This document shows, in pieces, positions 1 to 64,000 of a DNA stretch of 64,000 nt. The stretch spans positions 90,065,691 to 90,129,690 of the forward strand of contig NC_090387.1 in the NCBI RefSeq assembly GCF_036365525.1, in the 5' to 3' direction. Every line of letters starts with the position of its first letter. Position 1 is the first letter of the stretch. The translations under genes and the position numbers were made by a program. The stretch comes from Heterodontus francisci (lineage: Eukaryota). The notes below the pieces were generated by a model. That model did no database searches, had not been told where the DNA came from, and worked only from the letters and a program-made list of their open reading frames with translations.

Positions 1-1565
1 TTTGCTGCAATGTGAAAAAACACGAGGAGACCGGTGACAAGAAACCTGATTTCCTTTCAGGCGCCTCGTTCTGCCATCATATTATCCAACCGAATTTGGA
101 ACAACCCCAACATCTTTGCCTTCACTCCTTGGGAGGAATTTGTTTCTTTGATGCACAGGATGCGAGGCTGAGCAAGCACTGAGAACCTTATCGGAAAATT
201 TTGCGCTATTGTCCTCCATTCCTCGCAAATTTAAATCAATGGACAGAAATGTGTTGGTATTAACTCGAGGCTTTCCGATATATACCGTCTGCTGCATAAA
301 AGTATCGACCCCAGGAAGCGAACAAAAACTCCAACACATCACCAAAGCTGACTCTTTCAGTAACTGCTTTCCCTGAGGTGTGTTCGACATTTGTTTTCCA
401 TTTGTGTCACTCGTTCTGATTCTTCTCCACATTTAAATCGTCAAAGTCTACCCTGCACTTAAAGAGAGATGGATATAGATATAGATGGAAAAATATGAAT
501 AGTTATATAATTAGATACATATTATATAGATATAGATGCATATGTTGTGACATTCTGGATGAATAAACACTGAACGGCGGATTTTAAGTTTAGTCCAGAA
601 AGTGACTGCCAAGATTCAAATAATTGTTTGTGTTCCACGTTCTATTAATTGCAGAATTCTATTCTCCATTTACTTCCTTGATCATTGAAAGTGCCCTGAC
701 TACAGTTGTCCCAGACTCCCCACTGTCACCCTGTGCTATTTCAATCCCATCAATTCGAAAATTGCGACACAGATTTTCCAATTATGCCCAATTTCATAAC
801 ATGATCTAAATGGTTTTTCCTATTTTTGCTGCAACAAATATGTAGCTTCCAGTATATAAGCCTTGACAGCTGCAGGTTATTTCAAGCAGTGAGTCATGTT
901 AATGGACTACAGGGATGAGCTTTGATCCCTCATATTTGGTAATTTTCTAGACCTGGAAATTGCATGGGGTTTCCATAACTTAATGGAATACTCTCAGAGA
1001 ACTGGCCAAAAGAGCGTTTTCAGCCATTTCCCCTATTTCTCCGGGGATTCTCGTAATCACGAAGCCAAGTGAGATCAGGAAACGGGTTGTAGCTCTGTGG
1101 AGTTCTGAAGACAGATTTTCACGAAAAAGCGTTTGGGCGTTCAGCAATAAACGCACGTGCAGCACACAAACGTCAATCTGGTTGGTAGGATCGCACTTCC
1201 CAATGAATGTATTTATATCAATTTCAATGGTGGGAAAATACATCGGGTCCTGTTGCCAGCAGCGCCTTCGCCGGAGTTTCCATTCTGCGCTCAGGGCTGG
1301 CGATGCTTAAAGCCCAGTCGCTAAAGACCAGACCCTCTTTTCACTGCCCCACCAACTGTTTATTTTTGTAAATAAGACTCATTCCGCCTGCTGGGCACTG
1401 ATGGCGCAGGCAGACACAGAGCAGCAGTGACTGATATCGCATCCATTCAGTTAATGGATGGACTATGGAGTTGCATTTTCCGTCCCTACTCGCATCCTTC
1501 TGCACACGGAGAGCCCAACCGAATTTATCTGACAACATAACAAGATATATATGTTTGTCCTTCAG

Positions 1566-1679
1566 TCCATGCAGGGCGCAGCCGATGTGATGGCGCCTTA
1601 TGCTGAACTCGAGATAACGAATTCCTTGAAAGCTCCAAGACCAAAGCATCAAGAAAGGACAACGCATGCCCAGATAGGG
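1566..1679 (+). CDS. Penultimate cytoplasmic-tail exon of upstream IgSF receptor gene (gene A); SMQGAADVMAPYAELEITNSLKAPRPKHQERTTHAQIG
   Basis: Acceptor tttgtccttcag, perfect donor GTGAGT at 1680, 114 nt phase 0/0, open. Contains a YAEL motif and aligns by eye with the next exon. Confidence 0.75.
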
Positions 1680-1805
1680 GTGAGTAGCCGAACAAAGAGA
1701 CACGGAATGCCTGTAATTAACAAGTAAAACGGTGAAGCGTATGAAATACCTTAATAGTGCTGTTGTACTTAACACTAATTCTGCCAGGCTTTGGCAATAT
1801 TGGTT

Positions 1806-2260
1806 GTGTCAGCTGTTACTCAGTTGGTAGAACTCTGGCATCAAACTCAGAAGGTTCTGGGATCATCGTCGCACTCTAGAGACTTGAGCATTTAGTGTAG
1901 GTTGTCACTTCAGTGCAGTACTGAGGGATATCTGCTCTGTTGGGGGTTTCATCTTTCGAATGGGACGTTGGACTGAGGTTTTGGTTCCTTCTTTTTAAGA
2001 TGAATCCCGCGACACTATTCGAAGAGGAGCAGTGGAGTTATCCCCAGTTTCCGAGTCAATATTTATCCTTTAATCAACATCACTAAAACAGATTATCTGA
2101 TCACTAACATATTGCTGTTTGTGGAAGCTTGCTGTGAGCATCTTGGCTGCCGTGCTTCCTACAGTATAACAGGTACTACATTTCAAAAAACAATTCTTTG
2201 GCAGCTAAAATCCTTTGGGATGTCTTGAAGTCTCGAAAGGCCCTATATAAATGCAAACTT
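1806..2260 (+). mobile_element. tRNA-derived Deu-type SINE (SacSINE1/LF-SINE-like) in the last intron of gene A
   Basis: tRNA-like head (ctcagttggtag), central conserved block, L2-like tail (gaaaggccctatataaatgca). Related fragments on - at about 3900-4220, 11460-12090, 46420-46620 and 62540-62650. Confidence 0.65.
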
Positions 2261-2357
2261 TTTCTTTTTTTTTTCTATTTGACTTACAGCGCCTAACTTT
2301 ACATTGCGAACAGTTAACATACCGAACTAATTTTCTTCCCAAATATTGATTTCACAG

Positions 2358-2525
2358 ACCAAGCAAAGGACACCTGATGATAAGCTGACTTACGCTACTG
2401 TATATATGTCAGGGTCAAAGAAAACAGCAAAGCCTAATTATAAGGATAAGAGCACGGAGTATGCTCAACTACGGATCGAAAAACAAAGAGCAGACGTTAT
2501 TTACACCGAACCGAAAGCCACGTGA
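2358..2525 (+). CDS. Terminal cytoplasmic exon of gene A with ITIM (LTYATV), ITSM-like (TEYAQL) and VIYTEP motifs
   Basis: Acceptor ttgatttcacag, phase 0. Translates TKQRTPDDKLTYATVYMSGSKKTAKPNYKDKSTEYAQLRIEKQRADVIYTEPKAT* (TGA 2523-2525). Confidence 0.85.
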   Translation, partial: TKQRTPDDKLTYATVYMSGSKKTAKPNYKDKSTEYAQLRIEKQRADVIYTEPKAT

Positions 2526-4296
2526 TATTGGTTTCCAAAGCGGAGTCCGTTATATAAGTGTGTAGATTTAACTGCAGGAACATTATCCTAACAACAACAT
2601 GACAAATAACAACGATTCGAGGGGAAGGGTGAAGATTAAGAGTTTAATAACAGTCGACAATTAATAACTAACATCGATTTGGAAGAAGTCGCTTCTGTAT
2701 GATTGTCCCCTTCGCCTTACTTAAGAAATTGTGAATGAAATAGATCGTAGAAATTCACCAGCACGATGCCCAAATTCTGCTCCAACAGGTCCCATATGAC
2801 CGAAGCCAGTGAACTGATCCCTCTTCGTAGTTGTATTTAGTATTTACTGACCATGGTGTTTGAATGCTGCAGCATCTTTCGAAAGGGTTGGATTTACAGC
2901 TTTTTTCCCAATCGACAGATTTTAGAGTGGGATTGACTAAAATGAACCACTCGATGCTCAGGTCTGTTCCAGTCGTCAAAAGATTCATTTTACACCGATG
3001 GGAAGCATGGCTTCCCATGCGCTTCTCTACTGAACAAAGGAAAATCCACAACAGATATATTTGTTACTCAGCCCATCCCGGCTGCACACAATCCCATTAT
3101 AACGGTTATTGATTACATTTTACCAGTAAAATTATTAATTATGCATCATGTGGTTGTGGAGATAGCTCATGGTATGCCCCTGATCATCTCAGCTTGTTTA
3201 CAAAGCCCCCTTATCAACTATCCTTGAGTCTTCACAATGAATCCTTCTATCTCTATCAGGCCTGCATTCCTAGTTGCTTTGTGTAGTCCGCAATTAGACA
3301 GAGCAGCACTAATATTGGGGAGGGGGGAGGGGGCGTGCTCCTTGGTCAGGCTAATTGCCTGTGCTAAGCAGAACCATGCTCAATGCTGCAAACTAACTAA
3401 CTTGTCCCACAAAGCCTTGGGTAAATACTCCATTTTGTAACAATACGTGGCTACACTTTCATCTTGTATATATGTGTATATTTATTTAGCTGCATCGGCC
3501 ACAATTCCCCCCCCCCCCCCCCCCCCCGACACAGATAAATCCTAAATCAGAGCACTGTGAACGGTCAGTTACCAATAACCGATTTATTGAAAACTAATAG
3601 GGATATAATTTTCTGGGGTATAAATTCGACTTGGACGGTAGTGCAAAACGGATGGTAGGGGGGCAGACAATAGGTTCTGCGCTCCGTTTGATTTGATTTT
3701 ATATTGAAATTTGGCCTTAGGGATTGCACTGGGGTGAAACAAAATGAATAGCAAAGAGCAATGAATATGCTATAGAGAATCAGATAATGTAACAAATTTT
3801 ATATTACAATTGTTGCGAATCCAACTCCTCCGAAACCTCTTCACGGTTACTGAAGGACTTTTCAAGTGTCGGCACCACTGTGAGGTACGGCAATTGGGAC
3901 TGACAACAACAACATAGCATGTTCCCACAAATAACAATCAAAAGCGTGATAAGATAACTGTTTCAGTGTTGTTGGTTCAGGGATAACTATTGGCCAGGAC
4001 ACGAGGATAACTTTGCTGTTTATCGGCATATAGTACCATGGGTTATTTTACCATGAGAGGCCAGACGAGAATTTCATTTCTTGCCTCCTCCCAGAGACAG
4101 TACCTCTGACAGTGCAACATCCCACAGTGCTGCATCGACATGTGTGCCGAGATTAAGAGCTCAAGTCTACAATGCATTAATCTTTTACCTCAGACAAGAG
4201 AATGATACTGCTGAGCAAAGAGAGGCACTGATGGAGGAGGTCAAGGCCTACTACACAAGTAGAAAGACATTGATTTATGAACTTACTGTGATCTAT

Positions 4297-5277
4297 CTTC
4301 TTCTTCTTTGGCCTCCTTGTTTCGGGAGACAATGGGTAAGCGCCTGGAGGTGGTCAGGGGTTTGTGAAGCAGCGCCTGGAGTGGCTATAAAGGCCTATTC
4401 TAGAGTGGCAGACTCTTCCACGGGTGCTGCAGATAAAATTTATTGACAGGGCTGTTACGCAGTTGGCTCTCTCCTTGCGCGTCTGACTTTTTTCGTGCCA
4501 ACTGCTAAGTCTCTTCGACTCGCCATGCTTTAACCCCGCCTTTATGGTTGCCTGCCAGCTCTGGCGATCGCTGGCAACTGACTCCCACAACTTATGATCA
4601 ATGTCACAGGACTTCATGTCGCGTTTGCAGATGTCTTTAAAGCGGAGACATGGACGGCCGGTGGGTCTGATGCCAGCGATGAGCTCGCTGTACATTGTGT
4701 CCTTAGGGATCCTGCCATAGTCCATGCGGCTCACATGGCCAAGCCATCTCAGTCGCCACTGGATTAGTAGGGTGTATATGCTGGGGATGTTAGCCGCCTC
4801 GAGGACTTAAGTGTTGGAGATATGGTCCTGCCACTTGATGCCAATGATCCTCCGGATGCAGTGAAGATGGAATGAATTGAGACGTCTCTCTTGGCCGATG
4901 TACATTGTCCAGGCCCCGCTACCGTAGAGCAAGGTATTAAGGACACAGACTTGCTACACTTGGACTTTTGTGTTCTGTGTCAGTGTGCCATTTTCCCACA
5001 CTCTCTTGGCCAGTCTGGACATAGCAGTGGAAGCCTTTCCCATGTGCTTGTTGATTTCTGCATCGAGAGGCAGGTTACTGGTGATAGTTGAGCCTAGGTA
5101 GGTGAACTCTTGAACCACTTCCAGAGTGTGGTCGCCGATATTTATGGATGGGGCATTTGTGACGTCCTGTCCCATGATGTTCATTTTCTTGAGGCTGATG
5201 GTTAGGCCAAATTCGGTGCAGGCGGCCGCAAACCTGTTGATGAGTCTCTGTAGACACTCTTCAGTGTGAGATGTTAA
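4297..5277 (-). mobile_element. 5'-truncated RTE-clade LINE
   Basis: RT C-terminal peptides (EVVQEFTYLGS; GRIPKD..YSEL..G.RPTGRPCLRFKD), (GAA)n tail, 10-bp TSD tgtgatctat at 4287-4296 and 5278-5287. Confidence 0.9.
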
Positions 5278-6009
5278 TGTGATCTATAAAACATTATAAG
5301 TACGGATACGGTGAATGCAGAATTTAAAGTAAATCCAGAAAGTGTTACTGGAGAACAAAGCTATTTTACTTGCTTAAGTCTGTTTTCTCCACTCGTACTA
5401 CTTCCTGAATTTACTCTTCAATTCTGCATTTCGCTGAACAATGCTATTTAAAATTTTGCCAATACGTGAATTCAGAATTGAAAAGTAAATCCGGGAAATA
5501 GTACCACAGACAAAACAAAACAGAAGGAAAAATTGTTCTCTTAAAACAGATATTTTAAAGTGTTCGTTTTTACTCAGAAGTTGCAATAATTCTTCAAAAG
5601 GGTCTGCAGAATCTAACTGTTGGGTGCATTGTAAATATGTCGGGATTCTCGAATGGGAGAGTTGTGGTATTGAGATGAAGAGCTTCACTGGGCAATTGGT
5701 CTTTGCGAGCCCTTGACGTTTGTTACGTTGTTACCATCCATCCAGCTGTAACCTATTTTCCAGTGTATCACTATAATTCGAGTGCCAATATCCAGGCTTG
5801 AATCAATAATAACATGATTGAATGTGGTTATAGACTTGTCTTTCTTATTTTACTCATTTGTATTATATCATGAATCCAATTCTAAGATTTTGTGCTGGTA
5901 AAATAAATGTATATCAAATTCCTTCCTGTTACGTCTTCATGTTGCAGTTGTTGTAAGCTTAAAGCTCCAGATTTTTATGAACATAAACAGACAGAAAGTA
6001 CATTTGTTG

Positions 6010-7170
6010 AACATAAAAACGTAAGAAATAGGAGGAGAAATATGCCATTTCGCCCCTCGCACCTGCCTTACCACTCGATAAGATCATAGCTGATCCGATT
6101 GTAGCCTTGACTCCCTCCTTTCCCCTAACCCTTTATTCACTTGTAAATCAAATATCTGTCAAACTCAGCCTTGAATATAATCAATGACCCAGCCTCCACC
6201 GCTTCCTGGTGTAGAGAATTCCAAAGATCAATGACCCTCTGAGAGAGGCAATTCCTCCTCACTTTTGTCTTCAAAGGGAGACACCTTATTTTGAATCTGT
6301 GTCCGCCAGTTCTAAATTCCACCATGAGGGGGAACATCCTCTCAGCATCGATCCTGTCAAGCACCCTCAGAATCTTATATGCTTCAATAAGAGTACCACT
6401 CTTTCTTCTATACTCTGGTGAGTATAGGCATAACCTGCTCAACCTTTCCTGATATGACAACCCCTTCATCCCAGAAATCAGCCTAATGAACCTTCTCTGA
6501 ACTGCCTCCTATGCAAGTATATCCCTCCTTAAATAAGCAGACCAAAACTGTCCACAGTACTCCGAGGTGCGATCTCACCAGTGCCCTATAGAGTTGTAGC
6601 AAGACTTCCCTACTTTATACTCCAATCCCCTTGCAGTGAAGACCAACACTCCGGTTGCTTTCCTAATTAATGCTGTACCAGCATGTCAGCTTTTTATGAT
6701 TCATGCATGAGTACTGCGGCATTCTGAAGTCTCTCTCCATTGAAATAATATTTTGTTTTTCTATTCTTCCTGGCAAGTGGACAACCTCACATTTTCCCAC
6801 GTTATGTTCCATCTGCCATTGTTGCCCAATTACCGAATCTAGATCCCTTTGCAGACACCTTGTGTCCTCACCACAACTTGCTTTTCTACCTATCTTTGGA
6901 TTTTCAACAGATTTGGCTACAACATTTATATGGATTAGAAATTATTGAAGCCCCAGCTGATCCCTGTGGCACCGTACTGATTACAGTTTACCAGCCTAAA
7001 AATAGACCCATTTATCCCAACTCTCTGTTTACTGTTAGTTAGCCAATCCTCTATCCATGCTAATATTATGCCCAACGCCATGTGCTCTTATCTTGACAAC
7101 CTTTTATGTATCTTATCGAATGTTTTCTGTAAATTCAAATACACTACATCTACTGGTTACCCTTTATTCC
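6010..7170 (-). mobile_element. CR1 LINE 3' fragment
   Basis: ORF 6137-6469 (GLSYQERL..L.LYS..; RVIDLWNSL) is a CR1 ORF2 C-terminus, followed by a CR1-type tail. Confidence 0.85.
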
Positions 7171-7409
7171 ATTAGGTAGTCCCGTCAAACAAATGTAAAG
7201 TCATTGCATGGCGCAAGTTGTTGTTTGATCAGTTGTGCTTTAAAAAGTGCGCAATATTATGAACATACCAACTAGGAGCATGAGCTCGGTCCCTCGAGTC
7301 TGTTCCACCATTCAATAAGATCATGGCTGATCTGATAATAATATTGAAACAATATAAGGGATGATCCAGCGATTGTGCTCACAGATCATGGGAAAGCGCT
7401 TGCAGGAAA

Positions 7410-10400
7410 TACTGGTCAGGGAACGCGCGGTACACTCGGAACACAGGGCCTTCCGGGAGCGGAGCAGAGAGGAGCGGACCTGTGGGGAGAGCGTGGATAA
7501 ATTGAGCTCGAAGATCGAGGCTTTAACTTCCCGGAGGGGGGAAAGCAGTCCAGGCGCGCCGCAGTTGGAAAGAAAGTCCACAGTGGCATTACAGGAAAGT
7601 TGCAAGGTGATTGGTTGGTGAGTGATAGCTGTTAGTGCCTGGAAATAGCCTAAAACAATCAGGGGAAAGTATATATTTTTTAAAAACCTGCCATATAATT
7701 GATAAGGTTAGTACCACTAAAGAGTGTTTTTTTTAATTAGTGTAATTTATTAAGGACTTTAGATTGTAGTGGGTAGTTTTTGGAGTAGAACAAGGCCACT
7801 AGTGTAATTAGTATTTTTTAATTAAGGGAGTAACTAATTAATCTAATGGTAATGGTAACGGTGTGTGGGGGCTGGGTGGGGGAAGACTGGGAGAGCCATA
7901 ATGGTAGGAGATTCAATTGTAAGGGGAACATACAGGCGTTTCTGTGGCTGCAAACAAGGCTCCAGGATGATATGTTGCCTCCCTGGTGCTAGGGTCAAGG
8001 ATGTCTTAGAGCGGCTGCAGGACATTCTGAAGGGGGAGCGTGTACAGCCAGTGGTCGTGGTACATGTCGGTACCAATGACATAGGTAGAAAAAGGGATGA
8101 GGTCCTGCAAGGTGAATTTAAGGAGTTAGGAGGTAAATTAAAAAGCAGGACATATAAAAAGTTGTAATCTCAGGATTACTTCCTGTGCCACGTGTTAGTG
8201 AGCATAGGAACAGGAGAATAGACCAGATGAATGTGTGGCTGGAGAAATGGTGCAGGAGGGAGGGTTTTAGATTCCTGGGACATCGGAACAGGTTCTGGAG
8301 AAGGTGAGACCTGTACAAGCGGTATAGGTTACTCCCAGGCAGGAGCGGAACTGATGTCCTTGCAGAGTTGTTTGCTAGTGCTATTGGGGAGGATTTAAAC
8401 TAAAATGTCAGGGTGATGGGAACCTGAGCGGGGAGACTGAGGAGGAGGAAATGAAAGACAGGAAACAAGAAGGCAAAAGTGGAAGGCATAGATAGAAATC
8501 AAGGGCAAAAAACAAATTGGGCTATATGCGAAATAATGCTAAGATGACTAAGAATGTTAAAAAGACAAGCCTAAAGGCATTGTGTCTCAATGTGCGAAGC
8601 ATTCGCAATAAGGTAGGTAAATTTACCACGCAAATAGATGTAAATGGATACAAAGTTGCAATTACGAAGACATGGCTGCAGGGTGACCAAGGATGGGAAC
8701 TGAACATTCAAGGGTATTCAATATTTAGGAAGGACAGGCAAAAAGGAAAAGGAGGTGGAGAAGTGTTGTTAGTAAAAGAGGAAATCAATACAACAGTGAG
8801 TAAAGATATTAGCTCAGAGAATCCTGATGTGGAATCTGTATGGATGGAGCAAAGAAACACCAAGGGGCAGAAAACGCTGGTGGGGGTTGTATATTGACCT
8901 CCAAACAGCAGTGGTCATGTAGAGGATGACATCAAACAGGAAATTAGAGACGCATGCAATAAGGGTTCAACTGTAACTATGGGTGAATTTAATCTACATA
9001 TAGATTGGGCAAACCAAATTAGGAATAATACTGTAGAGGAGGGATTCCTGGTGTGCACACGTGATGATGTTTTGGAGCAATACGTTGAGGAACCAACTGG
9101 AAAACAGGTCATCCTAGACTAGGTATTGTGTAATGATAAAGGATTAGTTTAGGGATTGATTAAGAAGGGGAAAATAGAGCATGAGAGTAAGCTTGCAGAG
9201 AACATAAAAACTGACTGTAAAAACTTCTATAGATATGTGAAGAGAAAAAGATTAGTGAAGACAAATGTGGGTCCCTTACAGTCAGAACCGGGGGAATTTA
9301 TAATGCGGAACAAAGAAATGGCGCACCAATTAAATGCATACTTGGTTCTGTCTTCACAAAGGGGGAGACAAATTACCTCCCAAAAATGTTGGGAATCATA
9401 GGATCTAGTGAGAAGGACAAACTGTATGAAATCAGTATTAGGGAAGTGGTGTTAGTGAAATTGATGGGATTGAAGGCCGATATATCCCCAGGTCCTGAAA
9501 CTCTACATCCCAACGTACTTAGGGAAGTGGCCCTAGAAATAGTAGATGCATTGCTAGTCATTTTTCAAAATTCTATAGACTCTGGGACAGTTCCAACGGA
9601 TTGGAGGGTAGCTAATGTCACCCCACTATTTAAAAAGGGATGTAGAGAGAAAACAGGGAATTGTAGTCCAGTTAGCCTGACATCAGTAGTGGGGAAAATG
9701 CTGGAGCCCATTATAAAAGATCTAATAGCAGAGCACATGGAAAACAATGACAGGATCGGACAAAGTCAACATGGATTTACAAAAGGGAAATCATGCTGGA
9801 CAAATCTACTGGGATTTTTTTAGGATGTAACCAATAGAATAGATAAGGGAGAACAGTGGATGTGGTGTATGTGGACTTTCAGAAGGCTTTCGATAAGGTC
9901 CCACATAAGAGATTAGCGTGCAAAATTAAAGCACATGGGATTGGGGGTAAGGTACTGACATGGATAGAGAATTGGTAGGCAGACAGGAAACAAAGAGTAG
10001 GAATAAACGGGTCTTTTTCCAAGTGGCAGGCAGTGACTAATGGGGTATCACAGGGATCAGTGCAAGGACCGCAGCTATTCACAATACATATTAATGATAT
10101 AGATGAGGGAATTAAATGTAATACATCCACGTTTGCAGATGACACAAAGCTGGCTGGGACTGTGAGCTATGAGGAAGATGCAGAGAAGCTCCAGTGTGAT
10201 TTGAACAGGATAAGTGAGTGGGCAAATAAAGGGCAGATGCAGTATAATGTGGATAAGTGTGAGGTTATCCACTTTAGTGGCAAAAACAGAAAGGCAGATT
10301 ATTATCTGAACGGCAATAGAATGGTAAAGGGGGAGGTGCTGCGAGACCTGGGTGTCCTTGTGCACCAGTCGCTGAAAGTAAGCATGTAGGTGCAGCAGGC

Positions 10401-11057
10401 AGTTAAGAGGCAAATGGTATGTTGGCCTTCATAGCGAGAGGATTCGAGTACAGGAGAAAGGATGTCTTGCTTCAATTATACAAGGCCTTGGAGAGACCAC
10501 ATCTGGAGTATTGTGTGCAGTTTTGGTCTCCTTATCTGAGGAAGGATGTTCTTGCTGTGAAGGGAATGCATCGAAGGTTCACCAGACTGATTCCTGGGAT
10601 GGCAGGACTGATGTTTGAAGAGATAGTGGGTCGATTAATATTGTATTTGCTAGAGTTTAGAAGGATGAGCGAGGATCTCATAAAAACCTACAAAATTCTA
10701 ACAGGATTGGACAGAGTAGATGTAGGAAGGATGTTCTCGATAGCAGGGAAGTACAGGACCAGGGGTCACAATCTAAGGATAAGGGGTAAGCCATGTAGGA
10801 CTGAGATGAGGAGAGATTTATTCACCCAGTGAGTGGTGAACCTATGGAATTCTCTACCACCAGTTGAGGCCAAATCATGAAATATATTCAAGAAACAGTT
10901 AGATATAGTTCTTGGAGCTAACGGGGAAAAGGGTTATGGGGAGAGAGCGGAAACAGGGTACTGAGTTTATATGATCAGTCATGATCGTATTGAATGGCGG
11001 AGCAGGCTCGAAGGGCCAAAGCGCCTACTCCTGCTCCTATTTTTCTTTGTTTCTATG
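7410..11057 (+). mobile_element. Near full-length decayed CR1 LINE (ORF1 SGNH esterase, ORF2 APE + RT; internal deletion near 9150)
   Basis: IMVGDSIVRG..CLPGARVKDV..VVVHVGTND (esterase); CLNVRSIRNK..ITKTW (APE); DWRVANVTPLFKKG, GVSQGSVQGP, FADDTKL (RT). Confidence 0.92.
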
Positions 11058-12129
11058 TGCTTGGTGTTCTGAGCAGTTAAGTTAAAGGTCGGAAGGACAG
11101 ACATTATCGTCCTCGAATCTTCTGGTCAGTGCTCCCTGTGGGCACACTGCGGCCGGGAGCTCCCAATAGGACAAATGAGCCTTTGCATGCATTTCAGCAG
11201 AGAACGCCATGCAGCACCCTAATAATGGTTGCAGATCTTTTCTGCAGAACGTGGATTTGATGAAAGGTGGAATTGCACAGTTTCAAGAGGTTAGATAGAT
11301 CACTTCTAAAAAGGGGAACATCTGAAAGTTGTTTCCTGACCTTGTGTGGAATTTATAAGGAAATCGAACAAGGGAAACGATTACGAATTAAAAAAAAATC
11401 CGATGACTGCCGAGGCTCTTTGTGGAACACGCTAAAAAAAAAAGGCCTATCAGGATGAAAGAAAGAACTTGCATTTATGTAATGCCTTTCAAGGCATCAG
11501 GGCCTTCCAACGCGCTTTGCAGGCAATAAAGTACATACGAAGCATCATTGCTGTAGTGTCGGAAACCCGACAACCAATGTTCGCACAGCAAGATCCCACA
11601 ACCAGCAATGAAATAATGACAAGCTAAACCGTTTTAATGATGTTGACAGAGAAAGAAAGGCTTGCACTTATTTAACTTCCGCGACTTTCAAAAACTCTTC
11701 ACAGCCAATGAGGTACTTTTGAGTGTAGTCACTGTTGTAACGTAGGAAACGCAGCAGTTAACTTGCGCCCAGCAACTCCCACAAACAGCAATGTGATGTG
11801 GTGTTGGCTGAAGTGCCAGGACATTGGTTCTTTAAGTAGTGTCATGGGATAATTTAAAGGGCCCAGTTTTAACTGTGTAAGCGAATGGGTTTTTAGTGTG
11901 TTAAAATCAGGCCCTTTAAAATGACCACTTTGGGGGTGGGTGGGATGGCGTTTAGAGCTTGCCCTTCATCGTTCATCTGAAAGACCATATCTTGGAAAAT
12001 GCAGCACCCATTCAGTAATGCGCTGGAGTGTTAGCCCAAACTATCGGCTCAAATCTGAGGTATAGGAGTTTAATCCATAACCACAGAACCAAAGCGACCA
12101 TACACAGTTCAATCTCACTACTGCCATTT

Positions 12130-13785
12130 CTTTATGGGATGTGGGCGTCGCTGGCTAAGACAGCATGTATTGGCTATCCCTAATTGTCATTGAGAAGGTG
12201 GTGGTGAGCCGCCTTCTTGAATCGCTGCAGTCCATGTTGGTAGATACACCCACAGTGCTGTTAGGAAGGGGGTTCCAGGAATTTGGCCCAGTGACAATGA
12301 AGGAACAACAATATAGTTCCAAGTCAAGATGGTGTATGACTTGGAGGGGAACTTGCAGATAGTGGTGTTCTCGTGCATCTTCTGCCCTTGTCCTTCTCGT
12401 TGGTGGATGTTGCGTGTTTAGAATGTGCTGTCAACGGCGCCTTGGTGCATTGCTGCAGTACATCTTGCAGGTGGTACACACTGCTGCCATTGCACATCGG
12501 TGGTGGAGGGAATGAATGTTTGTGGATAGAGTGCCAATCAAGCAGGCTGCTTTGTCCTCGATGGTGTCGAGCTTCTTGAGTATTGTTGGAGCTTCACCCA
12601 TCCAGGCAAATGGAGGGTATCCCTGTATACTCCTGACTTGTGCATTGTAGATGGTGGACGGGTTTTGGGGACTTGGAAGGTGATTTAATTGCCACAGGAT
12701 TCCCAGCCTCTGACCTGCTCTTGTAGTCATGGTATTTATATGGCTACTCCAGTTCAGTTTCTGGTTAATAGTAACCCCCAGGATGGTGATAGTCGGGGAT
12801 TCAGCGATCATAATGTCATGGGGAGATGGGGAGATTCTCCCTTGTTTGAGATCGTCATTGCCTGGCACTTGTGTGGCGCGAATGTCACTTGCCACTTACC
12901 AACCCAAGCCTGGATATTGTCCAGGGTTTGTTGCATTTCTACAAGGACTGATTCAGTGTCTGAGGAGTCGTGAATGGTGCTGAACATTGTGTGCAATCAT
13001 CAGCGAACATCCCCACACAGCTGAAGATGGTTGGGCCTCGAACAGTAACTGGAGGAACTCCTGCACTCACGTCCTGCAGCTGATATGATTGACCCCCAAC
13101 ACCCACAACTATTTTCATTTGCGCTTGGTATGACTCCAACCAGTGGAGAGTTTCCCCCTTGATTCCCATTGACTCCAGTTTTGCTAGTGCTCCTTAATGC
13201 CATACTCAGCCAAATACTGCCTTGATGCCAAGGGCAGTCAAGCTCACCTCACCGCTTGAGTTCAGCTCTTTTGTCCATGTTTCAACCAAGGCTGTAATGA
13301 GGTCCAGAGCTGAGTGGCCCTGGCAGAACCTAAACTGAGCATCACTGAGCAGGTTATTGCGAATCAAATGCCGCTTGATGGCACTGTTGATGACACATTC
13401 CATCACTTTACTGATGATCGAGAGCAGACTGATGGGGCGATAATTGCCCAGGTAGAATTTGTCCTGCTGTTTGTGTACAGGACATACCTGGGTAATTTTC
13501 CACATTGTCGGGTAGATGACAGTGTTGTAGCTGTGCTAGAAGAGCTTGGCTAGGGGGGCAAGGCAAGTTTTGGAGCACAGGTCTTCAGTACTGTTGCCAA
13601 AATGTTGTCATGGTCCACAGCCATTGCAGTATCCAGTGTCTTCAGTCGTATCTTGATATCATGTGGAGTGAATCGAATTGGCTGAAGACTGGCATCTGTG
13701 ATGCTGAGGACTTCAGGAGGAGTCTGAGATGGATCATCCACTCCGCACTTTTGGCTGAAGATGGTTGCAAATGCTTCAGCCTTAT
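12130..13785 (-). mobile_element. L2/CR1-group LINE (second family), RT and 3' end
   Basis: NYRPISLLSIISKVME, MFADD, AQVRS..Y.P.AW peptides. The same 3' end recurs at about 17930, 55070 and 59330. Confidence 0.85.
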
Positions 13786-15205
13786 CTCTCTCAACTCCTC
13801 CATTTTCACTAAAATATCAGACTGCTTGTCCGACATCTGCTGCCAGATGAGTAGAAATGTCCTTGCTTTAAATATTTGGAGGAGCAAAGCCATTGCCTTC
13901 GGTTCCTATTGAAAACTGCATTCACGAGTTGCCAACTCCATCACTCTCCCTGGCAATTCTATGAGGTTGAACCAGACTGATCACAAACTTGGCGTCACGT
14001 TGGACCCCGGATGAGCATCTGACCAGATACCTGTGACATCACTAAGAACGCTTATTCCTATAACACTGCCGTCCTTGTCCCTATCTCAGCTCATCTGCTG
14101 CTGAAACACTTATCAGTGCCTTTGTTACCTCTAGATCAGTAGTTTGCAAATTTGTTATTCATATACCACTTAGGCAGGGCTAAAGCCCCCACGGACCACC
14201 TATTGTTCCTACCCCACCTGCTATTGCTTGCCACTCAAAAAATCTCATCATAATTAAGGGAAGAATGACCCTGCATCTGATGAGACACCAATGAGGTGCT
14301 ATCTGGTTCCAAGCTGGAGAACTTCAGTCTCATGTCAGGCTTCACGTTCAGCCCGTTCCTCTTCTTTGTTTTCAGCCCCACAAGTTTTGAAAATCTGATA
14401 TTGCAGTTATATGTTGTAATGGTGACATAAATCTTGCTTATAGAACTGCATAATTGTTGCTTGCACTTAAGATGCGGTGCACACGGAAACCAGTCTTGTT
14501 TGTGCGATTTCAAGCGGGTGGCGGGGATGATGTTTCTGGCCTATTCTTTCCTATGGCCTCGGCTGTGGCATTGTTCCTCAGTGATTTGCATTGTGGACTA
14601 TCCCGCCGACCACCTGGAGGACCCTCATGGACCTCTTTGAGAACCATAGCTCTAGATTTGACAATTACAATGTGTTTCTGGCCAGTCTACCGCATACTAC
14701 TCTCTGTAAACTTGAGGTCATTCAAAATTCCTCTACCTGTGCCATTACTCATGCCACGTCCATTCATCCTTCACCACTGTGCTTGCTGACCTACATTGCT
14801 TCCTGGTTAAGCAATGCCTCAATTTTAAAATTCTAATCCTTATTTTCAAATGGCTCGAAGGCCACGCCCCTCCCTATCTCTGTAATCTCCTCCAGCCCCA
14901 CAACCCTTCGAGGTACCTGCGCTTATCTAATTCACGCCTCTTGTAGTTTCTCCATCATTGGTGGCCTTTAGCTGCCTAGGCCCGAAGCTCTGGAACTCCC
15001 TCCCTAAACCTCTCCGCCTCTCTACTTCTCGTTCCTCGTTTGAGACGCTCCTTAAAATTTATCTCTTCGTTTCTTTTTATCGCCTGCCCTAATTTCACCT
15101 GATGTGGCTCAGCGTCAATTTTTGTTTGATATATTTCTTGTGAAGTGCCTTGGAATGTTTTATTACGTTAAAGGCGCTATATAAATAGAGGTTGTCTTTG
15201 TTGTT
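13786..15205 (+). mobile_element. L2 LINE 3' fragment interrupted by a hAT element
   Basis: L2 ORF2-type sequence (gcctttgttacctctaga..ttgac; KLEVIQNS) resumes across the insertion; tail aaaggcgctatataaata..(ttg)n. Confidence 0.75.
14137..14649 (-). mobile_element. Non-autonomous hAT (Charlie/Buster-like) deletion derivative
   Basis: 8-bp TSD ctctagat (14129-14136, 14650-14657), degenerate CAGTGGTT-type TIRs, transposase C-terminal peptide KTKKRNGLNVKPDMRLKFSSLEPD. Confidence 0.85.
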
Positions 15206-15436
15206 GTCAAAGAGGATTATAGATGTAAAAACGTTCCCGACTTCGTCAAGGGGAGCACAGACCTGCTACATAATTAGCGGGTTGCAGATAGCCCGAATAG
15301 AAATGTCACCACTCCGAAGACTCGACATGCAACAGATATTTTTATCTACTTGAGTGAAGGGGTTAAGGAGTGTATGTTTTACTGTCAGTGTTCACGGCTA
15401 GATACGACTTAATCTGACCTTTTATCAAAACTGTGA

Positions 15437-15784
15437 TGTGGTTTCTGTTTTACTGAAACCTGTTGCACAACTTCTATGTTGTTTATTGCTGTTTACGTGT
15501 AGTTGAGAAAGCGATTCTTAGCACCTCTCAGGCATCAAATACTGAGTTTATTACAACATAATGGAAACAATTCTTGTGGTTATCAACTGAAACTATTATA
15601 CGCAATCTCTAAATATAAACTTGACAACTGATTTGTGTTCATACATCAGGAGAATGTTAACTCTACCCGACTTCAATTGATTTATTTTAATGGCTGCAAC
15701 CACGCACATGAACCATTGGGTCTGCTTGGTGGCAGAGCTAGATTCCAAGGAAGGAGAAGGAATACTGAGGATACCTGTGTGGTT
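15437..15784 (+). promoter_or_regulatory. Cluster of three RUNX consensus sites (TGTGGTT); candidate promoter/enhancer
   Basis: TGTGGTT at 15437, 15575 and 15778 in sequence with no recognisable TE, next to a candidate first exon. Confidence 0.4.
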
Positions 15785-15843
15785 ATTTAATTGCAGGATT
15801 TTCACTAAACTTCTCATACTCTATGAACGTCAATACACACAAG
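15690..15843 (+). CDS. Candidate distal leader exon of gene B (…RIFTKLLILYERQYTQ, phase 1)
   Basis: Open frame from ATG 15690/15708 to a strong donor AAG|gtaacc. The phase matches the V exon. Confidence 0.35.
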
Positions 15844-16499
15844 GTAACCTTTATTTTGTGTGATTGTATAAAACAGGTGATATCAAACCGGAGGCCAATT
15901 TCTCAGTTCCATGGCAGCAATCGTTCTGTACCGTCACACCTGGAGTAGTTTTAAGCTTGTGCAATAATCCAAAATGAGCGAAATGAAATTAGCCGTTCTC
16001 CATCCACCACGCCCATTCCTTTCACGAAGGTAAATCGATCAAGACGTCTAATGAGCGGTCATTTCAATGTGGCTAATTTTACACCATAGCCCAAAGTTAA
16101 AACTACCTCCCATAGAAGTGGTGCCCTAAATGGAATGTGAGCTTTGTTCATCTTTACTTTCTCTGCCTCTTGTGGGCCGATTTCCCGTTTGAGGGGGAAA
16201 AAGCTGGGAATACTCATCGTCTGCAGAGAGAGGAAAACAAGGTTATGGTTTCAGGTCGTTAACCTTTCAGCAGAACTGGCAAACGTTAGAGATGAAACAA
16301 GTTTCAAAATTTGAATGTAAATCAGTTTGAGAGCAGTGGCAGGTATTTGAGGAGGAGACAGTAGATTCAAAATAAATAATTTCAGAGGAAGAAAAAGGCT
16401 GATGCTCTCATATCTAGACACCACCTCCACCCCCCACCCCACCCCCCGCCCCCCCCCCCCCCCACTCGCCACCCCCGTTCCCCCCTCCCGTACCCCTCC

Positions 16500-16965
16500 C
16501 AGGATGTCAAAGAGCAGATAGAGGGAAACTCATATCAGTTTACTGAGGGCTCAATACTGTAGGAAGCCTAGAGGAGGCTAGAAAGTGCAGGGAGGAAATT
16601 AAAAAGGAAATTAGGAAAGCAAAGAAAGATCATGAAAAATCAATTGCAAGTAAAACCAAGGATAACCCAAAAATCTTTCATGAATACTTAATAATCAACA
16701 GGATAACTAAAGAAAGACGAGGGCCAGTTACAGACTAATCGAGTAACTAATGCGTGGAGGTGGGAATCGTGGACATCCTTCTTACTGAATACTTTGCGTC
16801 AGGTTTTACAAAAAGTGCGGCAATGTAGTCATTCTGGTTAAAGAGAAGTGTAAAATATTCGATGGTATAAACATAGTGAGAGAGTAAATATTGAGTGGTT
16901 CAGCATCTTTGAAAGTGGATAAATTATCAGTCCCGAATGAAATGTATCCCAGGCTATCAAGAGGA
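16500..16965 (+). mobile_element. CR1 ORF2 internal fragment
   Basis: aaggaaattaggaaagcaaag..ccaaaaatctt..gaatactttgcgtc..gataaa..gatgaaatgtatcccagg-like sequence, matching other CR1 copies here. Confidence 0.65.
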
Positions 16966-16989
16966 AAATCGAATTGTCTGAAGACTTGC

Positions 16990-19900
16990 ATCATTGATGC
17001 TGGGGACCTCCGGTGGTGACCGACATAATCTTCCATTCGGCACTGCTGGCTGAAAGCGATTGCAAATGCTTCAGTCGTGTCATTTGCAATGATGTGCTGG
17101 GCATGCCCAACATTGAGGGCGGGGTGCTTTTGGAGCCCCTATCTCCCGTTATTTGTTTAACTATCCACCACCATTCACGAGTGGATGTGGAAGGACTGCA
17201 GAGCTTTCTCCTGATCCGTTGGTTGTGGATCACTTAGGTACGTCTTCACATGTTGTTTTCGCTATTTAACACGCAGGTAATCCTATGCTGCAGCTTCACC
17301 AGGTTGGCATATCATTTTTAGTTATGGCTGGTGAAGCTGCTGGTATGCTCTCCTACACTCCTCATTGAACCATGGTTGATCCCCAGGCTTAATGTTTATG
17401 GTGAAGAGAGGGAAATGCCGGGCTTTGAGGTTGCAGATTTTCATTGAATATAATTCTGCAATGGCTGATGGCCTACAATGCATCATGGGTGTCCCGTCAT
17501 GAACTGCTAGATATGTCCTGTGTCTATCCCATTTAGTACAACGATTAGTAGCACACAGCATGATGGAGAGTATTTTCAGTATGAAGACGGGACTTTATCT
17601 CTCCAGAAACTATGTGGTGGTCACTCCTATCAACACTAGCATGGACAGATGCATCTGTGACAAGTAGATTGGTGTGGATGAGGCCAAGTAACTTTCCCCC
17701 TTGTGTTGGTTCACTCATCACCTGCTGCAGGCCCAGTCTCGAGTTATGTCCTTCAGGAATCAGCCGCCTCCGTCAGTAAGGGTGCTACTCAGCACTCTTG
17801 GTTATGGACATTGAAAGCCCCTGCCCAGAGCGCATTCTGTGCCCTCGCTACCCTCAGTGTTTCTTCCAAGTTCAACATGAAAGAACATTGATTCATTAGC
17901 TGAAGGTGGGTGGTATTTCTTTATTCGTTCTTGGGATGTGAACGTTGCTGGCAAGGCCAGTAATTATTGGCCATTACTAATTGCCCTTGATAAGATGGTG
18001 GTGAGCTGCATTCGTGAAGCTCTGCAGTCCATGTGGTGTAGGTAGACAAACAGTGCAGTTAGGGAGGGAGTTCCAGGATTTTGACCAAACAACAAAGAAG
18101 GAATAGCGATATAGTTCCAAGTCAGGATGGTGTCTGATTTGGATGGCAACTTCAAAGTAGTGGTGTTCCTGTGTATTTGTTGTCCTCGTTCTTCTAGGTG
18201 ATAGAGGTCATGAGTTCAGAAGGTGCTGTCAAAGGAGCCTAGGCGAGTTGTTGCTGCGCATTTGTAGATGGTACACACTACTGACACTGTGTGCCAGTTG
18301 TGGAAGGAGTAAAGGTTTAAGGTGGTGGATTGGCTGTCGATGAAGGAGGCTCATTGTCTTGGATGGTGTCGAGCTTCTTGAGTGTCTTTGGAGCTGCACA
18401 CATCCAGGCAAGTGGAGAATATTCCATCACACTCCTGACTTGTGCCTTGTCGATGATGGACATGCTTTCTGGAATGAGGAGATGAGTTAAATGCCACAGA
18501 ATTCCTAGCCTCTGCCGTGTTATTGTTGTCATCGTATTTGAAACGCTTCTCCAGTTAAATTTCTGGTGAATTGTAACCACCAGGACGTTGATGATGGGGG
18601 TTTAGTGACGGTAATACCATTGAATGCCAAGGGGCTATGACAGATTCACTCTTGTGGGAGATGGTCAATGCCTGATACATGTGTGGTGTGAATGTTACTT
18701 GCCACTTATGAGTTCAAGCCTGAATGTTGTCCAAGTGTTGCTGCATGTGGGCAGGGATTGCTTCAGTAACTTTAATTGCAAATGGTACAGAGCACGGTGT
18801 AATCATCCCCTGTTTGCAACTTATATTGGATGGAAGGTTATTGATGAAGCATCTGAAGGGATTGGGCTTAGGGCACTAATTTGAGAACTCCTGCAGGGAT
18901 GTCCTGCGACTGTAATCAGCAGGAGGTTTCCTTGCCCATGTTTGACCTCGTGCCATAAGACGTCATTCTGGCTGGAGTCAATGTTGAGGACTCCCAATGT
19001 CACACTCTCCTGATTGTATACCACTGTGCTGTCACCTCTGGTGCATCTCTCCTGCCAGCAGGACAGGGCATTTCCAGGGATGGCGATGGCGAAGTGTAGG
19101 ACATTGGCAGTAAAGTATGATTCGGTGAGTCTGACTACATCAGACTGTCACTTGACTCGTTTGTAGGGCAGCTCTCCCAGTTTTGGCACAAGTACACAGC
19201 TGTTAGTGTGAAGGATTTTACAGTGTTGACTTGGCAGGGTGTTCCTTTGTCCCTTCCTGTGCCTGTGTCCACGTCGGGTGATCTGTCCAGTTTTGCTTTT
19301 ATTCAACTTTTCTGTCGCTGTTTAATACAACTGAATGGCTTGCTTGGTCATTTCGAGGGCATTTATGAGTCAACCAGAAAGTTGTGGTGCTGGAGTCACG
19401 TCCAGACCAAACCAGATAAAGATCGCAGGTTTCCTCTCCTGTAGGACATTAGTGAACCTGATGGCTTTTTATGGCAATGCAATAATTTCATGATCATTAA
19501 TAATGCACCGAGCATTTTATTCCAGATTTACCAATAAATTGATTTTAAGTTCCTCCAGCCGCCGTGGTGGAATTTGAACTCATTTCTCCATAGCATTAGG
19601 CCTAATTTCTGGATTTCTAATCCAGTAGCATTACTACCATGTTAACGACCCCCAATGCCACTATCTGAATTTCTCCAAAAATGTCTGAACGCATTGGATG
19701 CAGCAAAGGATATCGGCTCGGATAACATCTGGACTGTAGTACTGAAGAAATGTGCTCCAGAACGAGTTGCGCACTTAGCAAAGCTCTTCCAGTATGGCTG
19801 CAATGCTGCAATCTACCCGACGATGTGGAAAATTTCCCAGGTATGCTTAGTCCGCAAACATCAGGACAAATTCAATATGACCAATTAGAGCCACATCTGT

Positions 19901-20960
19901 CCACTCTCAATCATCAACAATGTAATGGAAGGTGCCATTCACAGTGTTATCAAGCAGCACTTGCTCAGCAACAGCCTGCTCTACAATGCTTAGTTTGCGT
20001 TATGCCAGCCCCAGATAGCTCCAGATCTCATTAAAGCCTTGGTCCAAATATGGAAAAAAGAGCTGAATTCCAGAGGTGAGGTTTGAGTGGCTGCCCTTGT
20101 CATCAAGGAATCTTTTGAGCGAATGTAGCATCAAGGATTCTTCACAACTTTGAAGTCAATGAAAATCCTGGTTGCCGTTATTGGAGGCCAATTATGTCAG
20201 CCCCAGGACATAGCTGCAGGCGATCCTTACGGTAGTGTCCTACACTTCAGCTACCTATCTGAGAGCAGTAATTGTAATACAAGATAATCACGGTTTAATT
20301 TAATAATAATTGTTTAAACGATTAATTTACAGATACACTTTTCTAAGGATAGGACACTGTCCTAGGTCCAATCATATTCAGCTGCTTCTTCAATTACCTT
20401 TCCTCCATCATAAGGTCAAAAGTGGGATGTTTTCTGATGATTGCAATGTTCACTGCCATTCGCAACTCCTCAGATACTGAAGCAGTCTGGGGTCACAACA
20501 AGACCTGGACAGCACACAGACTTGGGCTGATAAGTGGCAAATAACATCCGGGTCACAAAATACCAGACAACCAACTACTTCAATCAGAGAGAAACTAACC
20601 ATATCCCTTTGATATTCAATGGCATTACTATCACTGAGATCCCACAATCAACAACCTGAATGTCACCATTAACCATAATATTAGCTGGAGCAGCCAAGTA
20701 AATACTGTGGCTACAATGGCAGGTTAGCGGTTGGACCTAGGACACTACCGGGAGGAACTGCTGCAGCAATGCCCTGGGACTGAAAGGACTGGCCTCCAAC
20801 AACCACAACCATCTTCCTTTGTGCCAGGTATGACTCCAACCAGTGGAGAGTTTCCCCCCTTGATACCTATGAACTTCAATTTTGCAAGGGCTCCTTGATT
20901 CCACATTCGGTCAAATGCTGCATTGATGTCAAGGTCAGTCACTCTTACCTCACCTACATT
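16990..20960. mobile_element. Nest of L2/CR1-group LINE fragments (- 16990-19600, + 19640-20740, - 20740-20960)
   Basis: KPGDQPWFNEECRRA, KAQVRSVMEYSPLAW, CAPE..LAKLFQY..YPTMWKI and DINAAFDRMW peptides. Confidence 0.8.
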
Positions 20961-21989
20961 CATACGAACATACGAATTAGGAGCAGATGTCGGCCATTCA
21001 ACCCCTCATGCATGCTCCACCATTCAATAAGATCATGGCTGTTCTGTTTGTGTTTCGAATTCCACACTCCCATCTACCCCGATAACCTTTGACGACCTTG
21101 CCTAACACGAATCTATCTACCTCCGCCTTAAAAATATTCAATGACCCCGCCTCCCCCAACCTTCTGAGGCAGAGAGTTCCAAAACCGCACAACCATTTAA
21201 GAGAAAAATAATCTCCTCATTTCTGTCCTAAAAGGGCGGACCCGTAATTTTAAAACAATGCCCCCTAGGACTCACCCACAAAAAGAAACATCCTCTTCAC
21301 ATCCGCCTTGTCAAAACCGTTCAGGAGCGTATATACTTCAAATAAGTCTCCCCACACTCTTCTAAACTCCAATGGAAACAAGCCCAGTCTGTCCAACCTT
21401 TTCTCATAAGACAATCTGATCATTCCAGGTATCAATCGACTAAACCTCCTGTGAACCGCCTCCAACACATTTACATCTTTCCTTAAATATGGAGACCAAA
21501 ACTGCACACAGTATTTGAGATGTGGTCTCACCAATGACATGTATAATTGAAGCAAATAATCCTTTTTTTAAAATTATTTTGAATTCCTCGCATTATAAAG
21601 GATTGTTATCCATAAAGCATTCCATTAGCCTTTTTTATTAATTGCCGTACCTGCAGACTAACTTTTTGTGACTCATGCACTGGAGCACCTCGATCCCTCT
21701 ACACCTCGGAATTCTCCAGTCGTTGCCCATTTAAGTAACGCTCTGTTTTCTTTTCTTCCTCCCAAAGTGAACAACTTCACATTTTCCCACATTATTCTGC
21801 ATCTACCAGATTTGTGCCCACTCACGCAACCTATCTATATACCTACCTACAACCTCCTTATGTCCTCATTACAACACACTTATCTTTGGGTTTTCTGCAA
21901 AATTAGCGACCATGCAATTGCTCCCCTCATCTAAGTCATTGACATAAATTGTAAAAAGTTGAGTGCCCAGCACAGACCCCTGCAGGACT

Positions 21990-22235
21990 GCGTGGGTTTC
22001 CTCCGGGTGCTCCGGTTTCCTCCCACAGCCAAAAGACTTGCAGGTTGATAGGTAAAGTGGCCATTACAAATTGCCCCTAGTATAGGTAGGTGGTAGGGGA
22101 ATATAGGGACAGGTGAGGATGTGGAAGGAATATGGGATTAGGGTAGGATTTGTATAAATGGGTGGTTAATGGTCGGCACAGACTCGGTGGGCCGAAGGGC
22201 CTGTTTCAGTGCTGTATATCTAAATCAAATCAAAT
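21990..22235 (+). mobile_element. 5'-truncated HE1-like V-SINE
   Basis: gggtttcctccgggtgctccggtttcctcccaca V-domain and gggccgaagggcctgtttcagtgctgta tail. Confidence 0.85.
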
Positions 22236-25200
22236 CTAAATATACCACAAACAGCATGGGACCCAACATTGAGCCCTGTGGAACGCCACTGGAAACGGCT
22301 TTCCATTCACAAAAACATCCATCGACTTCTACCCTTTGTTTCCTGTCACTGAGCCAATTTTGGATCCAACCTGCCACATTCCCCTGCATCCCATGGGCTT
22401 TCATTCTACTGACCAGTCTGTCATGCGGGACCTTGTCAAATGCCTTACTAAAATCCATGTAGACCACATCCACTGCACTACCCTCATCAATCCTCTTGTC
22501 ACTTCCTCAAAGAATTCAATTAAGTTAGTAAGACTTCACCTTCCCTTAACAAATCCACACTGACTATCCCTGATCAGCCCGTGCCTTTACAAGTGGCAAT
22601 TTATCCTGCCCCTCAGAATTGATTCTAATAATTTACCCACCACAGAGATCAGACTGACCGGCCTATAATTATTTGGCCCATCCCTCGCACCCTTTTTAAA
22701 CAATGGTATAACGTTCACAGATCTCCAATCCTCTGGCACCTCTCCCGTACCCAGTGAGGATTTGAAGATGATCCTCAGTGCATCTGTTATTTCCTCCCTG
22801 GCTTCCTTTAACAACCTGGGATGCAATCCATCCAGCCTTGGTGATTTATCCAATTTCAAGGATGGCAGACCCTCCAGTACTTCCTTTCTCATTATGCAAA
22901 TCGTATCTAATATTTCACATTCCTCCACTTTTACTAAAATGTCTGCATCATCCTTCTCCTTTGTGAAGATAGAGACAAAAAAACTCATTAAGAACCCTGC
23001 CCACATCATCTGCTTCCACGTGTAAGTTCCCTTGTACATCTCTGATAGGCCCTAAACTTTCCTTAGTTATCCTGCTACTCATAATGTACTGATACGACAT
23101 CTTTGGGTTTTCCTTGATTTTACCAGCCAATATTTTTCATAAGCTCTCTTTGCTTTTCTATTTCCTTTTTATTTCACCCCTGCACTTTCTATACTCCTCC
23201 AGGCTTTCTAAAGTATTGATCGTCATAAGCTTTCTTTTTTACTGCTTCACAATACCCTGTAAGCCTCTAGATAACCAGAAGGCTCCAGATTTGACCGTAC
23301 CACTCTTTATCTTTCTGGGGCATGCCTACACTGTGCCTGTAGAATCTCGCCTCCCACTAGTTGGCAATGATTTTACTTCCAGTAGCTGTATCCAGTCCAC
23401 ATTCGCCAGATTGACTCTCAGTTTTGTAAAATTTGCCTTCCCCCAATATAAAACTTTAACTCCTGTCTTATTTTTGCCCTTTTCCATGATTATACAAAAT
23501 CTAACTGTATTATGATCGCCATCTCCAAAATGATCACCCATTGCTACTTCATCTACTTGCCCAACTTCATTACCGAAGACTAAGTTTAGAATTGCGCCCC
23601 CTCTCGCTGGGCTTGTGACGTGCTGGCTAAAAATGTTCTGTTGAATGCAATTCAAGAATTTTCTGCCCTCTGTGCCCTTCACACTGTTTGTTTCCCAGTT
23701 GATATGAGGTTGTTGAATCCAACTATTATTGCCCTACAGTTTGTAAACTCTGCAATTTGCCTACATATGTGTTCCTCTATTTCCCCCTCACTATTTGGGG
23801 GTCTATAGTACACTATAGTACTCGCTGCCCCTTTTTTATTTCTGATCTCCACCCATATAGCGTCATTTGATGATTCATTTAGCGTACCACCCCTCTTCAC
23901 AGCTGTTATTGATTCCTCAACTAATAATGCTACACCCCCTCCTTTTTAACCCCTCTCTATCTCGCCTGAAAACTCTGTTTCCAGGGATGTTGAGCTGTCA
24001 TTCTTGCCCCCACTTTAAGCCAAGTTTCTGTTATAGCAACAATATCGTGTTGCCATGTGTCGATCTGTGCCTTCACCTCATCAGCTTGATTTACTGTACT
24101 CATTGCATTTAAATAAATGCCTTTTAACACTGCCAAATTCCTGTGCTGCACACTTTTTAACATTTGCTTCTTCTGCCTTTCTGACCCACTCGCTAATTTT
24201 CTGCCATCCATTCCCTGGCCTGAAATCCTTGTCATCCTACAGCCACCTCCCCGTAATGGCTATCAGATCATATTTATTTACTTCAATGTGAACTATGAGT
24301 TTGTCTACTTTGTTAAAAATGCTTCATGCATTCAGATACAGACACATCAGCTTTGTCTTTTTGTTGTTGTTGTAACATCTAGTCTCGACTGTTGGTTTAT
24401 TCTTAGATTTTTTCGCTCTGTCCCTTCCTGCCATTCTTGACCTTCATTTCCCATATTACCATTTGTTGCCCTGCCGTGACTCTATCCCTTGAATTTCTAC
24501 ATTTACCCAAACTTGTTCTCTCCCCACACTTCCCCTGTTTCGTTTAAAGCCCTCTCTACTGCCCTAGTTGTACGGTTTGCTTGAACACTGGTCCCAGCAC
24601 AGTTCAGGTGAAGTCTGTCACAACGGTATAACCCCCATTTTCCCCAGTACTGGTGCCAGTGCCTCACGAAGCAAAACCCACTTCTCCCATACCAGTCTTT
24701 GAGTCATGTAATAATTTCACTAATCTTATGTGTCCTCTACCAATTGGCACATGGCTCAGGTAATAATCTAAAGATTATTGCTCTTGAGGTTCTGCTCTTC
24801 AATTTGGTGGCTAGCTCTTTATACTGTCTAAGAAGAAGCTCTTTTCTCGTCCTACCTATGTCGTTGATACCTACATGGACCAGAACAACTGGATCCTCCT
24901 CGTCCCACTCCTAGTTCCTGCCCATCCCTGAGCAGATGTCCCGAACCCTGGCACCAGGCAGATAACACCGCCTTCTGGACTCGTGCTCTCGGCTGCACAG
25001 AACAATGCCAATCCCCCTCACTATACTATCCCCTAATTTTTTATTCATGGGATGTGGGCGTCTCTGACTAGGCCAGCATTTATTGTCCATCCCTAATTGT
25101 CCTTGAACTGAATTGCTTGCTAGGCCATTTCAGAGGCCACTTATGAGTCAACCACATTGCTGCGGGTCTGGAGTCATATGTAGGCCAGATCAGGTAAGAA

Positions 25201-25694
25201 AGGCAGATTTCCTTCCCTAAAGGACATTAATGAGCCAGATGTGCTTTTGGAACATTCGACAATTGTTTCATGGTCACCATTAGACCAGCTTCTTAATTAC
25301 AGATTTATTAATTGAATTCAAATTTCACCATGTGCCATGGTGGGATTCGAACCCATGCCCCCAGGGACCTCTGAATTACTAATCTAGCGACATTACCACT
25401 GCGATCCTGTCGCTCCTACTGCGACATTCATTTTTGCTCCCCCTACTTGAATGGCTTCCTGTGCCACAGTTCGTCTGCTCATCCAACTTGCAGACCTCGC
25501 TTTCATCCACATAGGTTGAGAGCGCCTCAAACCTGTTTGACAATTGCAAAGTCTGAGGCTCCCCCACTACTGTCTGTCTGGTCCCTTTACCTGCCTCACT
25601 CATTGTCACATCCTCACTGCTGACCAAAACAGATAACCATCTTCTGGAACAAAGTGCCCAGGTATTTCTCCCCTCCCTTATGTTGCACAGTGAT

Positions 25695-26020
25695 TGGATT
25701 AGAGATACAGCACTGAAACAGGCCCTTCGGCCCACCGAGTCTGTGCTGACCATCAACCCCCCATTTATACTAATCCTACATTCCTACCAAACATCCCCAC
25801 CTGTCCCTATACTTCCCTACCACCTACCTATACTAGTGACAATTTATAATGGCCAATTTACCTATCAACCTGCAAGTCTTTTGGGTTGTGGGAGGAAACC
25901 GGAGCACCCAGAGAAAACCCACGCAGACACAGGGAGAACTTGCAAACTCCACTCAGGCAGTACCCAGAATCGAACCCGGGTCCCTGGAACTGTGAGGCTG
26001 CAGTGCTAACCACTGCGCCG
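25695..26020 (-). mobile_element. HE1-like V-SINE
   Basis: Reverse complement of the 29101 copy, including the tRNA-like head. Confidence 0.85.
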
Positions 26021-27429
26021 CTTGCAGTTCGCCTTCCAGATCAATAATCTTGATCCAGAATTCCTCTAGCTGCTTACACTTTCTGCAGGCGTGGTTGTTC
26101 TGGATCACCTTTGGCATCCAAATGTTCCCACATGCCATAGCTTCAACATAAGACCTTTTATGTCATTGCTCTTTATGCTATTAGTTAATTTCCTTCAATT
26201 ACTTTCTTAATTAACTTTAAATAATTCCTATGTATCGTAGAATTTACTGTGCTTATTAAATGCTGCTACCACCTACAACTAAAGTACACTTTTCTGAACC
26301 ACAGCTCTGGTCCATGTTTGGACTAAAGCTGCAATGAGGTCAGGAGCTGAGTGGCCCTGGTGGAATCAAAACTGAGCGTCAGTGAGCAGGTTGTTGCTGA
26401 GCAAGTGTCACTTGATAGCACAGTCGATGACAGCTTCCATCACTTTGCTGATGATCGAGAAGAGGTTGATGGGACAGATTGGATATCTCCTTTTTTTTGT
26501 GGATAAGACATACTTGGGCAATTTTCCACATTGTCGCGTAGATTCCAGTGTTGTAACTGTACTGGAACAGCGTGGCTAGGGGTGCAGCTAGTTCTGGAGC
26601 ACAGGTTTGCAGGCCTACAGGCCAGAGGTTGTCAGAGTCCAGAGCCTTTGCAGTATCCAGTGCATTCAGCTTTTGGTCCTTATGTTATGACACTTCATGT
26701 CATTTTCGGCGCTGAAAAGTGCCCAGTCTACCTCAAATTACCCTGGAAGTTAATGCATCCCAAAAATCTGAGTAATAGGTGAATCTAGCTGTTTCACGTT
26801 GCTATTATGCAGTAGTAACATGGGTGGTGTTCGCCACTAACAGGATGCTGCCGTGAAGCCAAAATGATGTCCTGCCTATTACACAAATCAGTAATGTGAT
26901 ATATTAATTTCAATGCCAGTGTGATGCTAGGTATATAGGCCATGCCTCCCATAAAAAACTGGCGGATCTTATCAAACCACATGTGCCTTCCACTGTTCAC
27001 AATAGGCAAGGTACAGGCTAAATAATTCTCAGTGTGCTAAGAATTATGCTGACAACCAACTTAAGATTGTCAGCAAGGCTCACAGTGTGGCGCATTTGCA
27101 GGTACTGGAAGTACATGTATTAATACATGGGGCCCCGTTCTTTGCAGACAGAAAGAACATATACAAACATTGCGCTTGTATCAGCTAAATGAAATAAGTG
27201 ACAGTCATTCGCTAGTTCATTCCTCAGGGCAATGCCTTGACCAATCAGAGTCAAACTGCCTCGTTTAAATTTTAAACAAAACTTGGCAGTTAACTGTCAG
27301 TCACTGTAAGCTGGTGCATTCTTCAGGGCAACGCCTCTATCAATCAGAGTTCACTTGCCAACCAATCAGCACTCTCTCCTCATACCGTATAAAGTCGTTG
27401 TTTGCCCTTACATTGGTTATTCTTGTGGA

Positions 27430-27465
27430 TTGTCCTGATGAGTGTAAGATGGAAAGCATCGACAA
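27430..27465 (+). ncRNA. Minimal type-I hammerhead ribozyme motif (Penelope-type)
   Basis: Stem I ttgtc/gacaa, core CTGATGA (27435-27441), GAAA, near-palindromic stem III, NUH = ATC at 27458-27460. Stem II is weak. Confidence 0.55.
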
Positions 27466-27759
27466 CATGTCTCTATTTTCAGCAATATTCAAGTTCTGTG
27501 CTACCAAATGACAATTTGGTTATGTTTGTTTAGTCTGTCTAATCGTTATAATTATCTGTTTCCTTTAGGCATCAAGCTGGAGTTTTAGTATATAGCAGGA
27601 AAAGGCCAGGAATTTGATCAGTGCTGCTTCAGCTCATCCACAGCAACTTTACAAGAAGTGCGACTAAAACATTGTTTCAGGGATATTTGGATTAACCTTA
27701 AGTACAATAATTATCATGTTACATGAAAAGTGACGGAACCTTCCTGACATACATAAAAT

Positions 27760-29100
27760 GAATAGTGTGTCTCTTCCACCGGGAATTTCCTTGGGAGCAC
27801 TAATGATTGATCACTGCAACTTCAGTGGAAAATCGCCACGAACCTTAGGGAAACTTCATGATCATGGTTTAAAGGTTCCTGCAATTAAAATTCAGTATCT
27901 AGGGGTCTGCAAGTTTTCAGTATCGTTGCCCTTGGAAGAAACAACCGAGCTCTCTTGGAAGTCAAGAAGGCTCCAAGACAAAAGGTCAGATGACCGATGT
28001 TTAGCAGCAATTTGACCCTCTATGAAAGACTGGATAATTCAACACACGGACAAGGTACCTACATCTACTCCACAGCATTTCAGATGATTAAACGGGTCGG
28101 CTGGCTCACTCATGGGATCTGCAATAATACCGTTGTTGTTAGGAAGAGCCATCCTTCCCATTCAACTCCTGCTGGATCGTTAAGTCAAAATTCTAATTGG
28201 CAGAGTCAGGTAAGAGCATAAGAACACAAGAAAATAAGAAATAGGAGCCGGAGTAGGCCATTCAGCCCCTCAAGCCTGCCCCACCATTCAGTAAGATCAT
28301 GACTGATCAGTCACAGGACTCAACTCCTCTTTGGGGCCTGCTCCGCACATCCCTAGACTCCCCGAGATTTCAAAAATCTATCTACTTCCTCCTTAAATAC
28401 ATTTAGTGACGTAGTATCCACACCTCTCTGAGGTAGAGGATTCCAGAGATTCACCGCCCTCTGAGGGAAGAAATACCTTTGCATCTCAGTTTTAAATATG
28501 TGACCCCTTATTCTGTAGCTATGTCCCCTAGTTCGGGATTCCCCCACCAGTGGAAACATATTCTCAACATCTGCCCTGTCAAGCCCCTTAGAATCTGATA
28601 TGTTTCAATAAGATCACCTCCATTTCATCTAAACTCCAATGAATAAAGGACTAACATGTTTAGCTGTTCTTGATAAGACGGCCACTTCATCCCAGGAATC
28701 AGCCTAGTAAACCTTTTCTGAAATGCCTCCAATGCTAGTATATCCTTCCTTAAGCACGGGGACCAAAACTATACGCAGCACTCCAGGTGCAGCCTCACCA
28801 ACACCAAGCAGCGGGAAGTGAACTACTGTGTTGCTTTTATCCAGTTAGACTTCAGGAGGTGTCAATATATTCTGCTGGTTGACTGAAAGAACCAGGAATC
28901 ACTGGAAGAGCTCCAGAACCTGTCCACGTCAGTGAAGCTACCCTGTCGGAATGATAGGAGGAGCTAAACCTGAGGAAAGGGACGCTCTGTCGTCCAGAAT
29001 TCGGAGACAGGTGACACACACACTGCATTGTTACCAAGGAAAAACATTGTGGGATCGTGATGGAGGCAAACATACGTGGAGTACAGAAATAAGTAGTCTA
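27760..29100 (+). mobile_element. Highly decayed Gypsy-like pol remnant, interrupted by a CR1 3' end (-, about 28215-28805)
   Basis: LGKLHDHGLKV..KIQYLG (RT-like) and HCGIV (integrase zinc-binding-like). The CR1 ORF is at 28353-28559. Confidence 0.45.
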
Positions 29101-29410
29101 GGGGCGGCACAGTGGCGCAGTGGTTAGCACCGCAGCCTCACAGCTCGAGGGACCCCGGGTTCAATTCTGGGTACTGCCTGTGCTGAGTTTGCAAATTCTC
29201 CCTGTGACCGCGTGGGTTTTCTCCAAGTGCTCCGGTTTCCTCCCACAGCCAAAAACTTACAGGTGATAAGTAAATTGTCCATTGTAAATTACCCCTAGTG
29301 TAGGTAGGTGGTAGGGTTAGTATAAATGGGTGCTTGTTGGTCGGCACAGACTCGGTGGGCCGAAGGGCCTGTTTCAGTGCTGTATCTCTAAATAACTAAT
29401 AATAAATAAA
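29101..29410 (+). mobile_element. Full-length HE1-like V-SINE
   Basis: A box (tggcgcagtgg), B box (gggttcaattct), V-domain, CR1-derived tail, (taaa)n. Confidence 0.9.
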
Positions 29411-29473
29411 AGTACATTCTTGGAGCCGTTAATGATGATATCTGCCGAGCAACCACTTATGATTGATGGTATA

Positions 29474-31297
29474 AAAACAAGAAATGCTGGAACCATTCAG
29501 CAGGTCTAGCAGCCTCTGTGGAAAGAGAAGCAGAGTTAACGTTTCGGGTCAGTGACCCTTCATCGGAAGTTCCGCCTGGCTGAACTTGTTCTCACATTGA
29601 ACAACTTCTCCTTCAACTCCATGCACTTCCTTCAAGCAAAAGGTGTCGCTATGGGTACCCGCATGGGTCCTAGTTATGCCTGTCTTTTTGTGGGATATGT
29701 CGAGCATTCTTTGTTCCAGTCCTACTCAGGCCCCTCCCCCAACTCTTTTTCCGGTACATTGATGACTGTATCGGTGCCGTTTCCTGCTCCCGCCCCGAAC
29801 TGGAAAACCTTATCAACTTTGCTTCCAATTTCCACCCTTCTCTCACCTTTACATGGTCCATCTCTGACACTTCCCTTCCCTTCCTCGACTTCTCTGTCTC
29901 CATCTCTGGGGATAGGTTGTCTACTAATATCCATTATAAGCCCACCGACTCCCACAGCTATCTCGACTACACTTCTTCACACCCTACCTCCTGTAAGGAC
30001 TCCATTACATTCTCCCAGTTTCTCCGTCTCCGACGCATCTGCTCTGATGATGCTACCTTCCATGACGGTGCTTCTGATATGACCTCCTTTTTCCTCAACC
30101 GAGGATTTCCCCCCACTGTGGTTGACAGGGCCCTCAACCGTGTCTGACCCATTCCCTGCACCCTACACTCACCCCTTCCCCTCCCTCCCACAACCATGAC
30201 AGGGTTCCCCTTGTCCTCACTTTTCACCCCACCAGCCTCCATATCCAAAGGATCATCCTCCGCCATTTCCGCCACCTCCAGCGTGATGCCACTACCAGTT
30301 GCATCTTCCCCTCCCTTCCCCTGTCAGCATTCCGAAGGGATCATTCCCTCCGCGACACCCTGGTCCACTCCTCCATTACCCCCACCAACCCATCCCCGTC
30401 CCATGGCACCTTCCCCTGCAATCGCAGGAGGTGCAATACCTGCCCATTTACCTCCTCTCTCCTCACTATCCCAGGCCCCAAACACTCCTTTCAGGTGAAG
30501 CAGCGATTTACTTGTACTTCTTTCAATGTAGTATACTGTATTCGCTGCTCACAGTGTGGTCTCCTCTACATTGGGGAGGCTAAGCGCAGACTGCGTGACC
30601 GCTTTGTGGAACATCTCTGCTCAGTCCGCAAGCAGAACCCCGAGCTTCCCATTGCTTGCCATTTCAACATTCCTCCCCCCCACCCCATCCCCACCCGCTC
30701 TCATGCTCACATATCTGTCCTGGGATTGCTGCAGTGTTCCAGCGAACATCAACGCAAGCTCGAGGAACAGCATCTCATTTACCGATTAGGCACACTACAG
30801 CCTGCCGGACTGAACATTGCGTTCAATAATTTCAGAGCATGACAGCCCCCCATTTTACTTTCATTTTTAGTTATTTTTTTCTTCCTTTTTTTAACATTCT
30901 TTTTTACATTTTTTACAATCTTTTTTTTTTGCATTTATTTCATTTCATCTTTGTTTGTTCAGTTTGCTTACCCACTGTTTTTTTCAGGTTTGCACTTGCT
31001 GCTGTTCAATATTCAGTGTATTTACACCTAATCTGTACTAATGCTTTGTCTTTCAACACACCATTAACATATTGTTTGCCTTTGCTCTGCGACCTTTTGG
31101 TCAGCTATGTAGCCTGGTCCAATCTAGACCTCCTTTGTTATCTCTTGCCCCACCCCCACCTCACTTGCTTATAACCTGTGACTTTTCTAATATTTGTCAG
31201 TTCCGATGAAGGGTCACTGACCTGAAACGTTAACCCTGCTTCTCTTTCCACAGATGCTGCCAGACCTGCTGAGTGCTTCCAGCATTTCTTGCTTTTA
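29474..31297 (+). mobile_element. Penelope-like retroelement, 5'-truncated (RT + GIY-YIG) with inverted pLTR ends
   Basis: LVLTLNNFSFN..Q.KGVAMGTRMGPSYACLFVG, RYIDD, HYKPTDSHSYL, NVVYCIRC..C.LLYIGE.KR.L.DRF.EH. About 95-bp inverted repeats at 29474-29568 and 31201-31297. Confidence 0.93.
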
Positions 31298-31299
31298 TT

Positions 31300-33499
31300 T
31301 AACATAACTTTCTTCTTTTTGTAATCTATATCCCTCTTAATGAAGACGAGGAAGCTGTATGCTCTATTAACCACGCTCTCAACCTGTCCTGCCACCTTCA
31401 GTGCACCTTATGCACATATAAACTCAGGTCCCTCTGCAGCTGCAACGCTTTTACAATTGCACCCTTTGCTCTATATTGTCTCTCTGTGCTCTTCCTACCA
31501 AAATTAATCACTTCACACTTCTTTGCATTAAATGTCATCTGCCACCTCTCTGCTCATTCCACAACACTGTCTCTGTCCTTTTGAAGTTCCACACTATCCT
31601 CTTCACAATTCACTAAGTTTCCAATTTTCGATTCATCCACAAATTTTTAAATTGTGCCCTGTGCACGAAGGATTAGGTCATTAATATATAGATGGAACAC
31701 TGATCCTTGTGGAATTCCATTACAAACCTTCCTCGAGTCTGAAAAACATCCATTGACCAGTATACTTTGTTTTCTGTCAATCAGACAATTTCGCATCCAT
31801 GTTGCTGCTGTCCCTTTTATTCCATGAGCTATAATTTTGCTCACAAGTCTGTTGTTCGACACTTTATCAAATGTTTTTTAGAAGTCCATGAACACCACAT
31901 CAACAGCATTACCTTGAACAACCTTCTCTGCTACGTCATCTAAAACGTCCAAAAATTTACTTGAATATGATTTGCCCTTCCGAAATCCATCCTGGCTTTC
32001 CTTAATTGACCCGCATTTGTCCAAGTGACAATTAATTTTGTCCCTAATTATCATTTCTAGAAGCTTCCCCACCACTGAGGTTGAACTCACTGGCTTGTAG
32101 TTGCTGGACTTATCTTTACTCCCTGGGTAATAATGTTCTGATTGGGCATAGTCAACATGGATTTATGAATGGGAAATCCTGCTTGACGAACTTGTTGGAG
32201 TTTTTTGACAATGTAACCAACAGAAATGATAAGGGGGAGTCGGTGGACGTAGTATACTTGGATTTCAGAAGACTTTTGATAAGGAACCCCCACAGTTAGC
32301 AAAATTAAAGCACTTGGAACAGGAAGTAATATACTGGCATGGATTAAGGATTGGTTAACAGGCAGAAAACAGAGAGTAGGAATAAACGAGTCATTCTCAC
32401 ATTAGCAGGCTGTGACGAGCAGGTACAGCAAGGATCAGTATTTGGGCCCCAGCTGTTCACAATATATATCAATGAATTGGATGTGGGGACCAAATGTAAT
32501 ATTTCCATGTTCACGTATGACACAAAGTTAGGTGGGAAAGAGTGTTGTGAGGAAGATGCAAAGCGGCTTCAAGGGGGTTGGGACAGACGTAATGAGTGGG
32601 CAAGAACGTGGCAAGTGGAATATAATGTGGAAAAATGTGAGGTTATCCAATTTTGTAGAAAGAATAGATGTGCAGAGTATTTCTTAAATGGCAATGGATT
32701 TGAAAGTGTGGATGTACAAAGGGACTTGGGTGTGCTAGTCAATAAGTTACTGTAAGCTGATATACAGCTGGAGCAAGCAATTAAGAAGGCTAATGGCATG
32801 CTAGCTTTTATCGCAAGAGGAATTGAGTACAGGCATAGTGAGGTTTTACTTCGGTCGTGTAGAACCTTAAGTGGACCGCACATGGAGTGCTGTGTCATAG
32901 AGGGAGTGCAACAAGGGTTCACCATACTTGTTCTCGGATGGCAGGACTGTCCTATGAAGAGAGATTGGTAAAACTGGGCCTTTATTCTCTAGAATTTCGA
33001 GGAATGAGAGGTGATCTCATTGAAACCTACAAAATACTTAAAGGTATGGACAGGGTCGATGCAGGTAAAATGTTTCCCCTGGTTCAGGAGTCTAGAACCA
33101 GGGTACGCAAATTCAAAATAAGGGGGAAGCCACTAAGGACCGACATGAGGAGAAATTTATTTTTTAAATTTTTTTTTTATTTGGAGATACAGCACTGAAA
33201 CAGGCCCTTCAGCCCACCGAGTCTGTGCCGACCAACAACCACTCATTTATACCAATTCTATATTAATCCCATATTCCCTACTACATCCCCACCATTCTCC
33301 TACCAGCTACTTACATTAGGGGCAATTTACAATGGCCAATTTACCTATCAACCTGCAAGTCTTTGGCTGTATTCAGAGAATTGTGAATCTTTGGAATTCT
33401 CTACCCCAGAGGGCTGTGGAAGCTCAGTCATTGAGTATGTTTAAAGTAGAGATTGACAGATTTCTAAATACAAATGACATAAAGGGATATGGGGATAGT

Positions 33500-33530
<31 letters not shown>

Positions 33531-33625
33531 GGAGGCATTGAAGTGAATGATCAGCCGTGATCGTATTGAATGGTGGAGCAGGCTTGATGGACTGAATGGC
33601 TTACTCTTGCTCCGATGTTCCTAGG
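31300..33625. mobile_element. CR1 fragments (- 31300-32090; + 32120-33625) with an HE1-like SINE (-) at about 33180-33370
   Basis: SQHGFMNGKSCLTNLLEFF, QGSVFGPQLFTIYIN, GLSYEERL peptides. Confidence 0.85.
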
Positions 33626-34330
33626 TTCCGGGGGCGTCCGATCGTCGCTTTGACTTGGGCCAGCAACAGGCCCCCGGCTGCAACACGGGAGCGTCGTCAA
33701 TATCAGAGGAAGCCCGAACAGAAATACAAATGGGTCAAAATCAGAGTGGATTGGAGGGATAGGTAGAAGTCCCGCCCTGAAGGAATCTGACCCAAAGCCG
33801 AGAATCCATCTTCTTATGACCCTCTTTACTTGGAGATCTGCATTATCACCGCATTCTTGCTGTGAACCCATCCCGCATGGATAATAAAGACCAAAGGAAG
33901 AAAATACCGGCCTGGTAGGGACCAAGTCATGTGGACGAGGTTAAGCTCAAAATATATTCTTTCTCAAGCGTTCAGACTCATTCCTGTTGACAATGCGACC
34001 CTCCTATCCTATTCCCCATTCCCCCACCCCTTCCTATCTATTACTTCTATATCATACAAACTGCGCCCACCTGGTGATTTCATCAACGTTCTGTGAAACT
34101 GTCACTTCCTTGATATAATTGAGATTAATCACATGTATCCCGACCAATCGGGCTTTGGTTTAACTTCAGATGATGTTCACAGTGCGCCTCTTAAACTCGC
34201 TTACCTTAAGCAGTTTGAGGCACGTGTTACCACAGCTCACCACATCATAAATTAGACCGGATTGTCTCCAAAACAGCATTTCCAAACTATCAGAGCCGCG
34301 GTGGATTGGCAGATCAATAGCCATTGAACA

Positions 34331-34376
34331 ATGTCTATGTGTCAATGCGTGTGGGCCCTGGGGATTATTTACGAAG
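34331..34376 (+). CDS. Candidate proximal leader exon of gene B (MSMCQCVWALGIIYE, phase 1)
   Basis: 46 nt, 190-bp intron to the V exon, upstream Ets (CACTTCCT 34103) and CCAAT (34144) motifs. The donor AAG|gtgttc is weak. Confidence 0.3.
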
Positions 34377-34449
34377 GTGTTCCCTGCAATTATCGGCGCT
34401 GTCTTATTTTTCCTTTTGTTTCTTCCAATCAATCTTCCATTTTTTGGTT

Positions 34450-34450
<1 letters not shown>

Positions 34451-34510
<60 letters not shown>
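34451..34510. repeat. (CTAT)n microsatellite
   Basis: About 15 perfect CTAT units. Confidence 0.97.
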
Positions 34511-34566
34511 GCGTGTCCACATATATTTTATCTATATTTTGTAACTACATGTTTAATATTTTACAG

Positions 34567-34878
34567 TTACTTCCGCTACCGTCTCGCAAACTCCTGAAAG
34601 TACCAATGTGTTGGCCGGTACAGATGTTACTTTTCATTGCAAGGCGAGCTCTGTTCAGAATAATTTAGACGTGCTTGTTTATTGGTGGAGACTTGGCGAC
34701 AATGACTTACTACAATCAGTTTCTGACGGCAGAAAACAATTCTTTCCTTTTAAAAACGGAACGGCTTCCTTTCAGATCCTCAATGTCCGGTTCTTCGACT
34801 CTGGATGCTATTACTGCGGCGTGGGATACACAAGAAACACGATCGTAAATGGAACCGGATCGAAACTTGTCGTGCTCG
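34567..34878 (+). CDS. Gene B: V-set Ig domain exon with germline-joined J-like G strand
   Basis: ttttacag acceptor, G|gtaagc donor, 312 nt phase 1/1. TVSQTP..VTFHC..VYWWR..ASFQILNV..DSGCYYC..NGTGSKLVV. Confidence 0.93.
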
Positions 34879-35679
34879 GTAAGCGGCCTTGGGGAGAGTT
34901 GCGGCTTTTGTCATTATAGAATGGTATATATCGTGTCATACGTTGTTCTGATTATTTAGTGAACTGATCCATAACGTTAATTTATGGAAGAGGAATGGGG
35001 AACATTATTTAAAATCAGCCCCCACACCATATCGCGGTCAGCACGCGCACTATGATATTTTATTTTTATTCATATATATTATTTATAAGTTATCTGACGC
35101 AAGGCTCCAGGACACTATACAGAAGACGGATCTTATGGCAAAAGAGCGGTATGCAGTAGCAGTAAGGACCTTGAATGGCTGGCAAATGAATAGAGAACAA
35201 ATTATATTTTACAACCATAACGCCCTTACGTATGCACTCTACAATTCGATTGAGAAAGCGATGAGTGCCATATGCTTGTCCTGTCACCTTCAAAGATTAT
35301 GGTCACCAGATTAAACAAACTGTTCCGCATGTTAAGTCCTTCGGTGCCCTATCGGTTGAAATTCAATTCATTGATTAGAAGACTGAGTTATTACTGTAAA
35401 AGTAATGATACTGAATATTGCGAGATGCAACCCCATGTCCCTGGGAGAGCTTTCTACATACATGGCTAAACGTTTAGCGAACCCGGACAAAACGTTTACA
35501 ATCTCTAAGTAGTTAAATAAACTCCAGGTAAGCTTACAATTCGGTCGAAGGGACTGTCTTGATCATTTCTGCACACCCGATTTGACACTCGCCTGGAATT
35601 ATGTTGTATGATTATCGAATCCAACCTATGGAATTTGATGTGCTACTCCCTAAACTGAGGTCAGACCAGGTCAATTGTT

Positions 35680-35860
35680 GAAAGCAAAATAGTGCGGATG
35701 CTGGAAATTTGAAATAAAAACAGAAAGTGCTGGATGTACTCAGCAGGTCTGGCTGCAACTGTGGGGAGAGAATGGTCATCTACCAGAAACGTTAACTCTG
35801 TTTATCTCTCCATAGATGCTTCCCGACCTGCTGAGCATTTCCAGCACGATTTGTTTTTAT
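35680..35860. mobile_element. Penelope pLTR-derived inverted-repeat remnant
   Basis: aaaaacagaaagtgctgga..ctcagcaggtc / gacctgctgagcatttccagca..gtttttat hairpin, similar to the ends of the 29474 element. Related pieces at about 16190-16300 and 45770-45870. Confidence 0.75.
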
Positions 35861-36129
35861 ACAGGTCTAATGTTGACCTTGCGATACACCAGGATGGAAG
35901 AAGCTGTGACTGGGCATTCAACTAGTTCCCACTTTTAGCTCCACGCATCATCCCCTCAAACTTCAGTTTCTGTTATTCCCTTCGAATTAAATTTCGAACA
36001 AGTTGTGCTTTTTCTGCTTTAAAACTTTTGAGGGAACATTATTTTTCTCCACTTACAAGTATCGCGGGCGCAAAGTTTCGCTTCTTTGGGCAGTAATAAT
36101 TTCCCCCGTTTTCACAAATTTACAAATCC

Positions 36130-38050
36130 TAGAATCATAGAATGGTTATAGAGTAGAAGGGTACTATTCATCCCTTCGTGTTTGTGCTGGCTCTCTGAAG
36201 GAGCAATTCCCCTAGTGTCACACCCCCGTCTCCCCTGAGCACCACCTCCACATCCGTAGCCCTGCACATTCTTATTTTTCAGATAATAATCCAATTCCCT
36301 CTTGAATGCCTCGAGTGAACCTGCCTCCACCACATTCTCAGGCAGTGAATTCCAGTGCTTGCTTTTCCTCACGTCGTCATTGTTTCTTTGGTCAATTACA
36401 TTAAATCGGTACCCTCTGGTTCTCGATCCTTTCACCAATGGAAGCAGTTTCTCCCTATCTATTCTGTCCTGACCCCTCATGATTTTGAATTCTATCAAAT
36501 CTCTTCTAAACCTTCTCATCTAAGGAAAACAGTCCCAACTTCTCAATCTATCTACGTAACTGAAGTTCCACATCCCTGGAAACATTCTCGTGAATCTTTT
36601 CTGCATTCTTCCTAACACCTTCGAATCCTTCCTAAAGTGTGCTGCCCAGAACTGGACGTAATACTCCAGTTTAGGCCACACCAGTGTTTCATAGAAGTTT
36701 AAGTTCCTTGCTTTTGTACTCTATGCCCCTATTGAGAAAGCCTAGGTTACTATATCCTTAATTAACTCTCAACCTGTCGTTCTATTTTCAATGACTTATG
36801 CATATATACACCCAGGTCCCTCTGCTCCTGCATCCACTTCAGAATTGAACCCTTTGTTTTACAGTGTCTCTATGCATTTCTTCTCCTAAAATGAAACACT
36901 TCAATCTTCGCTGCATTAAATTGCATCTGCCACTTGTCCACCCATTCCACCAAACTTTCGATGTTCTTTTGAACTTCTACACTATCTTCCTCAATGTTCA
37001 TAATGTTTCCAAGTTTTGCACCGTCTGCAAAATTTTGAAATTGTGCTCTGTACACCAAGGTCTAGATCAGGGATCCTAGCACCAACCCCTGGGGAGTTCC
37101 ACGAAAACCTTCCTCCAACCCATTAACAACTACTCTCTGGTTCCTGTCACTCAGACAGTTTTGCGCCCATGTTGCTACCGTCTCTTTTATTCCATGAGCT
37201 ATAACTTTGCTCACATGCCTGTTATGCAGCATTTTATTAAATGCCTTTTGGAAGGCCATGCACACCATTAAAACAAATTTGCCCTCAGCAATCCTCTCTG
37301 TTACCTCATCAAAAAACTAAAGCAAGTTAATTAAACAGAAATTGCCATTAACAAAACCATGCTTTCCTTCCTTAGTTAAACCATATTTGTCCAAGTGACT
37401 GTTAATTTTGTCCCGAATTATTGTTTCTAGAAGCTTTCCCGCCACCAAGGGTAAACTGACTGGCCTGTAGTTATTGGGCTTGTCTTTGCAGCTGTTTTTG
37501 AACAAGCGTGTTATATTTGCAATTCTCCAGTCTTCTGGCATTACTCATGACTCTAGGAAGATTGGAAGATTATGGCCAGTGCCTCTGCAATTTCCACTCT
37601 CACTTCCCTCAGTATCCTTGGAAGCATCTCATCTGGTCCTGGTTTGTTATCAACTGTAAGTACAGGCAGCCTATCCAATAGGTCCTCCTTATCAATTTGA
37701 AATCTTTCAAGCGACTGAACTACTTCTTCTTTCACAATGACCTGCGCAGCATCTTCTTCCTTGGTAAAGACAGATGCAAAGTAATCATTTAATACCTCAG
37801 CTATGCCCCCTGCCGCCATGTGTAAATCCCATTTTGGTCCCTCATCGGGCCCACTCCTCCTTTTAGAACCCGTTTGCTATTTGTATGCCTATAGAAGACT
37901 TTTGGATTCCCTTCTTATGTTAGCTGCCAGTCTCTTCTCATACCCTGCTTCTCTTATTTGCTTTTTCAATTCCCGTCTGAGCCTTCTATATTCAGCCTGG
38001 TTCTCAGTTGTATTATCCTCTTGACATCTGTCATAAGCACAATTTTTCTT
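36130..38050 (-). mobile_element. CR1 LINE fragment in the V-C1 intron
   Basis: PEDWRIANIT.LFK, LNDYFASVFTKE, FAD.AKLG peptides. Confidence 0.85.
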
Positions 38051-38462
38051 CTCCGTGTTAATCCTAACGCGATAGTCTGAATTAATATTACCTGCATAAG
38101 TTTTGGTCATTTACTTAAACATGACAATTATAAAACAGAAGGCAATACTGATGCTAGCGTGTGCTAAGCACACCTAAATGCCTAGACGCACTGAATTACT
38201 TTTTCCAGATACTGCAAAATGGTGCTTATCTGCACATTAGTCTGGACATTTATAGTGAGATTCTTATTGCGGATTGTTAAGGGAAAAAGTGTGTATCAGA
38301 ATTGTCGTAACATCTGAAGAACAGATCCTGAAATTCTGTCAATGATTTATTTTTGTGCCTGTGACCAATAATCAAGTGATTCTATTCAGGCAGACAGTGC
38401 ACCCAACGGGACTAAACTGGCAAAATCTAGACAATCAGTGTGTTCTTTAACATGTTCCACAG

Positions 38463-38771
38463 CATCCCCAGAACCCGTGAGACTGATCCCCAAAGAGTCC
38501 GGAACCAACTCATCTGCTCGAACCCTTGTGTGTGAAACGGCTGAGTTCTATCCGGAGTCTCTCACCTTCACTTGGTATGAAAATGACACCAACATTGTGT
38601 CGGAAATCAGCACCATTAAAAAGCTCAATTCGGAGGGAATGTATGAAGCTTCCAGCATCTTGAGAACGACACAGCCAGCCCAGAGCAGGACTGTGTATAC
38701 GTGCGTGGTGTCTCACCTCACGCTGCAGAGTCCAGCCGTGGCTGTTTACATTGCCTCCAGTTCTAACCCAG
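38463..38771 (+). CDS. Gene B: C1-set Ig domain exon
   Basis: ttccacag acceptor, G|gtgaga donor, 309 nt phase 1/1. TLVCETAEFYPESLTFTW..N.EGMY.ASS.L..YTCVVSH.TL (C1-set signature). Confidence 0.93.
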
Positions 38772-39465
38772 GTGAGATACTGATATTTGTCAGCCACTTA
38801 CTATTATAGATCCGCTTTATTTTCTATCAATCATTTTTGTTTCGGAAATAAAACGAACTTTGCAGGAAGTATATTCACAGATTGATTTAACTTGCGAATC
38901 TGAAAAAGAGATAAAGGAAGCAAACATTTCTCATCCTAAGAATAGAGTGTAATCGTTCAAAAGTAAAATGCATTAGACTAATTTTCATCAGACTCAATTG
39001 CTCTCCATTTAACACAGAGAAACGGAGTACATAGAATGACTTTTTATTCATTTTTTAAAGATTTAAGGTGCCGGTCCAGATCAGCTTCTGCGTCAGCTAT
39101 CCCGGTTTCAGTGCGATAGCAGCCGGGAGTGAAGAATGCGGCTGCAATTTGCATCCTATTGCTCTTAGCAGCAAAGTTCATGTTTGTTGTTTCAATGAAA
39201 ATGCAAAAACGTACATTTTAATCCTGCAATGTAGACGATTTGAGTGCCGTAATCAGCCAAAAGCAAGGATCAATGAAGGTTTATACCATTCACAGTCAGC
39301 GTATGGACGCACTGAAGATATAAATCGTGCAATTAACAGATTATTTTCAATAAACTGGTTGCATAACACTGCATTTAATGAGGAGCTGGTCATTTATTAT
39401 TCCTATTATTAGCCATAATAATCTTGTGATCATGATTTGTAATATCTGTATTGTGATTCTTATAG

Positions 39466-39579
39466 GCCATGGACATGTGCCCCTTTACCTCCTGATTTCT
39501 GGATGTGCAGGAACGTTAGTGATATTTCTAGCCCTCGTTACTTTCATTGGGAAGTGTTGCCAACTCAGTATCCGCAAAG
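39466..39579 (+). CDS. Gene B: transmembrane exon GHGHVPLYLLISGCAGTLVIFLALVTFIGKCCQLSIRK
   Basis: ttcttatag acceptor, G|gtaagg donor, 114 nt phase 1/1. About 23-aa uncharged hydrophobic stretch followed by K/CC/RK. Confidence 0.88.
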
Positions 39580-39749
39580 GTAAGGAGTCAGCGTATGTAG
39601 CTTCCTTGTGATACATTGCTAATGACCAAACAAACAACATGACGCCAGAGAAAATTTTGGGAATTGAACTGTGTTGAGATGTTAAGCAGCTGTAATTAGT
39701 TCCACAATCTGAAACAAATAAATTGTCCAACAGTCAGTCAAATCAACTT

Positions 39750-41700
39750 CAACATAAGAACATAAGAAACAGGCGCAGGAGTAGACCATTCGGCCCCTCG
39801 AACCTGCTCCACCATTCAATATGATCATGCTTCAACTCCATTTTCCCACCCGCTCCCCAAATCCCCTCATTCCCTGCGAGATCAAAAATCTATCCATCTC
39901 AGTTTTGAACATACTCATCGATGGAGCATTCACAACCCTCTGGGGTAGGCAATTCCAAACATTGAGAACCCCCTGTCCTCATCTCAGTCCCAAATGATCG
40001 ACCCCTTATCCAGAGGCTGCACCACCATGTTCCAGATTCCCCAGCCAGGGGAACCAATCTCTCAGTGTCTACCCTGTCAAGCCCCTGCAGAATCGTGTAT
40101 GTTTCAATGAAATCACTTCTCATTCTTCAGAACTCCAGAGAGTATTGTCCAATTTACTCAGCCTCCCATCATTGCACAATTCTCTCATCTAATGAACCTA
40201 TCTAATGAACCTTTGTTATACCATTAACAAGGCAAGCATATCCTTCCTTAGATTATGGAGCCCAAAACTACGCTCAGTACTCCAGATTTGATCTCACCAA
40301 GCCCTATACTATTGCAGCAAGACTTCTTATTCTTGTACTCCAGTCCCCTTGCAATAAAGGCCAGGATGCAGCTTACCTTACGAATTGCTTGCTGTACCTT
40401 CATGCTAACTTTCTGTATTCCTTGTATGAGTACAGCCAAGTCTTTGTGAACATTAACATTTAAAAGTCTCATGCCTTTTAAAAATATTCTACTGTTCTAT
40501 TCTTACTACTAAAGTGAATAACCTCACATTTACCTGTATTATACTCCACCTGTCACCTTGTTGCCAACTCAGTAAATCTGTCGATATCTCTTTGTAGCCT
40601 TTTTGTGCCCTCCTCACAGTCTACATTGCCACCTAACTTGTTAACATCAGCAAACGTAGATATGTTACTTTCCATCTCTTCAGTAAGTCATTAATGCTGA
40701 TTGTAAATAACTGAGGCCCCAGCACTGATCCTGGCGGCACTCCACAAGTTAAACCCTGCCAACTTGAAAACATCCCGTTTATCCGTACTCTCTGCCTCCT
40801 GTCAATTAACTAATCCTCCATCTGTGCTGATATATTATCCCCAACTCCATGAGTCCTTATATTTATCGAATTCGGTTGAAAATGCAACTACAATCCATCT
40901 ACTGGTTCCCCTTTATCCACCCTACAATGTAAATCCTCAAAAAAGTCTAATGAATTTGTTAAACGCGATCTCCCTTTTGTGAAAACCATATTGAAGTTGT
41001 CTGATCATGCTACAACTTTCTAATTGCACTGTTAAAACTTCCTTAATAATAGATTTCAACATTTTCCCGATGGCTGATGTCAGGCTAACTGTCCTGTAGT
41101 TCAGTTGTTTTCTCTTCCCTTCCTTTCTTGAATAGCTGCGTTACATTTGCTAATTTTGAATCTGCTGGGACTGTTCTAGAATCGAGGGAATTTCAGAAAA
41201 TCATAACAGTACATCCACTATCTCGGCACCAACCTCTTTTAGTACCCTTGAATGTAGGCATCCAATCCTGGGGATTTTTTAGCTTTTAGTTTCTTAGGTT
41301 TCTCTTTTTTTCCACTGATATTAATTATCATAGGTTTCTCATGCGTATTAGCCCTTTGGTTACCCTCTATTTCTCGTATGTCAATATGCCTCCCACTGTG
41401 AAGACAGACACAAAATATTTGTTCAACATCTCTGCCATTTCTTTATTCGCTATGATAACTTTTCCTTTCTCTGCCCCTGAGGGATCAATGCTTCCTTTGG
41501 CTACACTCCTTTTATATACATGTCAAAGCTCTTACAGTCTGCTTTTATATTCCTGGCCAGTTCACACTTATGTTGAATTTTCTCCCCTTTTTATTGATTT
41601 TTTTGTCGCCCTTTGCTGGTTTCTAAAACACTCCCAAGCCTCAGATGTACTATTATTCTTTGCAACATTATAAGCCTCTTCTTTTAATTCAGTACTATCC
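39750..41700 (-). mobile_element. CR1 LINE fragment
   Basis: MRSDFIETY.IL.GLDRVD, QQAIRK..ILAFIARGLEYK peptides; CR1 tail at about 39755. Confidence 0.85.
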
Positions 41701-42127
41701 TTAATTCACCAAAGAAACCATCAAAAATTTAAGAGGTGTTCATGTGCATTTTGTTGCCATTTTGATGATGTTTTGTAGTTTTGAATCAGTGATCCCCTGT
41801 ACTATGGGGCGAACACATTTCAGGAACTCTAACATTAGATTTTGTTTTATGAACTGTGATCCTCAATGCGGAATTGGTTGAGACAAAGTTGGATTTCCCT
41901 GCATCCCGTGGTTCACTTCTTAATGTATGATCAATATTTGATTTACATTTCATTCGCTGCCTACGAAAATAAAGAAGGCCCAAGCCACTTCAAAGAACAG
42001 ATGCGGTTCTCTACTACATTTTCAAAAATGTTCAAAGTATAATATTATCAGGAATGTTATAACAAGCGTATTTAAATTATGTGCCATATACAATTATTAT
42101 GTGCCTGATTTATTGCTAAATGTTTAG

Positions 42128-42159
42128 GTGCACGAGGAACCACCGGAGAACATCAATAA
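42128..42159 (+). CDS. Possible short cytoplasmic exon of gene B (GARGTTGEHQ*)
   Basis: tgtttag acceptor. In phase 1 it stops at TAA after 10 codons. No supporting donor seen. Confidence 0.25.
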
Positions 42160-42199
42160 ATTCCCATCAGTCTCAGTACCTGCTTTAAACAGTCCACGT

Positions 42200-42620
42200 C
42201 ATGTACAGTACGGGTTAGATGCTGACCGCAGTTCCCTCGACACTATCGCACCAAACACACCGAGAACAGGTGCAACACAGTTTTGTTACAAAATGAATCT
42301 CCCTCAACACCGCCCTGTCAAAAACTCCCGGGGCAGCTGCAGTATAGGTTAGATACAGAGTAAAGCTCCCTCTGCACTGACCCATCAAACACTCCGAGGG
42401 CAGGTACAGCACGGTTTAGATACAAATGAATCTTCCTCTACACTGCCCTGAAAAACTCCTATGGCAGGTACAGTATGGGTTAGATATAACAAAGCTCCCC
42501 CCACACTCTGATGAAACACTTAGGGACAGTAAAGAAGGATTAAGTACAGAGTAAAGTTCCCTCAAGCACTTCTAGAGGAGTTACAGCACTAGATACAAAA
42601 TGAACTTTCCTCCACCCTGG
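42200..42620 (+). repeat. Degenerate tandem repeat, unit about 65-70 bp (..gggttagatacagagtaaagctccctct.cactg.cccatcaaacactcc..ggcaggtacag..)
   Basis: About six recognisable, diverged units. Confidence 0.8.
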
Positions 42621-42914
42621 CCTATTAGTAGATGCAATGCTAGTGTAGACTGATATCCCATTACTCTGTTGCAATAAATTGGGTGAAGCCCCTCCCTATG
42701 CTAAATGCCACCATTAGTCCATACTATTTTCTCCCCAGCCTCTCGCTGACTACTCGCTAAATTCGCTGCCGCAGATTGCTAATTCGTCAATGTTGATTTT
42801 TAGTTCATTGTACATTTGATGCTGCAAGCCAGAACACGATGAGTTAGATTAATATTGTCGAAGAAGTGCAATCATCTATCAATGCAAGTCACAGAAAAAT
42901 CGTAGGTCCCATAC

Positions 42915-43410
42915 AACAACAACAACAACTTGTATTCACATCTGGCCCTTTACGTAATAAATCACCCTTCACAGGAGCGTTATCAAACAACATTTGTCAC
43001 GGAGTCAAATAAGGAGACATTAGGACGCATATCCAAAACTTAGTGAGATAGGTTTTAAGTAACGCATTAAAGGAGGAAAAATAGGTATAGGGTGGAGAGG
43101 TTTAGGAAGGGAAATACAAAGCTTATGACCACGTCAACTGAATATCAAGGATACTCAATAGGCCAGAAATGTAGAAGCACAGATATCAGAGTGGTGTAGA
43201 GATGGAGCTGGTTGCAGAGATAGACAGAAATGAGGCCATAGAGGGTTTTGAAAACGAGAGTTAGAATTTTTAAATCGAGGCATTGCTTAATCGGAAGCCA
43301 ATGTCAGAGAGAGAGCACAAGGCTGATAGTTGAATGGGACTTAGTGTGAGTTCGTAGATGGGAAGCAAAGTTTTGGATGGTCTCAGGCTTATGGAGGGTA
43401 GAAGTCACTG
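42915..43410 (-). mobile_element. L2 LINE 3' fragment
   Basis: (aac)n tail; reverse-complement similarity to 14800-15200. Confidence 0.7.
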
Positions 43411-44319
43411 TGGAATCTACTTATTGTGGTCTCAATATTGATGAAACATTTGTTGGTATGTCATTGAAGCCATGTATGAAGCACACACTGGGCAAAGTCT
43501 TTTGCACGTATAACATTTTCGGCCATTGGGACCATTTCTCAGCGCGACTCTGCTCGGGTCTGCGCTGCGTCAGCAGGGAAGAACTTCTGGAAATGGGAAT
43601 GAGCACATCACCTCCACATTCGCCGTCTAGTTAAGGGCAGCAGGAGGAACAGAGAAATAGCCAAACGAGAGCGCTCGCCAGCATCTCCACAGGGAGAGGT
43701 GGGTGCTGCTTGAAGCAAAAGGTGAGCGATTGGGCGCCTCAGAATGGAGGCGCTATCAAAAGGCTGCAGAAGTTTCGAAAGTAAAGAAGTCCCAGAGTTG
43801 TTTGCGCCATTAGTGTGGAGAGGGAACCCTCCCACAAGAATGATTTGGGCTGCAGCACTAGCTGTTCCAAACTTGCGGCCCCACAGGCTCAACAAAGTCG
43901 GTTCCAAATGATTGCCGGGTACCGGACTCAGCAACGCCAAGTAAACTAAACTGGTGTGGAAAGATACCCCTTAAGTGCGGCCTTAATTTAATTGATTAGA
44001 TACCTGCTTCCTTGCAGTGGTTGCCGATTCCCAAGGTAACCCGTTGATGGAAAACACGCCTGGAGGCGGAGTTGTTCACTATTTTCTCACCAGCATCACC
44101 ACCCACCCCTCACGCCCACCCCCCCTCCTCTGCACCCCCATATACACTGCCCCTAAAGCCTTCTCCAAGGGGGCGGGGAGATTTCATCCAATGTGAGCAC
44201 AATGCGGTTGGTCATTGAATATAGACGAACATGATGCTGCTTTTCAGTTGTGCTTCATGTATAAATCTGCAAGTCAAATCAAAGCAATGAGCTGACTTTA
44301 AAACTCTTCGATTTTACAG

Positions 44320-44504
44320 AGCATGGAAGCGGCTCATGAAAATACATCCCGAGGATGTAAGCGAAGAGAACAAAAGGTGTAAGCAGGTGGAAAAACAAAA
44401 CAATGAGGAAGGAACTTAGGCTCATCTAACAGAACAAAGAGAGAAACTACCATCATTTAACTGAATCGTTCGGGCCGTATCTATCCGAGTTACGCATGAA
44501 TAAA
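44320..44504 (+). pseudogene. Degenerate cytoplasmic-tail exon of gene B (SMEAAHENTSRGCKRREQKV*…QVEKQNNEEGT*AHL) with AATAAA at 44499
   Basis: ttttacag acceptor, phase 0. Starts SM like the 1566 exon and shares EKQ with the 2358 exon. TAA 44380 and TAG 44417 sit at the Tyr-motif positions. Confidence 0.65.
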
Positions 44505-45773
44505 AAAATGTCAACTGATAGTTCTGTCAATCTCAAGTTCAAATAGGACCTGATTGAAAACCATAATAGGATCAGACACCAAGGCTCCTATTAGGCGTTC
44601 CATCTGAGGCGTCAACCTAGCTTTCACTTTCAGATGCCGATCTCTCTACAGTTTATTTCTCGTTAATTGTAATGTTTCCTTTGTGTTTATATCAACTATA
44701 TGACGTGTTTTCGTGACGCCCTATCTAAGGCGACAACTACTAAAGTGTATACTGCAAAGAAAACAAGCGTGAAATTCTGATTTTAGAGAAATCCAGTTCA
44801 TGTTAATGCTGTTCCTTGCTAGTATTATTTAATTTACTCGTCAGTGAGTAAATTCTAGAATCACAGAAGCGTAGAATCGTACAGCACAGAGGTCATTCGA
44901 ACTACTGAATCAACACAAACTGTTTCAAAGAGAAATCCAGTCACTCTCACTCCACAGCTTATTGTTGTAACACTTTCTCATTCAAGTATTTCACCAATTC
45001 CTTATTGAAGTCCGCTATTTTTTTCAGGAACCGATCAGACGGTGTATTCCAAAACCTAAGCACTTGAGGCGCAGAAAATTTCTTCATGTCACCACTGCTG
45101 CTTTTGACAGTCACATTAAACCTTTGCCCTCAGCTATCGAACAGTCAGTCATTGGAAACAATTTCACTTTATTTACTTTAACACCTCATTACTTTAAACA
45201 CGCTCTCAAATTTCTCCTTGGCCTCTCTGCTCTAAGGAGAAAAGAAACAGCTTCGCCAGTCCATCTATGTAACTGTAATTCCTCATGTCTGAAATCAGAA
45301 TAGCAAACATATTCTGTAACCTCTCTGAAGCCTTCACGTCATTACTAGAGCGTGGTGCGCAGAATTTAACACAATACTGCAGCTCTGGCTGAACTAGTGT
45401 TTTATAACTGTTTAAAATATTTATTGTTCGACAAAGGGCGAGCGAACGGCGAGGAGGTGGTCGAGCGGAGGGGCGGAGACAGCCAGCGGGGAGCCGAGAG
45501 GCGAGCACGGGGAGGGAGTGGGGGGAAGGAGGGGGGAGTAAACGGCGAGCAGTCGGGCGCAGGAGGGAGCTGCGCGAGGGACCGCGAGCAGTCTGGAGCG
45601 ACGAATGGAGAAGCAGACATTGAAGACGCAATGGGGTTTGCTGCTCAAAGGCACCGGTGTGCGCCACCTAATGGTGACGTTGTCAGCAAACGCGTCCTTC
45701 CAATTTAAGCATGTCAGCCCTGCAGAACGAAAATCATCTATTTATGCCAACCATATTAAACTCATGCCTTCTT

Positions 45774-45806
45774 CTGATGAAAGGTCACAGACCTGAAACG
45801 TTAGCT
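45774..45806 (+). ncRNA. Minimal hammerhead ribozyme core in a Penelope pLTR remnant
   Basis: CTGATGA-a-aggtc(aca)gacct-GAAAC-GTTA. Variant cores occur at 31203 (CCGATGA), about 29560 (-) and about 16270 (-, CTGCTGA). Confidence 0.55.
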
Positions 45807-46929
45807 CTACTTCGCTCTCCACAGATGCTGCCAGACCTGCTGAGTATTTCCAGCACTTTCTGCTGTTATGTAACATTGACATGTCTGATACCCACCATTC
45901 CGTTGTCCTTTAACGAGTTTACCAATTTAATGTCAATCTTATGATGTGAGCCGACAATTGATGTGAACTTCGTCCAAGAAAACACCGTCCATGACCCTCA
46001 CAGAAGGCAGAATGGACAGGCGTTCAGGTTACGTCGACGAAGATCCAGTCTGAACCTGACGGTGAATGAATCGTGTACTGCCCCAATGTATAAAATGATT
46101 ATACCAGTATATGTAACAAAACTATCAACGACAAGCTAGAATGTTTCATCATGTGTATGATTGCACGTCGTTTTACTGTGAAACACCTGCCTAGAAGTAA
46201 ATGTTGTGAGCTGTGCAATGCCTTAATATCAGATATAGGAATTGTTTCTAAGTAAAGAGACAACAAAACATCTGGAGACAGATAACCTAACCAAAACTAA
46301 GAACTAACAGCAAGAGTAGAGTAGAGCAATGCGCTCGATGTGGTGTTCATAAATATTTAGGAGTTTTTGATAATGTGCTAAATATGAAGCTGTTGACAAT
46401 GTCAGAGTGTGTGAACTCCTGCTCTTCGAATAGTGTCATGGATTGTTTTACGTACAGCTGAGATGAAATAGAGGGTGTCACTTTAACTCATCTGAAAAAC
46501 AACACATCTGACACTGCAGCATTCGGAAATCAGATTAGGTTATGTGCTCAAATCTCTGGAATGGGAAATAAACCACAACCTTCTGACTTAGAGGCAACGA
46601 TGCTACTGCTAAGCCAAGACTAACATCAGGGGAGCAAAGAAATCCAGAAATCCAGATACCTAAATGGTTCAAAGCAGCAGATGGGAAGTTCATCAAAAGA
46701 GCAATCAAAGCAATGGGGTCATTGCAGTCGTGGCTTCCAAAGGGGAATGGGATAATTATCCGAAGGGAAAATATTTGCAAAGCTACGGCGAAACAGGGGC
46801 CACTGTTCTAGCTGAATTGTTCTTGCAGAGAGATGGCACGGACACAACACGCCGAATGGCCACCTTCTGTGTTGCAACAATTATATTATTTTTCTGTGAT
46901 TCTATTTCTAGAGGGACAAAAACAAGAAA

Positions 46930-48560
46930 GTAGTATTGAATTTCTATAGAACCTTGATTAAACCACACTAGAGTACTGTGCCTGGTTATGGTGACCATAT
47001 AACAAAAAGGATAAAGAACCACTAGATAAAATGCAGAAAAGATTTATAAAGATGATATCAGAATTGAGAACATGCATATACCAGGAGATATTGTGATGCT
47101 GCGGCTCTTTGTTCCTGAAAAACTGTAGACTAAGAGATCTGATAGAGGTCTTTAAAATTGTGCAGGGGTTGGATAGGGTGGATATGTACAAAATGATTCC
47201 CCTTGTGAATGAGTCCAGAAACGGCAAGACAGCTATAGGGCAGCCACGAAGAGGTCAAATAAATATTTTAGAAATAGTTCCATTTTACAGACAGTAGTTA
47301 AATTGTAGATCTTTGCATATAGATTGGCTGACTCAGAGAACCCTGATGTACTTACAGGAAGATGCTATGCATCCATGAGGGTCTATAGTAGGATATGGAG
47401 ACAATGTGGGAACAGGTAATTTGGAAGAGAGTGGATTCATGTGGCTTATAAACACCAACATAGTCTAGTTTGGCTAAATGACCTTCTTCTGTGCTGTACG
47501 TTATATGTTCGCCTATCTATCAATGTTATTTTTGAACAATATTTTTGTTTCCATGGACATTCACTTGCAGTATCCATTAAGATAGCCTGGATATATTTGG
47601 TATTTTAATCTCCACACATACTTCCTCTCTGGAAAATCGTTCCCCTTGTTACCACCCCTTTATCACAATTCTGTCAAATGGTTCCCATTAAACATTTCTA
47701 AAGTCATAATTTGTAGTTAATACATCATTTGCAAAATTGTTATTATACAATAGCAGGTTTTTGCAAGTTGTGGCATTATATGTCTTGACGTCTACACACC
47801 CAAGTCTATGTTATAAATATATATCATGAAAAGCAGTCGTCCTAGTACCGACCCCTGTGGAACCCCACTGTATACCTCTCTCCCATCTGTAAAGCAAGCA
47901 TTAACCATTACTTTCCGTTTCCTATCACTCAGCCAACTTCATATCCATGCTGCCACTTCCCCTTTTATTCAATCTTGCTAGCACATCTATTATGTGGCAC
48001 TTTAACAAACGTCTTTTGGAGGTCCATATACACCAGAAGGATGATGAATTACGAGCTTAGGTTGGAAAAACTGGGGTTGTTCTCCTTGGAGCAAAGGAGG
48101 TTGAGGGGAGATTTGATAGAGATGTACAAGATTATGACAGCTTTAGATAAGGTAGACAAAGAAAAGCAGTTCCCATTAGTAGATGGTACAAGGACTATTG
48201 GATACAGATTTATGGTTTTGTGCAAGAGGTGGGGGATGAGGGTGGATATGTGAGGTAGAACATTTTCACACAACGAGTGGTAATGACCTGGAAATCGCTG
48301 CCTATAAGGATGGTGGGAGAAGTGAGATTAATGATTTCAAAAGGAAATTTCATGGGTAATTAAGGGAAATAAACTTCGAGGGCTACGGTGTTAGAGCAGA
48401 GGAATGGGAAACTCTGGATTGCTCCAAAGAGAGCCGGGATGATCTCGATAGGTCAAATGGCCTCCTTCTATGCCCTAATGACTCTGAGATCAACCACCTC
48501 TGTTACTTCACCAAAAAACTCAATCAATTTAGTTAAACATGATTTGCCTTTAACAAATCT
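46930..48560. mobile_element. Mixed old CR1 fragments
   Basis: LRDLIEVFKIV.GLDRVD; YELRLEKLGLFSLEQRRLRGDLIE peptides. Confidence 0.75.
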
Positions 48561-48949
48561 GTGAAATGAGAGCTGTCTGCAGAGACAATGTACAGAGGGT
48601 AGGGTTATATCTGCTATAATCTGATTGTTATAAACTAATCAAGAAGGGACAATGCACAGAAGGCGAGGTCATACCTGACCAATCAAAGGGTTAAGATAGA
48701 CGATGATATAACATGGAAGGAAGAGCTGCGGGGTCTGGGACATTCCCCACCTCCACCCCCATCTTCCTGTTAATGTGGTGGTGGAAGCTCGTGTTTTAAA
48801 TCAAGCAGGACCGCAGACTGGGACTAACACCAGATCCCAGTCCCTAAGCCCCAATGATTTACAAGCCTCCATCCACGAGTTGGGTATTAAAATTGGGATT
48901 TGTCCAGCCGCATTCAGAGGGGGCCATAAATGGTAGGTTCCAGGGCAAC

Positions 48950-49325
48950 TGATTGAGGTGTACAAAATCATGAGAGGTATAGACAGGGTGGATAGCAAGA
49001 AGCTTTTTCCCAGAGTGGGGGATTCAATTACAAGGGGACACGAGTTCAAAGTGAAAGAGGAAAAGTTTAGGGGGGATATGCGTGGAAAGTTCTTTACGCA
49101 GAGGGTGGTGGGTGCCTGGAACGCGTTGCCAGCGGAGGTGGTAGACGCGGGCACGATAGCATCTTTTAAGATGTATCTAGACAGATACATGAATGGGCAG
49201 GAAGTAAAGAGATACGGACCCTTAGAAAATAGGCGACAGGTTTAGATAGAGGATTTGGATCGGCGTAGGCTTGGCGGGCCGAAGGGCCTGTTCCTGTGCT
49301 GTAATTTTCTTTGTTATTTTGTTCT
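48950..49325 (+). mobile_element. CR1 (HER1-like) 3' end sharing its tail with the HE1-like SINEs
   Basis: YKIMRGIDRVD..FFTQRVVGAWNALP; tail gggccgaagggcctgttcctgtgctgta. Confidence 0.85.
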
Positions 49326-49329
49326 TTGA

Positions 49330-52270
49330 AAGACTCCTCATTCCACACCCGAGGCAAAACGCTGTGGACCGGGCGGCAAAGGAAGCTGCCCTGATCGGGG
49401 AGCTTGTATCCGAGTGGGTAACCTCATCCTCCCTCCCTGTCGGTACAGCGGTTACTGCGCCACTCAATTTAACCGACCTCCAGAAATCACACCCACCCTA
49501 CTCCCAGGTCATAGAGTGGCACCTATAGGGAAAGCCCTTACCAGTCCCTTCGCTTGGGCTGCGCAGCCCAGCTTGCATGATCAGGGCTCTGCTCACCTCC
49601 TTATGGCTAAAAACACCCAGGATGAGTGGGTTGTTTGCATTCCCCCTCGCCCCGCCCCCCACCCCCACTCCTCCACCCCCGCTCCATTTGTGATGAGATG
49701 ATTTACCTCTTCCCTGCTCGTCCCATTGGTGGACACTATTCCACTCAGACTACCTTGGCCAAGCTTTCACAGGTTGGATGGTGGCTCCAACATGGTCTCG
49801 TATGTTGAAGGAACATTAACAGATGCTTGCTATGCCTTCATATGAAGCTCCCTCTTCATACTAATCGCGCGTTTTTATGCTCGCAACCACCCCCTGAGGG
49901 TCCTTGGACACACATTCTGATTGACGTCATTGGGCCTTTAACCAACTGATAGGTAACGACTCTTATATACTACTAGTCATTGTTCAATTCACTAAATGGA
50001 TTAAAGCATTTCCATGTCACAGGAATACAGCTCTGACTGCTGCCAAAACCCTATTGAGTAAGGTGTTCTACAGGTGGGGACTGTTCCAACAAGTGGATAG
50101 TGATCAGGGTTTGCATTTTACGGGTGAATTTTTCTCCTCTTAAAAACATTGTTCGAGATTAAACATGAATTGAGTATTTCTCATCATCCACAACCATCAT
50201 GGATTGTGGAAAGTGGTAACAGAACACTGAAAACAATGCCTTCTAAATTTTGTGCAGAACACCCAACTCAATGGCTGAACAGGCTTCAGCTTTGTCTAAT
50301 GGCTATTAGATCAACTCCACATCGGACCAATGGAATTTCACCATGCCAGGCAATGACCATTAGGCTGATGAGGATTCCAGGGCAACTGGCTTGACAGGCA
50401 CCATTCCGCTAACCCTACAACCATGCAATCAAAAGTGATTGGACAATTGGTAAGCTTCATAGGTGAGACTAATCGGACTGTGGCTAGGAATTCAGGGTTG
50501 TTGAAGAAACAATTTAAGAAGCAATTTGACATAAACGTCCAACCTTTCGAATATCAGATTGGTGACAAGGTAATAATTCAAGATTATAGTCCGAAGGAAA
50601 ATTCCTTTGAACGACAATGGAAAGGTACATTTAACATTGGGGACAAATTAAATCTGGCTGTTTATTTGATCCACATTCCCCTGAATAAGAACTTGACCTT
50701 ACCTAAGCTTAAGTGGTACCACATTAATCAGATGAAAACTGTGAGAAATAAATATCACTATTAACGATGACCTTAAAGAGTCGGTACATCAATATGTCTG
50801 TAGATTTGGTTATGAAATTCGCACTGTTCCCGAACATCTGACTGACCTATTCCAAAGAATCAATACATCCAACAATCACATTTATGTCCTGAAAAAACAA
50901 AATGTGAAGACTAAAAAGGAAATCCCCGAGATAGGGGATGACAGGACATAGGGTTAAACACTGAAATGCCCTGTTGGATCAGAATCATTTCCCATGTCTT
51001 GGTAATTGCTCAATTTGTGATAATTCTGATTTTGGTGTGTGCCTTAAGACAACTCAATGGAATGATAAAGAAAATGAGAATTAGACAGGAGACCATGAAA
51101 GGATATGTCCTCCTTAAGAGTTAATGTAAGAGATCAATGCCATCCGGCATTTTACCCTCAAGTTGGCAAATGTAGGAACTCAAGGGTTAACCCCTGCCAT
51201 GTGTTACCTGTTGGATGAATCTATGTAAGTTATGGTCTGATAAACCTGCATGAGGTGCTATGTATTAAATTAGAATGATTTTTAAGTGATGTACAGTAAT
51301 GTTCAGGAATAGATATACTTTGTGTGTGTATATATATATCTATATATATATATATATATGTATATACTCTTATGGACTTTGCATTTAAAATCAAGTTGTT
51401 AAGTGTGCAATGTATATTGGGATACGGTAGTGGGGAGATGGTGGGTGACAGTGTTTATTGTAACAACAATAGTAAAGTAGCGTTGTCATGAGACTGGATG
51501 CCAATTCTGTATTTCAACTAAAACAGACCTAGTCACCATAAGGGATACGCTTGTCGGCCTCACGAAGGATGATAATAAAGATATTCAGAAACCATTCAAG
51601 ACTTGAATTGACATCAAACATTCCCCATTGTGTGACGGGTTCCGGGACAACTTGGTGTGCATCGATTCAACAAGAAATCAAACTACAATCAACAGAACAC
51701 ATCAATAAAAAGATGGTGCCACAGCAGCTCAGAAGGCAAGGACTGAGGACACCCTATATCCTACTGTATAACTACTGCTGTTGATTAAATATTGCTTGTA
51801 TGTACTTGCTGTACTTAATAAACTATCTTGAGTAAGAAGACAGAGTTTGTACCTTGTGGGTCAAAAGCTAGTCAACATTAAAGGCCGGCTAGACGACCGG
51901 AACCCAACGGGACCCGACGACATTTGTCAGGGTCTGGTTGGGTCGCACTTCCGGGTCCGGCATTCGGGCTCGGGTCGGCTCAGGCCGGGTTGTACATGCT
52001 CTATCAACACCTCCGGTAAGTGGCTCTAATGTTAATGCACTTTTTGGACTTGAAACTTGGTTTTGTTACAGTTATTTTAAGCTTGTGCAGATAAGCAGCA
52101 AAGTCAAAACGGAAGGTAGGTTATCTGATGGTCGGGTCGGGTCAGGTCGGACGCGGAAAAGTGAAAGGACTTGGGCTGGGTCGGGCTTGGGGTCAGATGT
52201 GGTTCTGTTGGGCTCAGGTTTCATTTGCAGAACCAAGCCGGCCTTTAGTCAACATCCCACCTAAATACAC
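49330..52270 (+). mobile_element. Decayed endogenous retrovirus-like element: RNase H end, integrase, env-like C-terminus, PPT and 3' LTR
   Basis: NAVDRAAKEAA; GGHYS..T.AKL..VGWW; GPWTHI.ID.IGPL; DSDQG.HFTG; HHPQ..IVE..NRTLK; WKG.F..WYHINQMK; TM peptide at 50942-51124; purine tract at about 51430, then LTR with AATAAA at about 51817. Confidence 0.8.
51879..52247. mobile_element. hAT-type MITE inserted in the LTR
   Basis: Perfect 12-bp TIR TAAAGGCCGGCT/AGCCGGCCTTTA, 8-bp TSD gtcaacat (51871-51878, 52248-52255), many GGGTC/GTCGG subterminal repeats. Confidence 0.9.
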
Positions 52271-52588
52271 AAAAATCTTACAGGCTTCCAGAGACAATGC
52301 TAAAATAGATATACTGAAGTTCATGGAACTTTCAGCAATGCAACGGAGCAGACTACAGGGAGATGAAGCTGCATGCTGAATGGCTGTATTGCTTCCCTTG
52401 GAACCTTAGAAACCGAAGATGCATGTTGTCTTAGTGAAATAGCCACAGGTGAAGGGCAGAGGTGCTGCTGGTCAGTATCATCAAACAGGTCTTGGAACAA
52501 ATCTGAAGGTGTTGCACTCAGGCTGATGTGATAACAGTCTCTCCAGAGGCTATCACTCAAGACTTGCATAGTAACCACTTGTGGACTG

Positions 52589-53358
52589 TGTTACAACCAG
52601 GTGAGAGAGGTGTCTAGGGGTCTGTTGCGGTCTTCACCTGGTCTTCTTGTAACAGGGATTAATTTTGAAGTTTGTATTTTGTGTTCCCCTTTTTGTGAAT
52701 CCTTGTTCACCGTTTCCAATTAAGATAAAGAAATGAGCACACCAGGTTTTCTCAGGTTGAAAGAAGAAAAATAAAATGTATTAAACCTTAAACATTATCT
52801 CTAATATGGTTAAAGCCAACGGATATATGACGTGCCCACGCCAGCATGCACACATGATATATTCAAGCAAATAGGGAGAGAAAAGAGGAGAGGTGAGGGT
52901 AGAGAGGGGTTTGAGGCAATTTCAGAAGAGTTTCTTGATTCTGCGCTTCTAGCTCACTTGATTGTAGGCAGTTTTGTTTTTCGTCGGGGCCTCGCGTTCC
53001 TTCTAAACCTTGTTCACGTAGGAGACCTTTCTCTCTTTGAGGTTCATGTGTTTTCACAAGATGCAGTTCCGTGGGAAAGAGATGGAGCAGGGAGATAGGA
53101 CAGAGGTCTTCTCAGACCAGGAGCCATGAGCTTTCTTCACTCCAGAGAACATGAGTTCAAATCCCTTGTTGGAAGTTCAAATCACAACAGCTAGCTAGTC
53201 ATGTGACTAAAACTGGTCTAACCACTTCTTCTGTATACTGGGGAAGTTGGTTACTATACAAATGTCTTTCCAGCAGCGGCTTGCAATCTTAAGTTTTAAT
53301 GTTCATGAGGCGAAATCATGTGTACCTTAGTCTTGGCAGGTAGGGGGCTTGCCTGACA
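52589..53358. mobile_element. Solo LTR (Gypsy/ERV-like)
   Basis: TGTTA…TGACA ends, 4-bp TSD actg (52585-52588, 53359-53362), 770 bp. Confidence 0.75.
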
Positions 53359-55069
53359 ACTGCCACTCACCTTGAAATATCCTGCAATATGTTGCGGATA
53401 TTTGTCATTGATCTTTTTGAGCAATATTTCTCTTCTTGGAATGAGTTACAATTGGGCCAAACATGCCTGATTAAGGTTTCTATTACATTGATAAACAGTG
53501 TGCATCTTATCTTTTTTAAGCTATCCTCGTGCCAGCTGAAGTATTTTTCACATCCCATTAAGAAGTATATTTGGTGCAACATTGCCACCTAGCTGTCACG
53601 TAAAAGGATACAATCTTCTTCGTGTTGAGCTTGGAAGCAGGTTACTTGACTTTTGCTAAGGGATTATCCATCAGTAACATAAAAATGAATACGCTTTAAA
53701 ACAAGTGGAGACAATCTTTATTGTGTTTTAAATCTGTTCATTTAATAAAGGATAAAGAGCATGAGCTGCAGTGAGGCGATATAAAACCTAACATTGGCAA
53801 TTGCGGCAGAACCACAAGTAGTCTTTATGTGGCTTTTGAGTCCGACACTAGCCATCTTCGATTTTAACCCATCCATGCTACAGCAGATTCGCGTATTGAA
53901 TTCATGTAAATAAAAGTCACAAATAATAAAGAACTTCAAGGACAAATACCGGGCTCCCTGAAATTCGGAAAGTTGCCGGGAAATCCGACCCTGTGAGTAA
54001 GTTAGTTCAGGTACTCGAGAGGGATTTCATGAGTAACCCGAAGAAGGATAGCACTAAAGCAACAGCAGTTTATGGGTTGGTTGCTGATGCAAAAGCAGTC
54101 ACCAAAAAAAAACACCAAAAGATTGAATGCAGTAAATTAAGGGAACAGTTGAAAACAGTACAAGGTAAAACTAATGATCTGTTAAGACTATTGAGCCTAG
54201 CAAATAAAAGCGGATAGGTTGTGTGGAAACCCTAATTAAGAAAGCGAAAGAAGCGAGAATCTTGAAACACAAAGCATTGCAGTAAATTGGAAGAAGTTGT
54301 GTCGGAGAAGAATGAGGAATTGAATCTTACACAGCAAACAAAGGCTGTGATGCAGTTTCAGGTATAGTGAAGAACCTTCAGGTTTGTATGCCTAATGTAA
54401 TAAAAGAATTAAGGAAAGAGAAAAATTAAAAGCCGATGGTGGTATTGTCCAGAAATAGGAGCGTCAATACAAGCGTGACAAGTAGATTGTTTACATTTGA
54501 TGGGCATTGGGTTAAGTAGCAAACATCGGAGATTGATAGCCGAAATGAGAGAATAGAATAAGTAGCATAGGACAGAACAAGAAGGGAAAAGGTCTCTTTT
54601 CTATTGGGTCAGGCTAGAGGATTACTCTTTTTTCCAATCTGCTCTCTCACTCGTGCACCAGCTGCCTTGTTGAGTGCCCATGCTTTGGCTGGCTCAACAC
54701 TTTTCTGAACTGTAATCCTTTGTATGTCATAATTCATATTCCCGGCCAGAATGTATTTTTTTTGTACTCAGTTATAGGCAACGGGTTTATGCGTAATCTA
54801 CAAGGCATAATAATTATTTGAAACCTTCCGGTTATTTGTAGCCGTGTGCTGGCTTGCTTTATATTAATTTTTTAAATGACATGTATGCTATTTTATCAGA
54901 TATTGTCTTGTTTACTCATTGGATGTGAATAGTGTCATTGATACTAATTGATGTGACTTTATACTGAGTGTCTAATCAAATTATTAAATTATCAATACCG
55001 GTTTTCTGGGATGACAACCACAGCCAGTTAAATTGTATCAACACTCATTGAACGCCCGACATTTTTTTA

Positions 55070-58000
55070 ATCGTTCACGGATGTGAAAGTCGCTCGAAAG
55101 TCCATCATTAATTGCCCATTCCTAATTACCCTTGAGAAGATGGTTGCAAGCGGCCTTCTTGAACTGCTGAAGTACATGTGCCATAGCTACGTTAAGGAGT
55201 GAGTTCCAGAAGTTTGACCCAGCGGCAGTGTAGAAACAGCGATATTGTTCCAAGGCAGGATGGTTCTCACGCTTCTGCTGCCCTTGTTCTTCCAGGAAAT
55301 AAAGATTGCGAGCATAGAAGATGTTGTAGAAGAAGGAATGACGAGTTACTGCAGTGCGTCTTGTAGATGGTACACACTGCTGCCACTGTGGCTCGATGGT
55401 GCGGGGTGGCGGGGTGGGGTGGGGGGGGGGGGGGGGGTGGGGGGTGGGGGGGTGGTGGGGGGCGGGGGCGAGCGGGGCCAATGAATGTTTAAGGTGGTGG
55501 AAGTCGTGACGATCAAGCAGGCAGCTTTATTCTGGGTGCTGTTGACCTTCTTGTGTGTTGTTGGAGCAGCGCTCTTCCATGCAACTGAAGAGTATTTCAT
55601 CACACACCTAACTTGCGCCTTGCACATTCTGGACAGGCTCTGGCGAGTCAGCAAGTGAGTTACTCACCACAGAATTACCAGCATCTGACCTGCTGTTATA
55701 GTCACAGTATCTTTATGGCTGGTTTTATTCAGTTTCTGGCCAATAGTAACGCTCAGCATGTTAGAGTCATAGAGTTGTGTAGCGCAGAAACAGGCCCTTC
55801 AGCCCTTAGTGTCTGCGCTGGCCATCAAGCACCTATCTATTCTAATCCAATTTCCCAGCACTTGGCCCGTAGCCTTGTATTCTATGGCGTTTCGAGGGCT
55901 CATCTAAATTCTTCTTGTTGATGGTGGGGGAATTCAGCAATGGTGATGCCATTGAATGTCAATGTGGTAAGATTCTCTCTTCTTGGAGATTGTCATTGCC
56001 TGGAACTTGCATGGCAAGAATGTTACTTGCCATTTTTGAGCACAAGCTTGAATAACGTCCAGGTCTTGCTGCATGTGGATACGGACTGCTACAGTATCTG
56101 AGAAGTTGTGAATGGTACTGAACACGGTGCAATCATCAGTGAACATTCCCACTTCTGACCTTATGTTGGAGGGAAGGACATGGATGAAACAGCTAAAGAT
56201 GGTTGGGCCTAGGACACTGCCCTGAGAATCTCCTACAGTGATGGTTTGAGCTAAGATGATTGGCCGCCAACAACCACAACCACAACCACAACCATCGTTT
56301 ATTTTGTGCCAGATATGACTTCGACCAGTGGGCGTACTTCTCCAGATTCCCATTGACTTAAATTTTGCTCAGGTTCCTAGATGCCACACTCTGCCAAATG
56401 CTACACTGATGTTAAGTTTCGTCACACTCCGTCTGGAATTCAGTTCGTTTGTCTAGGTTTGGACCAAGGCTATGATGAGGTATGGCACCAAGTGGCCCTG
56501 CCAGAACCCAACTCAGCATTAGTGAGCAGGCTTTTGCTGAATAATTGCCGCTTGATAGCACTGTTGATGACACCTTCCAGAACTTCGCTGATGATTGAGA
56601 GTAGACTGATGGGGTAACAATTGGCCGGATTGCATTTGTCCTTTTTTTTTAGTACAGGACATACGTGGGCAACTTTACAGATTGTCGGGTAGATGCCAAT
56701 GTCGTAGCTGTATTGGAACGGCTTGGCTAGGTGCACGTCCAGTTCTGGAGAACAGTCTTCAGTATCACAACTGGGATGTTGCCATGGCCCATAGCTTTTA
56801 CTGTATTCAGTGCATTCGGCCATTTCATGATATACACTGGGCGGAATGAATTGATTGAAGACTGTATCTATGATACTGGTACCTCATCCAGCCTGTGCTC
56901 CCGGCTGAAGATGGTTGCAAATACCTTTTACCTTTTGCACTGACGTGCTGGGCTCCCCCATCATTCAGGATGGGGATGTTTGTGGAGAATCCTCCTCTGA
57001 TTGGTTGTTTATCTATCAACCACCATTCACCACTGGATATAATAAGACAGCTGCAGAGCTTTGATCTGAACCACTGGTTGCGGAATGGCTTAGCTCTGTC
57101 TATCGCATGCTGCTTCGGCTGTTTAGCATACACGCAGTCCTGCCATATAGTTTCACCTGGTTGTCACCTCATCTTTGGTATGCCTGGTGCTATTCCTGAT
57201 ATGCTCTCCTGAACTCCTTATTCAATCAGGATTGGTCCTCTGGCTTGATGGTAATGATGGAGTGAGGAATATGCTGGACAGATAAAAAAAATTGTTGTTG
57301 AGTACAATACTGCTGCAGCCAATGGCCCACAGCGCATCATGGATGCCTAGTTTTGAGCTGCTACATCGGTTCTGAATCTACTCCACGTAGCATGGTGGTA
57401 GCGCCAGACAATTCGATGTAAGCATCCTCAGTGTGAAGAGGCGAGTTCGTCTCCACAAGGACGATGTGGTGTTCACTTCTACCAATGTTGTCATGGAATT
57501 TTCAACCAGTAGATTGGCAAGGACAAGATCAAGTAGGTGTTTCCCTCACTACCTGCTGCAGGCCTAGTCTCGCAGATATTTCTTGAGTCATTAGTGGTTC
57601 TCCCGAGCCACTCTTGGTGATGGACGTTACATCCCCTGCCACAGCACACATGGTCTCTTTGCTATCATTAGTGCTTCTTCAAACACCGACGAGTACTGAT
57701 TCATCAGCTGAGGGAGAACAGCAATTGGTAATCAGCAGGAGGTTTCCTGGCCCATGTTTGACCTGATGCCATGAGACATGATCGGAGGCTGGAGTTAATA
57801 TGGAGGGGCAACAAGACATACCAAGGCATGGTAATGGAGGATCCTGGGTTACTGGTTGCAATGTATGATTCAGTGAGTATTACAATATCAGAAGGTTGCT
57901 TGATTAGTCTGCGTGGCAGCTCTCCCAATTTTGGCACACATCCCCAGATTTTAAGGAGTAGGACTTTGCAGGGTCGAGTCGACAGACTGCCTTTTTTGTT

Positions 58001-58310
58001 TCCACTGTCTAGGTTGATGCTGGGTGGTCCATCAGGTTTTGTGACTTGCTAGCAGACAACCACATTGCTGTGTATCTGAAGTTACATGTAGGTAGTTCTC
58101 CTTCCCTTAAGGGAATCGCTGAACCATTAGGGCTGGGGTGGTGGGATTATGACAATCCAGTAGTTTCATGATCATCACTACAAAGACTTGCTTTTTATGC
58201 CAGTTTTACAGATTAACATCACTGATGCGATTTGAGCTCATGCCTCCGGAGCATTAGTCTGGGCACATGGATTACTAGTTCAATAACATTACCACTATGC
58301 TACCCTTCTT
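55070..58310 (-). mobile_element. L2/CR1-group LINE, long decayed copy
   Basis: QGSVLGPTIFSCFI..MFTDDCT, PISLLSIISEVLE, KQPSDIVILTESY (APE) peptides. Confidence 0.85.
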
Positions 58311-59329
58311 TCTATGTGGCATATGAGATCATGTAACAATGGATATTTTCAGTTCATCCTCCATCACATGGAAGCTTACTTTGAGCGGTGTCTGAATAAA
58401 TACGAAGTGACAGTTAAATATTACCTGTAATAAAAGTAACCAGATAATCATAATAGCTATTCAGAATATAAATATATTTGGCATATAAAAAACCTAGTTA
58501 AAATAGAAGACATTAAATTATGTCTTTGGGGAATTATTTAACTTAATATTGGACTCCCAATTCTAGCGAGTTTTAAAGTGGTCCTGCTTTATACTTATCT
58601 GTTTTGTTTGCATAAGACACGGCTCGGCAACATTATGTTTCATTTTAAATTAAATAAACAAATAATGTTCAGTGTTCCCCTATAGAAACATGCTGCGTGC
58701 GTTTACAGGAATATGAAGAGCAGTGATAATTGTAATCCATCAACTAATGATTTATGTTTGTTTCAATAGATTTACATTCGCTAAGGATACAACCTCTTCG
58801 ATTTTGGAAACCCTCTCCTGTACCTCTGGTGCTGTCGTTAAATGTAATAAAGTTAGAAATTAGGAAATCTTTTGTACCTTTACTAGCAACTGCAGTTGGT
58901 TCTGTCTTCCAGATTACAGACTATTTTACTTACCACGAGCAGTGATTAACCCTTGAGTTCAATTCTTCACATTCATTAAGAATCCAGGTTCAAATCTTCA
59001 ACTCTATTTGCAATGTATTTAAGCTGAATTACTGAGCGTAAAATTGAGATTGTTTTGATGAAATAAGAATGATTAAGCCAATGAAGGGAAGCGAGAAAGA
59101 ATGGGCCTGTTCATGCGTTTGGACCCAGAAACTGATATTGCAAAAGATATCTGGAACTGCTTTGATGAAATGTCAAGAAGCCGGTTGAAATTATAGAATT
59201 TACATGTTGGGGCTGAAGATTTCTTGTAGTGAAGATACAACTTACACATCATGTTTGCAACAGAACGGCCCAATAAGATGCTCGTGCTAACCTATGTTTT
59301 TCTGCATGTGTACTTGTTCTATTCTTACA

Positions 59330-60145
59330 CGGATCTGGGGGTCGTTGGCTAGGCCAGCATTTATTGCACATCCCCTAATTCCCTTGAGAAGGTTGTTGTG
59401 ATCTGCCTTCTTGAACTACTGCAGTCCATGTGGTGTAGGTCACCAGCACCACCAGAAGGGCGTTCCAGGATTTTGACCCAGCAACGGTAAAGGAATGGTG
59501 ATAGAGTTCCAAGTCAGGATGGTGTGTGGCTTGGATGGGTGGTGTTCCCATGCATCTGCTGCCCTTGTTCTTCTAGGTGGTCGAGGTCACCAGTTTGAAA
59601 GGTGCTGTCGGAGGAGCCTTGTGAGTAGCTGCAGTGTGTCTCGTAGATTGCACACACAGCTGCCATTGTGCAGCGGTGGTGGAAGTGCTGAATGTTGAAG
59701 GTAGTGAATGGGATATCAATCAAGCGGGCTGCTTTGTCCTGAATGGTGTCGATCTTCTTGAGTGTTCTTGGAGCTACACTCATCCAGGCAAGTGGAGAGT
59801 ATTCCATCATACTCCTGACTTGTGCCTTGTAGATGGTAGACAGACATTGAGCAGTCAGAAGGTGATTTACCTGCCGCAGAATTCCCAGCCTCTGACCTGC
59901 TGTTGTAGCCACAGTACTTATACGGCTGGCCCATTTCAGTTTCTGGTCAATGGTAATCCCCAGGATATTGGTAGTGCGGAATTCAGCAATGGTAAAAGCA
60001 CTGATTGTCAAGAGGAGATGGTTGGATTTATCTTGTTTGTGATGGTCACTGCCTGGTACTTGTGTGGCGCAAATGTAACTTGTCACTTATCACCCCACAC
60101 CTGAATGTTGTCCAGGTCTTGCTGCATATGGACACGGACTGTTTC
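59330..60145 (-). mobile_element. L2/CR1-group LINE 3' fragment
   Basis: ORF 59514-60086: LGITIDQKLKW..YKAQVRSMMEYSPLAW..IQDKAARLI. Confidence 0.88.
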
Positions 60146-61069
60146 GGTATTATAACATTTATAAGTAGTAAGAGGATCTGGAAGTAAGTGAAATAAATGA
60201 AGAATATCATGGAAACTGTGTCAGAGATAGTTGTGTGTAGGATCTTATAGCGAAGGTATTTTCCTGAGTACCAAGTAGGGGAATGCAGGATAGTGTATGT
60301 TGCGATAGGTTAACAGTTTGATATGGTTAAAGGATATCATGGGATAGTTAGCATTGGAATGTGTAATACGGAAAGTGGACGAATTGGAAATTACCTCTTT
60401 GCTAATAGTTTAGTAACAGACTTAGCAAGTCTGGACAATGTATCAAAAAGAGAATTTTATCAGGGCTGTCAGAGACATCGACAACTGTGCACGTGAAAAC
60501 GTCCTTCTGCTATGAACCTCGACACGTGTAAGGCTCCTTGGAATAGGGATCTCAACCCTTAGGTTCCTCCCATATCTATAGTTAGTTTAGAAATGTATTT
60601 GTTATAATTCATTAGCTCCAGTTATTTGTTGGATGTCTTTCCGTGTCTAGACCAGAATTTTCCATGTCTCATTTCGCTCTAGATTCTAAGTTCTACCATC
60701 TTTCGCTGTGTCAGCACTTATCACCAGTTCATAGATCCATCCACCTTCCTGTGAATTCACCACGCTAACCTTCACTATTCTTTATTCGTTCATGTTGTAG
60801 TAAGTGAGTGCTAACTGCTTCTTCTCTAATCTACAGCTGCAGGCTTACAGCACTCTTGACATCCTGTATCTATTCCCCCCAATTGCAATATATATTGTTC
60901 CCTGGCATCTTCCCCACTATAACCATATGGCTATTGTATCCTACAGTTACTATAGAGGGCTACAGTAAAGGAGAAATGATGGAGACCACAGACATGCATT
61001 GGGTGTGATTCAACAGTTATCGGGTGAGAAATAACGAGGATGCCATTAACAATAAAAAGAACAGTATTA

Positions 61070-61830
61070 TGGTGGTAGGGAAATATAGGGACAGGTGGGG
61101 ATGTGGTAGGAATATGGAATTAGTGTAGGATTAGTATAAATGGGTGGTTGATGGTCGGCAGAGACTCGGTGGGCCGAAAGGCCTGTTTCAGTGCTGTATC
61201 TCTAAAATTAAAAACTAAAAGAAAACAAATTAAGACTGAAATGAATAAAGACTCACCAGCCACTCACAAATTTCCTTGTGCTGTCTTCATTTTATTTAAT
61301 AGGCAGTTAACTGAAGTGTTTTACTCAACTTCCACTATCAATATACCTCAGATTTTAATCTGCTGAAAAATTCACAACGCATTCGCGATCTCTTGTTAAT
61401 TAATTTTAACTTTATCCCCGATATTTGATTAATTATTTGTTGATTATAATTATGAGAAATTTCCAAATTGACTTCGCTTTTATGCTAAATAATTGATCTA
61501 GTTTTTAGTTTAGTTTTAAGATACAGCACTGAAACAGGCCCTTCGGCCCACCGAGTCTGTGCCGACCATCAACCACCCATTTATACTAATCCTATATTAA
61601 TTCCATATTCCTGCTACATCCCCACCTGTCCCTATATATTTCCCTACCACCTACCTTTACTAGGAGCAATTTATAATGGACAATTTACCTATCAAACTGC
61701 AAGTCTTAGGCATGTGGGAGGAAACCGGAGCACCCGGAAGAAACCCAAGCAGACACAGGGAGAACTTGCAAACTCCACACAGGCCGGATTTGTGAGGCTG
61801 CGGTGCTAACCACTGCCGCACTGTGCCGCC
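61070..61830. mobile_element. Two HE1-like SINEs tail-to-tail (+ 61070-61215 partial; - 61500-61830)
   Basis: Match to the 29101 copy; (aaaact)n tails. Confidence 0.85.
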
Positions 61831-61919
61831 CGAGTCCTACTTTATTAAGTTAAACTAAAAGCATACCAGTATTCTCACCCCATGTGACTCCTTGTCTTGT
61901 GACATCACTTCATGACATG

Positions 61920-62260
61920 CCCCTACCCCTCGGCATTTCTCCTTTCCAGCCTCGCTCTCTCTGACCGGGCTGTTCCCAGGTGCCGGCCTCTCTGACTGCT
62001 CCATTGTCTGGCATCGCCCTCGCTGGCCGTTCCCGGGCCTTGCCCCCTCTGACCACTCCACTCCCGCGCCTTGTCCGCTCTGACCACTCTGTCTCTGGGC
62101 CTTGCCTTCTCTGACCGTTCCAATCCGGGGCATTACCCCCTCTGATTACTCAGCTCCCAGACATCACCCTCTCTGTCCACTCTGTTCCTGGCCCTTGCTC
62201 CCTCTAACTGCTCTGCTCTCAGGGCTCTCTCTTAATAACCACTCAACTTACAGCCGCGCC
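61920..62260. repeat. Degenerate pyrimidine-rich tandem repeat (gggccttgcc..ctctgacc.. units)
   Basis: Recurrent ctctgac/ccttgc motifs at about 30-40 bp spacing. Confidence 0.6.
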
Positions 62261-62849
62261 CTCTCTCTTTATGTGTTCATGGATGTCGTGCACGTACAAC
62301 ACCGCCTGTTGTCTTTAACTAATGACCATCTGTCAGATATATCACTATCATGAGACTCTGTATGAATCCGATCATTATATAATAGGGTAATATAACAAGG
62401 GTAAAGAATAAGAGTTACACTACTAAATCTGCACCCTTATAAAATACAAGAGAGGTGTATTTCAGCAGTCGAGTGAGCATGTGGTCCCAGCTAATTTACA
62501 GTGTCTGAGGGACCCTATTCCCAGCAGAGAAAGAAAATAAATACTGATATTTTTATAGCTCCGTTCACAACTTCCGGAAGTCGCAAGGCGCTTTGCAGTA
62601 AATGAAGTACTCTTGAAGTGCTGTCACTGTTGCAATGTAGGAAATAGGGTGGCTCAAGGCCGATTAGGAAGCTCCTACAAACTGTAATAAAAACTGTAAT
62701 AATCGCCTTTGTCTCTTCTGTATCATACTGTGTTTCTATTAAAATCTGTTTTAGTGATTTTGGTTGTGCTGGCTGTGTGGCACTAATAAGGGCATAGTCG
62801 GAGTGGCTGGCAGGGATACTGGCATGCTCTCCTGGCACTGTGTCCTAGC

Positions 62850-63760
62850 AATGCTTTGCAAGAAATGAGTCTAGGCATGATGCGTCAATTTTAGAGACCC
62901 TGTCGGCAGTATCCCTCACAGCCAAAATGGCAGCAATGCATGCTTCCATTGGAGTGGGGTTGGGGTGGGGGTGGGGGGAGGGGGGGGGGGTTGCTGCCAG
63001 GAAAACTGTCAGAGCGGGCAACAGTGGATTCATCTCCATGGAGCTCATCATTGAGTTCATTGTTGATAGTATTGTTTCCATGCTCTGCGTTAAGCTGTGA
63101 CACAATTTGGAGCTGGAATTGTGCTTGCCCTGAGCCTTTCCACGCAGGCCTGCTGGCAGGCTGTCCAGTGCACCAACAGGTTCAGCAGACTGCGCCCACG
63201 AATTCAACATCTGAGCCCTCTGAAGCAGCGACAGATCTAGCTGGCACTTTTAGCACCCCATCCCCGTCTTCGCTCCTGCACACTTGTTGCCAGTGATTTA
63301 GCGAGGAATGAAACCTTCCGGAGGCTTCTCTCTCACTTTTACATGGTGTCAGCTTGAGCTGCCGCTTGGTCCAGTCTTATCGAGTCATGCTGTATCTTCC
63401 CTCTCCTGGAGTGGAAGGGGTCTGTTCACATTTTCATCATCTGAAATGGAAGAGAGGGACAAGGTTTTCTTTTAGTGTGCCGAGAGAAAATAGAGGGAAA
63501 TGGGTACTGAAAGGTGACTCAGTTTGTAATGCGGAATGGTAACGTGAGATAGAAGTAAGAAAGGAAAAGAGGGCAAGTTGTGAAGAAACCGTGTGCGACG
63601 TCTCCTCGAGCATTGCCATTCAACTCAGTCATCATTCTGCCCCTGTCCATGAAGGCCAGCACACTATAATACACAGGGAACACAATGTGCAGGTGAACTG
63701 GGCCTTTTCCAGTTGCAGCCTTCTGCAATGTGTTGTAAACAAACCTCTCCTACAAGAAAG
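62850..63760 (-). mobile_element. Possible PIF/Harbinger Myb-SANT ORF remnant
   Basis: QKAATGKGPVHLH..VLAFM.R resembles the TGGGP motif region of Harbinger accessory proteins; weak similarity only. Confidence 0.3.
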
Positions 63761-64000
63761 TATAGGTTAGTGACATTGTTCAGAGGTGTTCTGTGAATGT
63801 CCCTGTTAAAGTTGATTCATTCCTATGTTGTGTGTAAGGTATGAGATATGACGAAGAGGGAGTAGCAATACTGATGAGAGGAGGAGGTGTAGAATAAATG
63901 ACTATCAGTAAAAGGCAATAAAATGAGCTGCGCTATAGCGATTGCAGGACAGTGAAGGGTAGCAGGGCAGGCAACTAATGTGAGTAGCAAGGCTGCAAGT

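What the first reader, a model, noticed from the sequence alone, without database searches (positions are those of the whole stretch)
1566..2525. Hidden inhibitory tail of an upstream paralogue (ITIM/ITSM exons absent from the ORF track)
Seen: two phase-0 exons with good splice sites carry APYAEL, LTYATV, TEYAQL and VIYTEP. Established: LxYxxV is an ITIM and TxYxxL is ITSM-like, both SHP-1/SHP-2 docking motifs as in SIRPalpha and PD-1. Inference: an inhibitory receptor gene ends here. Its similarity to the 44320 exon makes it a tandem paralogue of gene B.
Basis: partly seen in the sequence, partly recalled or inferred. Interest (0 to 1): 0.7.

Follow-up and report, generated by a model that had tools for sequence, protein, structure and literature searches.

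The report
Shark SIRP-like inhibitory paired receptor tail
These are the last two spliced exons of an intact, already database-annotated shark gene for an antibody-like surface receptor whose tail lines up with that of the brake receptor SIRP-alpha, so it likely acts as an 'off' member of a large cluster of likely on/off immune receptor pairs.

Summary
Confirmed, but not hidden. Exons 1566-1679 and 2358-2525 end an open 7-exon gene (leader, VJ, C1, TM, three tail exons; 373 aa). Its first five exons lie 2.8-8.3 kb upstream of the window. The model equals RefSeq XP_067906080.1 (horn shark, 'SIRP-alpha-like'). Contigs of one probable-RNA sample join 1679 to 2358 and three upstream introns at GT..AG. 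It is a paralogue of gene B (V 48%, C1 41%), but the cited likeness to exon 44320 is not above chance. The gene sits among about 40 V-C1 genes on contig C17. Relatives occur in sharks, rays and chimaera and split into ITIM-tailed and transmembrane-Arg types, as paired receptors do. The family tail aligns with reptile/bird SIRP-alpha tails (HHalign 97%, four tyrosine motifs, beyond motif-preserving shuffles); this gene lost the second tyrosine. SIRP membership is not shown: one C1 instead of two, no SIRP-locus synteny found, unresolved trees, and a V domain closer to turtle multi-VJ receptors. Phosphatase binding and ligand are untested. This scan found the family before in at least 8 genomes; my paper searches found no description.

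The parts
1566..1679 (+). Exon 6 of gene A (second tail exon, 38 aa, phase 0/0). Exons 1-5 lie upstream of the window at G000:C17 90057344-398 (leader), 90057559-879 (VJ), 90058881-9192 (C1), 90060913-1023 (TM), 90062807-847 (first tail exon)
   Evidence: joints into and out of it; model identical to XP_067906080.1
1593..1610 (+). Tyrosine motif 1 (Y292, APYAEL); aligned with the first SIRP-alpha-type ITIM but Ala at -2, so not a strict ITIM
   Evidence: Tyr in 25 of 27 family tails
1665..1667 (+). His314, where 19 of 27 family tails have tyrosine motif 2: lost in gene A
1680..2357 (+). Last intron, 678 nt, GT..AG; holds a repeat at about 1770-2300 (many unrelated contigs pile up there)
   Evidence: joint 'skips 678'; depth table
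2358..2525 (+). Exon 7, coding part (55 aa plus TGA); near-exact contigs continue to about 2879 as probable 3' UTR
2385..2402 (+). Canonical ITIM LTYATV (Y330)
   Evidence: Tyr in 27 of 27; consensus from PMC12151841
2454..2471 (+). ITSM-like TEYAQL (Y353), 23 residues after the ITIM tyrosine
   Evidence: Tyr in 25 of 27
2496..2513 (+). VIYTEP (Y367): not an ITIM, poorly conserved
   Evidence: Tyr in 10 of 27 tails
27569..27595 (+). Alternative last exon of gene A in RefSeq isoform X2 (XP_067906081.1), which would drop the ITIM/ITSM exon; not checked in RNA here
34331..44339 (+). Gene B, the downstream paralogue (RefSeq XP_067906082.1): exons 34331-34376, 34567-34878 (VJ), 38463-38771 (C1), 39466-39579 (TM, uncharged), 44320-44339 (short end without tyrosine)

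Best explanation
The two exons complete an intact, spliced gene for a predicted type I surface receptor (germline-joined VJ domain, one C1 domain, uncharged membrane helix, 116-residue tail) that likely works as an inhibitory member of a cartilaginous-fish paired-receptor family. Inferred mechanism: ligand binding at the V domain would cluster the receptor; Src-family kinases would phosphorylate Y330 (ITIM) and Y353 (ITSM-like); the pair would engage the tandem SH2 domains of SHP-1/SHP-2/SHP-2L and damp activation, as SIRP-alpha does. Siblings with a similar V domain but a membrane Arg and short tail (such as the gene just downstream of the window, V 85% identical) would signal positively through a zeta-family adaptor. 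Shown: gene structure, four splice joints, family, motif conservation. Inferred: surface expression, cell type, phosphorylation, phosphatase and adaptor binding. The ligand is unknown.
For: Open 7-exon model, all GT-AG, identical to XP_067906080.1. V-set 40.4 bits and C1-set 52.5 bits in Pfam. The AlphaFold model has confident V and C1 domains, a helix at 229-265 and a low-confidence tail. Four joints at >=98% identity, including 1679->2358. 41 V and 45 C1 matches, all on C17. V exons under purifying selection among 9 close paralogues, pN/pS 0.45. Arg in one TM column in 18 of 83 family proteins; an ITIM pattern in 3 of those 18 against 45 of the other 65 (rows are related, so p=9e-5 overstates). 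One ITIM/Arg gene pair shares 96-100% DNA identity over the V exon against 76-93% around it. Tail collinear with SIRP-alpha-type tails. SHP-1/2 SH2 binding residues reported conserved across jawed vertebrates (PMC12151841, passages). One zeta-family TM exon exists in the genome.
Against: No binding or signalling test was run. Gene A lacks the family's second tyrosine, its first motif is off-consensus, and TEYAQL is not a strict ITSM. A RefSeq isoform skips the ITIM exon. 20 of 65 non-Arg family proteins show no ITIM pattern, so the two-class picture is not clean. PMC4016189 (passages) found no FcR-gamma in sharks, so the adaptor of the Arg members is open.
Confidence: 0.85

Rival explanations
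1. The family is the cartilaginous-fish branch of SIRP itself (gene A a SIRP-alpha co-orthologue), moved or expanded away from the tetrapod locus, and may read a CD47-type self signal.
For: Tail profile versus 46 reptile/bird SIRP-alpha-type tails: HHalign probability 97%, E 8e-11, 103 columns, four motifs in register. Those tails score 36.5-59.2 bits on the shark profile; shuffles that keep the tyrosine hexamers reach the real score in 0, 0, 0 and 1 of 500 for four test tails. Top two Atlas hits are SIRP-alpha clusters, 0.97 and 0.96. SIRP-alpha ectodomain is the second PDB hit.
Against: One C1, not two. SEP-domain and syntaphilin genes lie on C16 and C5, not C17; 200 kb around the C16 SEP gene hold no SIRP-like or family exon, while the same profiles find them on C17. 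V profile scores: SIRP V 16-32 bits, turtle multi-VJ V 34-53. The C1 tree has the family as one clade (100/99) and SIRP as another (89/84) with no supported join; the V tree is unresolved. The SIRP-beta-type TMs printed carry a mid-membrane Lys; activating-type members here carry Arg.
Confidence: 0.4
2. The family is a separate VJ-type lineage (NKp30-like or related to the turtle multi-VJ receptors), and its SIRP-like tail arose by convergence on SHP binding or by exon shuffling.
For: Turtle multi-VJ proteins are among the best 150 hits of the family profile. They have the higher V scores and the same Arg column in a short-tailed member, with an ITIM-tailed partner. The Atlas links one of them to NCR3-like clusters at 0.96.
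Against: The turtle ITIM tail scores only 16.6 bits on the shark tail profile. The turtle proteins have no C1. The V tree does not join them to the family. Only one non-SIRP control tail was available.
Confidence: 0.35
3. A non-rearranging relic of the antigen-receptor ancestor (UrIg/PRARP kind), or a light-chain- or TCR-like chain that pairs with another chain.
For: V and J-like strand in one exon, followed by C1. Best PDB sequence hit is UrIg2. Foldseek top hits are Fab chains, mostly light, and TCR chains.
Against: No RSS heptamer or nonamer in or just after the V exon. UrIg-like C1 domains group with IgH (95/86), apart from this family. The UrIg-like V scores 12 bits. A long ITIM tail and dozens of copies fit innate paired receptors. 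The UrIg2 PDB score sums three domains.
Confidence: 0.1
4. Pseudogene remnant or chance motifs.
For: Broken copies exist in the cluster, for example at C17:90.29-90.30 Mb with a stop in the exon-6 homologue and a damaged last exon.
Against: Open frame, spliced contigs, conserved tyrosines.
Confidence: 0.02

Closest known systems
RefSeq model XP_067906080.1 (Heterodontus francisci, 'tyrosine-protein phosphatase non-receptor type substrate 1-like isoform X1')
   Same: Identical to my 373-aa model. Its record's longest contig has the length of C17.
   Different: Nothing in sequence. The name is an automatic label; siblings are labelled Ig-lambda-like, tapasin-related, NCR3LG1-like or MHC-II-like.
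SIRP family (SIRP-alpha inhibitory, SIRP-beta activating; PMC3533184 and PMC9652883, passages)
   Same: Joined VJ-type V plus C1-set ectodomain, clustered paired genes, four-tyrosine tail in register with the family tail.
   Different: V-C1 rather than V-C1-C1; Arg rather than Lys in activating members; about 40 copies; no synteny found with the SIRP-locus markers; CD47 binding unknown; gene A lacks tyrosine 2.
PD-1
   Same: ITIM followed by a T-E-Y-A ITSM-type motif (PD-1 consensus in PMC12151841, passages).
   Different: PD-1 is a single-V CD28-family gene with its own shark orthologue (same paper); this gene has a C1 domain and dozens of paralogues.
NITR (ray-finned fish)
   Same: Clustered non-rearranging VJ receptors predicted to work as NK-type receptors (10.1101/2021.06.11.448072, passages).
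   Different: NITR has V plus an I domain; here the second domain is C1-set. The gar/bowfin NITR cluster is flanked by runx1/donson; the one flanking marker found here is NUDT21.
UrIg / UrIg2 (PMC12227049 outline and term search; PMC10751288 passages)
   Same: Non-rearranging VJ-C1 genes of elasmobranchs.
   Different: UrIg is an Ig-like multi-C1 molecule linked to the MHC or antigen-receptor complex; UrIg-like C1 domains group with IgH.
LILR-type paired receptors and NKp30
   Same: Activating members use a membrane Arg (LILRA with FcR-gamma: PMC3533184, passages; NKp30: recalled).
   Different: LRC receptors are C2-type (PMC4016189, passages); NKp30 is a single V in the MHC.

Membership tests
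ITIM-bearing paired receptor family (functional kind) | Canonical ITIM (S/I/V/L)xYxx(I/V/L) in a cytoplasmic tail after an uncharged TM | tested here: met
   LTYATV at Y330; no Arg in the TM column
ITIM-bearing paired receptor family (functional kind) | Clustered siblings with similar ectodomain, charged TM and short tail | tested here: met
   18 of 83 with Arg, 15 of them without ITIM pattern; gene A versus next Arg gene V 85%; one pair 86 of 88 V residues identical
ITIM-bearing paired receptor family (functional kind) | Recruits SHP-1/SHP-2 and inhibits activation | not testable with these tools
   Needs phosphopeptide or cell assays
SIRP | N-terminal V domain with J-like strand in one exon | tested here: met
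   321-nt exon ending GNGTGSNLAV; V-set
SIRP | Two C1-set domains (V-C1-C1) in the alpha/beta1/gamma type | tested here: not met
   One C1 exon between V and TM; contig joins C1 to TM directly. Shorter SIRP forms exist (recalled), so this is not final.
SIRP | SIRP-alpha tail with four tyrosine motifs in two pairs | tested here: met
   Met for the family; gene A keeps three of four
SIRP | Position beside NSFL1C/SNPH-type markers (marker choice recalled from human 20p13) | tested here: not met
   Markers on C16/C5; no family exon in 200 kb round the C16 SEP gene. Which SEP gene is NSFL1C is inferred from recalled synteny.
SIRP | V and C1 domains form a clade with SIRP | tested here: inconclusive
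   Separate clades, deep branches unsupported; no TCR, IgL, NKp30 or bony-fish rows
SIRP | Activating members use TM Lys with DAP12 | tested here: not met
   Arg column instead versus Lys in the SIRP-beta-type TMs printed
SIRP | Binds CD47 | not testable with these tools
   PF08204 search gave nothing and no control rang: uninformative
PD-1 / CD28 family | Single V domain, single-copy gene | tested here: not met
   V plus C1, about 40 copies
PD-1 / CD28 family | Strict ITSM TxYxx(V/I) | tested here: not met
   TEYAQL has Leu at +3 (definition)
NITR | V domain followed by an I domain with J-like end | tested here: not met
   Second domain is C1-set, 52.5 bits
Rearranging antigen receptors / UrIg | RSS-flanked segments (Ig/TCR) or C1 domains in the Ig/UrIg clade | tested here: not met
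   No consensus heptamer or nonamer; C1 outside the IgH+UrIg clade

The most novel reading that the evidence does not exclude
This family of about 40 genes is the cartilaginous-fish branch of the SIRP lineage. The SIRP-alpha four-tyrosine checkpoint tail would then predate the split of sharks and bony vertebrates, sitting on a light-chain-like VJ-C1 ectodomain and paired with Arg-type activating receptors whose V exons are kept alike by gene conversion. That would give sharks a large, undescribed self/non-self or NK-type receptor system and move the origin of SIRP back from tetrapods.
Probability: 0.4. Interest if true: 0.7.

Novelty: new variant of a known kind. Interest (0 to 1): 0.42.

Why it matters
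The two exons themselves are already annotated. The family is what matters. A 2022 review says the origins of SIRPs remain unknown (PMC9652883, passage), and a 2026 survey places the SIRP family at Tetrapoda (PMC13262535, table passage). NITR homologues were reported as not evidenced in cartilaginous fish and LRC-type genes as not found in sharks. A large paired-receptor cluster in sharks, rays and chimaera with a SIRP-alpha-collinear tail supplies a concrete candidate for both gaps and can be tested with ordinary phosphopeptide and reporter assays.

Tried and rejected
Exon 44320 as evidence of paralogy: not above shuffles, no tail-profile hit. Candidate gene B tail exons near 42128 and 45029: looked at, no support. 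No RNA was laid on gene B. The look-up of sequencing runs listed no holder on record as RNA; X1-X3 are guessed RNA, one sample, one study. The joint 1670/1673->2355/2358 belongs to a paralogue (7 and 20 mismatches on its two sides) and was not counted for gene A. PF08204 (CD47) and PF10637 (OGFOD1) gave no match and no control rang: uninformative. PF01160 gave one weak hit on C5. A bird SIRP-alpha-type query in the genome ran with a stricter first look; its 86 matches are on C34, C8, C23 and one on C17, none on C16, which does not show absence. PDB profile searches were dominated by multi-domain sums; Foldseek gave Fab/TCR chains at low TM-score. The first TM-Arg count wrongly scored extracellular Arg and was replaced by the column-based count. 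200 kb downstream of the cluster held no further family exon. Complex prediction was not used: no ligand candidate. Paper searches found no description of this family. PMC3709836 and PMID 34981186 (Dornburg and Yoder 2022) are not held, the first UrIg paper and Ohta 2019 were not read, and the one held supplement file of PMC3964593 had no hit for SIRP, ITIM, CD47 or NKp30. A description in those or other subscription papers cannot be excluded.

Full report
Observation. The two exons are as described: 1566-1679 (114 nt) and 2358-2525 (168 nt), both phase 0, with AG acceptors, a GTGAGT donor and a TGA stop. They read in one frame with APYAEL, LTYATV, TEYAQL and VIYTEP. The motifs alone prove little: 0.42% of 20,000 shuffles hold both motif types, and the paired pattern occurs twice in the window's six frames.

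The gene. The window is G000:C17:90065691-90129690. Searching with gene B's V and C1 exons gave 41 matches (107 of 107 candidates scored) and 45 matches (150 of 316 scored), all on C17, at 70.9-71.0, 76.1-77.1, 88.4-90.3 and 92.5 Mb. One V and one C1 lie 8.1 and 6.8 kb upstream of the window on the + strand. From that DNA I built leader (55 nt), VJ (321), C1 (312), TM (111) and a 41-nt tail exon, which join the two window exons in an open 373-aa frame with all introns GT-AG. Pfam calls the domains V-set and C1-set. The model is letter for letter RefSeq XP_067906080.1 of Heterodontus francisci, labelled SIRP-alpha-like, so the tail is not hidden from public annotation. An AlphaFold model gives confident V and C1 domains, one membrane helix and a low-confidence tail.

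Expression. Three runs were listed, all one sample, RNA only by guess, two holding the stretch. At 98% identity, one contig of X2 (depth 19.5) joins C1 to TM, and X2 also shows the joints from TM to the first tail exon and from there to 1566. One contig of X1 (depth 8.2; 83 and 47 nt on the two sides) joins 1679 to 2358. All four are GT..AG. X3 shows none of them at that identity. Leader-V and V-C1 were outside the laid stretch. A paralogue's contig uses a donor 6 nt earlier. RefSeq isoform X2 ends instead in a short exon at window 27569-27595 and lacks the ITIM exon; I did not test it.

Relation to gene B. Paralogy is clear from the ectodomain: V 48%, C1 41%, 105 of 255 columns overall. RefSeq's gene B (XP_067906082.1) splices TM to 44320 in another frame and stops after six residues, without tyrosine. 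Closer relatives of gene A lie outside the window, with V identity 75-85%.

The family. A profile search gave 57 proteins; every organism name visible is a shark, ray, skate or chimaera. In a search of 1.84 billion representatives the best 150 were family-like proteins and long multi-Ig proteins. I looked up 20 of the 150: among them are UrIg-like shark proteins, three turtle multi-VJ proteins and a lizard SIRP-like protein (the labels UrIg-like and SIRP-like are mine, from the sequences). Among 83 family proteins with a TM (isoforms, near-duplicates and models without TM dropped), 18 have Arg in one TM column. An ITIM pattern occurs in 3 of those 18 and in 45 of the other 65 (rows are related). 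In this genome the gene just past the window's end has an Arg TM, a 34-residue tail and a V 85% identical to gene A's. Another pair, at C17:88.81 (ITIM tails) and 88.90 Mb (Arg TM), shares 96-100% DNA identity across the V exon and 76-93% elsewhere. One zeta-family adaptor TM exon was found; it looks CD3-zeta-like by recall, and PMC4016189 reports no FcR-gamma in sharks (passages).

The tail. In 27 long family tails (28 chosen by me, one misparsed and dropped), tyrosine is kept at gene A's positions 292 (25), 314 (19; His in gene A), 330 (27) and 353 (25), against a median column conservation of 10; Y367 is kept in 10. The family thus has four motifs in two pairs. I fetched reptile and bird SIRPs through the lizard hit and compared 46 alpha-type tails: HHalign probability 97%, E 8e-11, 103 columns, motifs in register. 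They score 36.5-59.2 bits on the shark profile, and shuffles that hold the tyrosine hexamers fixed reach the real score in 0, 0, 0 and 1 of 500; a turtle ITIM tail scores 16.6. This exceeds motif content and spacing alone, but the control panel is thin and convergence on SH2 context residues is not excluded. The Atlas also ranks SIRP-alpha clusters first.

Against SIRP membership. One C1 domain. Arg rather than Lys in activating-type members. SEP-domain and syntaphilin genes map to C16 and C5, and 200 kb around the C16 SEP gene carry no SIRP-like exon although the same profiles detect the C17 exons. The 76-Mb cluster abuts NUDT21. The family V profile prefers turtle multi-VJ domains (34-53 bits) to SIRP V (16-32). 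Trees give the family's C1 as one clade (100/99), SIRP as another (89/84) and UrIg-like with IgH (95/86), with no supported deeper join; the V tree is unresolved and no TCR, IgL, NKp30 or bony-fish rows were available. So it works like SIRP-alpha, and membership stays open (about 0.4).

Mechanism. Shown: gene structure, four joints, family, conserved motifs, two TM classes. Inferred from established ITIM biology (PMC3533184, PMC12151841; passages): ligand-driven phosphorylation of Y330 and Y353, 23 residues apart, would bind tandem SH2 domains of SHP-1/SHP-2/SHP-2L and damp activation, balanced by Arg-type siblings. Ligand and cell type are unknown.

Literature seen. Passages by term search: PMC10751288, PMC11599192, PMC6795676, PMC9652883, PMC13262535, PMC12151841, PMC3533184, PMC4016189, 10.1101/2021.06.11.448072. 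Outline and term search: PMC12227049. Supplement search only: PMC3964593 (one file). Nine searches returned no description of the family; two relevant papers are not held, and bioRxiv supplements were closed. This scan has reported the same family before, 15 findings in at least 8 genomes, which is not independent support.

Verdict. A real, probably expressed, already annotated gene end. The interest lies in an apparently undescribed chondrichthyan paired-receptor family and its possible link to the origin of SIRP. Interest 0.42; new variant of a known kind.

Noticed in passing
window 27569-27595 (+): RefSeq isoform X2 of gene A ends in this small exon 25 kb downstream and loses the ITIM and ITSM-like motifs; a possible non-signalling form.
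   Followed up: partly
G000:C17:76.086-76.44 Mb: NUDT21 exons abut the 76.1-77.1 Mb V-C1 cluster, and partial NUDT21 exon copies lie inside it at 76.16, 76.22, 76.37 and 76.44 Mb, apparently co-duplicated.
   Followed up: partly
L080:2441-2740 versus L082 (C17:88.81 and 88.90 Mb): An ITIM-type and an Arg-type gene share 96-100% identity only across the V exon; likely gene conversion.
   Followed up: yes
P0123, P0159, P0164 (turtle proteins): Multi-VJ receptors with automatic labels (NCAM2, FcRL5-like, pIgR-like) form an Arg/ITIM pair with the same TM Arg column as the shark family; possibly an undescribed turtle paired-receptor family.
   Followed up: partly
G000:C17:89997721-90010928 (P0005) and 89290300-89299700 (P0012): These paralogues lack the exon-6 homologue and keep only the last motif pair; others (P0151, P0071, P0028) carry extra copies of the motif pair, so the tail grows and shrinks by exon units.
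   Followed up: partly
P0116, P0147, P0151, P0156, P0171: Some database models are V-TM-tail without C1, suggesting C1 skipping, which would give a PD-1- or NKp30-like single-V form.
   Followed up: no
G000:C17:90290148-90300582 and 88616915-88627378: Damaged copies: truncated or frameshifted C1, stops in tail exons, lost tyrosines.
   Followed up: partly
window 42128-42160 and 45029-45060 (+): Short stretches after AG acceptors that might be decayed tail exons of gene B; neither is supported statistically.
   Followed up: partly
G000:C17:90036719-90039989 (-): An Arg-TM family gene on the opposite strand, 18 kb upstream of gene A; its database model P0043 has a retroelement-derived N-terminus.
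   Followed up: partly
window 4357-5283, 7859-10829, 21268-23733, 29540-30839, 50128-50761: The space between genes A and B and beyond is filled with broken retroelement reading frames (reverse transcriptase- and integrase-like by eye).
   Followed up: no
L137:1480-1620 (C10:79.53 Mb): Only one zeta-family adaptor TM exon was detected in the genome, leaving open whether sharks have a separate FcR-gamma.
   Followed up: partly

Follow-up and report, generated by a model that had tools for sequence, protein, structure and literature searches.

A transcribed, non-rearranging V(J)-C1-TM gene of the horn shark and its predicted family of paired receptors in cartilaginous fish

Ideas on how antibodies and T cell receptors (TCRs) arose are drawn from a small number of non-rearranging genes in which a VJ-type domain is coupled to a C1-set domain (PMC12227049, PMC10751288). 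The current candidate relics in the literature are UrIg and UrIg2, of which UrIg2 has been solved as a V-C1-C2-C3 chain that forms a disulfide-linked dimer as recombinant protein (PMC12227049, PDB 9dmx), and the VJ-type domains of NKp30 (NCR3) and PRARP are cited as relics of an antigen-receptor precursor as well (PMC10751288). Among innate receptors, a division of labour between SIRP alpha, beta and gamma has been described (PMC12975943). Here we analysed a gene in a 64,000-nucleotide stretch of horn shark (Heterodontus francisci) DNA (the window, to which all coordinates refer), in which an earlier note had recognised three open phase-1 exons of a non-rearranging V-J, C1 and transmembrane (TM) layout.

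The gene is intact, transcribed and non-rearranging, and comprises five exons on the + strand. All three exons of the earlier note were found where it had placed them, namely the V(J) exon at 34567..34878 (phase 1 at both ends, acceptor AG before it, donor GT at 34879), the C1-set exon at 38463..38771 (Pfam match, translation motifs and spliced contigs) and the TM exon at 39466..39579, which encodes the stalk, the transmembrane helix and the juxtamembrane stretch KCCQLSIRK (translation, hydrophobicity scan, and contigs of the public runs X1 and X2). Every junction was of phase 1 with GT..AG ends. Two exons had been overlooked by that reading, the leader exon and the last exon. In exon 1 (34289..34376; 5' UTR and leader), translation starts from the ATG at 34331 and gives MSMCQCVWALGIIYE, after which one base is left over for a split codon; the peptide matches residues 1-15 of the database protein P0001. 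The 5' end of this exon is approximate, lying at or before ~34289, with a contig extending ~11 bases 5' of 34300. The last exon (44320..44504) finishes a codon for E and adds HGSGS before the TGA stop at 44337-44339 and the 3' UTR; its 3' end as given is approximate, with an AATAAA at 44499-44504, and the X1 contig carries 840 nt past the TM exon.

Spliced contigs of both X1 and X2 contained the joints 34376/34567, 34878/38463 and 38771/39466, with no deviating letters on the exons. We took X1 and X2 to be RNA runs, a guess for which the lack of introns in the contigs argues strongly. Past 39579, the X1 contig ran on into a unique match to 44320-44349, with the acceptor ttttacag just before it, and a summed contig word depth of ~120-270 in X1 indicated transcription. 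Thus the spliced V-C1-TM transcript on which the earlier reading depended is present together with its leader, and the gene supplies transcript-level proof of this splice form. Since only assembled contigs were compared, alternative last exons that bear motifs are possible. The five joined exons equal P0001 exactly (266 aa, a RefSeq prediction), which RefSeq names 'immunoglobulin lambda-1 light chain-like'.

Both domain calls of the earlier note held. The V exon matched the Pfam V-set at E 2.3e-11 and the C1 exon the Pfam C1-set at E 3.1e-13, each above the gathering score. Landmarks of the V exon were Cys40, WW55-56, DSGCYYC and a J-like NGTGSKLVVL strand, and because the exon ends ...DSGCYYCGVGYTRNTIVNGTGSKLVVL, YYC and the G-x-G J-like strand share one exon. 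Neither a CACAGTG/CACTGTG heptamer nor a ACAAAAACC nonamer occurred within 34300-35100, i.e. in or near the V exon, which agrees with the claimed absence of a recombination signal (RSS) between YYC and the J motif; the germline already carries V joined to J, and the mRNA has an unchanged sequence, as claimed for a gene that does not rearrange. The C1 exon carried Cys143, FYP, W157 and YTCVVSH; the C1 motif occurred once in P0001, with a single C1 exon between the V and TM exons in the spliced contigs. The anchor, LYLLISGCAGTLVIFLALVTFIG, contained no charged residue by translation and hydrophobicity scan, the stalk SSSNPGHGHVP no cysteine, and the cytoplasmic tail of ~15 residues neither tyrosine nor ITIM. 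The predicted product is a 266-aa type I membrane glycoprotein, presumably expressed at the cell surface.

An exhaustive HMMER scan with the V exon covered 1.84 billion representatives. All one-V-plus-C1 matches that were looked up by name (~24 of the listed representatives) were chondrichthyan, those looked up from other organisms were multi-Ig proteins whose scores were sums over several domains, and no bony-vertebrate immunoglobulin light chain (IgL), TCR or SIRP was among those named. A profile search returned 43 matches, all from chondrichthyans except one from Latimeria, and the full-length profile matches to the 42 chondrichthyan proteins ranged from E 1e-121 to 1e-34. The V motifs WW[KR]xG, DSGxYxC and [N]GTG[ST], and those of the single C1-set domain that follows (FYP...W...Y.C.V.H), were invariant in 16 members including P0001. 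Tails and anchors differed, with ITIM-tailed, arginine-anchored (charged) and short-tailed members; the four-tyrosine tails of the paralogues presumably resemble the SIRP-alpha tail. Relatives carried the automatic names 'SIRP-alpha/beta-like', 'NCR3LG1-like', 'H-2 class II beta-like', 'tapasin-related-like' and 'CD276 homolog', and the labels that the earlier note had expected from annotation pipelines, light-chain-like or SIRP-like, are those given to the gene and to relatives. No paper describing a chondrichthyan V(J)-C1-TM family was found in the literature searched, in line with the suggestion of a poorly characterised chondrichthyan VJ-C1 family, and HMMER scores gave no clear placement of the gene inside IgL, TCR, SIRP or UrIg. 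On sequence evidence, these results make the gene part of an extensive multigene V(J)-C1-TM family without a name of its own, which appears confined to cartilaginous fish (shark, ray and chimaera) and in which a V(J)-C1 ectodomain is combined with an ITIM-rich tail (predicted inhibitory form), an anchor arginine (predicted adaptor-coupled activating form) or a motif-free short tail. This mixture of three kinds of member is the one seen in SIRP-like families of paired innate receptors.

In a tree that took in family members only, with no outgroups, P0001 fell into a clade of seven rows (SH-aLRT 99), nested in family clades of 10 (98) and 15 (95) rows. The seven came from Heterodontus (2), Mustelus, Scyliorhinus, Heptranchias, Pristis and Leucoraja. 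Each of them had a short tail devoid of ITIM or tyrosine motifs and an anchor devoid of arginine, one member having a lysine near the anchor's outer edge. The second horn-shark member of this orthogroup, the duplicate P0151, was 75% identical to P0001, again with no arginine in its anchor. Identity across the orthogroup was 63-100% in the J strand and 62-80% in C1, both of them conserved, and the CDR1-like (18-81%) and CDR3-like (30-80%) loops were the most variable parts. Because shark and ray orthologues all keep the short tail, and J and C1 are conserved, this state is old and maintained; the short-tailed, uncharged form thus appears to be an old elasmobranch lineage common to sharks and rays, and no recent wreck. 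Upstream in the window, tblastn located the last cytoplasmic exons of a neighbour on the + strand at 1563..2522 (1563-1688, 2355-2522), which matched residues 280-321 of P0167 at 98% and residues 280-335 of P0168 at 89%. By these matches, the neighbour is a predicted paralogue of the same family with a tyrosine-motif tail, in the same orientation.

We consider it reasonably likely that the orthogroup represents a conserved V-C1 surface binder of the non-signalling kind within a chondrichthyan paired-receptor family, and the horn-shark product is, by analogy, probably a non-signalling member. From its SIRP-gamma-like layout we infer a surface binding module without signalling of its own. A V domain with fast-evolving CDR1- and CDR3-like loops would be displayed at the cell surface and would bind a ligand with no intrinsic signalling, as SIRP-gamma does within the SIRP family. 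Such a protein may act in adhesion or as a counter-receptor; alternatively, it may compete with its ITIM-bearing neighbours for their ligand or serve as a decoy. Short tails may still signal via partners; the anchor contains a conserved Ser-Gly-Cys stretch, and the juxtamembrane CC may be acylated.

It seems unlikely that the gene instead encodes one chain of a germline-encoded antigen-receptor-like dimer, paired with itself or a paralogue and signalling via a membrane partner. A VJ-C1-TM-short-tail order is the layout of a TCR chain, pairing is the normal state of Ig, TCR and MHC C1 domains, and the best Foldseek E-values went to Ig light chains and TCR beta chains. A Cys in the anchor is conserved across the orthogroup, P0001 has an extra Cys96 in its F strand, and the duplicate P0151 resides in the same genome. 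Pairing is opposed, however, by the stalk without cysteine and the anchor without charge, as well as by a conserved N-G-T sequon at the place of the putative V-V interface, the G-x-G bulge; moreover, SIRP and B7 show that V-C1 ectodomains can work unpaired.

Only a slim chance attaches to a bolder reading, in which the V(J)-C1-TM family is an independent surviving branch of the pre-RAG V-J-C1 precursor and no SIRP/B7 offshoot. The orthogroup would then be a conserved 'bare', TCR-chain-shaped, germline-encoded recognition chain, possibly paired with its duplicate, that predates the shark-ray split. The resemblance to the pre-RAG ancestor is one of architecture alone.

That the product is a ligand and not a receptor, namely a B7-type ligand (B7-H6-like or CD276-like) for NKp30-like or CD28-like receptors, is improbable. 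The short tail and the lack of charge in the anchor would fit a ligand, and NCBI names 3/7 clade members 'NCR3LG1-like' or similar. The top PDB match of the V exon was CD276, but its 3e-9 was summed over two V domains of only 13-18 bits each. The predicted extended V-C rod had B7-H6 as its closest two-domain fold match (Z 16.2, 193 residues, 24% identity) and also matched PD-L2, butyrophilins and PD-L1, but the Z-score of B7-H6 was tied with those of Rst, Neph1 and PD-L2, and such scores with those of many two-Ig proteins, unrelated adhesion proteins among them; the model drew on 16 sequences, which makes its inter-domain angle unreliable. In the tree, moreover, ITIM and charged-anchor receptors were the nearest relatives. 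B7 V domains are not known to have a J-type G-x-G strand, whereas G-T-G is invariant in the chondrichthyan family.

Decay of an inhibitory receptor that lost its tyrosine tail via a premature stop, en route to a pseudogene, is very improbable. The last exon does stop after six codons, and a candidate fossil of the family's first cytoplasmic exon was found in intron 4 (41953..42003, + strand; tblastn E 0.055, weak), reading ..PTKNKEGPSHFKEQM where the counterpart in a chimaera ITIM member reads NQEGSSHYEEQM; this candidate has no AG acceptor in front and is absent from the transcripts seen. The frame, however, is intact over five exons with canonical splice sites, and the gene is transcribed in X1 at the depth given above. 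A germline-joined immunoglobulin light chain or TCR gene is almost certainly the wrong reading: the RefSeq name and the scores of lambda chains against the family profile (88-95 bits) favour it, and sharks have germline-joined Ig clusters, but the TM exon is spliced directly to C1, so that the structure already contradicts it, identity to light chains was only 23-29%, paralogues have ITIM tails or arginine anchors, and no bony-vertebrate IgL or TCR was among the V-exon matches looked up by name.

Light chain, TCR, NKp30 and UrIg identities were all rejected on architecture, anchor, RSS absence and scores. The gene shares with Ig lambda and TCR the V-J-C1 order, the phase-1 junctions and a G-x-G-(S/T)-x-L-x-V strand, but these have RSS and separate J segments, neither of which is present at the horn-shark gene. 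An immunoglobulin light chain was excluded by the lack of RSS and by the TM exon joined to C1 in transcripts. TCR chains have a charged anchor for CD3 assembly and an interchain Cys in the connecting peptide; the horn-shark gene has neither, and its germline-fused VJ, uncharged anchor and Cys-free stalk led us to reject a TCR chain.

UrIg and UrIg2 are likewise elasmobranch, and their germline VJ exon, too, precedes a C1 domain. UrIg2 was the top PDB match of the C1 exon (7.5e-17), a value summed over three C domains, each of which scored an ordinary 19-22 bits; the matches also included SIRP, CD276 and, at 48 bits for a single stretch, an IgG Fab heavy chain. Against the family profile, UrIg2 V-C1 reached 48.8 bits, less than the lambda chains, and it was absent from the V exon's best 60 matches. 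With this score, and with a V-C1-TM gene in place of V-C1-C2-C3, UrIg and UrIg2 were rejected. NKp30 and PRARP likewise have a non-rearranging VJ-type domain. NKp30 has an N-G-T sequon in its J-like strand and an anchor arginine, and is not known to have a C domain; the horn-shark gene has a C1-set domain and no arginine in its anchor, and on these traits NKp30 was set aside. PRARP, reportedly described by Fu et al. in 2019, is said to consist of a VJ domain and a C2-type domain with a TM segment and an ITIM tail, and by that description it was rejected, the second domain here being C1-set and the tail free of ITIM.

The family may serve as a comparison set for V and C1 antigen-receptor phylogenies. 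Cartilaginous fish hold, under misleading automatic names, a large expressed VJ-C1 family whose members would inhibit, activate or not signal at all, and this family may be the sharks' equivalent of the paired SIRP-type receptors. With B7-H6, other B7 proteins and butyrophilins, the gene has in common a V plus a C1-like domain, a membrane anchor and a ligand-like short tail. As in SIRP, its V domain does not rearrange, has a J-like G-x-G strand and precedes a C1-set domain, and NCBI names many family members 'SIRP-like'. SIRP-alpha and SIRP-gamma were among the best PDB matches of both the C1 exon and the family profile, against which SIRP-alpha (99.8 bits over two stretches) scored about as high as the lambda chains (88-95 bits, V-C as one stretch). 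Searching with the tail region gave no match. The SIRP ectodomain consists of V and two C1-set domains, whereas the horn-shark gene has V and one C1. Like the SIRP family, the chondrichthyan family appears to be split into ITIM-tailed, charged-anchor and short-tail, non-signalling members.

The gene under study lies on the + strand and comprises five exons. A leader exon recognised from contigs (ATG at 34331, 3' end before 34377) codes for MSMCQCVWALGIIYE and connects in phase 1 with the V exon at 34567-34878, which matched Pfam V-set with E 2.3e-11 (44 bits, cut-off 26). The C1 exon at 38463-38771 matched Pfam C1-set with E 3.1e-13 (50 bits, cut-off 21), and the TM exon at 39466-39579 was open and present in spliced contigs. 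The last exon begins at 44320 behind a good acceptor, adds E-HGSGS and ends in a stop at 44337-44339. The V, C1 and TM exons have AG/GT borders with phase 1 at every junction, and the three open exons that the earlier note had read here, with matching phase-1 junctions, proved exact in position on the + strand. The V exon ends in DSGCYYCGVGYTRNTIVNGTGSKLVVL, so that YYC and the G-x-G-S-x-L-x-V strand stand in one exon. The same note had seen no RSS heptamer between YYC and the J motif; neither a heptamer (CACAGTG/CACTGTG) nor a nonamer occurs anywhere in 34300-35100. Exons were searched singly, and when the V exon was used in an exhaustive HMMER scan, the database protein P0001 (266 aa, 100% identity) was recovered. 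Translation of the five exons, joined by script, was identical to P0001, which served as the query for full-length work.

Part of the stretch was present in three public sequencing runs (X1, X2 and X3) from one sample, their RNA type being our guess. At GT..AG sites, contigs of X1 and X2 omitted 34377-34566, 34879-38462 and 38772-39465, and their exon parts showed no mismatch; DNA would not yield such contigs. The X1 contig extended beyond 39579, and its onward letters matched 44320-44349 uniquely. The possibility that no spliced V-C1-TM transcript exists, which the earlier note had named as a refutation, is therefore ruled out by contigs that splice these exons. Summed contig word depth on the exons was about 110-270 in X1, 3-9 in X2 and 0 in X3, which suggests that levels differ between runs, although contigs are no measure of expression. 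Transcripts were judged from contigs alone, which give no transcript ends, strand or minor isoforms. These results indicate a genuine gene that is intact and expressed.

Much of the window is occupied by LINE-type retrotransposon ORFs with reverse-transcriptase-like content. They fill intron 2 at 35609-38040 (mostly on the - strand) and recur at 8500-10850, 22580-23700, 32350-33200, 55900-56850 and 59500-60100. The RNA contigs on these ORFs had many internal joints, their summed word depths ranged from hundreds to tens of thousands, and this coverage is that of transcribed repeats with many genomic copies. Intron 1, which separates the leader exon from the V exon, carries a (TATC)n microsatellite that spans about 60 bases (34449-34510) and was passed over as a repeat in the comparison with the runs. 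Two further repeat copies on the + strand (25885-25953 and 61705-61779) encode GGNRST.RKP.QTQGELANSTQ. This repeat matches the C-terminus of P0032, a family member whose prediction lacks an anchor and whose end is probably a repeat mistaken for an exon by annotation.

P0001 belongs to a multigene V(J)-C1-TM family of cartilaginous fish. A 16-member profile matched 43 proteins, 42 of them from sharks, rays or chimaeras and one a weak Latimeria match. In the V-exon scan of 1.84 billion representatives, the one-V-plus-C1 matches checked by name (about two dozen) were all chondrichthyan, and the non-chondrichthyan matches checked were multi-Ig proteins with domain-summed scores (reptile 'pIgR-like', NCAM2, hemicentin and obscurin). 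Full-length searches gave a horn-shark duplicate, P0151, 75% identical and on the same 99.65-Mb chromosome, together with orthologue-like proteins from Heptranchias (70%), Scyliorhinus (68%), Mustelus (66%), Pristis (58%) and Leucoraja (51%) and a relative from Callorhinchus, P0159 (40%). All of these are short-tailed; the same searches also gave relatives with a longer, ITIM-bearing tail, Callorhinchus P0158 among them. The WW, DSGxYxC, GTG and C1 hallmarks are invariant among family members, which diverge behind the membrane into two to four ITIM-type tyrosine motifs, an arginine anchor with a stub tail, or a short plain tail. P0158 and P0159 of Callorhinchus milii have near-identical ectodomains; P0158 carries at least three ITIM-type motifs in its tail of about 119 residues, and P0159 has a stub tail behind an anchor that contains Arg and Asp. 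Judged from these tail and anchor features, the two form a predicted textbook inhibitory/activating pair inside the family. Automatic names conflict (Ig lambda-like, NCR3LG1-like, H-2 class II beta-like, SIRP-alpha-like, SIRP-beta-like, tapasin-related-like and CD276 homolog). No published description of the chondrichthyan V(J)-C1-TM family was found in the literature searched, and among reachable papers it appears undescribed.

The transcribed gene encodes a predicted type I membrane protein whose ectodomain is VJ-C1. The AlphaFold model (pLDDT 79) consists of two Ig domains and a helix. The stalk of P0001 has 7 residues and no cysteine, the anchor LYLLISGCAGTLVIFLALVTFIG is uncharged, and the tail KCCQLSIRKEHGSGS lacks tyrosine and is probably too short and plain for signalling. 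By analogy with SIRP-gamma, we infer that the V domain may bind a ligand and that the protein could serve in adhesion, as a counter-receptor, or as a competitor of ITIM-bearing paralogues. A rival reading is a dimeric antigen-receptor-like chain. N-glycosylation sequons lie at N79 and N110 in the V domain and at N135 and N160 in the C1 domain, and N110 is on the J-like bulge. This N-G-T sequon (residues 110-112; 34896-34904) stands on the G-x-G bulge in 14/16 aligned family members, and a glycan there would, by comparison with Ig and TCR, occupy the site of V-domain pairing. A homodimer prediction with two copies of ectodomain residues 17-222 scored 0.00, which counts neither for nor against pairing.

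A B7-type ligand is another alternative to an adhesion or competitor molecule. Foldseek was led by light chains and TCR beta in E-value and by PD-L1 in TM-score, and a wide fold search returned Rst, B7-H6, Neph1, PD-L2 and butyrophilins tied at Z 15-16. These fold searches confirm a V and a C1 domain, and since the scores are tied, they lack power to separate families. Against solved structures the V exon gave 24-26 bits each with lambda V, shark NAR V and PD-L1 V, and two partial matches of 13-18 bits each with CD276 V. The C1 exon reached 48 bits over a single stretch with an IgG Fab heavy chain and 19-22 bits each with UrIg2 C domains, with lambda C, SIRP and CD276 in the same range. The family profile scored 88-95 bits across V-C of lambda chains, 99.8 bits over two stretches of SIRP-alpha and 48.8 bits with UrIg2 V-C1. 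In a search for tail homology with SIRP-alpha, a cytoplasmic query from the ITIM paralogue P0010 (residues 263-377) matched only itself, an outcome that carries no information because the method requires shared 5-residue words.

A further rival reading takes the gene for a decaying copy. In a maximum-likelihood tree of 66 ectodomains, all from family members and with no outgroup, P0001 and P0151 grouped with two carcharhiniform sharks, one hexanchiform shark and two batoids (SH-aLRT 99). Because all seven shark and ray members of this clade lack an ITIM, the short-tail form is older than the shark-ray split, and recent decay is therefore unlikely. None of the seven has an anchor arginine; in the Mustelus protein a single lysine lies close to the outer anchor edge. 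Within the clade, conservation was highest in the J strand and C1 and lowest in the CDR1-like and CDR3-like loops, stalk and tail, a pattern that reads as a putative binding domain with changing loops. A third V-domain cysteine (Cys96, DSGCYYC; codon 34854-34856) is unique to P0001 within this orthogroup, the other six members having S, F, V or I; given strand alternation, it is expected to point outward on the G-F-C sheet. Upstream, the last cytoplasmic exons of a paralogue (1563-1688 and 2355-2522, +; 98% with P0167 and 89% with P0168, database proteins) encode tail motifs that include APYAELEI, LTYAAVSM, TEYAQLRI and VIYTEP. The position of these exons makes a tyrosine-motif-tailed member, read in the same direction, the immediate upstream neighbour of the short-tailed gene, and apart from them the window holds no further V- or C1-exon paralogues. 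In the search for relic tyrosine-motif exons 3' of the TM exon, nothing emerged except a weak candidate at 41953-42003 (+, intron 4). It reads PTKNKEGPSHFKEQM, resembles the first cytoplasmic exon of ITIM relatives, NQEGSSHYEEQM (tblastn E 0.055, weak), and is also similar to the tail of the Heptranchias orthologue, EEESQHFEERTM. This segment, with no AG acceptor in front and no covering transcript contig, is possibly the fossil of an exon from a longer ancestral tail.

P0001 is named 'immunoglobulin lambda-1 light chain-like [Heterodontus francisci]' by NCBI, just as the earlier note had forecast of automated pipelines, and a germline-joined light chain, like any light chain or TCR, is contradicted by the missing RSS, the TM exon, the uncharged anchor and the stalk without cysteine. 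By sequence and fold scores, the gene appears to nest in no described family. NKp30 is not known to have a C domain and is ruled out by the C domain of this gene. UrIg is excluded by layout, V-C1-TM here against V-C1-C2-C3 in UrIg, whose recombinant protein forms a disulfide-linked dimer (PMC12227049). SIRP requires two C1 domains, whereas the gene has one; the V(J)-C1-TM family nevertheless shows an alpha/beta/gamma-like organisation, as the SIRP family does (PMC12975943). The gene is a variant within a known kind, the paired IgSF receptors with VJ-C1 ectodomains.

What the first reader, a model, noticed from the sequence alone, without database searches (positions are those of the whole stretch)
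44320..44504. Gene B tail has lost every tyrosine motif: paired inhibitory/decoy receptor or early pseudogene
Seen: relative to the gene A exons, the first Y-motif block is missing. The second reads V-TAA-(frameshift)-QV-EKQ (compare EYAQLRIEKQ), and the third reads GT-TAG-AHL (TYAxL pattern). Both stops are single-base neighbours of TAT/TAC. The V, C1 and TM exons stay open, and the TM has no charged residue for a DAP12/FcRgamma-type adaptor. Inference: a non-signalling receptor, analogous to SIRPgamma, beside an inhibitory twin. This fits birth-and-death evolution of a paired-receptor cluster.
Basis: partly seen in the sequence, partly recalled or inferred. Interest (0 to 1): 0.7.

Follow-up and report, generated by a model that had tools for sequence, protein, structure and literature searches.

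The report
Ancient short-tailed shark immune receptor
This shark gene is spliced into an antibody-like surface protein with a predicted inner tail of only 15 residues, its old 'off-switch' exon survives only as decayed untranslated sequence, and its counterparts in other sharks and rays also lack the switch, so it is likely an old, working, non-signalling receptor rather than a dying gene.

Summary
Gene B (leader, V, C1, TM) has a tyrosine-free tail, but not for the reason given. Contigs of three probable RNA runs (one sample) splice the TM exon straight to 44320. The exon is then read one base off its ancestral frame and stops at TGA 44337 (...IRKEHGSGS). The TAA (44380) and TAG (44417) lie in the 3' UTR. 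The exon is a real fossil of the family's ITIM exon: its acceptor region is the best match among 35,262 sites. The better-scoring register puts only TAG on an old Tyr (motif 2); the TAA sits in a heterozygous 10-nt indel. The body of the fossil aligns only weakly. Gene B is not gene A's twin (V 43% identical). It belongs to a clade with sevengill shark, catshark, smooth-hound, sawfish and skate genes, all without tail motifs. The sevengill gene stops exactly at the first Tyr codon, and dN/dS against the nearest paralogue is 0.37. It is likely an old non-signalling member, SIRP-gamma-like in role only, not an early pseudogene. RefSeq already models the protein; the scan found the family before on other DNA.

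The parts
34331..34376 (+). Gene B leader exon (ATG to donor)
   Evidence: Exons joined give the 266-aa protein P0001 (XP_067906082.1); similar leader in paralogue B2
34567..34878 (+). Single-exon VJ-type V domain (G strand NGTG)
   Evidence: Open frame; Pfam V-set E 2.3e-9; its 3' end is the loose end spliced to C1 in run X5
38463..38771 (+). C1-set domain exon
   Evidence: Pfam C1-set E 2.2e-13; joint to TM exon in 3 runs
39466..39579 (+). TM exon, no charged residue in the core, ends in phase 1
42128..42159 (+). Skipped piece, possibly the relic of the small first tail exon (would read GARGTTGEHQ-stop); not used in the contigs seen
   Evidence: Skipped by the 39579-44320 joint; starts GAR like the sevengill orthologue's exon, but homology was not established
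44320..44339 (+). Coding part of the last exon: E H G S G S, stop TGA 44337-39
   Evidence: Joint; translation; identical end of P0001
44340..44470 (+). 3' UTR holding the decayed tyrosine-motif exon: motif 1 deleted, TAG 44417 likely the old motif-2 Tyr, 44455-69 likely the old motif 3 with a 1-nt loss; heterozygous 10-nt indel at about 44375-84
   Evidence: 10/12 and 12/15 identities to gene A's motif-2 and motif-3 contexts, fewer to other paralogues; indel
44471..45159 (+). Rest of the 3' UTR as far as a contig reaches (AATAAA 44499 passed; ATTAAA 45115)
   Evidence: Contig 44318-45159 in X5, to 44715 in X1; signals; contigs cannot show true ends
1566..1679 (+). Gene A internal tail exon with one Tyr motif (comparison only)
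2358..2525 (+). Gene A last exon with three Tyr motifs (comparison only)

Best explanation
Gene B is a spliced, open V-C1-transmembrane gene whose protein ends 15 residues after the predicted membrane helix with no tyrosine, and it likely works as an old non-signalling surface receptor that binds a ligand or partner outside the cell without recruiting SHP phosphatases or an ITAM adaptor itself. Shown: the TM exon (phase 1) is joined straight to the last exon at 44320, which in intact paralogues is entered in phase 0; the one-base offset gives EHGSGS and a stop in the last exon. Inferred: the small phase-1-to-0 exon between them was dropped; a stop in the last exon would escape nonsense-mediated decay (established rule); the remainder became 3' UTR and decayed; the loss of signalling likely predates the shark-ray split, possibly starting as a Tyr1-to-stop change still seen in the sevengill shark. 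Ligand, cell type and function are untested.
For: Joints C1-TM-44320 with GT..AG ends in 3 of 3 probable RNA runs, 0 of 1 DNA run. Joined exons equal RefSeq XP_067906082.1. Clade of 8 proteins from 7 species, SH-aLRT 99, all 8 without a tail motif (quick tree; tails). V/C1 identity to sevengill 69/78, catshark 65/76, sawfish 56/72, gene A 43/43. Sawfish tail DHERKS-stop is compatible in the shifted frame with 6 of 7 residues of the sevengill in-frame exon start; 2 of 5000 control peptides reach that. A skate protein from an assembled public run ends QEDH like the RefSeq skate model. Tyr1 is codon 12 in 12 of 12 paralogue exons, and the sevengill protein stops at codon 12. dN/dS of V+C1 against B2 is 0.37, bootstrap 0.23-0.60, dS 0.27. 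Shark-ray split 306 Ma (PMC3692497, abstract).
Against: All RNA support is from one sample, as contigs, and 'RNA' is the tool's guess; rare isoforms would be dropped. RefSeq may rest on the same reads. Tails of other species are gene models and differ (catshark, smooth-hound, thorny skate, B2); the smooth-hound TM has a Lys. The tail loss could be convergent: the sevengill keeps the small exon, horn shark and rays skip it. dN/dS is pairwise and averages over B and B2. The window gene itself matches the sevengill peptide at only 3 of 7 in the frame test (759 of 5000 controls do as well). The fossil body is not significant by profile. No protein or ligand data.
Confidence: 0.68

Rival explanations
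1. The protein is not a receptor in its own right but the ligand or invariant partner of the cluster's ITIM and Arg-TM members, as CD200 is for CD200R or CD94 for NKG2.
For: Short motif-less tail kept across sharks and rays in one or two copies among the hits, while gene A-type copies multiply locally. CD200 is described as invariant with a short non-signalling tail (PMC3653949, passage). Databases label two orthologues 'NCR3 ligand 1-like', a label by similarity only.
Against: The lineage is no more conserved than its relatives: horn shark to sevengill V identity 70-73% against 66% for an ITIM lineage and 68% for a second short-tail lineage. The Ig-pairing aromatic of the G strand is replaced by an N-glycan sequon (N110), which argues against Fab-like pairing (inference).
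Confidence: 0.15
2. Decoy twin of gene A: it shares gene A's ligand (self or microbial) and soaks it up without sending the inhibitory signal.
For: Lies next to gene A in a cluster with ITIM and Arg-TM members. SIRP-gamma competes with SIRP-alpha in this way (PMC12975943, passage).
Against: V identity to gene A is 43%; a real pair in this family (chimaera ITIM versus Arg-TM) is 100% V and 96% C1. Among 42 V matches in the genome the nearest is the motif-less B2 (82%), then 54%. Separate clades.
Confidence: 0.08
3. Early pseudogene: the tail broke recently and the ectodomain has not yet decayed.
For: Decayed tail exon with a segregating indel; other cluster members carry broken exons.
Against: Correct splicing of all coding exons seen, dN/dS 0.37, short tails in ray and shark orthologues. 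Other haplotype: 0 differences in 423 exon bases against 7 in 1,082 intron bases, not significant (p = 0.2).
Confidence: 0.05
4. A minor isoform or a non-tyrosine signal (juxtamembrane Cys palmitoylation, an adaptor) still lets it signal.
For: Cys-Cys after the TM; Lys in the smooth-hound TM; contigs hide rare isoforms.
Against: No tail-type exon found between gene B and the next gene by a DNA profile or tblastn; no other joint from the TM exon among the joints shown (11 weaker rows not shown).
Confidence: 0.04

Closest known systems
RefSeq XP_067906082.1 ('immunoglobulin lambda-1 light chain-like', Heterodontus francisci)
   Same: Identical 266-aa protein, same short tail, contig of the same length
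   Different: The label is by similarity only; no note on the fossil exon, orthology or role
SIRP-gamma (SIRP family)
   Same: VJ-type V plus C1, very short motif-less tail, no charged TM residue, sits among ITIM and charged-TM relatives (PMC12975943 passages; PDB 4i2x hit E 1.1e-14)
   Different: One C1, not two; not a close copy of an inhibitory sibling; far older as a lineage (SIRPG is primate-specific, PMC12678352 start of abstract); CD47 binding untested
Non-rearranging VJ-C1 genes (PRARP, NKp30, UrIg/UrIg2)
   Same: V and J-like strand in one exon with GxG, followed by C1 (PMC10751288, PMC11599192, PMC12227049 passages; PDB 9dmx hit E 3.9e-16)
   Different: One C1 and a short tail, member of a cluster with at least 42 V exons; orthology and synteny not tested
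CD200 / CD94-type non-signalling partners
   Same: Short motif-less tail beside a paired-receptor family (CD200: PMC3653949 passage; CD94 tail: recalled)
   Different: No binding evidence; homologous to the receptors themselves; not more conserved than its relatives

Membership tests
Cartilaginous-fish V-C1-TM receptor cluster | V + one C1 + TM exon plan, homologous ectodomain, clustered | tested here: met
   (42 V matches on one contig)
Cartilaginous-fish V-C1-TM receptor cluster | Tail exon homologous to the family's tyrosine-motif exon | tested here: met
   Acceptor anchor best of 35,262 sites; body alone not significant
Paired receptor (as twin of gene A) | Ectodomain very similar to an opposite-signalling sibling (PMC3533184) | tested here: not met
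   43% V and 43% C1 to gene A; control pair 100/96%; nearest paralogue also motif-less
SIRP family | One V plus two C1 domains (PMC12975943) | tested here: not met
   One C1 only; C1 is spliced to the TM exon
SIRP family | SIRP-gamma-type short tail with no motif and no charged TM residue | tested here: met
SIRP family | Binds CD47 | not testable with these tools
   Needs a binding assay
Non-rearranging VJ-C1 genes (PRARP, UrIg, NKp30) | V and J-like G strand (GxG) in one exon, followed by C1-set | tested here: met
   NGTG in exon 34567-34878; Pfam C1-set
Non-rearranging VJ-C1 genes (PRARP, UrIg, NKp30) | Orthology or linkage to MHC/antigen-receptor paralogous regions | not tested
   Flanking non-family genes were not mapped; Ohta 2019 could not be read
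Pseudogene | Broken or unspliced coding exons, neutral evolution | tested here: not met

The most novel reading that the evidence does not exclude
A shark receptor lineage switched off its own inhibitory tail before sharks and rays split (about 300 Myr), first by turning the first motif's tyrosine into a stop and then by skipping an exon, kept the dead ITIM exon as readable 3' UTR ever since, and now serves as the built-in self ligand or invariant partner of the inhibitory and activating receptors of its own cluster.
Probability: 0.13. Interest if true: 0.72.

Novelty: new variant of a known kind. Interest (0 to 1): 0.38.

Why it matters
It shows that this large, little-described shark receptor cluster has a stable third class beside 'brake' and 'trigger' members: an old, low-copy lineage without a signalling tail. 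Such a member is a good handle for finding the family's ligand. It is also a clear case of how an inhibitory receptor is silenced (stop at a motif tyrosine, exon skipping, old exon left as UTR). The protein is already modelled correctly in RefSeq and non-signalling members of receptor families are well known, so the surprise is moderate.

Tried and rejected
1. Protein profile of 37 family tail units against the old-frame reading: not significant, 150/1000 shuffles. 2. Anchored DNA profile: not significant, 70/300 and 60/300; nhmmer with a 20-exon profile did not report the fossil at E<=10. 3. Pairwise DNA: best 2/500 among 22 references, weak after multiple testing; with flanks 7/1000 to the closest paralogue, exon only 208/1000. 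4. The 42128 piece as the lost small exon: tied for first among 291 AG sites on three residues only, DNA anchors did not pick it; left as a possibility. 5. A fossil last exon behind B2: none found. 6. A close DNA paralogue of 44200-44600 in the genome: only itself, 1 candidate scored. 8. No run on record as RNA was listed; three were guessed as RNA. 9. Complex prediction of B's V domain with gene A's V domain: no verdict, score 0.00, alignments not used; no evidence either way. 10. The careful tree search did not finish; the quick tree was used, one row (P0068) skipped. 11. Literature: searches found no paper on this cluster or this lineage; Ohta 2019 is not held, Fu 2019 was not looked up, both may describe shark VJ-C1 genes; no supplements were read. 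12. Earlier scan notes by place and by sequence: nothing.

Full report
Setting. The window lies on contig C17 of a 6.0-Gb genome. The V exon of gene B is identical to a database protein labelled Heterodontus francisci on a contig of the same length. The V exon has 42 matches in the genome, all on C17 (a lower bound). Within about 385 kb round the window there are five gene A-type copies, gene B, a paralogue B2 (V 82%) and one opposite-strand gene whose TM carries an Arg. Many family proteins have tails with several tyrosine motifs, others an Arg in the TM, others short plain tails.

Gene B's structure. Leader 34331-34376, V 34567-34878, C1 38463-38771 and TM 39466-39579 are open. Contigs of three runs that the tool guesses to be RNA (X1, X5, X6; one sample) join C1 to TM and TM to 44320 with GT..AG ends; the DNA run X2 shows neither joint. 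The piece at 42128-42159 is skipped. The TM exon ends in phase 1, so the last exon reads E H G S G S and stops at TGA 44337-39. The joined exons give the 266-aa RefSeq protein XP_067906082.1. The tail after the predicted helix is 15 residues with no tyrosine. Contigs continue past AATAAA 44499, to 44715 and 45159; an ATTAAA lies at 45115, but contigs cannot show ends.

Is the UTR a fossil ITIM exon? Its start is. The ITIM-bearing lineage next to the B clade in the tree (sevengill P0012) has a horn-shark member at C17:92.57 Mb whose last exon begins SMERRDDNTLDY; gene B's exon read in the old frame begins SMEAAHENT. A 58-nt window round that acceptor picks 44320 alone (35/58) among 35,262 AG sites on both strands of 264 kb. 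The body is much weaker: it does not beat shuffles in a protein profile (150/1000), a DNA profile (70/300) or the exon-only pairwise test (208/1000). I scored three fixed registers. With 5 references and 5 gap settings the counts were 17, 5 and 1 of 25, with 2 ties. The references are related, so these are not independent votes. In the favoured register the TAG context matches gene A's motif-2 context at 10 of 12 bases (6 to 8 of 12 for three other paralogues), and 44455-69 matches gene A's motif-3 context at 12 of 15 with one base lost (7 to 9 of 15 for the others). The TAA is then out of frame. It also lies in a 10-nt indel: contigs of X1, X2 and X7 lack it and X5 has it, so the animal is heterozygous; the protein is unaffected.

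Age. Database searches gave relatives in six other species. In a quick IQ-TREE tree of 55 ectodomains, B, B2 and the sevengill, catshark, smooth-hound, sawfish and two skate proteins form one clade (SH-aLRT 99; the careful search did not finish). Gene A lies elsewhere. V/C1 identity of B is 69/78 to sevengill, 65/76 to catshark, 56/72 to sawfish and 43/43 to gene A, whereas a true ITIM/Arg-TM pair in the chimaera is 100/96. All 8 clade members lack tail motifs. The sevengill protein keeps the small exon, enters the last exon in frame (TMKETVENRLL) and stops at what would be codon 12; Tyr1 is codon 12 in 12 of 12 paralogue exons checked. Its DNA was not seen, so Tyr-to-stop is inferred. The sawfish tail DHERKS-stop has the length of EHGSGS-stop and is compatible, one base shifted, with 6 of 7 residues of the sevengill exon start (2 of 5000 controls). 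Gene B itself reaches only 3 of 7 in that test (759 of 5000). The little-skate model and a protein from an assembled public run both end QEDH. Sharks and rays split about 306 Ma (PMC3692497, abstract read). A single early loss is the simplest reading; convergent loss is not excluded, and several tails are gene models only.

Selection. Against B2, V+C1 have dS 0.27, dN 0.10, ratio 0.37 (bootstrap 0.23-0.60), averaged over both branches. The second haplotype differs at 0 of 423 exon bases and 7 of 1,082 intron bases (p = 0.2). The lineage is not more conserved than its relatives (V 70-73% to sevengill, against 66% and 68% for two other lineages).

How it likely works. Shown: splicing, stop position, motif-free tail, uncharged TM core, exon homology at its start, clade membership. 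Inferred: surface display, ligand binding by the V domain, lack of direct signalling, escape from nonsense-mediated decay because the stop is in the last exon (established rule, recalled), and the order of events. The best reading is an old non-signalling member that acts by adhesion or by tuning ligand availability, like SIRP-gamma in role (0.68). Rivals: ligand or invariant partner of family members (0.15), decoy twin of gene A (0.08), early pseudogene (0.05), hidden signalling (0.04).

Known systems and novelty. It works like SIRP-gamma but fails SIRP membership on domain number (one C1) and fails the paired-twin test with gene A. It meets the structural definition of non-rearranging VJ-C1 genes; synteny was not tested. 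Papers seen: PMC10751288, PMC3533184, PMC12975943, PMC11599192, PMC3653949 (passages); PMC12227049 (abstract, outline, passages); PMC3692497 (abstract, outline); PMC12678352 (search listing with start of abstract). Searches found no description of this cluster or lineage, but Ohta 2019 was not held and no supplements were read. The scan noted the family 19 times in at least 11 genomes; none of the 8 notes shown describes this short-tail lineage. Verdict: a real feature, read wrongly in its details; a new variant of a known kind; interest 0.38.

Noticed in passing
window 1566-1679 (+): Gene A has an internal tail exon with one more Tyr motif (APYAEL) before its last exon, so four tyrosine motifs in all.
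   Followed up: partly
G000:C17:90036100-90039900 (-), about 26-30 kb before the window: Opposite-strand family gene with an Arg in the TM and a short tail (matches P0038), an activating-type member.
   Followed up: partly
G000:C17:90168339-90180240 (+), 38-50 kb after the window: Paralogue B2 (XP_067906087/88): 82% V, also motif-less; no fossil last exon found behind it and one model ends in unrelated sequence.
   Followed up: partly
L036 (G000:C17:89340195): A second short-tailed, uncharged lineage (sevengill P0016, 68% V to this locus; P0057), near the gene A clade: tail loss seems to have happened more than once in the family.
   Followed up: no
G000:C17:90133861-90137300 (+), just after the window: Gene A-type copy with a divergent TM and no A-type tail exon found; it may match P0098, which has one short motif.
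   Followed up: no
L057, L059, L061, L077, L041: Several cluster members have broken tail or V exons (deleted first motif, stops, Tyr replaced), so tail decay is common in this cluster.
   Followed up: no
P0013/P0017 and P0044/P0084: Near-identical ectodomains on long Tyr tails versus short tails (Arg-TM in P0017): true pairs exist in the family.
   Followed up: partly
window 44375-44384: 10-nt indel between two AGGTG direct repeats; both alleles appear in probable RNA contigs of the same animal.
   Followed up: yes
L072 (G000:C15:32.50 Mb) and L079 (G000:C1:84.01 Mb): Weak, broken family tail-like exons on other contigs (E 0.7-0.9).
   Followed up: no
window 42200-42520 and 39750-41700: A very abundant tandem repeat and a LINE-like fragment lie in the intron, on either side of the skipped piece.
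   Followed up: no
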